From positions 4,960,001 to 5,024,000 of the forward strand of contig JAYWIR010000003.1 in NCBI GenBank assembly GCA_036172245.1: a stretch of DNA of 64,000 nucleotides. The letters run 5' to 3'. Source of the stretch: Raillietiella orientalis (taxonomy: Eukaryota). Made by a program: the position numbers and the translations under genes. The notes beneath the pieces are model-generated. The model did not search any database. It saw nothing but the letters and a program-made list of their open reading frames with translations, and was not told the DNA's origin. Shown here in pieces: positions 1 through 64,000 of the stretch. The first letter of the stretch is position 1. Each line of letters starts with the position of its first letter.

Positions 1-968
1 GGTTGTAACTCCAATTCCCAAGGATCCTGACCATTTAGCTACAGTACGATCCAAACGCACTTCAAATAGTTCCTCAGCTAGTAATGGTCGATTAGTAAGC
101 ACCACTGCATCCCTAAAATCTTCTAATGCATTAGGTCTAAAGGCTAAATAGCCTTGGTTGGAAACTACAGCATGACAACCACAGTTACTATGAAAGCGTA
201 AAGGAATGGATGATTCTGCATCTTCAGATGTGAACAGTGAAGAGCACACTTCAAAGGAGAACATGATCACATTCATACACACTCAAATTTTACCAGAGAG
301 ATCTTCATCACTACTGGAGCAATCTGCCATTCCTCTGAAAGGTGACACCAAGTCCACTCTCACTGCCTGACCATATAGGTCCACAACCCCCCACACCTGT
401 GGAGATGTGATGGAAGCAGCAACTCCTTGATCCACTCCATTAATAAAAAAATGCAACTCCCCATTCTGTTGCCTTTGCACCCCCACTCGATCTCCCTTCT
501 GCACAGCAACATGTTAGTCTTTGTCAACTTAGACTGTCAAAATTGATTGCCATGCCTGAAGACTATCTAAACTCCTCTGACTGTAATTTGTCAGCATAAT
601 TTTCCCATTTGTATAGATGTCATTTCCAGACAGCATGATTGTCCCACTTTTCATAACAGTCATTGTAGTAGGAAACTGAATCCATTCAGGACTATGGGTT
701 GTTACTCCAATTTCAATACTGCCTGACCATTTGTCAATCAATTTTTCAAGGGACACCTGCTCTGGGCTAAACAGCATACATTAAACTCCTGTTTGCCTAC
801 TTCAAAACGCTCAGCATCTCTCAAAGAACGGGAAGTCATTACAATTCCATTATTGAATTCATCATATGGAGAACGACGTTCTGCACAAGATTTCTTGTGA
901 TGCAGTATGACTGAAGATCCACAACGTTCATGGAAAGTAAGGTGACAAGATTCATTATTAGTATTCAT
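1..968 (-). CDS. NEURL4: Neuralized-like protein 4 (tandem NHR domains), 5' part; exons 968-801, 756-556, 498-294, 248-<1; continues beyond the window
   Basis: The spliced translation gives two NHR repeats: FHERCGSSV...[48 protein letters not shown]...[12 protein letters not shown]...[11 protein letters not shown]...WGVVDLYG, then LRFHSNCG...[19 protein letters not shown]...[22 protein letters not shown]. Introns of 44, 57 and 45 nt preserve the frame. Confidence 0.9.
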
Positions 969-3109
969 GGTTATGGTGAACTCTATGACCAAAAATTTTT
1001 AGTACATTGCTGATATCCGACATCAATCTTTTGGGATTTTGCAGTGTATTGCTTGAGTGCCTGAAATATTGGTTGCAATTTCAGTTATTGAAAAAAGAAA
1101 GCCTACTCTGTATGATTAAGCAAAACTTTTTTCATGACGGACTTGAAAAACCGCCATTGTCATGAATTATTGGCTATGTGGCATTCCACATACACCTTTC
1201 TTAAAAAGCTGTATGTGGCTATTGGTTTAATTTGGTTTATTTTTCTTCTCTAAAGAGCAATGTAACTAAGAAGCAATGTGAAAAAGAGAGTGAAAAAGAT
1301 GTATACCTAAAATCCCCTTTTCTGAAACGTCATCTCTATTATACTATATATTATGGTGACAACACATTTTAAACTTAAGCTTTGGAAGTGATTAGCCATT
1401 CCACTCACTTAAAACGCCCATTGAAATCTGTGTGTACGAAAGAAGACGAGAAATGAAAGGCCATCCGCCGGGCTTATTCGCACTTCACCATACAATCCCC
1501 AATTTTCGTTAAGCATATTCTATGATTGCAGTCACTATATGCTGAACTCGAGCAATGGTACAAAACCATTTGTGCTGCTAGTATATGGGCACACAGTGAG
1601 TTGCACGGCATTGAAACCTGAAATTAACCACGACGCAAGAAAAAAATATTTATAATTTAATTCACTTCTGGCTCATTTTTAATTAGGTATCAGATGCAAG
1701 GTGTGACTAAATCTGTTGCTAATGAAACATGCAATCTTACATTTCTGGTGACGCTTTCAAAGTGTTTTATCACGAATGGGCAGGCCGGGGGCCCTTTCTC
1801 GCTCTGCAAGTCACAGTAGCCACGAAAGTACGAAACATGCAATGTCCATGCAGTACTTGTCGGTATCGTCATTACCAGTACCGTCTGGTTATTTTTCCCG
1901 GAGCATCTCGCGTTTCCAAAAAAATTTGAAGTCAAAGAAGAATTACGGCTTAGTTCGGAAGGAATGCTCCAGCATTTCCTCTTGCAAGTTCAAAGTGGAA
2001 CTAAATCCCTCCGTCCTCACTCTCTCCCGGTGGAGGAGATGCATCTGTGCAAAACAAACACCTAAATACTGACGGCTAACAAAAAGGAGTGCAGATTTCG
2101 TAGAAGGACTGGCGTTTCGGACGCCCTCCGAAGCGCCTCACAAAGTCCCACTCTCGAGTTCCCGTTTTCGAATAAGGCACACCTGAAAGCACAAAAGGTA
2201 AAACAAATGCTTCCCTTGAAACCACTCTGCTTGGCTCAGGACTGCCTCCGACAAATATAAAATATTTTTATTTTTTATTCAAATGAAAAGGTTTCTCGTC
2301 ACATGCAGCGCACATGCGACATGACTGGTAAATTGCATTCCAGCTTCAGATAGAATTTATCCAGTCAATCTATAAACTTGAACACGGAAAACTCTTTTGC
2401 CACATTCACCTTTTTTATGAATTTCGCAACACGAAATCGAGTGTTCGTTCCCATCCATCTTGTGATGCGATCAGGGTTTACTTACATTCGTAACCGACTC
2501 GATGTCATTATTTTCAGTGTTTTTTTTACTTGCTATAGTTGTCGAGTTTGGGATCATGTCACATAAAACTTCTCTTCTTTAAAACGTAAGGAAGCCATTT
2601 AAATTTGCTCTTTATGAAGCACTTCTTTCGGTCTGTGAAGGCATATCATTGTGATTATAAATCCTTTATACATATATTGATGTAACACATGCGATCAGAA
2701 GCAACTGTAGAGAGAATCAGTTAGCAAAAGATGTAATTTTCATGATCCGATGCATGCCATAAAAATGCTGTAGGCATTTAAGAAACTGAAAATGGGTAGG
2801 AATCTAATCTCATGAACGGGTAGGTTACCTACGAATAATGAAGGCACTCCTTTCATCAGGTATACAAAAAATTCTAAATGCATAGATTTCTGGTTATGTA
2901 TCAATACGGTGAACATATAAATGACACACGAGCATAGAAGGAAACTACGGCAACATCCGAGTAATAGGGTAGAAACTTTGTGATAACCTCAGCATTCGAT
3001 CTGGAGAACATCAAATTATATGACCCGAAATATCGAATCGAATATCGTAGGGTAACTTGGTTGCAGCAGGATCCCCTGGTCTGAGATCCTGATGCAACCA
3101 ATAGGATTG

Positions 3110-3260
3110 CATTGGCATCGGATGTCCAGTCTCCATGCTTTATAGAGCTGATGCTCATCTCATTTCAACCATTTCACCTTCACGAAGGTGCTTCTACACG
3201 TCTAACGTGGGTCTTCTGCGGGTTCCTCATCTTGTATCCGTCAGTGCTGATCTTTGCACT
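3110..3260 (-). mobile_element. Degenerate tyrosine recombinase C-terminus (DIRS/Ngaro/Crypton-like relic)
   Basis: Minus-strand KTHVRRVEA followed by IKHGDWTSDA resembles the YR motifs HS(F/L)RRGGA and I..HG.W.SD. Interrupted by stop codons. Confidence 0.45.
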
Positions 3261-4379
3261 GCCCTTCATCCTTGTATTCCGTGCTATTCCTTGCAAATAT
3301 CACTGTGCGTTAGTTAACAAATGAGGAATGAGCATTCGTATGCAGCTGATAACTGTGTTTTGGCTGATGGAGCCTGCAGAAGTAATCTACATGTCCATTA
3401 CCCTCGCTGGCTGGAGCAATCATTCCGATTTTTCCAAGGAGCAGCAATGGGAAAACATCCAGTTTGACAGCATCCGAGTTGTAAGAAATTCTACGACAAT
3501 AACGCCAGCATGTGATGGAATGAGAATCCCTGCTTCTTGTTCATCCATTGCCAGTGACTGAGAATTCTACTTGGACAGTAGCAGCAACTTTCACAGGTTG
3601 AAGTTCCTTCTTGGAAGCCAGAATGTTCCTATTGAAAAGAGGAATAGTAACTTGGCTCTTATAGCGAATTCCAAATGGAAGTCCCTCTCGGTGGGTTCCA
3701 TGAGGATGAACATCATGGAAAATCACCGATAGGAACAACTAGGCTGCCACCACATCTTCGAATCAAACACTTCTTTCCATACACTAAGAATATCCTTCAG
3801 AGGCAGTTCTTTACACTGCCTGTTGGAGGCAATAGAAAAAACAAAGACGTCCAAAAAATCTGCCTAAAGAGTTTTTCTCCACTCTTCTGTGTGAATCGCT
3901 TAATCGCGGACAACGCATCCTTGCCCATGTGAGGTCAGTTCCCTTTATAGCACACACTGTCCCGATCAAGAAACCAGACTCTTGCATCCTCTTTTAAATG
4001 ACGGACGCTCACGTCGTTTTCCCTAGTCCGACGAGCGGTGGAGTGAATTTGTTGATCTGACCTACAATTCTATAAAGTGTTAGCAAAGTTTCAACAACAC
4101 ACTTTTATGAACCACACTCTACCCACTCAATTTCACACTGAAAATCGCGGTCCGAGAGACTCTTCCTATATCTTTTGTAGGATGCAGCGGATGACTCACG
4201 CTGGAACTCCTTCATATCCTCTGATGCTGATTTCACTCTTTAGACGGCCTATCAAGACGTCCCGCGCTGTGACCTCCACTCCACTTCCAAAGCTTGGTTC
4301 TCCTGGTGAGAATGCTGCGGATGAAGAGACCAGGATGATCCTCCAGGTGGGGTTCTACAGGAGAACTATTCCTTGTCCT

Positions 4380-5900
4380 TCGAAGGGTCTATGATAAACC
4401 TCAATCTTGAACTGAGCTGTCGTTTCCGTGGTCTTCTTGACCAATTTCCAATCCTGGACAATTGTCCGGCAGCTGTGGAGGTGGAAGTCATCTTTTGTGA
4501 CCTGCACGCCAGGCTCAGTTCATCGTCTGGGCCCTCAGTCCCGTGTCGAATCCTCGTGCTGCACAGGATCCCTCCGTGATAAAACATCAGGAGGCAGTCC
4601 TGGATGTATGGCGGCAGTTCGGATCTCAGATGTCGGTTCTGATAGTTTCTAGACTGGGAGTAGCTGCACAAACCATGCCCACATCGTTTCCATTGCTTCT
4701 CCTGGGGAGGCGTGCAGTTGTAGGTGGTTCTTCAGAGCTTGTGGTTGATCTTCGTCCACTGCGAAATCTGTGTTTGCCAAACTTCTCGGCTCTTGCCGGT
4801 CGTTCATTCTCGCATCTGGACCTTGTACCGGAGCACTCGCACGTCGTGGGTGTTCCCACTGTATTTCCAACGCTTGTAGTAGCCGATGTCAAACACATTC
4901 TCCTCTAGAACCATTTTTCTTTGGTCCATGGGATGCTTTTGAAAAGCGGATCATTTGAAAAGCGAGCTCCTTGCTCCAGAGTTTCCTGCTCTTCAGGGCG
5001 GTTTTCATTCTGGCGTTCTTGGCGAGGAGTTGCTTCCTCATCCAGGTCGATTCTATCTTCTGCCCCTTGTCCTGGTGATCTGGACAAGGAGGAAATCATG
5101 TCACCGGTTCCCTCGAGCCATTTTCAGTAGGCTCAGAGGAACACGCATCGCCAAGCGCCTCGTGTGCCTGGTCAGGTTCAGCAGCTTCTGGAGTTTGGCT
5201 CCGTGGCTGTGTCTCTATGGTCGAAAAAGGCCAGACAAACAGAAACGTCATCCCCATCGTCTTCTCCTTCCTGAGTATCAAGATAAGATGGCTGGCTGCA
5301 CTCCGCGCTCTGAAAGGAGGAACTTGACTGCATTCTGGACAGGATGCCAGAGATGCCAGGGAGGCGACTGTGATCCCTTCCCTTGCCTCCCCGCCCCAAT
5401 CCTTCGAAGATTTTTGTTGCCGTGCATTCTGGTTTTTGTTTACTCCCTTTCCCCGTCTTTTCCTTGTGCGGACCTCCTTGAGCAAGCTGCTCGCGAGCAG
5501 GAATTCCCGGACTCGTATCGATGCAGTGGGATCTGCAGTCCCGCCACGGAGGAAAGACTTTTTTGTGCATATCTACAATGTATTTGTATGTCTGTGTATG
5601 TGTGTGTTTTACAATAAACGCCCTGGCGCGACCAGATGAAAACTCCTCCGAGGACATGTTCGTTCCTTGTTAGTAGTTACCTTCCCTCCTGACCTTTCTC
5701 AGTGTATCCTTTCATTAAAGTAAAGGGGGCGCCAATCCATCTCCCAGATGGACGCCAAGATACTTTCTGCGTCTGCTATCTTGAACCCATGAGAGAGCAG
5801 GATAGTAGTATCGAGGATTCCAACGGTGAGAGCATAGGGACTTTGCGTGAGAACGCTCATGTCTTTGTTCCCAGTGTGACCTGAGGAGAAGTGGATTTAT
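4380..5900 (-). mobile_element. Decayed non-LTR retrotransposon ORF2 (L1/Tx1-like), from the end of RT to the zf-RVT region
   Basis: Motifs in the expected order on the minus strand: RKYLGVHLG (about 5740-5765), VFIWSR (about 5625-5645), FSNDPLF (about 4940-4960), and LPPYIQDCLLMFYHGGIL...HLHSCRTIVQDWKLV (about 4440-4620). Many frameshifts. Confidence 0.6.
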
Positions 5901-6309
5901 TATTCTTTCAAATAAAAATTACAGTCACACGTGTCTTTGCAGACACTTTCTCCAGTGTTCCTGAACACCAAAGTTCACTTCACCAAGTGCCATTTTCTTT
6001 GTTCACCTTCCAAAAGAAACTATCTTTGTTGGGGGAGAAGTCACTAGGTTCTGATGGGTATTCCACTCGGGCCGATCCGACGTCTTCTTCAAGATGCAGT
6101 GGTAAGTCCAGGCGGTCACTCTGCCACAGTTCCTGATCCCTAAGAGCAGGGAACTCTGGAGGCGTTCCTGTTTGTCCTCCAGGGCATCAGCTGCCCGCTA
6201 TGAACATCTCCCTCTTGATGATTCATTGGATGATGTTTACAGAAGGCAGCTATCGCTCCTGTGTTCCGCATCTTTGCCTTTCTTATCTCCATGCTTGTGA
6301 TGAAGAGGG

Positions 6310-6840
6310 CGATGATGGTTCAGACCATGGGATTGTATCGGGGGATGTTCCTGTTCCCTCCGAACATGCGCGCCAAGATCTCCATCTTCGTTTTCGTCTG
6401 CAGGTCGGTCACCGCCTTCAGCTTTGTCCAATCCTGGCGCAGCGTCGGGTAGCTGGAAAAGTGGAGCTGGGTTTCCCCATCTCCACAGGCCTTGCAGAGG
6501 TCGTTTTGGCTGCTGTCTGTCCAATGTTTCATTCGGGAGCCACGTAGGGTGGCTTTGTGATAGTACTCATCCTGAGTGTCCGATGATAGCTCACTCCTCC
6601 ATATCGTTGTGTCAACCGCTGGCAGGTTCACGTTGCAGATCTCCGTATCGGTTGGCGGCCTTGTCGAGTGCGTCGTCTTCATCGGAATCCTGAATTTTCT
6701 CGGAGATGTTGACTCTGATGATCAGACACCCCGCGTTGGTCTCTCGATGCTTCCATAGCTCGCGTGTCCTGAGGCTCGATCTTCCAATCATTTGTGCAAT
6801 GTTGTGGTGCAGCCACACTCTTTTTGTCGGTGTTTACTTT
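6310..6840 (-). mobile_element. Second LINE (L1/Tx1-like) 3' fragment with a zf-RVT zinc-binding region
   Basis: ORF 6320-6682 reads IWRSELSSDTQD..YHKATLRGSRMKHW...DLCKACGDGETQLHF....RQDW, matching the IW...H..L...C..C..ET..H...W pattern at the C-terminus of L1-clade ORF2. Confidence 0.7.
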
Positions 6841-6852
6841 TGTTCCGACTCG

Positions 6853-7211
6853 AGCACGCTCACCGCGGATGCGCCGAGTCAGCTGGACATCTTTCAGCAT
6901 GATGGTTACGCCCTTGGCATGGATAGCGCATAGATCGGTATCTTCAGAGGCCATCCAAATAGGGCTTCACTAGCTTCTGGCAGGGAGGATACTGAAAAGA
7001 TTTGGAAACGTAAGTCTGTTTTGAAATCTTGAGCTATTTCACGTACTAAACGTTGCAACTTGTGGATAAGCAGCTAAGCCCTCTTTGGGTAACGACGAAA
7101 CTCTCTCAAGGCAACAGTGCCTGGTCGGTAACGATTTTTAACAGTTCCTGTAGCTAAAGCACTCTTGAGAGTCGTCTTCGTTGCTAACTGCTTCCTCGGT
7201 GCCCTACCACC
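6853..7211 (-). pseudogene. H3: Histone H3 pseudogene (residues about 12-135)
   Basis: [69 protein letters not shown]...EASEA(frameshift)[31 protein letters not shown]. In-frame TAG at 7074-7076, small deletions, N-terminus missing and native stop codon lost. Confidence 0.95.
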
Positions 7212-7229
7212 AGGGCAAGCTGGTTGGTA

Positions 7230-7915
7230 ACGAGCGGATGCACCTCCACGCTCGTCGCTTCATCAGAAATCCTGACGTCTGTCGCCTGGCGGAATACAAA
7301 GCTGGGGCTGAGAAGAAGGCAATCCGGGTCAGTGAGTTTGCTGAAAGACAATGCCGGGAGCACTCGGCTCCAGCTCAGATGAGCCTCATTCCACTGGACT
7401 TTTACTCCTCCTTATACGCGAGATCAATACCAGAGCGCGACTTTTGCGCGGCGTTTTGCTGCCAGAGGGTGCTCCCGCTTTAAGGAAGGAGGACCAAATA
7501 AGTCTCGAGCAGCCTTTTACGATGGCGATCATCTCTGCCATCGGAAAGCTGAAAAAACGCAAGGTATCAGGGGAAGACGACCTGTGCACATAGTTTTACC
7601 AATGGTTCGTGGAAGAACTCGTCCCGCTGGTGCACAAACTGTGCATGTTGATCTTCGAACGAGGGGATCTTCGTTCCGATCAGCTAGAGTACGCTAGAGC
7701 CGTCTACTCCCTTCGGGAGGAGACCTTCGCAACATAGGCAATTGACGTCCTATCACAATGGTGAATGAAGTTGCGAAGTTGCTTGACAAACTGTGGGATG
7801 AGCTACTGAAGTGACCACAGATTCGGCCACTCGTCCGAATCCGTGCTCAGTCCGGAGCAGATTTACGTTGTTCCCGGATGAACCATAGAGACCAGCCTGT
7901 TCTTCGCCAGCAAAT
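7230..7915 (+). mobile_element. LINE (L1/Tx1-like) reverse transcriptase N-terminal fragment, pseudogenised
   Basis: LEQPFTMAIISAIGKLKKRKVSGEDDLCT*FYQWFVEELVPLVHKL...IGN*RPIT...PEQIYVVPG*TIETSL corresponds to the K.PG.DG...EFY, NWRPI and Q....GR.I motifs of LINE RT. Confidence 0.8.
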
Positions 7916-7926
7916 GGTGGCAGTTG

Positions 7927-9040
7927 TTACAGAGCGATGCACCGACGGTTCCAGAGAATCCTGGATTCTCCTCTGACCAGGGATGAGAAACGGGCACGTT
8001 GGGAACCCTTGTAGCTGCAAGCGACTTGCGAAAAGCTTTCGATTTTCACCCGGGTTTCGCCGGGGTGTTTATTAAAAACTAAACTTTTACAAAGACGTTC
8101 TGTGGATGGACCAGTGCTCCAGCCACGCACGAAGAAACACAGAGCCTGCCGTCTCACCGGTTCGCAGACCGGTACGGTCCACCACGGCAGCAGGGGGAAG
8201 GGGGAATAAACAAAAAACTAAACAAAAAAGAAAATAAAACTTGGGAGGGTAAGGGAAGGGATCACTGTTGCTGGTGGGGCCGTTGCATCCTCTGCAGGAT
8301 GCCGGCAAGCTCTTTCTGCATTCCTGGATCCAGGTGGGGCCATCGCGACGCCCTCTTCAAAAATTCGGCGGCGTGCAGGATGGCACCCTTATCGCGAGGT
8401 CTCCCGTAGCCTTGCTCCAAGCGGCGACGATCCCGCGAAGGCAGCCCACGGCTGCTAACGAGGCCGCAGGCCGAAGGACGTCGGCAACGAAGAGGGCTTT
8501 CAATGTATCCCTGGGGGCGAAGAGCTTTCGACTGCGTCGACCAGGAGCACCTTCTGGAGCTCCAGGAACGCCTGGACTTTCCGGTCGTATTGTCGGTCTA
8601 TCGACGCTTCATGCTTGTCAGTATTTCTTTCAGCGGCCGGCACGTGTACGGTGTGCCTGTTCGCAGCGGTATCAGGCAGTGAAGCTCTTCAGCGTGTTCT
8701 TTGAGTTGGTGCTGAGCATAGAGGGAGACTCTGGCAAACCTACCCAGCTAATGCCCGGGCATGTCTGCCGTGTAGGCAGACATGCTGGCTCCAGTACGTG
8801 CGACGTGGGCCAAATGGCCGCACTAAATCCGCTTGATAATCCCCTTGGGCAGGTATATCGAGTTAGCGTACCGTTGGGGACTTCTACGTTGAAGAAAAAT
8901 GGTCCGACCATCTCCAAAAAGTGGAGATGGCACTCAGTCCGTTCTAAACGGCAAGTTTTACTTGCAGGAACGGGCCGCGGTGTGTAGCGCGTTTGCGGCT
9001 CCCCTCTTCTGCCCTCTGCTTTTTGTTTGCCCCCTCCCAC
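7927..9040 (-). mobile_element. Possible retroelement gag/ORF1-like relic lying antisense between LINE fragments
   Basis: Broken minus-strand frames with a Cys/His cluster (CRVSLYAQHQLKEHAEELH) and a downstream FLRAWLEHW stretch reminiscent of the DIRS pre-RT region. Family not identifiable by eye. Confidence 0.3.
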
Positions 9041-9420
9041 CCAACATCAAGAAAAGAACCGAGCACCTTCTGAGGAAAACTCTCTGTGGCACCGGGAGGT
9101 CTCGAATTCGGTTAAAAGACTTGTGACTTGCGCGTTCCGTACAAGGATGGTGGACTGGGACTCCTTACGCTGGTGCAGATGACGGCTCCAAATTCAGTAG
9201 ACTCCCTTGCGGCGAAGTTTCGGACAACGCCTTGGTGCGCACCTACGCGCCTCCTCACCAGAAGAGCGACCGGCTGCGAAGGATGGGGGGTTTGCAACGT
9301 TGGACTGGAGTCCATCCACTGGAGTGGCAGTGGGTCTCTCTGACGCTGTTGTCCGACATGTTTCTGAGCCAAAAATCTCAAGAAGTCGAGGTAAAAGAGG
9401 CACAAGGGAGACAATCATAA
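9040..9420 (+). mobile_element. LINE post-RT fragment
   Basis: RVPYKDGGLGL (9128-9165) is the conserved P...GGLG motif that follows RT in L1/Tx1/RTE-type ORF2. Same strand as the 7230-7915 fragment. Confidence 0.6.
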
Positions 9421-9599
9421 AGTAAAGAAATACAGAAGTAGTTTGGGAGGAATCTTCACGCACTGTCACCTCGTGACCTCTTGAAGTCTGCCGCTTTGTT
9501 TCGGAATGGGCAAAGGTGAGCGGTCAGGTTCCTGATATCCTACGGCACGTAGAATGGCCACATGGAACTAGTCCTATAAGAAAACGTATGTTTGAGGTA

Positions 9600-10050
9600 T
9601 ATAGGGTGCTCTCCGATCATGTGTAGTGACTCCATCTAGTGATGTCATCTTTGTACATCGACGATCTTGTGGCACCATACTGAGGTAAAGTTTTCCAGTC
9701 GAATCAAAGAAGAACCGTAGAAATCGGGCAGGTTTTTGATGCTCATCAAGGTTCCATTAACAATGAATTAGATATGATCTAGAAGTGCAAAACCCCTTCC
9801 ATAGGACTCTGGAAAGGAGATAAGAAAGAGGACACATGAGTTACCAACAGGTGAGGACTTCGGGTAAATCTATGTCTGCAGCGATCGATAAACGAAATAT
9901 CCGGACGATGTAAAGACAAGCTTCCGGAAGGATGGAGGTTAAACCGATGTTGGAAAACGGAGCATCTAATATAGCATTTAGTGACTCCACGATCGCTGCC
10001 TATATGCACAAGAAAATTATCTCAAGTTCACGCACAATTTAACTTGAGGC
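9600..10050 (+). mobile_element. DIRS-like RT/RNase H relic
   Basis: SLYIDDLVA (YxDD at 9654-9665) followed by IAFSDSTIAAYMHK (about 9970-10011), resembling the DIRS RNase H motif SD.TTAVAYINK. Confidence 0.45.
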
Positions 10051-11779
10051 AATTGAAGCATCCATTATTGCACTGGCGTCAGGGGGAGATCATACCCTGC
10101 ATTGGTCGCCGTTGGGATTCGGGGCATTTTCTATATGATGCGCCGATTATCAATTCGTCCGTATAGAGCGATCCAGCTTTCTGTCTGTGCCGACACCAGC
10201 ACCCGCGTACGGTTCTGATAGAACGTGCAGAAGATGCGGAAAATAGACAGAATCGCTAGGCTACACTTCCTCAACACATGCGTCAGCAACCAGACCCTGG
10301 TTGCGGAGAGGCACGACGAGCTGGTGACCCAGAACTGATGCATCGGGAGTTGTAAGCAGCCAACCAGACCAACCCGGGCTTAGCTCGAATCTCAGTACAG
10401 ATTTCGGTCCAGGGAGAAGGAAAAGAGGTTGAAGTAAGTGTAAGACTGCAGCTGAAAGTGAGGGAGGGGTATGATGGTGTTCTTCCTCCGTCTCTGCTGT
10501 TCTCTTTCGGATACTTCTGAGACCTCCAGGTATCATCTAAGAACAAATTCCTGGTATTTGCATGCCTCTGATTGCTTCTCTCCTCCTTGCCTCCCTTTTG
10601 ACTGCGGCTGTTTTCCTAGTCGCAAGGGATAGGTCGGGAGCAGAAGGATCGCAAAGAACCCAGGAAAAGGATTTTCTATGACCTCACGACTCTATATATT
10701 TAAAATCCCTCCTCGTTTTACCGTCAAATTTGTTCTAGATCCATTGAAGATTGGGAAGGGGAGGAGGTCACAGTGATGATTTGCTGGACTTTGAGATTGA
10801 TCAAAAAGAATTACTATTTTAATGATAAAAACATATCGTTTCTAAATCATGATTGATTATCATGTCATTATTTATTTCCCTGTTCATGAATTTACAGCAG
10901 ATCAGTGCAACACAAATATGCATGAGAAGATATTCTGTTCTAAAAGGGATAGATGAATATGGTTCCGAAAATGCCGATAAATTACTTTAAATCACTTTAA
11001 AAACACTCATCGAAATCAAAAATGAATAAACATAGAATCAAAACAGTGATAAAAAACTGGAAATAAAAAGCGTTAAAGAGTGATATTCAAGTATAAGTAA
11101 ATATACAGCTAACTGTTACTATGGAGATTTCTCTCATTTCATGATACTTAAGCAACCACGAATGCTTTTGATTAATTACTTATTTGACCCTTCTCATGTA
11201 CATCAAATACCATCATAAATAACATAATGTGCGCATAGAACTATTCTAAGACAAAACTGATAAGCTAAGAAGCTCTGAATAAGAGACAAATTCTCAATAA
11301 GAGAAGCACACGAAAAAGTAAAGCTCACCCTAAAAGTAAGGGAATTCCACACATGCTGGTAACCCTGCAAAATTCGTGGCTTCCTGCGCTTCGAAGGTGC
11401 TGAGCGAATTTTGGACGCAGAATCGTTGAGCTGTAGAAGGAGTCCTCTTGATAGAAAGGGAAGGTCAGTTGCTTTGTGAAGATTTCTAAGGAAAGAAAGT
11501 GGCATTCAAAGAAAGTGGAGGCTGAAGATAGGAATCCAAACGTTAGTTGCATTCTTTTATCGGAAGGCAAGGGGAATTTTTGCTTCTGCTGCACCAGCAT
11601 CATTTAACCGTCGTCTGTGGAATGAGCAGTAATTCCTACCGAAGTATTTGGTACTTCACAATGTGATCTTGTCAAGTCTGGAGTTTGTTTTTAATCACTG
11701 TGTGCGAATCTATTTGTGGACTTCTTGGTTCTCGTATGATATTGGAGGGTCTGTTTTCAACAAGTTCCGGCGCATCGTA

Positions 11780-12058
11780 ATGGCCTTCGGCCTTAACCAA
11801 AAAGTGTTAAATCCAGTGCCACCAATAAAAGGCAGTTTTCCTCTTGACCACAAAGGGCAGTGTAGGTTGGAAATGCTCAGGTATTTAGTGTGTTTACGGC
11901 AGCAAGAAAATTTGCACAATGAGTGTCGAAAATTGGCCCAGTTGTACTTGGAGTGTCGAATGAATAATAATCTGATGGAAAAGGAAACGTTATCGAAATT
12001 GGGATACCCAGATATGGATTCTGCTGATAAAAGTGCCATTAGTGATGATCAAAAATGA
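11780..12058 (+). CDS. COX19: Cytochrome c oxidase assembly protein COX19 (twin CX9C), 92 aa, intronless
   Basis: MAFGLNQKVLNPVPPIKGSFPLDHKGQCRLEMLRYLVC...NECRKLAQLYLECRMNNNLMEKETLSKLGY contains the diagnostic PP.KGSFPLDH motif, two CX9C motifs and CRM..NLM...LG. Confidence 0.95.
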   Translation: MAFGLNQKVLNPVPPIKGSFPLDHKGQCRLEMLRYLVCLRQQENLHNECRKLAQLYLECRMNNNLMEKETLSKLGYPDMDSADKSAISDDQK

Positions 12059-13942
12059 ACCCAAAATGTGGTGCATTCCCGAGCTCATCAACTTATGAAT
12101 TTCACTTGGGTTATATTGCCAAAGGGTTTGCTGAGCATCAACACCAAGCGTTCATCCGAAAATAAAAAATCATACGTCTTAAGAAAATCTTGTAATTTAA
12201 GCAAGTTTACGATCCCGAATTTTTAGTAGTTTCAAATGATAATTGGTGTGGTTTGATGTTTGTGTTCAATAAAACAGCCGTGTTACTGGATTTCACAATG
12301 TGAAGATATGTAAGGTCCATATGTGTCTTTACAGGGTAGATGGAAAGCTCGAGTGGCTTTATTAGTTTAATCGCATGAATGAGTGATCCATAGCACAACT
12401 GAAAGCATGGAAACGTGTGAAACTTGTGTGTTATTGGGATAACCATCAGTATCAGTAAAAATACAGCTCTTAGCAATGAAAGGAATGTGCACTGTTTTAT
12501 TCAAATTTGAAAAACGGTTTTATAAAGTTGTTTTCTGAAAAACTATTAGATTAAACTTTAAGTATCCATCTGAACAATGTTCATAAAAATCCTAATAAGG
12601 TATTTCAGGCATTTCACTTAAAATCATGTTTTGTGCACTGAGTGCTTCAGTATTCCAACATGTTTAGCAGTGCACTTGTATCATATGAAAAGCATCATTT
12701 GTCCAGCATTCCTGTTCAGATGATAATTTTTAAATTGCCATTGTGTAGTTGATCCCTTTGCTGCCATATTGTGAACTAGTAGAAAGTGTAGTGAAGTTTC
12801 AAGAACATATGCTTTCCCAATGAGATATTTCAAATATCCAGAAATAAGTATGTACATGGAAAACGGCAATTTCTCTACTAATTAAGGGTTAGGAATAAGT
12901 TATCTGCATAACAGTAGTAAAGCTAAATACGTTCACTCATGTGTGATTGAAAGTTAATAGAAAAGTTCAAAGTGCCAAATTTAATTTTGGAACCTCAACA
13001 AAATTATTGTTGAGGTTCGAAGTTATGTCGTTCTAAAGAGTGAAGTTTCTATGCAATCATATCTAGGGGACCAAAACAAGATCAGAAAAATAAAAATCAT
13101 AAGGAATACACTCCACAATTTCTGTAGTCCTAATCAAGGATAGCACAGCAATGCAGTTACCCCCAATAGGGAAGCAGTGGTTCCACAACTAAGCTCAAAT
13201 AACCAGGTATAACCAAGTTCTTAATTCGGTTAGAAGAGGCAAGAAAACATATTGCTCGAGGAAAGTTATTTTGCAACGTGCCACAATAACGTGTTTTCTG
13301 CCAAACTTGGTGGACTGTCTGGATGGGCAAAAATTCATTAGGTTGCAAAATTGTCTCATTCATTTCACGTTCAGCCCCGGTGTTCTCCCCGCGAACAAAC
13401 CGATTGCATTCGGAATTTCGGTCGCGAGAAGTAGTCAACGGCAGCTGTGCACTCTTTTGCCGCAGGGATTTCGGGATTCACCGCAGACCTGCCGCAGCAT
13501 CCACCACACGGCGCCCGCGGAGGCACGTCGTTTCCCGGAAGGGACGTCTCTCGCATGCGGTTCGCCAGGATGCTCGCGCGTCCCGAAGATCGGGAGCGTG
13601 CAACTTTGGGGAACCACGGAACAGTCCGTCAGGTAAGAGGTTGGGGTGCCCAAGCACTCAGCCGTTTGCTGTCGAGAGCGCCGTGGTCAACCACTCGTAG
13701 CGCTCATCTCCGTGGCTTCCCACGGAGACCGTTGCCACGCGACCCGCTGCAGGGTTCCTTGACCCAAGGCCTCTGCAAGCATCATCTGCGTGGGCGCCTC
13801 CCCTCCCTTTCCCCCCCCCCCTTCCTCATCACACCTCCGTCATCTCTGGCACTCCTGCCTGCCGCCGCACTGGGCTGAGCGCTTCTTCAGCAGCCGCCCT
13901 GCCGGTGCTCATAACCGGTTCGACTGTCGGGAGAGCGCCAGC

Positions 13943-13970
13943 GTGTGTGTGTGTGTGTCTGTGTGTGTGT
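13943..13970. repeat. (GT)n microsatellite
   Basis: gtgtgtgtgtgtgtgtctgtgtgtgtgt read directly. Confidence 0.9.
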
Positions 13971-14981
13971 ACACTTCCAGGAAATTCCGTGGCGCATTTC
14001 CTATTCCGCACACGGTGCCGTATCTCACTTAGGTAGTTCATTATGCCAAGTTACGGCGGGCTTCCAGCGACACAGAGGGGCAGGTTTTGGCCGGAAGCAA
14101 ACAAACTCATCCTCCTTTGTTTACTTAATGATGCATGAGATGCAATCATAAGGCGATATCAATTGCGACAGCTCCTTTCCATTTCTTCCTGTTTTTTGAT
14201 CCATGCGAAAGCAATGTGGCTGCTGGTGTTTATCCAAGCAGCCAGACTCCGGAGTGAGCAGGCACGCATCAATATTTGCTTCTACGAAAAGTGGGCTTCG
14301 CAACTTTCCGTTCCTCCCAAATTTCTATGGCTACCGACGGCATGGCGTTAACTTTTTTGCGTATTCTTGGGGGCTCCGTCGCCTCGGGACTTCTTTCCCC
14401 CCCCCCCCCCATCGAATTTGCAAGACCCCCGGGCATCTGAAATTGGCGCGGTTTTCAGGAAAAACGGGTCGCACTCCCGAAGGTGGTAGGGTCTCCTTTG
14501 TTCCGTGTTCCTGTTGTGGGAGTCCCGAACTCTGCCGCAGAACTCTGCTGGAGACGCGGTCTTCTTGGGTTTACGACGTCCGTTTCCGTTTCGGCCGACT
14601 GCTCCCCTCCGTCCAGTCAAGCTGCAAAGAAAATCGCTTCCTCCAAAGGGATCCGTGGGACGGACGAAGGCCGAACGACAGGGCCTCGAGGGTGGAGGGA
14701 TGACCCGCAGGCGCTTCAACAAGTAACGTACTCTTCGGGTCCCCATTTCTTTACGCATCCGTCAGAGGGCAGGGAGCGGCACCGGAATCTTCTTCCTTGC
14801 TCCTTCCCCAGCTGAATCCCGGCAACACGAAGTGTTCCGGGTCTGACCCGAAAGGTAGCCGCGAGCCTCCCCTGCGGACTCCATGCCTGGCGCCCTCGCG
14901 ACGGGAATCCAAAGCGGGGAAGGCGGCAACGCGATCAAAGCGGTTCGCCTCGCCGAACGGTCTCTGCCAGGATGCGTTTCG

Positions 14982-15011
14982 CGCACCTTCCGAGAGCTCT
15001 CGGAAGGTGCG
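14982..15011. repeat. Perfect 30-bp palindrome
   Basis: cgcaccttccgagagctctcggaaggtgcg equals its own reverse complement. Confidence 0.95.
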
Positions 15012-15105
15012 TTTGCGCCTCTCCGTTCCGCAGAGGTCTCCGAACTGCTGCTGCTTTTTTCCCGTCCGCGAGACGACCGCGAGGCCGCAACTCGACCAAG
15101 CAGGG

Positions 15106-16805
15106 GCGCACAGGGCTGCAAAGGACTCGGGGCGGACGGGATAGCCGAGCTGCGCAGCACGGCCGCGCGATGCGGAGGGGGGGAAGGGAGGATGGGGGTG
15201 CCCCATGGCGCTCGCAAAGGTGTTGCCTTTCGCGACGAATCTTTCTTTCCTCCGATTGTCCAGAGAGTGTCCAGTGTGTGCCCCAAGTCGGAACACCTGG
15301 CAGGCCTGAGCTTTCAATAGCTCCTGCGGCCGCCCTCTTCTCATGCCAAGGTCGCGTTCGGTCACTGAGCAGCGCGGAAGCCTCGACCATGCCGGAGTAT
15401 CCTGAGCGACCGCGCCGGGCACGGCCGCGCGCCTCCGCGACTGGCCGGACTGATCGGGCGTTTCCCCGTTCGCTGCCGTCGGACTTTTGCTCCGGCGAGC
15501 GGCAGTCCTGCGAGTTTCCCGACGCCCGCTGCGGCGGCTTCCTGGCGAGAGTCTTGCTAAACCGATTCTGTCCACGTGAACAGAATTTTCCCTGCTGAAG
15601 CGCATGCGAGTGCCCATCGCAGGCGCGTCTTTTCCTGTTCTCAGGAAGGACGTTCCTCCGAAATTCTGACCACTCGTTTTGGACAGCAGGTTCGTGGCAT
15701 CTTTGGTGGCCGCGAGAAGGGACAGCGAAGGCGGCAGCAGATCCAGGGGGAGGTCTCTCCATACTTCGGGGCGGAGGACCCTTCTTAAAAGATCTTCTCA
15801 GAGATCTTCCTGGAAGATCTCTGAGAAGATCTTTTAAGAATCCTTCGTGAGGACACATCCGAGTCTTTTCTTTTGTGGTGGGATGTCGCAGACGAAGAGT
15901 GGGATGGACTTTGCTGGAAGCGTGGACCACGTGGATGGAGTCCACGCGGCCAACGCTTCCCGACAGTCAGAAGGCAAGAAGAGCTGCCCTCTGGCTGTAG
16001 GGAAGGGTCCTTTGACTCGATGCAGCTCCTCCCATGGAAGCAGCTGGGCGTGCGTGGAGGGGTGAGCTACGTGGTGTGTCCAGGGCGAGTCCTTGGGCGC
16101 GGAAGAGGCTCTTCTTTTCCAAGACCCCCTTCTTCCTTTCTCCCTTTCCCCTTGTTTGCTTGCCGGTTCCCGGAGCACCCCTGCGCAACGGGGGACTTCT
16201 CCGGAGTCGCGGCCCCTCCCGCGAGAGCTCGCCGTGTCACCCTCTCCCGCTTCTCGCCCATGCGAGGTGGGGGGCAGATTTTTCAGGAGTGGTCGCTCGA
16301 CTGATGACACTCTCTCTCCGCTCGGCATGCACCTGGAGCGGGTCAGCAGTAGCCGAAGGGGAAGACGGGGGGTGGGGGCTTCTCGATGAGTGGATCTTCG
16401 GGAGACGGGACTTTTCGCGTGCGGAAGGGTCCGTGGGTTTTGCGGGGGTCTCCGTGACTTGATCTTCCAGGCGGAAAAGTCGAGAGCACTGGGATCGCAG
16501 AGCGCGCCTCCTTTGTCTTCATCCCTGCCGATCCTCGGACACGCCGAGCCGGAAAGAATGGCTGCGGGCAGACAAGTCGTTCGTGGGCGCTCCTCCTCTC
16601 CTGCGGCGACTTCTTCCTCCTGTCGCAAGGAGGCGACACCGGAAGGGGGTCCTCCAAAGGAGGAAGTAAGAGGTGGGGATCCTTTCCTCATGGTCCATTC
16701 GCAGCATCTGTCCGGCGCCTCCTCCCTTCCCCCCTCCGCATCGCACGGCCGTGCTGCGCACCTCGGCTTTCCGGTCTGCCACGAGTCCTTGGCAGCCCTG
16801 TGCGC
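15106..16805. repeat. Inverted repeat pair of about 86 bp (15106-15192 and 16720-16805)
   Basis: gcgcacagggctgcaaaggactcgggg...gatgcggagggggggaagggagga aligns with the reverse complement of 16720-16805, with about 7 substitutions and a poly-G length difference. Confidence 0.85.
15782..15840. repeat. 59-bp palindrome (29-bp perfect arms, 1-nt spacer)
   Basis: ttcttaaaagatcttctcagagatcttcc-t-ggaagatctctgagaagatcttttaagaa. Confidence 0.95.
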
Positions 16806-17155
16806 CTTGCGGGGACAGGACGCACAGGGCTGGGTGACCCACCCTTCAGCGGGGTTCTCCCTGAGGCACGGAAGAGGATCCACACCGCCGCTCCTAGGAC
16901 CTCGGTAGGCTTCCTGCAGGCGGTGGTTCCGAGAGGGGGGGGAGTAGGGCCTGGGAAGCGAAGTCGGCTCGCCTCCCTCCTCCGGAAGTGGGAGAGGGCA
17001 GGCGTTGGGCGGCTTGCCGTAGTCCCGTCTCGACGCCCAGAAGGACGGGCAGCAGCGCTCACGCTAACGAAGGAACCGCCGGCCTCGCACGCTTTCGTAC
17101 GCGCGCGCTGCGTTGCTCCTGCACCGGCCGCACTACGGGAGTGGAGACGCCCGCC

Positions 17156-17199
17156 ATTTTTCATCCCCCAGGAGCCTGGGCTCCTGGGGGATGAAAAAT
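17156..17199. repeat. 44-bp palindrome (21-bp perfect arms, 2-nt spacer)
   Basis: atttttcatcccccaggagcc-tg-ggctcctgggggatgaaaaat. Confidence 0.95.
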
Positions 17200-17930
17200 C
17201 GCCCCAGAGGTGAGGAGAGGAGTATTCCGTGAACTAAAGAGGGGGGGGGGGAGGAGGAGGAGAGAAGGCAGGAGCTCCGCGCTCCCGTCTGGGCGCAGGG
17301 TGATGCGAGCTCCGTCCCCTCCCCCTTCCGCCTGCGGGACCGAGGGCGCGCCCTTCGTCGCTGTTCCTCCTTCCAGAGATGCGCGGCGCGTCCCCCGGAA
17401 GAGTAAGACGACGTTCCGCCTCCCAGGGAGGACAAGGAGTCGGCATTCCTGCCGATTCTGCGCACCGCCAGGAAGACCTGGGAGGAGGGGAGTGGGGAGG
17501 TGTGGTGCGGGACCTCCTGGGCCACCATCTCCGAGAGGGACCCCCCAAGTAGATCTCGGGCTGGCTTGCGAGGAAGGGTAGTTTGGGCGGCAAAGCGCGT
17601 TCCTTCTGAGCAGTTACCCCGGATGGTTCTCTTCCCCCTCCTCCCGAATACCCCCTTCCTTCCCTGGAGAGGGCTGCTTTTGCTGCGGGCGCTGACCGCG
17701 CCTCGTCCTCAGACCCCTCTTGCCTTTCCTTCCGCTGAAATCGCGGCGCGGAAACGGAAGCCCCTGCCCGCGAGCGTCCTTGGGAATCGACAGGGGCGGC
17801 GGCCCCTCCCTGCCCCGGCGCCGGCGCCGGACCTCCCGGGCGCTCTCGGAGGCGCGTCCTGCCGGGCATGCGCCGGGCGGGCGCGCCTCCCCCTTGGAGT
17901 CCCCTCGGCCGCCTCGTCCACGCAGAGAGG

Positions 17931-18059
17931 ATGCTGGCCGCGTGCTTTGCTGTGCTATCGCTGTCGCTCCTGGCGACCGGTTTCTCCCCCGTCGCCCAGG
18001 GATACGGGAGTCTCCGCGGGTACGGTGGAAGGTGGCGGACCGTCGGTCCAGAAGCACAG
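17931..18059 (+). CDS. Allatostatin-C-family prepropeptide, putative coding exon 1 (signal peptide)
   Basis: MLAACFAVLSLSLLATGFSPVAQG-YGSLRGYGGRWRTVGPEAQ has a hydrophobic core and an A-x-G cleavage site. It ends at a phase-0 CAG|GTAAC donor, and a cgcag acceptor lies 5 nt upstream of the ATG. Confidence 0.7.
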
Positions 18060-20348
18060 GTAACAACGCGGGCTTGGGGCTGGGAGGGCTGGAGGGAACA
18101 GCGGAAGGATCCGAGTCGCTCCCACCCACCCACTCTATGAGAGGTCGCCGCGCGCAGGCTCCTCGCCCTTCCGCCCGGGGGAGCACCGCCACCGCCTCCG
18201 TTCGGCCTTTTCCTTCCTCTCTCGGTCGCCCTTCCTCGGGAGGAATCCCCGCGGCCCTGGGGAGAGGAGGGCCCGCTTCTCCTCATGGGAGGCGACCAGG
18301 GACCCCGGCATGCGTATTCCTCGCGCGGGTGAGGATCCCCTCATTCCGGACCGGCGCACGTCCCCCAGCCCCTTCGACCGCCGCGCCATCTCCGCGGAGT
18401 AGTGATGGTGACTGTGAGGAGCACCCGCGACCATGGAAACGGCAGTTCCTAGAAACGCGCATCAGTGCCCGCCCCGCCTCGCCGATGCCCGCGGTTTGTA
18501 GGCGACGAAAGCTAGAAGAGCTTCCTCCTCCTCTTTCTCTTCCTCTTGTCGTCTCCCGTCTCATCGCCGCGTACGGTCCTGCTGACCTCACGGATGCCGC
18601 GCGCTCCCACGGAGAGCTGCTGGAGCGACCGCACCACCTTCGCCGCTGTGCGCCACACCAGGCGCAGGCGATCTGCCTCCTCCCCGTTGTCGCCCACTCT
18701 GCGTAAGGGCGGACGTGTCTCCCACAGGGATGCGCGCCATCTGAGAGATCGCGGTGCAACAATGGCTTGCGTGCCTCCCAGTGGCTGGCGTGAGACTTTG
18801 AGCGTCGCGCCGGACGCTAGATGGGACTGTTTCACGGTCTCCCGTGCTGCGGAGTGCTCCCAGCTGCTGGAGCTCTCCCCACGTCCGTCCGCTCGGGTTT
18901 CGGGTGCACCCTGCAGGTCTGTTTGTTCCCTTCCCTTCCCCGTGCACCTCTCTTTCCCTGCTTCGGTCCGCAGGTGGTGCCCCCGCACGCGCGCGGGAGG
19001 AGAGAAAAGAGAGGAGGAGAAACACGAAGATCGTCCTGGATGCACCGATGGCGGCGACGGCGGCCGTCGCCTCCGCTGCTGCTGCAGAGTGGGAGCGCCG
19101 TCGTTGCTCCTGTAATTTCCGCGCTTCCCATAAAGCGCTCGTAACTTCGGAGCGGATGAGCTGGATCGTCCTGGATCGTCGTGCTCCTGCCCTTCTGCAG
19201 TGCAGTGGTTGCCATGGCGATCCCGAAAACGAGGTGCCCATCGTCCGCTACCTAGTCATGGCGCGCTCATCGGCCGGCCACAGCAGCAAGAGCCCCTCGT
19301 CGCCGTTGGGACGGGGGAGAGGAGAGCTACTGCCTGGTTCAGGGAAGGATCGAGGAGATTCAAGGCGAGGAGGACGAAGAGGAAGAAAGGAACACGTCTC
19401 TCGTTCGTACGGTCGCCTCCGTCGCCCAGAGCGACGGGAAGAACGTCGGAGGATGGCGGAGATGGGCTTCCCGCTGCTCTACCCTATGAAGTCTCCAGAG
19501 AGGAATCCTTCGCAGCCTCCACAGGGACTTTCGGAACAACAAGAAGAAATTTTTTTTCCCTTCCCCTCCGCCCACGCTTATTTTCCCATTCCTCACCCGC
19601 CATGCGTCCGCCTCCCCCGCGGCTGGTACCACACTTCGCTCTCACCGCCACCGCTGCCTCCTCTTCCCGGGGACACTCGCCCGCACGCCCTCCCGGGAAG
19701 CCGATCTTTCATCGTTTCCCTGATTGGGCACGCCCGGGTCTAATTTTTCCTGATTAAGGGCGGCTCGGAGGGCGCGCACGGGGGGTAGGGAAGGGAGGAG
19801 GAGGAGGAAGAGGGGAGGGGAAGACGTTACGTGGCCGCCAGAGCGGGGCGCTCGGATCGATCAATTTGTCAGACCCCTCGCCCCCTGCGGCGAAGAGGGC
19901 GCGGAGTGCTCGTCAGCCTTCCGCGACTGGCGGCGGGAAGGCGAGAAGCCCAACGCTCAACGCGGCGGGCGACCCCACGCCTGACCCCTCAGAGGTCGGC
20001 CGGTTGCCACCGTCGGCCGGAGCAGGAAGCCCGTAAGCAGGAAGAGGCGTGGAAGGTCGTGGGTCCCCTCCCTCGTCCAACTAGGGGTCGTCTTCCTGTC
20101 TGCACGGACGGCCGCTACACCACATGCAGGCAAGGGAGGGCAGGTGAGGCGGAAGCATCCGTAGTGCAGCGGGGGTTGAGACACGGTCTCCTGCCTCCCT
20201 GACGACGGAACATCAAGGGCAAGACGCGGGGTTGAGTGGGGGAAGGCGGCGGTGACCGTGGCAACTGACTCTCCCCTGCAGGATGGGGAGATGAGGAGGT
20301 CTCGCACCCGCTCCTTCCACTTCTCCTTCCTTCCTCGCACCCCCGCGT

Positions 20349-23140
20349 GTGCCGCGGACGCTCGCGGGAGTGCGTGGTGACGCTGCCATCCCCCTTTCCT
20401 CGGCGAGGTTTCTCTCGCGCGCCCTCTCACCCCTGGTCAGGCCCCGGAGCGTTCCCCTAGACGGAAGGCGCGGTTCGTTGTTGGCCGACCTGTTGGACGC
20501 GCGTGCGAGGGATCAGGCAGTCAGCCCCCCTGCAACCCGGAAAGGGGAGGGTGTCTAAGGTTACGCCGCTTCCTCGCGACGGCATGGCGGCACGGAGAGA
20601 ATCCGTCCGCCTCCAGCATCCCACTCGGAGCCAAGACGTGGTGTCGGTGCGGAGGTCTTCCGCCGCTGGACCCGAGTCCAACCTGAGGGGGTTCCAAAGG
20701 TGCGGCGGTGGTCACCTGGCTGCCCTCTGGTGCCACGCCGCCGACTCGGATGAGGCGGCCAGCGCTCCTCCTCCCCTGAAGGGACGTGCGTGGCGGGGGG
20801 GGGGGTTGGCTGAGACTCCTCCTCGTTGTCTCTTCCTTCTTCTTCCCATTTTTTTTCCCGCTTCCTCCTCCGAGAGCGAGGGTGAGGAAAGGGGTGGGAG
20901 AGACAGAGGCATCGGCGAAGGAGGAGAACCGATCAGCAGCCTCATCTCCTTCCGATATCTTCCGGAAACGTCCCTCTTCCCCGGGGAAGCGGTCCGGCTT
21001 CGGCTGTGGCGGCGTCACGTGTCGGGGAGGGAAGGGTAGGGAGAGCTGCCGCCTCCCTGCCCTCCGGAAGCAGAGAAGGAGTGATCAGGGGCGTCCGTGG
21101 CAATCCGGAAGCCCCTCTGGGCGGGGAGCGCGCGGATCAGTGCCCTGCATTTCCGGGAGTGAGGTGGGTCGGTCGGAGGTGTTTCCCGCGTCTCCTCCTT
21201 CGCTCCCCCCCGCGCTCCCGTTCGAATGCGGAGCGGGCGGCGGGGTGCCTGAGAGTTTCCTCCCCGGGGGAGGGGGGGATCCTTGCGCTGTGAGGAGGCC
21301 TCTCCTTGCTCTCCGGTCCGGAATGCTCGGGAGGCGGGTCTGGGAGGTAGGCGGCTGCCCGCGGGCGCGTGAGGTGGCGCTTCGCGCCGGTCGCCCGTGT
21401 GACGACGGTGGCTCTCTTGTTGCAGCTGCCGATCCGCAGGGCAGCCGACCGGACAAGTGAGGAGGAGGAGGAGCTGTACCAGGACATGCTGGCGTCCATC
21501 TACTCGGCCCTGAAGACCCCCCCGGGGAAGGCTGCGCTCGCCGACGCACGGGCGAGCAGATCTCTGGCCAGAGGCGGCGACAACGCGCCGCCGCCGGCGC
21601 CCAAGGTAGAGAGGCGCGGAAGAGGGAGGGAAAAGGGGAGAGGACCGGAAGAGGGCTCGGCGTCTTCTGGCTCCGATCCCTCGCCGGGCACGCTCCAGGG
21701 AGGGGAGGACGGACCTGGGGTGCGCGACGGGAGAGGCTTCTGCGATCGTTCTCGAGGCGACCGCGGCGCCACGGACGAGAGGAGCGGTCGGAATCCTGCC
21801 CCCCGTCCCTTCGGAATGAGGAAGGACAAGGGGCATGCTGGCCACCCTGAGAGCGTCTCTCCCGCGAGAAGTATTCCTCAGAGAGGCATTTGCACCACTT
21901 CGAGGAGATGGCGCTTCCGGCGGCTGCGGACACATCCCGCCGCTGCCACTCCTTCCTTCCCGTCTCCCGAGAGCGTCCCGCGAGAAAGGGAGGAACCCTC
22001 CCCCACCGCCCCTGCTGCCTCGCTTGCGGCGTCTTCCTCCGTAGATCGTGCTCCCGGGAGGAGTTCGGGAGAGCTCGTGGGGTCGCTTGGGGGATGGAAT
22101 GAGGGCTTGCACGCTCCTTCTCTTCCCCCTCCCCCGAGGTCACCTCCGCCTTCCCTCGCCGCGCGCACTCCCGCCCCTTTCCACTGCCTAGCCCGCCTTC
22201 TTGTGGGGCGCCCGCCGGACGCGACTGTTGCTGCCGCTCCCGGGGGAGGCGTGGATCCCGCTGCGCGCGAGAGCCCATATGGACTGGAAGGGGGATCCAC
22301 CTGATAGCTTTGCCGGCTACCGCGGGATTTTCCCAGGGAGTCCCGGGGAGATGCGGCGGGAGCCATCCGTCCGGTCCTCGGCGTCCGCAGGGGTCGTCCG
22401 GCGGCCAATGAACGGGCGACGCGGGCGCAGATCGATGGAACCTTTCCGGGGCGGCGGGGAAAGGGTGAGGGGGAAGGAGTGTCCCCGAATCCGAAGGAGG
22501 ACGAGGCTCCAAGCCGTGCCTGCGGGAACGCTCCCTCTCCTCTCTTTCCCCCCCCCCCCCGCTTCCATCAGCTGCGCGTCCAGGTGAGGGGTGGCTGCCA
22601 GGAAGCGGAGGGCGTCGAGAGGGAGGGGACAGAGGCCCACTCTCTCATCGCCCCTCCAGGGAAGGCTGGCCGGCAGCCCCCGACATGAAGGGGCATTCCC
22701 CGCCGCAGGAGGGCAAGAAAGTGGGGAGGCGGGGGAACCTCGCGCCCGTCCCTTGCTCCTCTCCTCCCTTACATCCCCTAGCATTTGCGTTTGTGCCGCG
22801 TGCCCTAGCGGGAGTGAGAGGTAACGCTACCACCCCCTTTCCTTGGCTGAGACTCGCTCTTGCATCCTCTTCTCTGCCCCTGACCAGGACCCAGAGCGAG
22901 TCCCTAGGGGAAAGGCGCAGAACGTTGTTGCCCGACCGGTCGGGCGCGTGTGCGAGGGGCCAGCCCGTCAGCCCCCCTGCGACCCGGAAAGGTGGTGGTG
23001 ATCAAGGTCAAGCCGCTCGTTCGCTATGGCACGGCGGCACAGAGGATCCGTCCGCCTCCAGCATCCCTCTAGGAGTCCGGTGGTGGTGTCGGGGCAGGGC
23101 GCTTGGAGGACCTTCGCCTGCAGCCGCTGGACCCGAATCC
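20349..23140. repeat. Diverged direct repeat of about 340 bp (20349-20679 and 22793-23140) flanking the neuropeptide exon 2
   Basis: Collinear shared blocks include gtcagcccccctgc.acccggaaagg, atccgtccgcctccagcatccc and gccgctggacccga.tcc. Confidence 0.8.
21426..21605 (+). CDS. Allatostatin-C-family prepropeptide, putative exon 2 (pro-region)
   Basis: ctcttgttgcag|CTG...CCCAAG|gtagag, 180 nt, phase 0-0. LPIRRAADRTSEEEEELYQDMLASIYSALKTPP... has an RR site, an acidic stretch and an amphipathic helix as in neuropeptide pro-regions. Confidence 0.6.
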
Positions 23141-26100
23141 TCACTCCTGTGCGATGCGCTCGGGGGAGAAGGGAGTGTGTCTCCCGCTGCTCCTCGAGGT
23201 CACTTGTCGGACACAGGCACGGACCACGTTCCACGGATCGTGGGGCAGGAGAACCTCCTCCCCCTTCCTCCTCCCTTCCGGTAGGGGGCACGTGGCTCTC
23301 CCCACAGGGAAGGCCGATCCAGAGGGGACGTTCGAGGCCCTGAACCCATCCCGCCCGGCCTGAGACCTCCACGCCGAGTCCTGCTGCAACAGGAGCTGGA
23401 GGGTGAGGGGAGACAGACAGTCATTCACGGAGAGGCGAGGGGGGAGCGACCCCTGACAGTCACCGGGGCGGCGGTCGCCTCTGCGGAAGTCACGCCTCGC
23501 CCGCGCGCGACTTCCGGTGGATGCCGGAGGCGGCTCGCGACCGGTGCCGAGGCGGCGGAACTGGCGCCTGTGGCGGGGTGGGAGTGAAGCCTCGTCGCGG
23601 CCCTATCGCCAGATCTCTCGCAACAGAAGAGGGCGCGGTCCGCGTGGATCGGGACGACGCCGTTGGTGGTGGAGGAAGTGGTCGCGGCGTGGCTGAAGCG
23701 TGGGAAGGGTAAGGGGGAAGGAGGAGGGGAGCCGTCACTAGGGAACACGAGGTCCAGTGATGGACCAGACGCGCCGCGAGCCCAAAGCGGAGGCGGTCGA
23801 CGAGCCCGCGCTTCAAGCAGGCTGAGGGTTCCTCTGCGCGTTCAGGACCGGGAAAGGGGACGAGGGGAGGGCTCATTCTTCGCGCGGGTAAGTGGGCCGC
23901 CAGCCCGCGCATCTAGGTGGCCCTCCGCCGCGCAGCTTCCTTCGTGGAGGAGCTGCGCCTAGCCCCCGTCCTCCCGGAGAGAGGCCCGACGGCTGTGGGG
24001 ACGAAGGAGAGGAAATCACTCGAGGAAGTGCGCGGGCGCGCGAAGAGAGGGGGGGGGGAGAAGGAAACCACCTTCGGCAGTTCTCTGTGGGACGAGAGAA
24101 CGTGATCGGCACCACGTGCGAGAGGGGGCGCGCCGATCGCGACCTCTACCTCGGCCGCCGCAGGTGCCGGACGGAACGGCGACGCCCGGAGCAACGGGGC
24201 GAAGCAAGGGAGGGGAGCAGGGATTGGATCCGGCAATCCCGGAGAGTTGCTTTCGGGGACGTGGGAGCGGGACGCGTGGGGACGCCAGAAGCGGGAGCTA
24301 ATTGATATTCATGAACCCCCGTCCGAGATCGGGAGCCAATCAAGAACTGGGAAGCCTCGCGGATTTAATTCCAGGAACTCTTTCCTGTCCGCGGCGACGG
24401 GATTGATGTTCCTGGAAGACTTGAGCGACCTCGCCTCCCGGAAGGGTACCCCCGCGTGTCCGTGAGAAGGCGCGGACAGATGGGCCACTGCCGGGAGTAG
24501 TGCAGGCAGATGGGGAACCGGGAGCCCTCCGTCCCGGGAACTAAGACTCGGCGTCTTCTTGCCCCTCTCCTTCCCTCTTCCCTCGGGAGCGGGGGTCCTG
24601 CTAAAGTCTTTTTCCCCTCCTTTCCGCGGACGGGACCGCAGGCGCGCTCGGAAGAGGGCGTGGAGGGGATGGGTTAGGTTGGTGCGACCCATCGCAAGCA
24701 CGGCTCCTGTCCCCCACCACCCTTCCGACCTGGAGCGAGGCGTCCGTCCCCGGCGGTAAGGAGGGAAACCCAGTGGCGCCCTCCTCCCTCCGGGAGTAAG
24801 TCCAGCGGACGCTTCCGCTCCCCTCCTCCTTGCCTTTTCCTCGCTCTCTCCCACGGGAGACGGGAGGAATCACTGTCCTCGGTCCCCTCCCTACCTCTCT
24901 CCTCGTTTCTTGGGGTGCGCGCGCGACGCGGCGTCCTCCCTTGAGGGCGTGTCGGCTGGCGACGGCTCTTCCTTCCGTTCTCGAGCCTTCCCGTCTCCCG
25001 CGCAGCGGCGGAGAGTGGGAAGCTGCGGCAACTGATGAGTGGCGCGGCAGCCTGCATATACAATGTGGGCGCAGTGGCAGAAAGAAGTGGAGAAAAGGAG
25101 TGCGCCCGATCCAGATGAGGTCCGGTCGTCGACGCCCAGTCAGGGAGAGGGATGCGCAGGGATCAAAGGAGCCATGGAGGGAAGGAGATGTGGAAACGGA
25201 GGGAGCAGCCCCGCCGATACTTGGACTCTGAGCAAGGAGGACGGACCTTAGCGGAAGAAGCCGGAGACGAGAGGCGCCCCGCACCCACCGGGGGCGGGGG
25301 AAAACAAGAAAAACACCAAGCGACCCAGTCCAGGCGTATGCCCAAGCACGTCCTCTGCCCCCCCTTTTTTTTTCTTTTTGCTTCCTTCCCTGAAGGCGAC
25401 CTCCCCCCCCCTCTTTGGCGACTGCGAGGAGGCCGATTGCGTCCCTCGAGCCTCGGTGAGGGCTGAAAGGAAGTAGCAACAATGCGCCGGTGATTGGGAG
25501 GGATCGGGAGGCGTTTTCCAAGAGGGAGTCAGAAGGACGTGGGATCCTTTTCCGGGGGGCGCGATTGGGCAACGTTCCGTTGCTGTGGGGGACTGCTGGG
25601 AAGACAAAAAAAAAAAAGATCACCGCCTCCTCCGTTGAGTTTTCCCCCCTCCTTCCTTTTTTTTCAGCTTCGCCGCGGCATTGTCTTTTGCGAAAACTGG
25701 GAAAGGGGGAGGGGAATTGGACGCTCCGGCGACCATTCGCTCCCACGCTCTCGGGTGCACCGACCATGCGGGAGCCACAAGAGGAAAGCAGCACGGCGCC
25801 CTCATCGAGCGCCTTACTCATCAGCAGTGTCTGATGATAACGATCATGGTGGTATTGGTGATAGTGGCGCTGGCGAGCCAACCATCAGCAGATCCCCCCT
25901 GTGAGGGAGTTGGGTGTGGGCTCGTAACTGCTACCGCTTCAGCTGGACGCGCCACCGGCGCACTTCCGGTAGATGCGCCGCAATGACAACCTGGAAGCGA
26001 AGCTTCTGCCTTTCCGCCTTTCTCTCCTCCCGCACTCCCCTTCCGTAGGGCTTCCTTTCCGTCCCGGTCCCCTGGTTCAAGCAGGTTCGGGCATCGGCAG

Positions 26101-28377
26101 CGCCGCCGCCGGAAGAACCCCGCGTCGCTTGTACGCAGAGGAGCTCAGCCTCGCTCCTTTGCGTGCGGCGCGCCAACGCGTCCAGGGGGATCAGGAGGTT
26201 CCCGATGGCACGGTGTGGTCCACAGCCATCTGACCCCTTGACGCTGGAATACTGGGTTTCGCGCTTTCGGGAAATGAGCAAGGTCAATTCTCTTCTACGG
26301 CGGCTTCTACCGTGGTGCTGAGCAGCTTCCGGGGCGCGGTTGCGTGTGACAACTGGAGCTCGAGATGGTGGGAACGGTCCGAAGCATCCAAGTCGGTCCA
26401 AGACAGGAGGAAGGGTCGAAGACCAGGGCGATCTTTGGAGGCATCGCCCCGCCGTAACGTGACGTTCCGACTGGCGACGGCGGAGGCGTCGGAAGGGTGT
26501 GGACGTAAAAGTGGAAGGAGACTTCGGTGACGAAAGGGATGGCGTTCGACGTTCGCAGAAACGCGCACGCGCAGCACGCCTTTGGGGAGCCTTCCTGGAG
26601 CAAGTTCAACGGGGGACCCCCTTGCGAATTCCGCCTCCCGGAGCTCGGCTGCTCCCTTGTGCTCTGGGAGAAAACGGAGGATGGGCTGGCGCCGGGCTCC
26701 AAGCTCGCCGGATGCTGGCTGCTTGGCAGAGATGGGATGGCCCGTCCCTGTCGCTCGTCAAACTCGCCCAAGAACAAGACGCTGGAATGGGCAGCGCTAT
26801 AAGCGCTTTAGCCTGCAAGTGGAAGCGAGGATCTGCACAGAATGCACGTGCACCCAAAAGAATTCAGATGTACTCACTTTCACGTATATAAAATGACCTC
26901 GCAACTTACACAAAAAATAACTTTTTACATGGGATGATCGCACAATTCATTTATATCTTTTCTGTATTACAATCCTGACGTGTATGTGTGCTTTTCATAC
27001 GCTTGTGCCTGCGTGCGCTCCAACAGCCCTGCCTGTGGCATCAGCCTGTTAGCACACTCTATCTACCCAGTCTATTTACATCGTGCCTATCTAGTTACAT
27101 ATCGAAGAGAGATATCCATGGCGCCTCTCCTGTGTGTATTATATAGTGGATGGACAGACAAGCCACACAGAGAATAGCATCCTCCCACTCATACCCACAC
27201 GCATCAGTTAGCTTTCCACTCGTAAATAGACATGGGTGGAGAGTGGAGCCATCTGTGCAAGCAAGCAGGTGTGTTGCTGAAAAAAGTAGGTGTGGGGGTC
27301 GTTTGCGGGACGGGGAGCTCACTGCATGTGTCGGTGACGAACGGCTTCTGCGAGCTATCAACGATCTCTACGTCACGTGCTAACGGGGCCCGACAGCCAT
27401 TCCTCCATGTCGCGCGCGGAAGGAGCTTTCAGCCGGCAGACGGTTCCGACTGTAGAGAGACGCCTTGTTTTCCGGTCTCGGTTCGCCGCCGGCGCTCTTA
27501 AAGGCTCCACCCGGCTGCCACGCTCCCGTCCCCTGGACAACGTTGCTTCCACCTCCGTGGACCGCGACTGCGGAGGAATAGCGAAACCGGTGACGAATTC
27601 CTCGAGCCAGAGGGCGACGTCTCTCAAGCTCTCGGAAGCCTGCGAGCATCAGAAGCGCCCGTAGCTCATCGCCCTCCTCCCAGGCGCCTCGTACTGCCCC
27701 TGCCAATGCCGCCTCCGGGAACAGCCTCTGGCGGACGACCCGCAATTGAGGGCGACGCGCGAGCCGCAGCAGCGCTGATCCAATTCGCATGGCTGCCACG
27801 TGAGCGCACACCACCGAGCCGGACATCTCTGCATTGACCATGTGAGGCTTTCCCGGACACTGAGCGCGGTCTGCATTGGGAGACTCGGAGTCCTGGATCC
27901 TGGATCCCCTTCTCCACACAAGCAGCAAATCGGCTGAAGGAATCCGCCGTAGACATCTTCCGTCGTACAGATCCTCCTTAACACGTAGCCGCAGTGCGCC
28001 AACGCCCACTACTGGAACCGCCGCTTCTTAGCCTCAGCGGCGCCACGAACAGCGCGAACGCCAGCCGAGAATAGAAATCGTTTCCACGCCACCTCCGGGT
28101 CACGCGCAAAGTCAGAGGAGCGAGAGAAACGGAACAGTCAGGGTCTGTCCGGGAGGAAGATTCTTGTAGGTGGACGGGTGCACGAGCGTCCAAGTGTATG
28201 GACCAAAAGACCACGGAGAGCCATCAGTAAAGGCATATTGGAGACTGAAAAAGCCCGAAAAAGTGGCTCCGCCCGAAGAGTACGGGGACAGGACGTTGAT
28301 GTCTCCCTCGATCTTCAGAGGCGCGGACGGAGTCCCGTCGGCGCAGTGCCGGTCCTAGGACCCTCTCTTCAGGCTTC

Positions 28378-29210
28378 AGCTAGTGGGCAGTCCTCTTGCG
28401 AAAGCTGTTTCGTGTCTGCGGTCGATTCTCTTGAGTGTCTGCTAGCCACCAGTACCAATCATCCCGATCTCCCCTGCTTCGTTCTCGACGACTGCTCGCT
28501 CCCGGAGCAAAACGTTTCCCTCCGAGCACGTTCTGGGTTGCAAGATCGCCGCGTGTTTCCCATCTCCTCCCCCCTCCTCTCTCCCTCAAAATTGGAGCTG
28601 CACCTAGTGATGTGGAAAGTGACGTCACGATCCTTACTTTCCACCCCTTGAAGACCGTGTGTTTCTGGGCGCTCCAGGATCGCTGAACAACCATCGCCCA
28701 TTGAGCGAGCCAGGAGCTTCCCTTGCCGGTGCTGTAGGAGAAGCTCCTGCAGCACCGGATGCGGGTTTCTGGACTGCCACATGCACGGAGCGCCCATTTC
28801 CGCCGGGAGGGTCTACCCCCACGCAGCATTCCTTCCCTTTGCTACCAGAAGCGGGGACTCTTCCCTGTCTGGAAGGACGAAGGACCACCTCCGGATTTAA
28901 TCTTGGTTCTTGAGTCCTCCATCAGAGCAAGCCATCTCTCGCAACGGACAGTAGGTACTGCTAGCTGAGTTGCTCCAGCAGTTCCGTCCATCGCGAGGGG
29001 TCCTCCTTAGATAGCGGGCAGTCCGCGTGCGAAGGACCGTTTCTTTGTGTCTGCGGTCGATTTCCCCGAGTGCCGGAAGGGGAGGCTAGCCACCAGGAGC
29101 CCGTGCGATTCGGCCCTTCGGAAAGAGGAGAGGAGGCGGTCTCCCTCTGCTCCTCTGATTGCAGTGTTGCGAAGCGAGGTCAGAAGCCTCCTGCCCTCCG
29201 CCCTCGATCA
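28378..29210. repeat. Degenerate direct repeat (about 28378-28650 and 29008-29210) in intron 2
   Basis: Shared blocks tag.gggcagtcc, gtgtctgcggtcgatt and gctagccaccag occur in the same order. Confidence 0.6.
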
Positions 29211-29297
29211 GGGGACGTCAATTCTTCAGGGGTTCTCTCCCTTACGTCGACGGCCGCCTTTCCGGAACCTCTGCAGCTGACGCTTCTGTGCTTCCAG

Positions 29298-29411
29298 GAG
29301 CCCTACGGAATAGCCAAATATAGCCTCAGCAACCGGAGGCTGCGGGACAACCGGAAGGATCTGAGGCCGCAGTTCTGGAAGTGCTACTTCAACGCTCTCT
29401 CGTGCTTCTGA
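29298..29411 (+). CDS. AstCC: Allatostatin C / allatostatin double C-like neuropeptide, last exon encoding the mature peptide
   Basis: cttctgtgcttccag|EPYGIAKYSLSNRRLRDNRK-DLRPQFWKCYFNALSCF*: dibasic RR and RK sites, then W.CYFNA.SCF with a C-x6-C ring, the AstC/AstCC signature. Confidence 0.88.
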   Translation, partial: EPYGIAKYSLSNRRLRDNRKDLRPQFWKCYFNALSCF

Positions 29412-29474
29412 CGGGGCCGGCTCTGGCCGCTGCTGCCGGCGGAAGCTGCGGACGGATGCCTCCGGGAGTGACAC

Positions 29475-29480
29475 AATAAA
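29475..29480 (+). promoter_or_regulatory. Candidate polyadenylation signal for the neuropeptide gene
   Basis: AATAAA 63 nt after the stop codon. Confidence 0.5.
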
Positions 29481-32400
29481 GAGGCGATTTCCTCATATGC
29501 TGCCATAAGACAACGACGGGATTCGTACGGGTGCTCGTTTGCGGCGCTCTCCTCAGGAGGAAGCGCAGCAGAATTCGGGAAAGGGAGGAGAGGAGGGAAG
29601 AGATAAATCACCTCCTGGCGAATAGCCATAAAACTCCCAGGAGGAAGTAGAGGAGGAAGATGCACACATACGCCCTCTGTCCTGCACACTCTCCGGGATC
29701 TCAGCATTCGGAGTACGCCCGGACTGTGCTGAGGAGGGAAAGTGGAAGGCTCTGCAACTATCCATTCAGGGGGACAGGAAAGCGGGACGCTGCGGGGTAG
29801 AGACAGTGAGCGGACGAGATGCCAATGACGGAGTCCCTTTCTCCTTCCTCGTCCTTTTCTCCACCCCATCTCCCCATACAGGCTGCGGCAAACGTATCTA
29901 CAGAAACTCCTCTAGAAGGATCCTAAGAGTTGTTCGAAAACTTCTATCATAGCGGGTCCTCTCTACTGGAGACAAGCATCCCTTATCCCTTATTTCTACC
30001 CGAATTCTGGTCTCCGAAAAGTACGGCAGTGCTGAGATGCGTGGCTATGGAAACCTCGAAAGCGAAGCGGATCGAGACCTCGGGCTATGATGCTTTGCCA
30101 ACGCAAAGGAAACAGAAACTTGGGGAACAATGCTTGAACACTGGAAGAGGGGAACACCCGAGGACACGCGTCTCCCGAAAAGGAAGGAGAAGATCCTTGT
30201 AAGATCCCTCCTGTTTTCCAGGTTTCGGAGAGACTCTGTTCTCTGCTCGACCGAGGCACGTTTGTACTCTTTGAGACCGTCGTGGCGATGAGCGGGCGGG
30301 ATTCTGGCAGTCTCGTCGCCTGCGAATTTCCTTTTTCATCTGATCCGCCCTAGAGACGGAAGGCTCCCATCCGAAAACCCCTCCTAGGAAAGAGAGACGA
30401 CGATCTTCGACGGAAGTGGGTGGCACGCATGCCCACCGCAGTGGAGCGGTGGCTACACTGAACGGAGGGGATCGAGGGAAGGAACCTTCGGGCGTTTCCT
30501 CCCCAGCTCTTCGCCGGATTGCGTGAGCACAACAGTCTCATGGGTTGTGCCCAGCACTTCCCACGTGGTGGTGGCGCACCACCATGGGGAGCCTTGTGCT
30601 TCTTTCTCTGGGCATTGAATTCCTGCTTTGTGGCAGCCGAGGGGAGGAAGTAGCTCCTTCCTGTGCTTGTGGGTCGGGGAAACGGCAGGGGTTACGTGGC
30701 TAGTCGCTGAACAGCATAGTGGGGGAGAGTCACCATTCGTAAACAACAGAACCTGGCAACCGAAGGAAGAGACTGGAGCGGGGTGCGGACACATCAGGAG
30801 ATCGCGGCAAAGTAAAGAGGAAGACGAATGCGGGAGCCCTCTCCAGGATGTCCTCCCAAATATCCCGGAAGGCGTGAGGATGCTGAGGAGCTTAAGTTGC
30901 CTGGTGAGTAGGCCTCATCGTGTGACCCTGCTGACAGGAGAATGGTGACTTAAAGCACGAGCCGACTTGGGGCACGCACAAGCGGCAGAGTCGCAGCAGA
31001 ATCAAGTGCTCCAGTATTTCGCGAAAAACGAGGTGCTTACTGGTCTCCAGGAACGACAGCACCGGATGCATACTGGCAACGGATGCAACACGCGTACAGC
31101 GATGATGCATCACAGGAAAGGAAAGAGGCGACTGGGATTCCCGGCCAGTGGTGAAGCAGAGTCCGCTAGTATGGCAAAGGGGGAGCAGAGGACATCGCAA
31201 AAGATTGGCTTCAAACAGGTGCGTGACGAAGTGGTGATCTCGAGTCGAGGTCTTCAATCCGTTCTTACGGAGCTCTGAGGAACTTTTTCGAGGTCGAAGA
31301 ATCCGGCTCAATAACCATGCTTACGGAGACTAGACACCACCATTACCGAAAGAAAAAAAAGGATAACACGCTGATGTTGACACGGAAACGCGCTATCTCG
31401 AATGCTGGGCATTATGGGGCTGGCAACTCAGCACGGCAAGGCTCGATAGATTTTCGACGGTACAACTCCACGGTGGGTAGTCCAGATGCAACGGGACTTC
31501 TAGAGGGTAGTCTGGATGCCGTGGGAACTGGCAGGAAGCATGTCTCGTTTAGAGCACCTCGACTTCAGAAGGGAAACTTACGGAGGAATGCGAGCAGATT
31601 ACCAGAGATGTGAGAAGTTCGCACTCTTAGGGAGGGAGAACTGGGAGGACACTTCGTTCTGGAGACCTTCACAAAAATGACAGAGAACCGGTCCGTGATG
31701 AAACAGTGTCAATTCCGGACCTTGGCAACAGACTTGATTCATTGTCGACGCTGGGGTTCCTTCCCCTCGAAAAAGTTTTCCTCCCAGTGAAGCCAGCGAG
31801 GGTCCTCAGAAAAGCATTTTCATCCAGCTCGGACTCTCGACAAGCAAGGTAGGGGCGCGAAGGAGCACGGACGGCATAGTCCCATGGGAGGAGGAGAACA
31901 GAAAGAATTCTGTTTCTTGAGCAGCTGCCTAGAAGGAGCACCTGATCTGCCCTTGTGTTCTCAATCCTGTTCTCACGCACTACCCTCTGTCTTCTACCTC
32001 TGTCCTTCTCTGTCCTCTTCCTTCAGTCTAGGGAGAAGGAGGTGAAGCAGGAAGACAGCAGGAAGGAGGACAGCACGAAGAAGTAGCAAAATGTACGAGC
32101 ACATTTCTTCTTCCTTCCTTTCTTCTGGGAGATGGAACATCTGGACTCTGAAGGGTATCTTTCTGACAACCGAAAGAATCTTTGCCCTCTCAAAATCCCC
32201 CAGGGAGGGCCCATTCCACTCCAGAAGAAGACAGGCTGAAGTCCTATTTGTTGCCGCTTTCTGCAAAGCTCTTCACTCCAGTGATACATTCTCATTCTCT
32301 TGTGGACGATGCGAAAGCATTCGACTTAGCATTCCTTCTGAGTTTTTCGGGAATTCAGAGAACGCGGAAAGTCCAGAGAACTGTAAGGTCATTAAATATG

Positions 32401-35400
32401 ACCTTCTCTTACAGTCCTCCGGATTCCTCTTAAGCTTCTGGTTCCCTCCACCTTTACCCTGAAAGAGATCGTCCTTCCTCTTCTTTCACCTTCCCTCTAC
32501 GATTTGAAAGTCGCCAAGGAAGATCATCCTCGCAGTGGCGCAGTCTGGGTTTTCAGGAGGAAGAGTCCTACCGTCGGTAGCATTAGAAAGCGATAGTAAG
32601 ACAAAGAAGGGAAGGGGAAACGCTTCTGTAACAGGAGAAGCTTCTAGGTAAAAGCTTTTTGGGAGGATTCTCAGGATTGCTCTGGCCCTGGACATGACTT
32701 TTTACTACTTCTCAGGGACACGACAGCACTTCCTTCACTTGGATGAGAGAAAGGATCAGCGATCTACTCTCGAAGCGTAGCCGTGGCTATCCGTTGTTCC
32801 TTTCCCCTTTTCTCTTTCTGGAATATTCGGAGCAAATTCCTCCTCTCCACGAAACTCGTCATCCCCTCTGGTCCCGTCCAAGGCCCGTCTTCCCTTTTTC
32901 CAACGGAACCACGAGAGAGACTATCGTGTGCTTTTCAAGAGTATTCAGTCCTCATCTCTGAGTCCAACTCGCCATGTTCCAATTTTTTTTTCCATTTCAG
33001 GAAGTTGTTTTCCTGTGGCAATTTCAGCATGTTGGTAGCACTAGAGCTGCTTCCAGAAGTTAAGCGGCCGTTCCATTCTGGGAAGCTGGTGTAGTCACGA
33101 GGAAAAAAGTACACGGCACATGGGTGGGGTCCTCTTAGTGGGGGATAGGAGGAGGAGGAGCTCAAGGGGAAGCAAAGTATCCACTACTACTCACCACTCG
33201 CCTTTCTCAAGAAACAGCCCCTCCACCTCCTCAAAGGGATGGTAAGAAAGGACCCTTTGGGGATCACTTCTGTGACAGAGCTCGAAATGCTCACGCCAGT
33301 CTGATCCACTTGGGGAAGCTCGCCGAGGACCGCTCATGTACCAAGTATTCTTCTTTCCTCTGTGTCACCCATGTATGGAAGAGCCATATTCTTCAATCTA
33401 CCATCGGAGGCGCTACGTGCATAGTCGCGAAAGACGTTCTTCTGGGGTTGTCAATGCTGCTTTCTCTCCTCTTTGTTGCCGCTTCCTGCAAAGTGGAAGA
33501 AGGAAGGGAGGGGAAGGGGGGGAAGAGATGCATCGACTGCATCCTCTGAGGCAGTTTCCCGGATCCCTTTGGAAAAAAGCTGCAAAGATTGACCAGAACC
33601 ATGCTGTTCTAACGAGAGGTTGCATCTTTTCTGAGACGATAGCAAAGCTCTTATAAACGATGTCATGGAATCGGAAAATTGAAAAATTTGAAAAATTCAC
33701 GCCGGCAAGCCTATCCTCTCCTCATCGTAGTTTTGATTTGGAAGGGGAGGGAAGGAGCAGATGAAAGTACAAATTCAGGACGAAGTTAATGAGTCCTCTG
33801 TATGTTCCAAACCCACGGCGCGGAGTTTCTGACGTGATTCCTGCGGTAGTTTGTGCAACGAACAAGGAGCCTCAAGAGTGCGTTACGCACCGAGCAGCCT
33901 CTTTGAGAGCCATCGCAGCTGCTCTGCGGGATTATTCATCCCCCTTTCCTCCTTCCTCAGGTCGTGATGAGCACGATCTCCCACCTGATCCTGTCCAACC
34001 ACATTTCTCCTTCAGAAGAGAGCAGTGCATTCCGGCAGCTGGCACTAAGATTTCCGAATTTTTCTGCGTGACCACGAACAGCCTTGAAGGAAGTGCCCTC
34101 CCTCCATCTGCATGGAGGCTTCCCAATTACTTCTCTCGCTTTCCTTGGAGAGGGCGGGACTTGTTTCTGTGTTCTCCTCCCCTCCCCCTCGTTTCGCTGC
34201 CTGAACGGAGGAGTCACCACTCATGGACATTTTTCCTTCCGCCTGCTCCCTGGCCTGAGAAAGTTCTCGTGAGAGACTTTCCCCACGATTCCGTCCGGAT
34301 CCCCAAAGCTTCCAGTCACCTGCCGACTTCCGCAGCCTGGGGCTATCCCGAATCCGACCCAAGAGGCAGCCCCAGGGTAACAAAGCTTCCTCCCTCGACG
34401 ACGCCAATCCAGTGTCTCTTTGGAAGCTCCAGACCCAGCTTCCATTTCCCTTCCAAGGTATTCAAAACGCCTGTCAAGAGTTCCAGTCCTCCACTTGAGA
34501 CCTCTCCGCAGTGCGCACAGCAGTCTGCTTTCTTCCTGCCCTAATGACCAACAAAAGTCGTTCCTGAGATGAGAGAAAGAATTGATGGGACATAGGGTTT
34601 TGTCAGGAAGAATCATGAGATACAGCTGGAGTGCGCAGACAAGATGCTGTCTGCAAGGTTTCTGGGGAGCGTGATTTCGAAGATGCTGTCTTCGAAATCA
34701 CGCTCCTTCTGCCAGTGTCAGAAAGATCAGCCTGCTCCATATATCTAACTCAGGAGAATTCGGGGCACTCCTTTCCACTGCCCAGAGGTGGACAGACCTC
34801 GGAATGGGGCACAGCTGCTCCCATAGGAATGGCCGAAGCTCGGAAGAAGGGAAAACACACAAATGTGGAAGCAATCACAAATGACGCTTACAGGAGAGAG
34901 AGGTCCCTTGATACTTTCCCAAAGCATTAGGATGGCGGGACACTTTCTGAGAAGACATCGCTTCCATTCTCCTTTCTGGGTGTCTCGCCCGCTTTCTGGG
35001 TGGGAGCAATCAATAAGTTCGTTTCTAGTCCGATCACTGGGAGGGAAAGAGACTCGTTGAAGAAGCTCCGAAAGGGAGAGGATATTGATGAGACCAGCTA
35101 AGGATGAGAACCGTTGCCATTATTCTGCAGAGCCATGTCGTGTTCCTTCAGGCGTTTCCCCCCGTCCTTGTTGTTGCCGAACGAAGAAACATCACCCACT
35201 CCAACAAATAATAATAAATAAAATAAAATACGAAGAGGAAGGAGAGAGAAGGGAGGAACCCAGGAGTGAGATGGCATCGTTTAGTGTTTTCATGGGGAGG
35301 AAAACTCGAGAGCAAACCAACGTCAGCCTCTGCATTCGACTTTCGAGTCGCCAGACAAGAGCAGCAGCAAGCAAGGTTGCATTTCTTCCATTTCACATCC

Positions 35401-35849
35401 CTATTCCCAGCCTTACAAATGAAAAAGCCGTACACACCCCAGGAGATACAAAATCCTTTCGGACCCTGCCAGGGAGAAAAGGAGAACCTACGGTCTTCCG
35501 GCCACCAGACTCTTTTCTCCCTTTTCCCCCTCTTTTACCTTCGGAATGCTCCATAACCCGTCGAATGTGCTCCTCTTGGGTTTCGTGCGCTCTCTCCTGG
35601 ACCTCCATTATAATAAGAGGACAGAGGCTGTCGACGACCTCCAGCCACCGGCACGACAGCTGCTGAGACAGAGAGAGAGAGAAGTTGGGACGTGGCGATT
35701 CTCTGAGCTCCTCGCTTTCTGGGAGGAAGGAATTGGAGGCGGTACTCCAGTTCAGTGGCCGTCTGCGAGAAAGGACAGGAGGTCTTGATCGAGAGTCCCG
35801 AGAACCATTTAAGAGTGGCTGCTGCAGAATGGGAGTGCGTAGGAGAGGA

Positions 35850-36560
35850 AAGTTGGTCCGTCCGTCTGGGATTGGAAGAGGAGAAAAATGGAATGAAGTT
35901 TCGGAAACACTTTCAACGAGGCTGAACACTGCTCTGGACAGCATTCTGAGGATCTCACATTGAGACACCTGAGAAAATTTACGCGGAAAAAAGCTGAACC
36001 ACATGCAGGGATCCCTTCTCTTATATCTTCTGGATGATATGTCTGAGGACGCTGCGTAATCTCCTTCGCAACCACCGAGCAGGAAGAAGACCGGTGCTGT
36101 TTTTCTGGGGAGTTTTGCATTGCTACTTTTAGGATGCAACGGAAGGAAGGTAATTTCATTGCTTTCTGTTGGGACGAAACAGTGACTTTCTCGTCGTTCT
36201 GGCGGAGATGACGAGACGGGCACCCAGAGCCCAAAGGGAAGATGCCAGGAACCCGCAGTCACTACTGTTGACTTCCAAGGAGCTCAAGGCCGTCCATCGA
36301 GATGGATGAGTTTGAGGATTCTGTAGCCTCCCAGGTGGACCTTCTCTCGGATGCCGAGCAGTATCCGAGAGTAAACGTCAGAAAACCTTTGTGATATGCA
36401 TGACGAAAGAGATGTGACTTCCTCGCCCAGAAGACAAGCACCCAATCATTACTTGGATCACGTCTTTGTAACAGATGAGAACTTTGGCAGATTAGAACAT
36501 GGGACCTGGATGCCAATATTCCCGGATTTCCGAAAATAAAGCCACGTTCGTCAACAGGTC
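35850..36560 (+). mobile_element. Highly degenerate DIRS-like RT-RNase H relic
   Basis: Motifs in order across frameshifts: RKFTRK..GIP..YLLDD (about 35970-36037), FLG/FCIATFRM (about 36100-36135), LLSDA (about 36340-36355), LWQIRTWDLDANIPG (about 36480-36527; compare A.HIPG). Confidence 0.4.
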
Positions 36561-39500
36561 AGTCATGGACCTTGTGCCACTATCTCCGGACCAGCGGTAT
36601 CATTAAAAAAAGTGAAAATCTCCCAATAAATGAAAATGGATGTAATGATCTCGTGTGTCTCCTTAGTTAGAATTGGTTGCCCTGGGCAACGTATCGCAAG
36701 CAGTGATGGAAAAACACATGATGAACTGATATCAAACCATCATTAGCATTGCCAGAGAGGATACATTTGCTCTCTGATAAGCACGATTCCAGACTTAAAT
36801 TGCTGCTTTCTTAAAGCTGATGACCCCTCTGCACAGAAAAGCTGTTCAGGGAAGCAAAACACTGGTTTTCTGTGGCCACAGACTGATGTTAATATTCTGA
36901 GGTCATTCTTTAAAGATTCATTGGATGTAAATCTAATGAATCGGATGAAGCGGCCTCTGAATCGGATGAGACAGCTTGAATAGCAACTTATGAATAAAGG
37001 CATCCTTTCCACTAACTGCTCCTCTGTCTTTCACATGTAAGACATGTGGAGCAGAAAGGAAAACAGTAAGTGTAACTTCAAGATGGATTCTAATAAGGGA
37101 GTAATTAGTTTCCAATCACGTACCGTTTCGCCTTCACGCTATCCTCCAACAGATTTGCAGATTCGCATCAACAGTTTGTGTTCGATGTTTTGCTTACAAC
37201 TACACCCTTGTCTATACACAACAGTCCACATAGAAACCCATGAGGCTCACACAAACAACGTTGCAGCCATTTCATTTCCTGCACACCATTGTTGGAGGAC
37301 TCCTGTAAATAGAACTGTCGTCAGGGGTGCCCGGCGATTCTGTCAGTTTTTCTGAATTTCTGTTTCAAATGCTGGACACCTGTTCACGAGAAGCGCTCGA
37401 TCGGTTGTTCCCGGTTCCTTTCCGTGGCGGCATTGTCGCAAATGAGCTCTTATCCAGAGAAGTAACCCCACTCCAGCCACGTGCATTCATTCGATGACTC
37501 ACAAAATGTCATCGCCGGAATATTCGAAAAGTGAGAGCACTTTTCAAGCGAAGAAAGTAAATCTACGAGATTCATCAAAGAGTTTATCGGAGCGCACACT
37601 GCGACAATACCTGTGCATCGTGAAGATATTACAATACTATAGAAAGAACATTATTCAGGTAGAAAATTATATCAAGAGCTGAAAGTACATTTGCAGAATA
37701 CAATGTTATGGATCCTACACACATAAAAACACTCAAAGAGCATCGTAGAAGTGGACGTATACACATCCTTGAGCTGTGCCATGGAGCATCTCTCACCCAT
37801 CCAGCTGTCGAGAATCACAGGAACGTCTCTCCCTGAAGGGAAAGTTTCATGGCCTCGGTGAGTTGGATGCTGAGGGAACCTCATGGATTGAGCGACTCCT
37901 AAACTTGTAATTCTTCCGAACGCTTCCCGAGCAGCCGAGTTCGGGGAATCTGGTGGGAATCTCTCTGGTACACAGTCCGGAGATCAGTATCTCGGTCAGA
38001 GTCTCGGGTTTCCGGGAGACAGCCATCGGCACATCCTAATGGTGTGTAGTCCGTGAATGTTTTCCGAATTTCTCGTTCCGCTTCTCAGCTTGGGCAACTC
38101 CCCTAAGGAGAAAGAGGTGGAAAGGGGAGAGGGAGGGAAACGACTCGTCGGACCACCAGCAACCACCACTCCCAGAAGAATGCAGCTTGCCCTTCCTGTG
38201 AAGACAGCGGAACGACGCCTTCGGAGCGGGTTCTTTCTTCTGCAGGCCCGTCCTCTGGTCCACGCTGTGGCTCGCGCGGCTAACCCAGCGAGAAAAGACA
38301 GAGAGAAGCTTTGCACCCACAGAGTCCACCAGAGACGACGAAAAATCCTCGCAAGAGAGGTCCACCGGGGAGGAGAAGAGAAACCTCAGTTTCCGTGAAT
38401 CCAACCACCCAGCAGCAGAAGAGCCCATCAGGCCAGCATTCGCTGAACTGGAAGAAGAGGCCCCAGGGCGGATTCCCGTCTTCCCACTGTGACATCTCTC
38501 TCCGCTCCCTTCACAACTCGCTGTCCCTGCACACTCCAGAGCATCCAGGAAGACGGGAGATCCTGGAATCAGTTCGAAGGTCCCAGTGTCTGACAGTGAA
38601 GACTCAACTCGCGCCGCCATCTTTCCGTCGCCTGTTCTTGCTACAGCCGCTTTGCGCGCGCGCAACGCATTCCTTCCGTCCCTCCTCCTCCGGCTGCGGG
38701 CATCACCTCAAAGGGAAACGCGCGCAGACCACGCCCACGTGCGGGAACGGCCTGCTCGCTCCTCCGCGTTCCCGAGGTCGTCTCGCTGGACACGCGCCTC
38801 TGGACGGAACGTCAGGAACGCCAGCACTCGTCCCCGCGAGGGCACGTCCCCCAAGGGCAGTCGGCGGGGTCTTCGAAGAGGGCGGCGACGGACGCGCGCG
38901 TCCGGCACCACCCTCGAATTCCACCGCAGAAGGGACTGGACGGAGGGGATTCGGGCGCGCGTCCCGCAAACGCAGGCAGCGGCATCCGCGTGCCGGCTGT
39001 TGGAGGCGCATGGGGGAGGGGGGGAAAGGAAGGGGACGGAAGAAGGGAGGCATGGAGGCGGGCTAGGGGGACGGTAGCGTTCCTCGGGAATGAGGGAGGT
39101 GGGCGGGAGGAGAGGAGGAAAGGCTGCGCCGCTGCTGCCGCCCTGCAGTCGCCTCTGCGGGGTCGCCGGCCGGCCGGCAGCACGCAGGCGCCGGCGGACG
39201 CCTTTTTGACTGGCGTGCGCGCGCACGCGCGCACGTGTTTACGCGGGCGCGGGGCGCAGGCACGTGCTTTCGCAACGCAAGTGGGGGAGGCGGGGGAGTA
39301 AGGGAGGTTCAGGGCGGTTCTCTCAGGCGCCCACCTGGAGGTCTCCAGTCGGAGGGCCGCGAGAGGAGGAACCGCCGGGGAGAGGAGTCACGCGCGTGCT
39401 CCGCGGGCCCGGGATGGCGACAGGAGTGGAGGAGGCCTCCGTCGTTGCCTTCGGACAGCGCACCCCCGTCCTGCGTTCCCTTTCTATCCCCCCCCCTCCT

Positions 39501-42500
39501 TCCTCACTTGAGTAGGATGTCAGGAAGAGTCTAGATGGGGGAGAGGGCGGGGGAATATCTCCCGCACGCGCGCAGCACAAGAGCGGATGAATCTCCCTCC
39601 TCCGGCACCTGGAGGCGGGCCCCTCCCTTGCGGGGTCCGGCAGGATGGACCAGCGAGCGAATCCGGCCGTGAAGACAGAAGGAGCCCTGCGGGGAGGACG
39701 CTCCACGCCACGTGGGCAGAAAGGGGACGCGGCCCCTGCAGCGAGGAGATGAGGGCGCCGCCGCGCGAAGGAGAAAGAGAAGATCTCTGGACCCCGCCCC
39801 CGTCCTCAGCAGCACTGGGATCTCGTGATCCCCACCCCCTTCCCGCTCCGCTGCTCCCTCGGGTTTCTTGGAGGGGCTGGGAAACTGCCAGCCGGGAGAG
39901 ATCAATCTCTCAGCCAGGCGTTCTGACCTTCCGCGACCTCTTCTTTGAGAGGGAGAGGCGCGCCTGAGGTTTTGGGAGAGTCCTCCTCCCCCATCGGCAG
40001 CGAGAACTCGGAGCTCCGACGGCGGGTCGATGGGAAGCGGGGAGGGGATCGCGTACGAGGGTGCACGGATGGGGACGGATCAACGGAGCATCCGTAGCGC
40101 GGGCGGCACCTCCTCCCGAGGGGAAGGAGGAGTCCGCGGTCGCCTTGCTGCCGCAGCCTCCCTCCGCAGGAGCCGAAGAGACCGGTCCCTACCGACCCAC
40201 GAGAGGCGGTAGTGCTGGAGTCTTTGTGTGATCTGGGACTCAACTGGTCGGCGGAAGGAGGGGAGCGACGGGTGCGGTGCTAGGGCTGCTCCGCAGGGGA
40301 TGGGTAAAGGGCCATGTTTGCCCTCCCGGGCGCGCGTGTCGGCGCGCTTGGATCTCCCGAACGCTTTACCCCTGGTCCGGGCCGCTGGCCGAGAACCCCT
40401 GGAGGGGTGGGGAGGCGTTCCCAGAGCTCGGGATGCCGTTTCCCCCCCGTGTGGAGGATGACGAAGCCTCTCCCTCCCCCTTCTCCTGGAGAGTGTGGCG
40501 CCGCCTCAGCTGCCCACGAAGGGCCTCCTCAGTCTTTCGCGCGCGTGCGCTGCCGTCCCTCGAGCGAGACATTCCGGGCGGGTCGGGGAGAGGAGCCGAG
40601 CGGTCCAAGCGCAGCGGCCCCGTAGCCTCGGGGGAGTCGCGTGCTTTCGCGGAGCGTGCGCGACGTAGTTCCGTACCCCTCGCGCCGCGTTTCCCTCCAG
40701 TAATGACCCGCTGTCTCCTCGCGCCCCCTCACCCCAGCACCCGCCCGCTCTTCTCTCCATGGCAAAGGAGCGGATCCGGCCGGCTGCGCCCTGCTCCCGT
40801 CCTTTGTTTCGTTGCCCTCCGACGAATGCCTCCGGGACGAGGAAACACTGGAAGAGAGAGGAAAGGAGGATGAAGGAATAGTTCCAGAGGTGGAAGGGGA
40901 AGGGTTGGGAGAAGACCCCAAGAGGCTGCAGGACCGTCCACTCCCCCGGAAGAGCTCGGGGCCGAACGACGGCGCGTGCCATCTCGAGGATGCCGAGGGA
41001 GTCGCGAGGAGGAAGGGCGCACATGCCGTAGTGGCCCGAGTGACACCTGGGGATCGAGGAGGGCAGGGGAAGGGTCAGAGGACAGGGGAATCCCCCCTCT
41101 GACTTGCGCTCTTCCTCACGGGTGGTTGGGCGGAGGAGGAGGACGCTCGTGTGGTGGTGAGCTCTGACTGGCAAGAGGGGGGGAGATCGGGGATGGCGGT
41201 TGATGGAGGGGCAGAGAAAGGTGAGAATGGGGAAGAGAAGGATTCACTGAAGACTCTCTTCGAGAGGATCAGAGCCCTCTGGGACCGCCTCGGGGAAGAG
41301 GAGGAGACGAAGGTGGGCGGATTTCCTGCTTCACCCCCGGAGGGCACGCGAGCCCCCGCCCGAGCATCTCCGGCGAGCACCCTTCAGGGTCACCGCCCGA
41401 GGGTGCTCTCGGAAGCAGCGCTGGGGAAATGCGGAATCCACCTGGAAGGAGGAGTGAACTTCTCGCCCCGGGCAGCGTCCCTCGGTCCGTTCCTCGGTCT
41501 CGTCCCTCGTCCCAGCTGCTCCCCGGGACGGAATTGAGGGCGAGGTGGGACAGCCGCGCCCCTCCGTTCTTGCAAATGAGGAGGGGGCGGATCCGCGGAG
41601 GAAGACCGCAGACTCCACCGAGGGAAGCTGCGAGCCGGCAAGGACCGGCCACAGCCTCGGCAGATACGCGAAGAGGTGGAATGGTTAGCTTTCCTCCGCA
41701 GCCCCCCCGCGACGCGAAATGGGAGAGCAGGAGTGCTGGACGTTCCGCCACAGAAGGGCGCCCCCCTTACTGCTTCCGCCTCTCTCACAGGGACGGGCCC
41801 GTCTTCGAAGCTGTAACCTATGCGCTGAGCAGGAGACGGGTGGGTGGCGTCCTCCGCGTCGTCTACAGGGTAGCGGGGTGGTCAAACAGCGGACTTGTGG
41901 AGAGGCTCCCCGCTCTCCTTCCCCTGTTGCCGACCCCTTCTTGGAACCGGGTGCGTTTCGCGGACATCCGGGACCAGACACTTCCGTCCGAGCCGAGCTC
42001 CGAATCCCTCTCTCTCCTCGCTGTGCCGTACGCAGCAATGGCGAGATGGCGCGCAGCATCAGCACACGCAACAATCAGACCGCGCGACACGCAACAATAT
42101 GACGACGCCATTTTCCTGCGCCTGGAATCCTCCCGTGTGTGTGCACGCTTACGTCTACGCCCCCCTCCCACTTGACGTGCGGTGGGGGATGGGGGTAAGG
42201 TGCCCTCGGGGCGATGATGATGCTGCCAGCCCCAAGGCACACAAGGGGACGGACGCACCAGGACGGCGTCTCCCATCTCCCATTCCGGGTGCTGCACCTC
42301 CGCAGCCTTCCCCTCCTCCCTCTTTCCTTTTACACAAGAGCGTACCCTTTCCGGCAGCAGATTCTTCGCCCTTGGCACCTACCCCTCCCCTCACCCCACC
42401 CTGCAGGAGCGCTTCGATTTCTTCAAGAACCGCGGGCCGAAAAGGAGGACCGCGACAATCGACCCTCGGAGACGCCTCCGGGCTTTCCCCTCTTCCCCGC

Positions 42501-45500
42501 ACTCCGATGAACGAAGTGCAGGACGATGTCCAGGACACTCCTTCTTCCCGGGTGGCTGCCGCCGCCGCCGTCGTCTCCTGCTCCCATGCAGACGGCCGAC
42601 GAACTGGAAGGCGGCGGAGCCAGATGGTGGCGAAGGAAGAAGTAACGAGGAGGAAAAGGCACAAGGAGAGGAATCTCTGCCTCCCCACCTTCCCCCCGCG
42701 AGCGAGCGCCTGTCGTCTGGGTGTCAGACGCAAGCGCTGTTTTTTGCAGCGACCGCTGGTGAAGAAATTCCTTTCCCTCCTCTTCCCTCCCAGGAGGCAC
42801 GCATCCCACCCCCCTTCACTGGATGTTTCTCGACGACTTTTGAGTCACCAACTTCCACCCAGGAGTTCTGGATCACCTCGAGCGTGGCAGGCAGGGTCAG
42901 CACGCCCCAAACCTACGCGAACCAATGAGGGCGAGGCCGCGCCGTTCTCCTCCACAGCGACACAGCTCCGGTGACCTGCTCCCTGAGGGCCTTCGGGAAA
43001 AGGGGGTGGCCGTCCAAGTGCGGGGCTCCCAGGGAGAGCACAGCGCTATCGCGCGTCGTGAGAAGAGGGTGCCCTCAGGCGCGCGAGAGAGCCCCAAGCT
43101 CACGCCCGTTGCCATGCGAGACGGCATTGTTCTCCGCGCCTTTTCCGCCTTCCCCTCCCTATGCGGAGAGAGAAGGACGTTCTGGTGGGAGGAAGGGGCG
43201 CACTCCATGGAGAAGACTTCCGGTCCGTCTCCCTGGAGACGGACCGATCCACCATCGCTCCGAGCTCCAGAGCTCAGCGCGCTCCTCCGTTTCTTCACTG
43301 CCTCGGGGCTGAAGTGAGGGTTGTCCATGGAGACGACAAGCAAGCCCACTTCCCCCACCCTGATCCAGGAGAAGCAGACGCTCCTCCCTGCCTTCGAGCA
43401 GCCGCTTCCCGCTCTTGGCCTGGAGGGGCGAGAGACCAGCGTGCTCCTGGGGGCAAAATTCGCCGCTGCCGCCTCTGTATCTCCGTCTCCACTGGCGACG
43501 GGGTTGCGGCCCTTTCGGGGTTCCCGGGGCGTTCAGAGGGCAGACCATGGAGCGTCGCTGGGTGCTGGTCATCGACCGATGCGGCCCGCGAGGTCTCCGT
43601 TGCCAGGCGCTCCCCCCCTCCCCCCCAAGGCCACGCGTGGAAGGCGAGGACGGGCGCGCATCCTTTTTTGCCAGGCGATGGCGCTGCCGCCTCCGGCGGG
43701 CAGCTAGAGGAGAGCGTCTGCTCCGTCTTCGGAAACTCCGATTCGGAGATGGAGAAGGGGGAGAGGGGCTTCGAGGAGAAGTCAGGGGTGTCAGTGGACT
43801 TGAGAACGGGTGCTCTGCGCGGCCCAGCCATCGACGGTCGGGCTGCGGAAGGCCTCGGCGGGACTCTGCAGCTGCTGCCTGGGGTGCAGCGGGTCCAAGG
43901 CTGTGCGGAAGGAGGGGGGGGGGGGGGGAGGAAGAGGTCGTCTGACGAGATGACGAGAGAACGCCTCGGTTGCCTGATCGGTCGTCATCCCCTCGGAGGC
44001 TCTTCGAGCAGTACCGATTTTCGCGTGGAAGGCGAAGGCGGGCTCGCGCCAGCGGGGACGGTCAGGTCGAGCACGCGGGTTGGCAGGGTCGCGGGGTCGC
44101 GTTCATACCACCCGATAGGGGGCCGGGGAGGGGGTCTCCTGGTGGGATGGAAGCGGGTCGCTCCTGTTTCCGGAGGAATGGGAGAGGAAGAGTTCCGTTC
44201 CCAAGAAGGATCCGAGATGGGCGTCGCCCGTGGGGGGGCAGCCGGGAGGAGAAGCTCCAGACAGGGACGGCGGTGGCGCATCATCGCTGCAAGCAGAGTC
44301 GGGCCCGAAGATGCCCTTCAGCGATTGCGGCGGATGTCCACGCGCACGAAGAGCCCCTGGCAAGCTCCTTCTCCTGCCAGATTGCGAGGGAAGGGATGCG
44401 GACCGGGTTGACCTCCGAGCGAGCATGGCGGGGCCGTCTGGGATTCGCCCTGCTTGGCGTTCTCTGTCCCCGAGGAACGCCAAACAGGGGCCTCCGGATT
44501 GGGAACGGCCCAGGTGCGCGCTGCCGGGCTCTTCGCAGGTTTCCCCTCTCTGGTGGACGAGCAACGCGGGCTGCGGGGGAAGGGCTAACTGGCCCTTTCC
44601 GGGAGGCGAGGATGCCTGCTTCCGCCCCTCTTGCTCCTTCTCTGGACGCACCCTCCAGCCAGATGCAAGGGGTGGCGCGTCCAACGCCATCGACGCGCCA
44701 TGGGGAGTGTGCAGGCACGGAAGCGGTGGCGATCAGCAGTCGGGGCGCTGCCCGTGCGGGAGCAGGCGGGGCGGGGAAGCGTCGGCGTCGGCGTCGGCAG
44801 GGTGAGGGGAGGGGGGGAGGAGGAAGAGCAGAGAGAGAAGCGGTCGGGCGTCGCCGCAACGCGCGCGCACGACCCGGCGGTCTTGACCTTTCTCGCGGTG
44901 ACTGCCGACGCGCCCCTGCGGCGAGGTCCGGCCGGTGAGGGGGAGGGGCCGAAACAAAAAAAGGGCCGCGCCCCGTCGCAGCACATCAAAGGAGCGACCG
45001 GCATGGGCGCGCGCGCGCGCGCGACCCCGTGGTCGCCTCGCAGCCGCGAAGCGGCTGTGCGGCGGCGCGGAACCCGCCTTCACCTCCTCCTCCTCTTCCT
45101 CTCGTCTTGGGCGGGGCGCCGGCAGGGCGGGGGCGTGGCCCCTTCATCCCCTCTTCCCTCCGCGGCCCTGTGGAAAACGCCAGAGCAGCCGACCGCTACG
45201 GGAAGGCCTGGGCAGCGAGGGAGGTGCAGGATGGGAGCCGGAAGGGGAGAAGGGGTGAAGCGAGACCGCGGCCGCCGCGTGGGAGGGAGCCCCCCAGAGG
45301 AGAAGGGAACGCTCGAGGCAGCCGTTCCGCTCCCGGGGAACGCCCGGGAAAGGCGCCTGCCTACCTTCCCGGCCTCCCCTTCTGGCTCTCACTAGGGTTT
45401 CGCCGAGGGGAGGAGTGCAGATGGGATTAGAACGGGATCCACATGCGGAGGGAGGGTCCCCCCGCCCTTCTTCCTCTCGGGAGGATGCGAGAGCCGGACG

Positions 45501-46524
45501 GAACTCGTGGCTCCTGAAACACCCCTCCGCAGGAAGCCTCGGGGAAGGAAATGGGGAGGGCACGCAGCAGTGCTTCCTCTCTCGACCCTTCCTCCCCGAA
45601 TTCTTCTCGGGGGGAACAGCAGAGTCGGTCTCGAGAGGGAGGGACGGACGTGCCTCGAGCGTTTTACCCGCCGGTCGCCCCCCCACGCGGCGGGAGGGAA
45701 ATTATGAAATCTTTTCGGATCCGACTTTTGCTTCCCCCCATTCCCTCACGAACCTCCCAGCTCCACCATGTCCTTCTTCCCGCTGGTCGGGAGGAGCCGT
45801 CCGCGCTGCTGGGCAACGAGGAGGGGTGGTAGGAAAGGGGAGCGAGGGAAGAGGACAGTCTGCTCCTCCTGGGATGAAAGCAAGAAAGAGGGGTAGGGGG
45901 CAGAAGAAGGTGGAACGGGATTGCCCGGGGTGTCTGGGGAGTTCCCCTTGCTCCACCCCTGGTGCCGTTAGCGGGGTGGGAGAGGCGTCCGGCCGTCACG
46001 GGACCGGCTGCGATCGGAATGTTCGTCTCTCCTGGAGGCTTCCACGTCTCCTGGACAACGGGGACGCCCTTCTATGCTTTCCACAGAGGGAGGGGCTGAT
46101 TCCCTTTCACCCCCGGATCCCTCGTCTGCCCCTTTTCCGCTTCCTCTCCTCTATCCGCCCCTCTCCATTCGATCCCCACTCTCGCAGCCCTCCTCCCCTC
46201 CCCCTGCTCCATCGGGAAGCGCCTCGCGGGAAGCACGGCTGGAAAGCCCTCCCTCCTGCCCTGCTTCGCGGCACCCCCTTGGTCCTGGGGCGGCCCTGAG
46301 CTGCCCAGCAGGAGGGCGCGGACCGGGGGCAAGGGTCCCAGAGCGGATCAGGGAGAGGCGGCAGCCCTTCCCCCCTCCCTTGGCCGGAGAAGTCGAGGTC
46401 CGGAGCCTTCTGCGGGCAGATCCGTCCCCAGAGAGGGAAACTCGCCAAGCGGCGGTGTCCGCTCCGGGTGCGACGCGGCCATCCCTGCTTCATCTGCGGT
46501 CGATTATCTTCGGGTGTCGCATCG

Positions 46525-46587
46525 GATTCTGATTGGTCGTTAATTTTTAGCCCATGACCCATCCCGATTCTGATTGGGCAGTTTGAA
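46525..46587. promoter_or_regulatory. Two identical gattctgattgg (reverse CCAAT) boxes 41 bp apart, followed by TTTGAA (CHR-like)
   Basis: Boxes at 46525-46536 and 46566-46577, TTTGAA at 46582-46587. Confidence 0.4.
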
Positions 46588-47067
46588 TTACGCGGAGAAA
46601 GGGGTGGGGTGGGGTGGGGAAAGGGAACCCCTCTGTGGCTGAGGAGGAAAATTTTCGCTTCGGGTCCAATGCATGGCTGGAGGTTGGCGGTCCATGGCGC
46701 CGCTCTTCTCTGTGGCCAAAGTCACTTCCACCCTCCATGTCCCGCGCGTTGCCTCGAGGCTGGGGTGAAGGAAGTCGTCCCTCAAAGGGCGAGAAGCGGC
46801 GGCACCTTCTCGGGGGGTCGTCCCCGCCACGTGGCAAAGCGTCTCAAAGCGTGCGCAACCGAAAAGGAACGGACGGAACGAAAAGAGTTGCTTCACGGAG
46901 GAAAGGCGCTCAGTTGGGGCGTTGGGACCGCTCAACACGAACTTTCAGGTTCAGCAGCGGACGAGAGAACATGGCGGCAGAGCGAAGATGGCGTGCCGGA
47001 AGTGTTCAGCTGCATGAATGCCACAACGGGTGCTTGGTTGCGGCGTGGTCTAGGGAATCGCCGGATG

Positions 47068-47435
47068 GCCGTGTTTTCCACCCCACCCCCCCTTCCACGA
47101 CGTGTTCCCCACCCCTACCACAGTGTGTTCCCCATCTCTGCTACAATGTGTTTTCCAGTCTTTCGTAAACATGGCCGCGTGCTCGTCCACGCACTCGGTG
47201 CAGTGTTTTTTGCAATGGACCGTGACGTGGTGTCCCATAGGATACAGTGTTTTCAATATACGTATACATTGCAGTGTGTTTTCCGGTATTCATTTTACCA
47301 TGAACTTTGCAAGATGTATGGAATTCAGTTGGTTTTCCGTGTACACACGATCGAGTTTCCCAATGTAAATGTGGCAGTGCGTTTTCTGATGTGCATGTGA
47401 CCGTGTTTTCCGCAGCACACGAGTGTGTGTTTCAC
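47068..47435. repeat. Degenerate array of about 10 (ca)gtgt(gt)ttt(t)cc motifs
   Basis: Recurring variants: ccgtgttttcc, cagtgtgttcccc, caatgtgttttcc, gcagtgttttt, cagtgttttc, gcagtgtgttttcc, gcagtgcgttttc, ccgtgttttcc. Confidence 0.6.
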
Positions 47436-50400
47436 GCGCATCACTTCCAGTATGCATCGTGTGACTGTCATCTGTGTATCCTCCAGGAGAAGATGAGCGA
47501 TCATTCCGAGGGCGTGACTGCATCCGTACGCTTTCGGCAGCGCAGCCTGCAGAGGTGCAACTGGTTTCCGAGAGATGTGTGTGCGACCCAGCTTCCCGCC
47601 CCGTGCCTCCTGCGGCGGCGTGCTGCTTTTGGGCACGCGGCGACGCGCTTTCGGGTCGCGCGCGCGTGTCGCTGGATCTGCGTGGCTGTGGCAGGTTTAC
47701 CGTGTGCGTACGGTACGCCAGTCGCGGGGGTGGGGGTGGGGGGGATGCCGTTCCCTTGCTGGCCGCCAACCTCATTGAAGGGACTTCGGCCGGGGAGGAC
47801 GAAGACGGTCGGGATGGTCATCTTTCGGCGCCGCGGGCGAGAGAACCTCTCGCCCCGTGGTCTCTCCGCGCTGGCTTCGCCGTGAGGTCGGACTGACTCG
47901 CTGCCTGTCGTTTCCGTTTCGCAGGCCTGCCTCTTTCTCCTCTTTCTCTCCCCTCCCCCCCCCCCCCCCACAGGTGTCGGTTCGCCGAAATTCGGCAGGG
48001 AATTTCGATTTTCTTTCTCCGCTCGGCGCTCGCTCGAGCGAACCTTCCTCGAGGTGCACAGTTTGCTCCCCCCCCCCCCAACTTCCGGCACACGTCCACG
48101 GCACTTTTTTTCACAGGCAGTTTTCCTCGTTACGTCAACGCGCGGATCGCTCCATTGGAAATCACGCTCGAAGGTGTTCCTCTTCTTGGGAAACTGTTAC
48201 GGCAGGGAACAGCTGTTGTCATGGAGCTCGGGTTGCCGAGCCGAGATTGGAATTTTTCTCTTAACTCTTCCTCCTCCCCTCTTCCTCTCAAGAGTGGGTT
48301 GCCTTTGATCAGAATTAATTATAAAACGATCAGTTGCTGCTCGGGTGTTTGGTTTAGGCGTCACAATGGAACCGGCGTCCATTCCGGAACGCAAGAACGC
48401 AGCTCCGCACAAAGAAAGGAAAGGCAGCCACCGTCACGTTTCTAATCAATCGAGATGGTCCACCTGTATCCCAGCTCCAAATCAGTTGGCGCTTACGAAT
48501 CACGACTTCGAACTTTTCCGAGGGCAGAGATTATGATCACGTGACGGCCATCACGAACGTGTTTACTATTAACATCTCTTTCAATTCTGGCGCGGAGGAA
48601 CGGAATGAGAATTGACAGTGTGATGCGCCCGCTACCCAGAGCATTTTCTCTTTGGTTCTCTTTCTTGGCGTCGTCGTCGTCGTCGTCATTGATGCTGCTG
48701 CTGCTGATGATGACGATGTTGTTTCGCGCGCGCACGTTCTCCGAAAGGTGTTTCACAATTTCGAAAGTAGGGTTCGTTGCCGGGCTACGGCGAACAAACA
48801 CTTTCTCTCCCAGCGGGAGCGCCAGCAGAGAGCGAAGCGGGAAACAGGGAGCGGCGCTACTTGCGACGATCCCGGCCAGGCCGCGCGACGATGTCCCAGT
48901 TCGAACGGGTCCTGGATACCTGCGCGTCCGAGTGGCCACCGGCGAATCCGCTCTTCGACAACGTCTCCCGTCTCGGGCAGTCTTCCCGTCCCCGGAAGAA
49001 GCAGCGGCGGCGTCTCCTTCGCGTGGCGACATCCGTCCCCCGCGATCGCAGCAGATGTCGGTGTGGTTGCGCAACACCGCGCGCTTTCCGGGTGGTGTTC
49101 CGTTGCCGGCGACGACGACTCTGCCGTAGGGACCGCCGCCACGGACGCTCCTCGCGGCGGACGCATGGCGGAAGAGAAAGAGAGGAGGGAGGAAGAGGGA
49201 GGCGTGCCGCCGCGCATCGGTTCGTCTGGTCGCGCCTTTTGCGCTTCGCTTGGCCTCTGCTTCCGGAGGACGGACGAAGAGACCGGCGTGCCAGGAGCTG
49301 TCCGACTTTGTCGGCGGTAGCGAGCGGGCGGGCGGGCAAGCGCGGGATGGGGGAGGCCAAGTCGTCGAAGATCTCCACTTCCTGCGGCAGAGGAGCTCGC
49401 GTCGGTCGCCCGGGGCAACCCTGCGCGCGGGAGGAAGTGAAGACTCCCCTGCCGCAGGGATGGACGGGAGGACGCGGACGATCCCTCCAACCGTCGCCCC
49501 GTGCTCTCAGGGGCGACACCAGCAAGCGCGCCAGGTCCTGCTGGTTTTTCGCCTCCTGGCTCCATGAGCTCAGTGCCGCGAGGGCAGCTGGTGCGAATGT
49601 TCCGAAAGAAGGGGGAAGGTAGTAGTAGCCCAGTGCGCGCAAGCGCGCGACGTTCTGAGGCGATACAGGTCGGCTCCGAGGATAGTCGGGTCGTGAAGAC
49701 GGCGCCGGACCAACCGAGGAAGTTTCCGGTCAAGTTGGGAGCGGTGAGAAACGAAGCAGGGACTCCTCACCCGAGGTCCCGTTGCTGCTGGTAGAGGGAG
49801 AGGAGGAGAACAAGCAAGTGGGGGAAAGGTTGCGCGTGTGCCCGCCTCCAGGGATTGAAGCGCCGCTCGTGCCACCTGTGGCTCACGACGACGACTCCGC
49901 TCAGGAAGGGAAGGATGACCGAACGGCCGCTTCCTGGAACGCAGGCGGACGCAACCTTGCGGCATTCGCACTCCGAAAGGGGGAGGGAGGGGCTCCCGGG
50001 AGCCGCGAACCGCGCGTTCCCGAACGTGCGACCTTGGATCGCACTTCCCGACCTCCTCTCCTCCTTGTATCTAAAAGAACGGACGGAGGGTCTTTCCTTT
50101 GGGGTTTTGCGCGCTGGTCCCGGCGAGAAGGATGGAGGGCGCTCGCACCTCGGCTACGTCCGAGCGCCAACCGGAAGCGACGGCGTCTCCAAGGAGCCGC
50201 ATCCGCTCGAAAGTCTCCGCCGCCGTCTCTGATGGCTTTGACCTTCCTGGATGGCCGCAAATTGTGGCGGCTGTCGGCAACGAACAGGCAGGCTCGCTAG
50301 CCCCAGTGCGTGCGTGTGAGGAGGGGGCTGCAGAGACGACTGGGCGGCGGATTTGCGCCCTCCTCCTCCTCCTCCGCTTCGCAGCGCGGGTGGCGAGCGC

Positions 50401-53400
50401 GCAGGGAGCCGCGGTGCACCTGCGCGAGGGTGCGTTAGCTGCGGAAAGCGACCCAGATGCCATGTCGCCCACGCGGGAGCGGCGTGGTCCGCTCACGGAG
50501 CGCCCTAGGGGCGCAGAGTGCATACCCTGGGGCGCTTGCCGATCCGGCAGAGCAGGAGTCACGAGCGAGGTCCAGGAGCTTCCAGGGGGAGCCATCGCTG
50601 CTGGGCGGCGCGGCCGCCCTTCGCAGTGCAGAGAGGTGTCCTGCTGGAGCATCGTTCTCCGAGCGGCGCTGCCACCGGGTGCGCTGCGCGACCCTGGCGC
50701 GTGGTGCCTCTTCGGGATAGAGCTTTTCCTCCCGTTCTTTCCCCACCCCACCCCCATCTCGAGGCCAGAGGGGAAAGAAAGGTGAGATGAAGACCACCCG
50801 CTCATCCTGCTTCCCGTTCACGTGGTGCCGCACTTGAGCAAAGACAAAGCAGCAGGGGACGTCTGGGGTGCCTTCCTAAGGGACACTGAAGTACTCGGAA
50901 GCACCTTCTCTGGAGACCGAAACCGAGGAAGCGAGAGGGAAGAAGGGCCTCCGGGAAGTCGAAAGGAGGAAGACGCTGGGAACGGGATCTCCTGGAATTG
51001 CTGGGCAAAGGGAGGGAGGAGAGCATTCGAAACTAGGGGAGGTTCCCGGATCTCTCTCTGGAGCGACCGGGAAGCGAGGAAGGACGGAGGAAAACTGAAA
51101 AGCGAGGAGCAGCAGTCGCGCTGCAGCCGTTGCTGAGGAGACCGAGAGCGGGCCGCGTATGAGTCTCTGCTGTGCCTGTCCTGCCGCATCCCCCGCGGCG
51201 ATAGACCGCCGCCCTTCCCAAGCGTTGCTCTCACCGTGTCCCCTCCAGCTTCCCGGAGGAGAACTGCCTCTCTTAGGCGAAGGGGGAGGGGCAGGACCTT
51301 CTCCCTAAAGACAGCTCCCTTTTCCTCTGTTCCGGGTGGGACGCGATCCTTCTTCCCACCTTCTCCCGTCGACACCCGGTGGATGATGAACGGTTGCAAG
51401 CAGGAGACGCGACGCTGCCTTCCCTGCGCCATCGGGGGGTGCCCCTACTTTTCCAAAACGAAAGAGAGTCGAAGTGGACAGACGCCCTCGAGGCAGTGGC
51501 GACCTCGTTTCGGGAGACCTGTTGCACTCCAGACATCGCTACGCTCTTCTCCTGAAAGACCGCCTGCCGCTCCCTTCACCGACTGATCTCTCGTTTGCAG
51601 GCATGCGGTCTCCAAGACGACCCATCTCTTTCCACCCTCCACTCCCCTTTTCACCCTGCGGGACGCCACCACTCGTACGCGAGGGAGTGACGCGCGCACT
51701 CGTCCGCGCGGACGTCCGTCTCGGGAGAAACGCGAGAGAGGGGCGAGTGGCGATGCCCGCGCCTCTATGCTGCCAACTCCCGCCGGCTACTGAGGGGGCG
51801 AGAGCCTCTGGGATAATTGGGAGGCGAGAAGCTGACGCTGCCGAGTCCTCTTGGGCAACAACGCGCGCGGGAGAAGGGTGGCATCCTGCGCCACCCTACT
51901 TACTGGGAAAGGCAGGCGCACCGGACGACGACGATCCACCACTTGTGCGCGCGACACCGCCGCCTCTGTTGGAAACGGTCGCGAGGGAGTGATCCCGTCC
52001 CGGAAAGAAGCGATAGGGCGTCCCTGCGGGGGATCCCAACGCGGCAGGCAGGCGGTCAGCAGCAGCGTCTTCCGGGAATCCGCCGCCGCGCTTTCACGGG
52101 CGTCTCACCGCTCGCGCGGCTCCTCTCGCGTGTGCGCCCTCGCTGGCTCCCTCCCCTCCCCCCTCTCTTCCCCCCCGCTCCCTCGCCGCCGCTTTCCGGC
52201 CGGCCGCTCCCCAGGGAGGAAGCCGCAAATGACGCGTTTCCCGAGCCGCTGCGGAGCGTAGCGTGCGACGCCTCGGAAGCGGGCGGGGAAGGGCGATTTG
52301 CCCGCATTAAGGCGCTCGCGGGACCGCGTCCGAGGCGACCCCTGACCTCCGCGGTGGTGCCAATGCCGAGACGAGGAGCCGTCTCCCAAGCTTTCCGCTT
52401 CTTCCTATTTATTTTATTTATTTATTTATTTTTAGTGTGTGGTGGTGGTGGTTTTGTTGTTGCCCCCCCATCCCCTTCCGTCTCTCCAGCGCGTTTCCCT
52501 CCCCGCACATGCGCACAAGCGGGGCGGAAAACGCGCTGGAGCAGAGAGGAAACGGCGGCGCCCGGAGGCGATGTGAAGGGGGAGAGAAGGTCAAAGGGAC
52601 GCCTCGACACAGGAAGCCGCGCTTCCCCACCGGATCACGTGACAGACCGGACACGTTTCCGCGGACATGGGGAGCCGTGGCGGCGGGCCAACCAACGGCG
52701 CTGCTCTCGCCTCGGGCGATTCGAGCAGCACCCAGCCAGACCGACAGGAGTCTCCCCTTTCCTGCCCTGCCCTCCCTCCGCAACGGGTGCAGGAGAGGGA
52801 AGGAGACTAAAGGGACCCGCATTTTCGCTGTCTGCTCCCCTTTCCCCTCATCCCGCTGCTCCTTCCTTTTCCTACCACGCCGCTCCGCTTTCACTTTTGT
52901 GTCCCCCTCCCCCCCCTTCTAGGCAGAAGGTGCCCGTCTCGAGACCGGCTGGCCACATTCCCTTGGGGGCTGTGCGCCGTATCCACGGCGTCCTCCGGCT
53001 TCTCCCGAAAAGGCGGAGCGGCTTCTCCCTTCCCCGTGACGGAACCCAGGATGGAGGCGGAGCGGTTCTCTTCCAAGGCCGACTTCCCTCCACAAGTCGG
53101 AGGAAAGCGAAGGGCGGGGAGTTAGGGAATGGACGGCCAGCCGCGGACTTCGCGAGGGTCGCGGGAGGGCGAGGTCGATTCGTTTTACCCCTTGGGAGAG
53201 CTCAGATCAAAACTTCAGGTGCGTGCCTTGGCGGAAGGCGAGGTCGCGTGAGGCTCAGGAGGGCGTCGCCGGTGAGGGAGTCCAGGACCTACTCAGGATG
53301 GAAGGAAACGATCGAATCTGCTTCCCTTTGGTCTCCTCGAGCTTCTCTTCCCTACCGGAAGAGAGGCCGCACCCTCTCAAGCTTCCTCGAGCGGCGGAGG

Positions 53401-56400
53401 CACTCGGTCCCTCGCTCGCTCACCTGGCAACGGAAGACTAAACCCGCTCCTTGCTTGCGCCTGCTGCATCCATGGCCCGGGCTTGCTCCGAATTCAAGCT
53501 TCTCCTCCCGTTCTTCCCCTTTACTTGGAGAGGGTCATGCTCAGTGTTATCGCTCCGCCCGATGAGAGGAGGCATGGAGATCGGCGCCGAGGGTGCGAGC
53601 TCCTGGAGCCAGAATTCTGGGACGCAAGGCATCCCACGGCGATTCGCCCGAAGTCCTCTTCCGGCTTTTCGCTCGTCAGTTGCCGGTTCTCCTGGAAAGC
53701 CTCTTCCTGTTTCCAGGAGAGCAGAGAGACGAGGGAGGAGTAGGACGCCCAACTCTCGGGAATTTCCTCCCCCAGGGGACCAGTGGCGCGCGCGCCTCGG
53801 CTCCCATTTCCGCGCCACCCTGCTCTGCCGTGTTTCTCCCAGTGTGGATCCTCCTGTCTTCGTCGCTATCGTGGGTTTCCGGGAAACCAAGGGTTCCAGG
53901 AGGAAGAGGGCTCTCCCGCCCTCAGTTCTCTCTGGACGAGACTGGGCGTGGCAGCAGATGGGAGCGACTCTCGGAAGCGGGTCGCACGCTTCAGGGACTC
54001 GGCGAGGTTGCCAGGGGGGAAGAATGTGGGCGAGGGAGGTGGAGAAGCACCACCTGCTCGTGAAGCTCACGAGACCCTCGGAAGGAGTCCCCTCAAGATC
54101 AGCCATTGCGCGTGATTCCGACCCTGCGGTGACCCCCTCTTGCCCACCTGCTGCGCGTCTCCATGAAGAGGGAGAAACGCCGGAGAACCCCGCCGGAAGG
54201 TCCCGCGTTCGTTCCACGCGCGGTTGGCTGTGCCCGGGAGGCGACCAGAGCGCGCCCCGGCTTCCCGCCCGTTCCCTTCCCCTCCCCCAGACCATCGCAG
54301 CGTCGCCCCTGCCAAGCGCAGCTCCGCAGGCGCCAGAGATCGCACGATTTCCTTTCGCATCCTCCTGGCCTTTCTGGGTGTCCGCGGGAGAGAAGTCGGG
54401 CTTGGAGGTGCCCCTCCCTAGAAGGCCAGTGGAGGGCGTCCTGGGGCGCGCTCGGTGCACTGACGGACCCTTGGAATCCCGGGACTCTAAGGACCCCATC
54501 CTGCCATTCCCTGCCCTGGACTGCACCTCGGTCCCTTTTTGCCTCTCTGGTTCTGGAGGAGAAGAGGGCAGAATCAGTCGCGGGAAGTCTTCGGCCATGA
54601 CCCCAGGAGCGGGAACGGGAGATAGCACGTGTTCCGTGTACATTCGAGCGGTTACCTGGTCCGGAACAGGAAAGAGAGTTCGTTGTAAGCGTCTCTCTTC
54701 TAGAAGTCCCTCGTTGTCTCTCGGGAGCAGGCAGAGAGAGGGGGAGGAGAGGAGGGCTGCGCAAGGATGCTCCTGACGCGTAGGGCAGCTCTACGGCACT
54801 GTGTTCATGGGGTTCAGAGTGCCAGGGAAGCGAATCTCAGTCCCTGCCACGTGTACATAAGTGGTCAGATGACGGCAGAAAGTCCGGTCAGCGGACGAAC
54901 GTGTTGGCAAGGAGGAGGTCCCAGGAACCATTCTGAGCTGCCGACACCAGAACCATACGAAAGGACCGTACCAGGTGTGCTCCGCACGTGCGGTACGCTT
55001 CTCAAAGCATACGTGCATCGCGCCTGCCGGTACGCGGTCAGCTTCACGCGTCCTGTGCACGTACGAGCACCTCGCCCGAGGGCACAGCACCGCACCGGCG
55101 CCATGCCACTGCGTGTGCCGCGCCGCCTCTCAGTCCGCTGTTCGGGAAGAACGCGGGCCCACAGGAGCGTTTCCAGGGGAGGACGACGTCCTTGACGACG
55201 ACACACAGTCCCCCGACAACGTCTATATCCTGGCTCGGTGCCGTAGGGAGCTGCGAGCGCTCCATTTGGGAGCGCGGCCTGGCTTCGGATGCAGCATCGC
55301 CTAACGTACTTCGGGGGCGGAAAGCATCCGTTCAGAGGGGGTCAAGGCTGCGCTTCATCCAGCCCCTCTCCAAAGGGAGGTGATCTGCGCTTCCCTTTTT
55401 CACGGGGCTGTCCTTCAGATGTAGCAGAAGCTGGGGAGGGAGGGGGGAAGGAGGAAGAGGAGAGAAAGAGGAACCAACCACTTGCGGCTGCTCCGGGGCG
55501 ACGACCGGGAGAAAGAACTTTCCCTTCGGCCGCAGCCACTGCCCTGTTTTCCTTCCTCGGTTCTCCTTGGAGTCTGCTCCTGACAACGGCCCGGATTCGC
55601 AGCAAACGGAACCGACGGGGTTCACTTCCGGGAGTGCTCCTCTTCCTCCTGGAAGGAGGAAGGAGAAAGATCGGGACCCCCGGACTTCCTGAAGGCCGAG
55701 CAGGACGGCGTGGTTCCGTTCTTCGTAGAGAGGCGTGCGCGAGTCTTCCTCCGGTGGCGGGCCGGCAGCTCTTCCCGTCCGGGAAGCACTGCAGCCTTCA
55801 GGTCTTCTCGAAGGACGCTTCGATGGCTCCCAGCCCTTCTCCTTCCTCGTTTCCCGGAGACCGGAGAGCAACCTGGAGTCCTCCCGAATGATAACCTCGC
55901 GGCGCGCCCGCGGGAGGCTGTGCGATCTGCGCGGAGACTGCAGGGGAGCGGGCCCGGCTGAAGTCCCTGCGAAGCGGACGCGCAGCTACCACGCCTCCAC
56001 AGACCGTCAACAATGCCGGGCGCGCGCTTCGGCCAACAATGACCGCGCGCGCCCCATCGATTGTCTCACCGTTTCCCCCGAGTTCTCCTGCCGGCTTGAT
56101 GTCGCGCGTAGGACGTAGGCGTTCCGAGGCGGATCTCCCGCGCGCCGATCCGCGTGACGTGCGGAAGAGGCGGTGCGCTGCGTCCCTCTCTGGGCGTGGC
56201 GGCGGCTCGCTGCTCAGCGTCGCGTGACTCGAGGGGGAGGTTCCCTCTTTCCTAACCGCAGCGTCCTCTCCGGTCAGCTGCGACCTCGTTCGCGAGTGCG
56301 TTTTTTCCCACCGCTTCGATTCCCTGCTTCGAGACAAAACCAAAAAAACAGGAAGAGCTCGGGAATGTGGGGGAGCGCGCGCGTATTGGGGGAGGAATGA

Positions 56401-59223
56401 GAAGCGAAAAGAAACGGGTGAACCTTACAGGGTCGAAGGAGTCCCGGTGTGTCCTTCAAAAGTGGATGCCCTGAAATCGTCCCCTGAGGCAGCGGCAAAC
56501 ACGAGAGCGCTTTCAGCATCCTCGGTCGCCTCTCCTGCTCTCTTTGGGCTCCAGGGATTTCCTGAAAGATCCCTGCAGGGGTCGCACCTACTGGTACCCA
56601 CTCTCCCCTCTCGAGGAAAGGGGGGGAGAGAAGAGGCTTACGCTTGCCGCGCTTACAGGCCTCTTCGCCTCTCCCTCCTCCTCCTCACCCCCATGCCCCG
56701 GGACGCGGTGGGGGCGTTCCCACACTAATCTGACGACGCTGGTCCTGGAGCACTCGAGCCATTTCTCTTCATTCTGGTGGTGCTTCCGGCCAGGCGAGAC
56801 GGAAAAGCGTCCGCTGATGCTCGCCCGCAGCATCCCCCTGCTCGTCTCCCGGCGCCGCCGGCCTCTCGTCGGGGTCGACTTCCGCCCTTGCTGTCCACTC
56901 CGACGGATGTGAACGATTTCATCACCCGTGCGCGCGCTGCGGTCGCGGCCGTGTTTTTTTTTTTATTGCGCGCATCTCGGCCGGACGCGAGCCGGGCCGT
57001 AAACAAACGACCCCTCCCCTTTCCCGGCGCTCTCACCGGGAAAGGAGGGCAGACCTGCTTCCGTGAGAACGGAGACTGTGACGAGGAGAGCCGCGCGTCT
57101 GGGCCAGCGTGAGAACGGGAGAGCTCGCGACACGTCCCTCCGCCCTCCCTTCCTCCCCCGTGCCTCTTCCTTTCCCGCGAGCTCCTCTGCGTCGACACGG
57201 AAAGTCGACCTCCCCCCCCCCTCCTTTCAAACACGGACGGTGGTCAAGCACCGATCGAGGCGGGCGTCGATGTCTGACTCGACCTACGACGCCCCTGGGT
57301 GGTCAGGTCGGCGTTGTGGGCACTTGCAGAGGACGGGAGAACCTCGACTCCCCGAAAGGAGCTTTGTCCCCACCCTCCTCCCTACCCGCTGCTCCTCTAC
57401 CGCGATGCGGCCCCTGCCGAGCGTGTTAAGGGCCGATCGCTTCCTCTCCCCCTCCCTCCCTCCCTCCCTCCCTCGCGGGCATCTCCGTGAGCCCAGCCGC
57501 GAGTTGCGGCGCCATTGCCCTCCCTCCCTTTCAGGGTGCGCCCTCCACCGCCTCCGCGACGGCGTCGAGCCTTCGGCGGAAGCGAATCCGGGAGAGCGGA
57601 AAGGGTCGCCCCCTCCGGGACGAGAGCCTTCAGCAGCAGATCGCCTCGGGTCACGAGCAGGGTGGCAAGGCGTCGGGGCGGGCGCACGCGGGAGCTCGAA
57701 GAGTGGGCGGGGCGCCGCCGCCCGGAGGGAAGCGCGGAGACGGACGTCCGCCCCCGCACAGTCGCTGCAGGTCGCCTCCCAGGCGCTTCCGGCGTCGCCG
57801 CCAGGAAGCGAGTGGGCGCCTCGCTGCCCTTTCCTCGCACGGCTGCCGCTATCAGGGCCGGGGCGACCCGAACTTTCTCGAGGCGGAGGCAGTGACCTCG
57901 CGAGGGGCGGGGTCGGTGTGCGAGGCACCCGTCAGCTGGGGGGTTCTGGAAGACCCTTCTAAATTGGAGGGATGCCGCAACGCCCCTGAGCCTCGGCGTG
58001 CCCCAAGGTAGGTGCCTCCGTCACACTTCGTGAAAGGGGCGGCCCGTCGCGTGCGCACCACCCGCTTGCGTGTGCGGGTGGTGCGCACAGGCCAAGGGGG
58101 CGCCCTGGAAAGGGCGGGCGGTTCACGGCCGACCCGCCCGCTGCTGCTGCTGCGTCCGCCGCCCACCGAGTCACGCGGCAGCGTTGCGTCCGGCGGTCGG
58201 TCGGTCGCGCCTCGAGAGAGCGTTGCTTAGACGCCGTCGACAAATCTCACCGCTCTCCCCCCCCTCCTCCCTCCCTCCCTCCCCGGCGTCTGCAAGTCGC
58301 GAAGCGAGACCGTTTCCGCCCTTTCTCGCGGATCTTCCAGGTGGTCCTGTCACGGGGCCATAGCCTGCGACAGGGGAGGGTCCTCCACACGCTTTCCCCG
58401 TTCCTCTCCGAACCGATTCTCTCTTCCCTTCTTTCTCCAAAGGTCCCAGAGGGTCCGAGGGAAAACCCGACTGGAACGAGAGAGGTTGCCGCCCCGGAAA
58501 CGCCCAGAGGCCAGACGTTGCCCCCCGGGGCGCCGCCGCCGAGTCTTTCCTCTGTCAGTCTTTTCCCCCTCGTTGGCTACGGATGGCATGCGCGCTGCCC
58601 TAGGGTATCTATCGAGGGGCCGTGGGCCTCGAACTCTCCCTTCACGTCGTTCCCGCCCATCGAAGCTGAGGGGCCGCAAGCGATAGAGGAGTCTTCCTGA
58701 CCTCAGAAGCGGCTTCCCCGGAAGGAGGACAGCGGTGCCTGGGGCACTTTCCGCCGTCGTCCCCCCGGCGGCCGAGTCTTCTGGAGGCTCTTCGCGCCCT
58801 GCTGGGGAACGCAATCCCGGGAGATACTCCCAGCGAGAAAGGCGGTCCGGAGCAGGGACTTACCTCTTACCCCCCAAGGGAGCCGACTGGACAGACCTCC
58901 GTTTTCCTGGAGACGGCTGCCGCCGCCCTCCTTCTCTCCTCAGCGCTTCACCCGCCCCCACTCCCACGAAAACCTCTTGGCGCGCTTTCGTCCCGTGTAT
59001 TTGACCTTGCCCGCGAGGCTTCTTCCCGTCCGGATCCTCCTCCTATCTGGACCAACGGCGGAAAAGAATTCTGCTCCTCCTCCGAGGCCTCGTCGTGTGG
59101 ATACTCCGGGAATGGGGAGAAGCAGCCGGTACGTTGGCCGGGTGGCGCATACGCTGCGTGGGCGAGGGAGGAGAAGGAGGGGCGCGAGGGAGAGAGGGCG
59201 GCTTGCACCTCCCGAGAAGAGAG

Positions 59224-60768
59224 TCACTGGTCGCGGACCCACGGGACCTTGGCGTCCCTGGCGTGGCAGTGCATGCAGTGGGAGCACTTCGCGCAGGCAC
59301 CCGGACGGACGGTCCCTCCGCCGCCGCCCAGGGAAGACAGGAGCTTGAGGGCCGGCCCCAGCTTCATCTGCAGCTTGCCGACCAGGTGGTCCTCGGTGAG
59401 GAGGGGGAGGATGCTACCGTCGATATGGTGGTCTCGAAAGATCTGTGCAGCAGAGAATGAGGGTCCTCCCGGGAACGGAAAGGAGGGGGAGAGCAGGGAG
59501 GAAGCTCGGAGATGATCCCGCGTCCTCCGGCACCGAGGAAGAGGAAGGACATGGCGGGAGAGGAACGACCGTTACCTGGGCGTACTCCGCGCACACCTCC
59601 ATGGACGACACGAACCGGCAGACGTCATCCACCGTCCATTCTTCCAGCTCCCTGCCAGAGGGGCACCTGCTGATGACGTCGCACGGGACTTCTCCGAGGA
59701 AGGGTGTCGTCCCGCGCCCCGGGCGAAATTGGTCCTCCAGTTGCTGCTGCTGGTGGGGGTGGAAGTGGTGTTGCTGGTTTTGTCCAGAGGCTCCCTGCCC
59801 GTGAGGGAAGCGCGCGCTCCTTGGTGATCGGTCGCCCCTCGCCGCCTTAACCGCCGGCGATGTGAGGTCGAGAACGTCGGGTGTCGCAGTCCCGCTCTCC
59901 AGGAATCGCTTTGAGGTCGGCTTGGTGCCCGTCTCTGTGGAAAGGGCGGCGGCGTGAGGGCCGCCGCCTCCGGGAAAGGGCCGCGTTCTTGCAGAACGGA
60001 CCATGCTCAGTAGGGCCTGGGTCGAGCTCATGTCCATCATCGGATAGCCTCCGCCGAGCCCGGGGAACGGAAGGGGTCCAGGAATCAGGGTCGACGCGTA
60101 GACGCCGGGCAGGTGGGCCTCAAAGGGGCCGGCGGAGGCAGTCCCGACCCAGTCCTTCTCCCCTCCCTCCGCGACTGCGACAGGATGGCGCGTGGACTTC
60201 AGGGAGAACCTGTCCTCGAAGCCGAAAGGAGGAGCGTCCAGAGAGCTGCGGATGCGGGGTCTCGACCTTGACCTCTTCCCCGAAGGCCCACTGACCTGCT
60301 TCCGCCATTGTACTTGGCGGCCAGATTCCGAATGTACTCGCTGCACTTTCGCCCGGCCAGCAAGTCCGCGCTCTTCGCGAGGGACGCGCAGGCGTCCCCG
60401 GGGACGCCCGGACATCCCTCGGGAGGGGGAGCGCCCCCTGCGGACTGACCGGAGGAGTTCCGGTGGCGGACGGTTCCAGTGGGGGAGTCCCGGGACGAGC
60501 AGGAGCTGCTGCTTGCAGGGCTGAATCTTTCCGGCTTGGGGCCAGTTCTCTCGGAGACGTCCAGGCTCGCGAAGGCGTCGTTGGTCATCCGTCGTGAGAG
60601 GCGAGCCTTCCTGGAAGCTCCCACTCCGGCCTTCTTGCTCGTCTCGCCGCCGCGCGACGGCGCTTTACGATCTGGAAGCACCTCCTGGGTCAGAGATGAG
60701 CAAGGAGGGATCGGGCGAGGGGGGAGTCGCGTCATTAAGCACCCTCCCTCGTCCACACTTGTCGGCAT
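59224..60768 (-). CDS. Sterile alpha motif protein, Samuel/Moses-SAMD7/SAMD11-like; exons 60768 (or acceptor at 60684)-60296, 60209-59576, 59442-59224; 5' end uncertain
   Basis: Spliced SAM domain EEWTVDDVCRFVSSMEVCAEYAQ|IFRDHHIDGSILPLLTEDHLVGKLQMKLGPALKL. Upstream motifs SEYIRNLAAKY, MMDMSSTQALLSMVR and VLDLT. GT-AG introns 60210-60295 (phase 2) and 59443-59575 (phase 0) keep the frame. Confidence 0.85.
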
Positions 60769-63700
60769 GGGGAACTGCGACTGCCGCAGATTCAGGAGTC
60801 ATCGGCAGCCTCTTCTAGACCTCCTCCGAGAGGGCCGTGCATTTGGAGAGCAGGAGGAGAAGGTGGGGAAGGGAGGGGAGGGAGGAAAGCAGGGAACGAA
60901 TTTTCGCCTCGGCTCCCAACATAAAAGCCTTCCGACCTCCGTGCCCCGACGCACGTGTCCTTGGCAGCGTCTTCGCACCACCTCGTCGGCTACTCGATAA
61001 AAAAACAAAAAATCCAAACAAAAGAGCAGCGAAACGACCCGCGCCGTCTCACGGTCACGAGACCGCAGTAGCAACGGTAACTGCGGAGAGAGCGCGAAGA
61101 GAACGGGGGGCGAGAAGGGCAGGGGGAGGAGGAGGAAACGGAGGGAAGACGGGGAGGAACGTTGCTTCGAGGAAGATTCCACCACAGTCAACCTGCGGCG
61201 CTCTCTCGAGCGTCTCTTCTCCCCTGCGCCTCATCTCTCCCTCCCTCCTCCCTGCTGCTCCCGGTTCCCTGGCATCCTGCCTGTTTCTCGGGAACGGAAC
61301 CGCCGGCCTCTACTCGCAGGAACGGAGGTTGCGGGAAGCGCTCGCGCGCGCAGAAGGGGAGACTCACCTCTTCTGTAATGGAAGACGCTGCAAGCATTCA
61401 AAGTCACCAGCGTAGCCGCGTCGCACATGGCGGTCGGCTCGGTTCGCTATCGACGACGGGTGCCAGGCGGCGACTCACGCCGCAACCGCTCATCTCGCAC
61501 TCTGCTCACCTTCTGAGATCGCGCGGAGGCTGCTCGCAACGGCTGCGCCCGGCGGAACCTTTGCTCCGTGCCTCTCGCGGGGACAGGGAGAACGGCCGCG
61601 CGAGGAGGAGGAAGGCAGGTGGCGAGAGAAAGGCAGCCGGGTGAGGCGGGACACACGACAGAGGCTGCACGGCGCGAGCGAGCGGGCGCGCGCGCGAGGG
61701 TGGGGAGGTGAGGAGGTCGCGCCACGCTAAGAGGAGGGAGAAGCTCCTTGCCCTCAGACAGACGTCCCCGGGAGCTTCGCGCTAAGCGCTCGAATGCCAT
61801 TGTTGTCAAGCGGAAGGGCCCCGCTTTCCCTCCCCTTCCAGCTGGATCCCAACAATAAAACACGTCTTAGCAACAGTAGCTCCCAACAATGAAACACGAG
61901 CGTTCCATTGTTGGGAGCCGGAAGCGCAAAGGGTGAAAGAAACCACAAATAGTCGGCCCGATCGCGTAGCAACGAACCGCCCGCCTCTTGCAGCAGTCGC
62001 TGGGGATCCACGTGCAGAAGGAAGCCGTCCATGGCGTGTAGGGGTTTTCTTCCCCCACACGTCCGGGTACACGTGGCGGAGGAGCTGCTGCCACGGCCTG
62101 CATGAATGGAATTTCTACATGTTTTTTTTTTCTTTTACATTATTTTTTTTTCTTCTCTTGCCGTGGTTCCGTTTTCTAGGAGTGAACGTGTAAGGAAAGC
62201 TGTTGCTAGGACGCCTGTTTTTCCCCTCTGGTCTCGTCCTCTCCCTCCCGGAGTTTCTCCCCACTCTGCCCCTGGCACCTAGTGCGGGTTCCATCAATCG
62301 CCGTGCTCGACTCTTCCCATTAGCGCCGCATGCACGTTTAGTGCTGACCTCTGCTCTTCGTGCCCTCTGGCCGCGGGTTCCTGGTGGGTTGCGCGAATCT
62401 GTTAACCTCATGGCGGCCTCCGCCTCTCGCGCGCTGCCGCTGCCGCTGCCGCTGCCCAGGCGCGCCCTCGCTCTTCAGTGGATGCGTGGGCCTCATGATT
62501 TTCACCCACTCCAGCTTCGGGTCACGGAGCTCCTGAGAGCGTTCGTCCTCCGTTTCCTTCCCTTCTCCTTGCTCTCCGGGTTCCTCCCTCCGCTTCCCTA
62601 CAGCTCGGAGAAGTGCGCGCTTTTAGGACGCACGCGTCCGCTGCGCGAGGGACGCACGGTGCGGCTGCTCTTGAGGATGCTCTTGCGGCCCTCCCGCTCG
62701 TGATGGCCGTGCCGTGCAGACCTGCGGCTCTCGGCCGTCGGTAAGGTCTTTCTGGACGCCTGCGCAACGTGTCGTCGGAGAGAGAGGCCTCACCTTCGCC
62801 CGCGAGCGACGAAGCGACGGGAAGAGGGTGTGGTGGTGGTGGTGGTGGTCCCTCCCCCCCTACCCCCTCGGTAAACTCGGTTGACCGGAAGCGCCCGATC
62901 AGCGGCGGGAAGAGGAAAGGAAGAGGTCAGGGAAGTCCGCTATCGCCGTGTCTGCGCGCGCGCGCGGTTGTCAACAGCTCCCCTGCCCTGCGCGCACACC
63001 TGGTCTGAAGCGCCGCCGCTGGATCCGTTCGGTGCTCCAAGCGGCTGCTCGCCGACACGCACGGATGGGGAAGGCGGCACGCGCGGCTACCCGGCGGCGA
63101 CGCGGTTGGTTGCGTGAGATCTCGCACGGAAGAGCAAATAGGTCGCGGGGGATGGCGGGCGTGAGCAGAGGAACGGTGGCTCCATGTTTGGACCATCCCC
63201 ACACGTCTCCTCGACGGCTCAGTGGAAGGGTGCGCGCGGGGCGCGTGCACTCTGCTTCACTCTTCCTCTCCTCCTCCCTTCCCCCTCCCCCGTAAGCCCA
63301 TCCCCGACTGGAGGGAACGGAACTAGCCGAAGACGAGCGGCGAAGGAACTCTCCTTGGCGCTGACACCAACTCCGCGGAACCTCCTGGACCTTCTGGAGT
63401 TCGCGCGGGTGCTCAAGCGCGCGAGGATCGAAAACGACGCATGGCTGGGAGCCGGACCATCCCCAGGAGTTCCAAGTCGCCCTCGTCGGGCTCGGCTCAC
63501 TAGGAGCCGTGGAGAAGGACCGCTTAGGTGCTCATGGAGGACTCTTACGGAGGAGCAATCCAGGGGTTGCGCTCCTTCAAGGGTCACCGGGGAAGGGGAG
63601 GCGGGCCGGGAATCTGGGGGCACCCGCTCACGCGCCTCGGCCCTCCGCTGCAGTTGTCCCAGCTATCCATCCCGTTTTTGTGGGTTCCTGTCTCCTTCCT

Positions 63701-64000
63701 TGCCGTTTCCTGGCGCCGGAAAGTGGGGAGGCAGGAAAGGAACGGCGGGTTCCATGGGCTCCCCGCGGAAGTAGGGTCATCCCCCTTTCCGTGCCGGACT
63801 GCGACAGCGAGGGTGAGCAGGCGCGCGTCATTTCCCTTCTCCATCCGAGGTGATTTCCCTCCGGTCCCGCGACCACGGTACCACGCGCAGAGCACGCGCC
63901 TCCCCCACGAACCGCCGCCTCCCACCCCACGAGTTCTCCCCGCTGCCCGCATTCGTCCTCCCTTCAGCCCTCTCCGCCCTGGGCGGCGTTCCCCGCCTTA

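Follow-up and report, generated by a model that had tools for sequence, protein, structure and literature searches.

Precursors of the allatostatin C (AstC) family carry a single C-terminal peptide with two cysteines six residues apart (PMC8786951, PMC9048919). Reference AstC, AstCC and AstCCC peptides are given in PMC6008092 and PMC7179676. In the bee, AstCC activates the AstC receptor with an EC50 of 15.4 nM, and this receptor lowers cAMP (PMC4704819); activation of the AstC receptor by AstCC has likewise been described in Tribolium (PMC4237046). The disulfide matters for peptide potency in Aplysia (PMC8786951), and the lobster heart is modulated by AstC-family peptides (PMC6008092). As arthropods commonly have three paralogues acting on shared receptors, the role of AstCC is hard to isolate. 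Within a 64,000-nt window of the Raillietiella orientalis assembly (the whole stretch of DNA analyzed here), we find what we consider, with a probability of about 0.7, to be a functional AstC-family neuropeptide gene, most likely an AstCC orthologue, of a crustacean-grade arthropod. AstC-family genes are expected in arthropods, and the gene adds a mildly divergent member to a well-known family.

Three coding exons on the forward strand, all open in frame 0, add up to a precursor of 140 aa (43 + 60 + 37 aa), the length proposed by the first-pass annotation of this DNA. Its exon coordinates also held: each internal boundary carries GT or AG, and both junctions are in phase 0. Exon 1 (17931..18059; 129 nt, 43 aa) has a signal-peptide-like, hydrophobic N-terminus (hydropathy of 2.1 to 2.7 in windows from residues 1 to 8, without a basic n-region) with a putative cleavage site at about residue 24, followed by a short Gly/Arg-rich stretch. 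Exon 2 (21426..21605; 180 nt, 60 aa) contains an RR site at 21435-21440, an acidic run, a predicted amphipathic helix (about 21474-21515; hydrophobic moment, 0.46), and a Pro/Ala-rich tail, and thus agrees with the acidic helical pro-region described previously. The two predicted GT-AG introns (18060..21425 and 21606..29297) are 3,366 and 7,692 nt long, matching the 3.4 and 7.7 kb given earlier. Both are in phase 0, whereas ecdysozoan ASTC genes are described as having one phase-0 and one phase-2 intron (PMC9048919). Codon score and alignment with relatives support exon 3 (29298..29411; 114 nt, 37 aa plus TGA), in which the expected RR (29334-29339) and RK (29352-29357) sites and the peptide-then-stop end were found in place. 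The precursor terminates in one peptide copy with two cysteines six residues apart, ending FWKCYFNALSCF-stop, and the stop codon directly after the terminal F leaves no amide signal. A disulfide would close the Cys-x6-Cys ring encoded at 29382-29405. The peptide lies 23 residues behind RR and 17 behind RK. The 17-mer originally put forward as the product, DLRPQFWKCYFNALSCF (29358..29408, free acid), is indeed the shortest predicted mature form, but it is one of several, as RR, RxxR, and RK sites occur within nine residues. A polyadenylation signal (AATAAA, 29475..29480) lies 64 nt past the stop and is the sole AATAAA or ATTAAA in 29412-31500.

Five untranslated bases (17926..17930, forward strand) separate the ATG from a candidate AG acceptor at 17925/17926 that passes the pyrimidine/YAG filter. 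A noncoding upstream exon is therefore likely and would bring the probable total to four exons; the earlier three-exon description stands for the coding part. The stretch past the predicted signal cleavage site (18003-18032, forward strand) ends in Gly-Arg. It is conceivable, as pure speculation, that it yields a short amidated precursor-related peptide.

The ring motif C-x-F-N-[AP]-hydrophobic-[ST]-C-F had a single match with up to two mismatches in the window (0.01 expected from 100 shuffles) and a single exact match in the whole 210-Mb, 491-contig assembly, in which the reversed-pattern control had none. A search of metagenome contigs by pattern gave 82 stretches, of which 34 distinct peptides remained once a dibasic site no more than 25 residues away and either a stop or a basic tail were demanded; the ring contains Ala in 19 of them and Pro in 15. 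Leu is absent from the aliphatic position of the ring in all 34, which bears out the description of the ALSCF end as unusual, and none has Lys directly before the first Cys. The FW preceding the ring is not unusual, F-W-R-C being present in 2 of the 34 distinct relatives. Six ring positions, including C-Y-F-N, are invariant in a 16-sequence alignment. Two metagenome matches to CYFNALSCF (L097 and L104) were dismissed as chance because their open frames extend only 3 and 0 codons upstream. The Ala-type rings at L046, L050, L064, L066, L077, L106, L109, and L113 follow N-termini without W-R before the Cys; such peptides possibly represent an additional lineage-specific AstC paralogue.

Standard searches contributed little. 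Pfam assigned no family to the three exons, and exon 3, extended by the three codons before it, drew no candidate in a word-based protein search. The sole match of exon 3 in a representative protein search, to a 1,979-aa repeat protein (residues 8-30), was judged to be due to chance. The exact peptide ending had no match in the full-text collection searched, which covers few subscription papers.

Over the last 14 residues, the mean BLOSUM62 score was 60.9 against AstCC-type peptides (n = 9), compared with 48.7 against AstC-type peptides (n = 13) and 47.7 against other Ala-type ends (n = 3). In the Atlas, the top cluster of exon 3 (0.90; 149 of 256 features) and that of an AstCC-type control (0.96) have the same length, size, and taxa; the third match of the control is named Allatostatin CC. 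Intron layout was compared across unannotated metagenome contigs, partly near-duplicates, with acceptors called heuristically. On this basis, a predicted phase-0 acceptor opens the last exon, 4 to 5 codons before the dibasic site, in 15 of the 17 AstCC-type loci (one is in phase 1 and one has no acceptor), and 4 of 6 loci have a phase-0 acceptor candidate for the helix exon four codons before KR or KK. Acceptors of non-AstCC loci are scattered where present, and 10 of 20 such loci have none within 330 nt of the ring. Taken together, the BLOSUM62 scores, intron layout, and Atlas cluster place the gene with confidence in the AstC family of arthropod precursors and make it probably a divergent AstCC orthologue, in agreement with the nonamidated AstCC-like peptide recognized in the first-pass annotation. 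We file it as a probable divergent rather than a typical AstCC because of the Leu in place of Val and because no 18- to 20-mer follows RR or KR.

The same assembly encodes a single, intact AstC-type receptor (L040, contig C46), which is consistent with the somatostatin-type GPCR anticipated as the target class. Somatostatin receptors are its best solved relatives, and it is 49 to 60% identical to 120 arthropod receptors among the matches listed, several of which are named allatostatin C receptor. It has no close paralogue, the next match within its own genome being only 34% identical. The TM7 motif searched for is carried by six receptors in the assembly, including L036, which is galanin-receptor-like by comparison with solved structures. 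Five intronless receptors (L036 on contig C12, L037 and L039 on C19, and L038 and L041 on C55) have an allatostatin-A/galanin-type look, and the two pairs on shared contigs suggest an apparent expansion compared with the single AstC receptor.

A model of exon 3 in complex with the receptor core scored 0.79, against 0.24 for the best of three controls; runs shared at least 78% of their contacts, and partner pLDDT was 55 or higher. The mark applied is reached by 51 of 78 solved but only 2 of 108 mismatched microbial pairs, a calibration that contains no peptides, and the pass may be driven by likeness to solved somatostatin-receptor complexes. The confident modelled interface comprises residues 21-37 of exon 3, exactly the 17-mer, and the lowest-error contacts are predicted for ring residues 29-35, the F-N-A-L-S face. 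Two receptor positions modelled against the ring Leu differ from the relatives listed: position 66 of the modelled chain is Asn here and Thr in 119 of 120, and at position 83 Phe replaces the Met found in 118 of 120. Changes are also seen at positions 243 and 260. Among these relatives, which are mostly insects, changes were not significantly enriched in the pocket (8 of 22 conserved interface positions versus 37 of 175 elsewhere; Fisher one-sided P = 0.095).

The window gene is apparently the only AstC-family gene in the 210-Mb assembly. The 464 kb surrounding the locus, which are free of gaps, contain no second one, and none was found when four relaxed patterns that require an intact C...CF or C-x-F-N were run across the genome (35, 12, 47, and 67 matches). 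Five matches of the 35-match pattern were judged from the matched bases alone, and for the 67-match pattern, reading in context covered the 22 further C-Y/A-F-N candidates selected and not the other 44 matches. The ring-like matches rejected in this genome were each missing a dibasic site, a stop codon, or the core of aromatic residue and Asn. The absence of paralogues may be an artefact of assembly or sensitivity.

Fourteen Chitin_bind_4 (cuticle-protein) matches mark the assembly as an arthropod genome. On a 9.2-kb mitochondrial contig (L196, G000:C282; GC skew, -0.62), cox1 is followed by trnL(taa), the latter detected only at a relaxed threshold; cox2, a frame of 221 codons, is directly followed by trnD; and trnK adjoins trnR. 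The cox2-trnD junction and the R-K neighborhood also occur in a pentastomid and a branchiuran (PMC12856591, PMC10999652), whereas the tRNA block around nad3 is ordered otherwise on this contig. On this gene order, the animal is probably an ichthyostracan-like crustacean. A vertebrate origin of the window, under which an AstC-type gene would have been remarkable, is rejected on the cuticle domains, the mitochondrial order, and the relatives of the receptor. The mitochondrial contig further contains a duplicated cox1-end/trnL stretch before cox2 (L196, 1692-2313) and a rearranged tRNA block, and the assembly has 54 matches to cox1, a sign of many nuclear copies of mitochondrial DNA.

About 30 kb from the peptide gene, the reverse strand carries exons of a SAM-domain gene (59227-60657; Pfam SAM_1/SAM_2 at 59227-59571), with more high-scoring frames at 59894-60283 and 60295-60657. 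In Drosophila, a SAM-domain gene (Samuel) lies near the AstC/AstCC pair; no relevant paper on synteny between AstC and such a gene turned up in a literature search. At the other end of the window, four exon-sized frames with Neuralized domains (1-998, reverse strand; NEURL4-like) lie in AT-rich DNA with short introns. An intronless 92-aa CHCH-domain gene (11780-12058, forward strand), which we take to be COX19-like, is 50 to 53% identical to two unnamed proteins. A short histone-fold fragment (6682-6966, reverse strand) matches Pfam Histone below the cut-off and lies among frames (about 4300-9500) that resemble, by eye, decayed pieces of non-LTR retroelements. Further repeats are a perfect 29-bp hairpin (15782-15840), an 83-nt inverted pair (15105-15187 with 16724-16806), and a diverged direct repeat of about 230 nt with one copy in each intron of the peptide gene (20430-20659 with 22877-23104). 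Across G000:C3:4760001-5224000, GC content per 10 kb ranges from about 0.33 to 0.66 and falls to 0.20 in the last 4 kb, an isochore-like pattern in which compact housekeeping genes occupy AT-rich blocks and long-intron genes occupy GC-rich blocks.

We infer that exons 1, 2, and 3 are spliced into one precursor, for which phase and codon scores provide support but not proof. In a synonymous-codon model trained on 1,745 codons from six receptor genes of the same genome, exons 1, 2, and 3 fell in the top 4%, 0.07%, and 0.45%, respectively, of same-length open stretches, a noisy score in that many noncoding stretches score equally high when no splice constraint is imposed. With the splice filters made for this analysis, which are simple consensus rules, exon 2 ranked first (9.9, runner-up 8.4) among 139 internal candidates lying downstream of the COX19-like gene and ahead of exon 3, and it is in phase 0 at both ends. 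Its first residues, x-x-x-RR-A-A, also resemble the start of the helix exon in AstCC loci. Of the 151 ATGs in 12060-29297, that of exon 1 is the sole signal-like start situated upstream of exon 2. It is nevertheless conceivable, though unlikely, that a true AstC-family exon 3 belongs to a different upstream structure, with exon 2 skipped, extra exons, or another exon 1 donor. Exon 1 has two additional phase-2 donor candidates (18019 and 18031), noncoding stretches can match exons in codon score, and three more signal-like ATGs lie within intron 2, but the codon scores of the latter are negative (-5.5 to -16.6). Profiles of the pro-region helix also failed to recognize exon 2, which was outside the top six of 1,556 window pieces; these profiles, built from 4 AstCC-type, 8 AstC-type, or all 12 helices, use short segments and have low power, and three of seven AstCC-type helices were missed by the extraction pattern and so fell outside the profile. 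That the gene is a decaying, unexpressed remnant, as its departures from otherwise fixed residues might suggest, is highly improbable: the three frames are intact, with a GC3 of 0.72 to 0.87 near that of the receptor genes of this genome (0.85), and the splice and poly(A) signals and the receptor are intact as well.

The subfamily assignment has its own competitors. The gene could instead descend from AstC (PISCF type) or AstCCC and have diverged so as to resemble AstCC. Four of the 19 Ala-type scan peptides have an N-terminus unlike that of AstCC; therefore, Ala in the ring does not by itself define AstCC. By eye, the exon 2 helix is no less similar to the helices of two Pro-type loci (L054 and L108) than to the AstCC helix, and a WK pair occurs in AstCCC (PMC6008092). 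We nevertheless consider this origin quite unlikely, as both score and identity favor AstCC. The W stands two residues before the Cys, as in AstCC, rather than three, as in AstCCC; the peptide has C-Y-F rather than C-A-F and no Gly-Lys amide signal; in beetles, the AstCCC coding sequence is split over two exons (PMC6585902); and half of the non-AstCC loci lack an acceptor near the ring (see above). A less remote alternative, possible although doubtful, is that the gene is an ordinary AstCC that is not alone, with AstC and AstCCC absent from the assembly or too diverged for patterns that depend on an intact C...CF or C-x-F-N. Three paralogues are common in arthropods (PMC6008092), which speaks for this alternative. 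Against it stand the empty results of the four relaxed genome-wide patterns, the single receptor, and the lack of a second gene in the 464 kb nearby, although the family reportedly arose by local triplication. A further idea is that FWK mimics the somatostatin/urotensin pharmacophore and that the peptide acts on receptors of a vertebrate host. The mitochondrial gene order suggests a parasitic clade, FWK/YWK is a chordate motif (PMC9048919), and bee AstCC above 10 μM raised cAMP in mock-transfected HEK293 cells, an effect that the authors suggest was possibly mediated by somatostatin receptors (PMC4704819). Such mimicry is very improbable here because FWK lies outside the ring, whereas WK is inside the disulfide loop in somatostatin-related peptides, and because it is one conservative change from the ordinary AstCC FWR. 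In addition, the lowest-error modelled contacts are those of ring residues 29-35 and not of FWK, the gene is single-copy, and the animal has its own receptor.

As a functional, probably divergent AstCC gene, the locus might operate as follows. The exons would be spliced, behind a noncoding exon, into the 140-aa precursor, which the signal peptide would direct into the secretory pathway. The two cysteines would close into a disulfide ring, and cleavage by convertases, either at RK or at one of the RR/RxxR sites close by, would release a free-acid peptide of 17 to 23 residues. Its ring face F-N-A-L-S could then enter the AstC receptor pocket. Judging from its bee counterpart, this receptor may couple to Gi/o and dampen target neurons, muscle, or endocrine cells. 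As no other family member was found, the window peptide is probably the sole ligand of this receptor in Raillietiella orientalis. AstCC elsewhere is often a low-level local signal. More tentatively, and with doubts outweighing our confidence, AstC and AstCCC may have been lost in a probably parasitic branchiuran/pentastomid-like lineage, leaving AstCC as the sole classically secreted ligand; the ring change from Val to Leu and the changes at receptor pocket positions 66 and 83 would then have arisen together as a lineage-private pair, because AstCC was freed from sharing a receptor.

The new element is that the system seems to have shrunk to a single ligand and a single receptor whose pocket is altered. 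If this state is real, AstCC alone can carry the whole system, and the lineage offers a natural test of ligand-pocket coevolution. The gene would also be among the earlier neuropeptide records for a crustacean group that has been little studied, for which our literature search found none, and a divergent receptor pocket is the type of feature used in seeking selective anti-parasite ligands.

Among described systems, AstCC is the closest. The window peptide shares with it the pattern aromatic-W-basic-C-Y-F-N-A-aliphatic-S-C-F as a single, C-terminal, nonamidated peptide, and the precursor length of 140 aa falls within the 108 to 172 aa given for Polyneoptera (PMC7179676). By heuristic calls, phase-0 introns precede both the helix exon and the peptide exon, as in AstCC-type loci. 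It differs by two conservative substitutions of core residues, K rather than R before the Cys and L rather than V in the ring, and it lacks the usual layout of RR followed by 19 residues (PMC7179676). The last exon starts 12 codons ahead of RR instead of 4 to 5, and the helix exon opens three codons ahead of RR instead of four. The conserved pro-region helix behind the dibasic site was not recognized by the low-power profile, its likeness being apparent by eye only. The predicted signal peptide looks classical, whereas some AstCC precursors have a signal anchor (PMC4237046), and no paralogue is apparent beside the gene. With AstC of the PISCF type, the peptide has in common ring size, C-Y-F-N, S-C-F, a free C-terminus, and receptor class; however, its ring lacks Pro, its N-terminus is not of the Q-x-R-Y/F-H-Q type, and its score is lower (48.7 versus 60.9). 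AstCCC shares F-N-A-aliphatic-S-C-F and the W-K pair before the ring but has C-A-F and an amide signal where the window peptide has C-Y-F and none (PMC7179676); the W here is one position nearer the Cys, and there are three coding exons rather than two (PMC6585902). Somatostatin, urotensin II, and the protostome SSRPs resemble the window peptide in being cyclic and C-terminal, in their related receptor class, and in the letters FWK. In the window peptide, however, WK precedes the first Cys and lies outside the loop, and its six-residue loop with Asn is the signature of AstC (PMC9048919).
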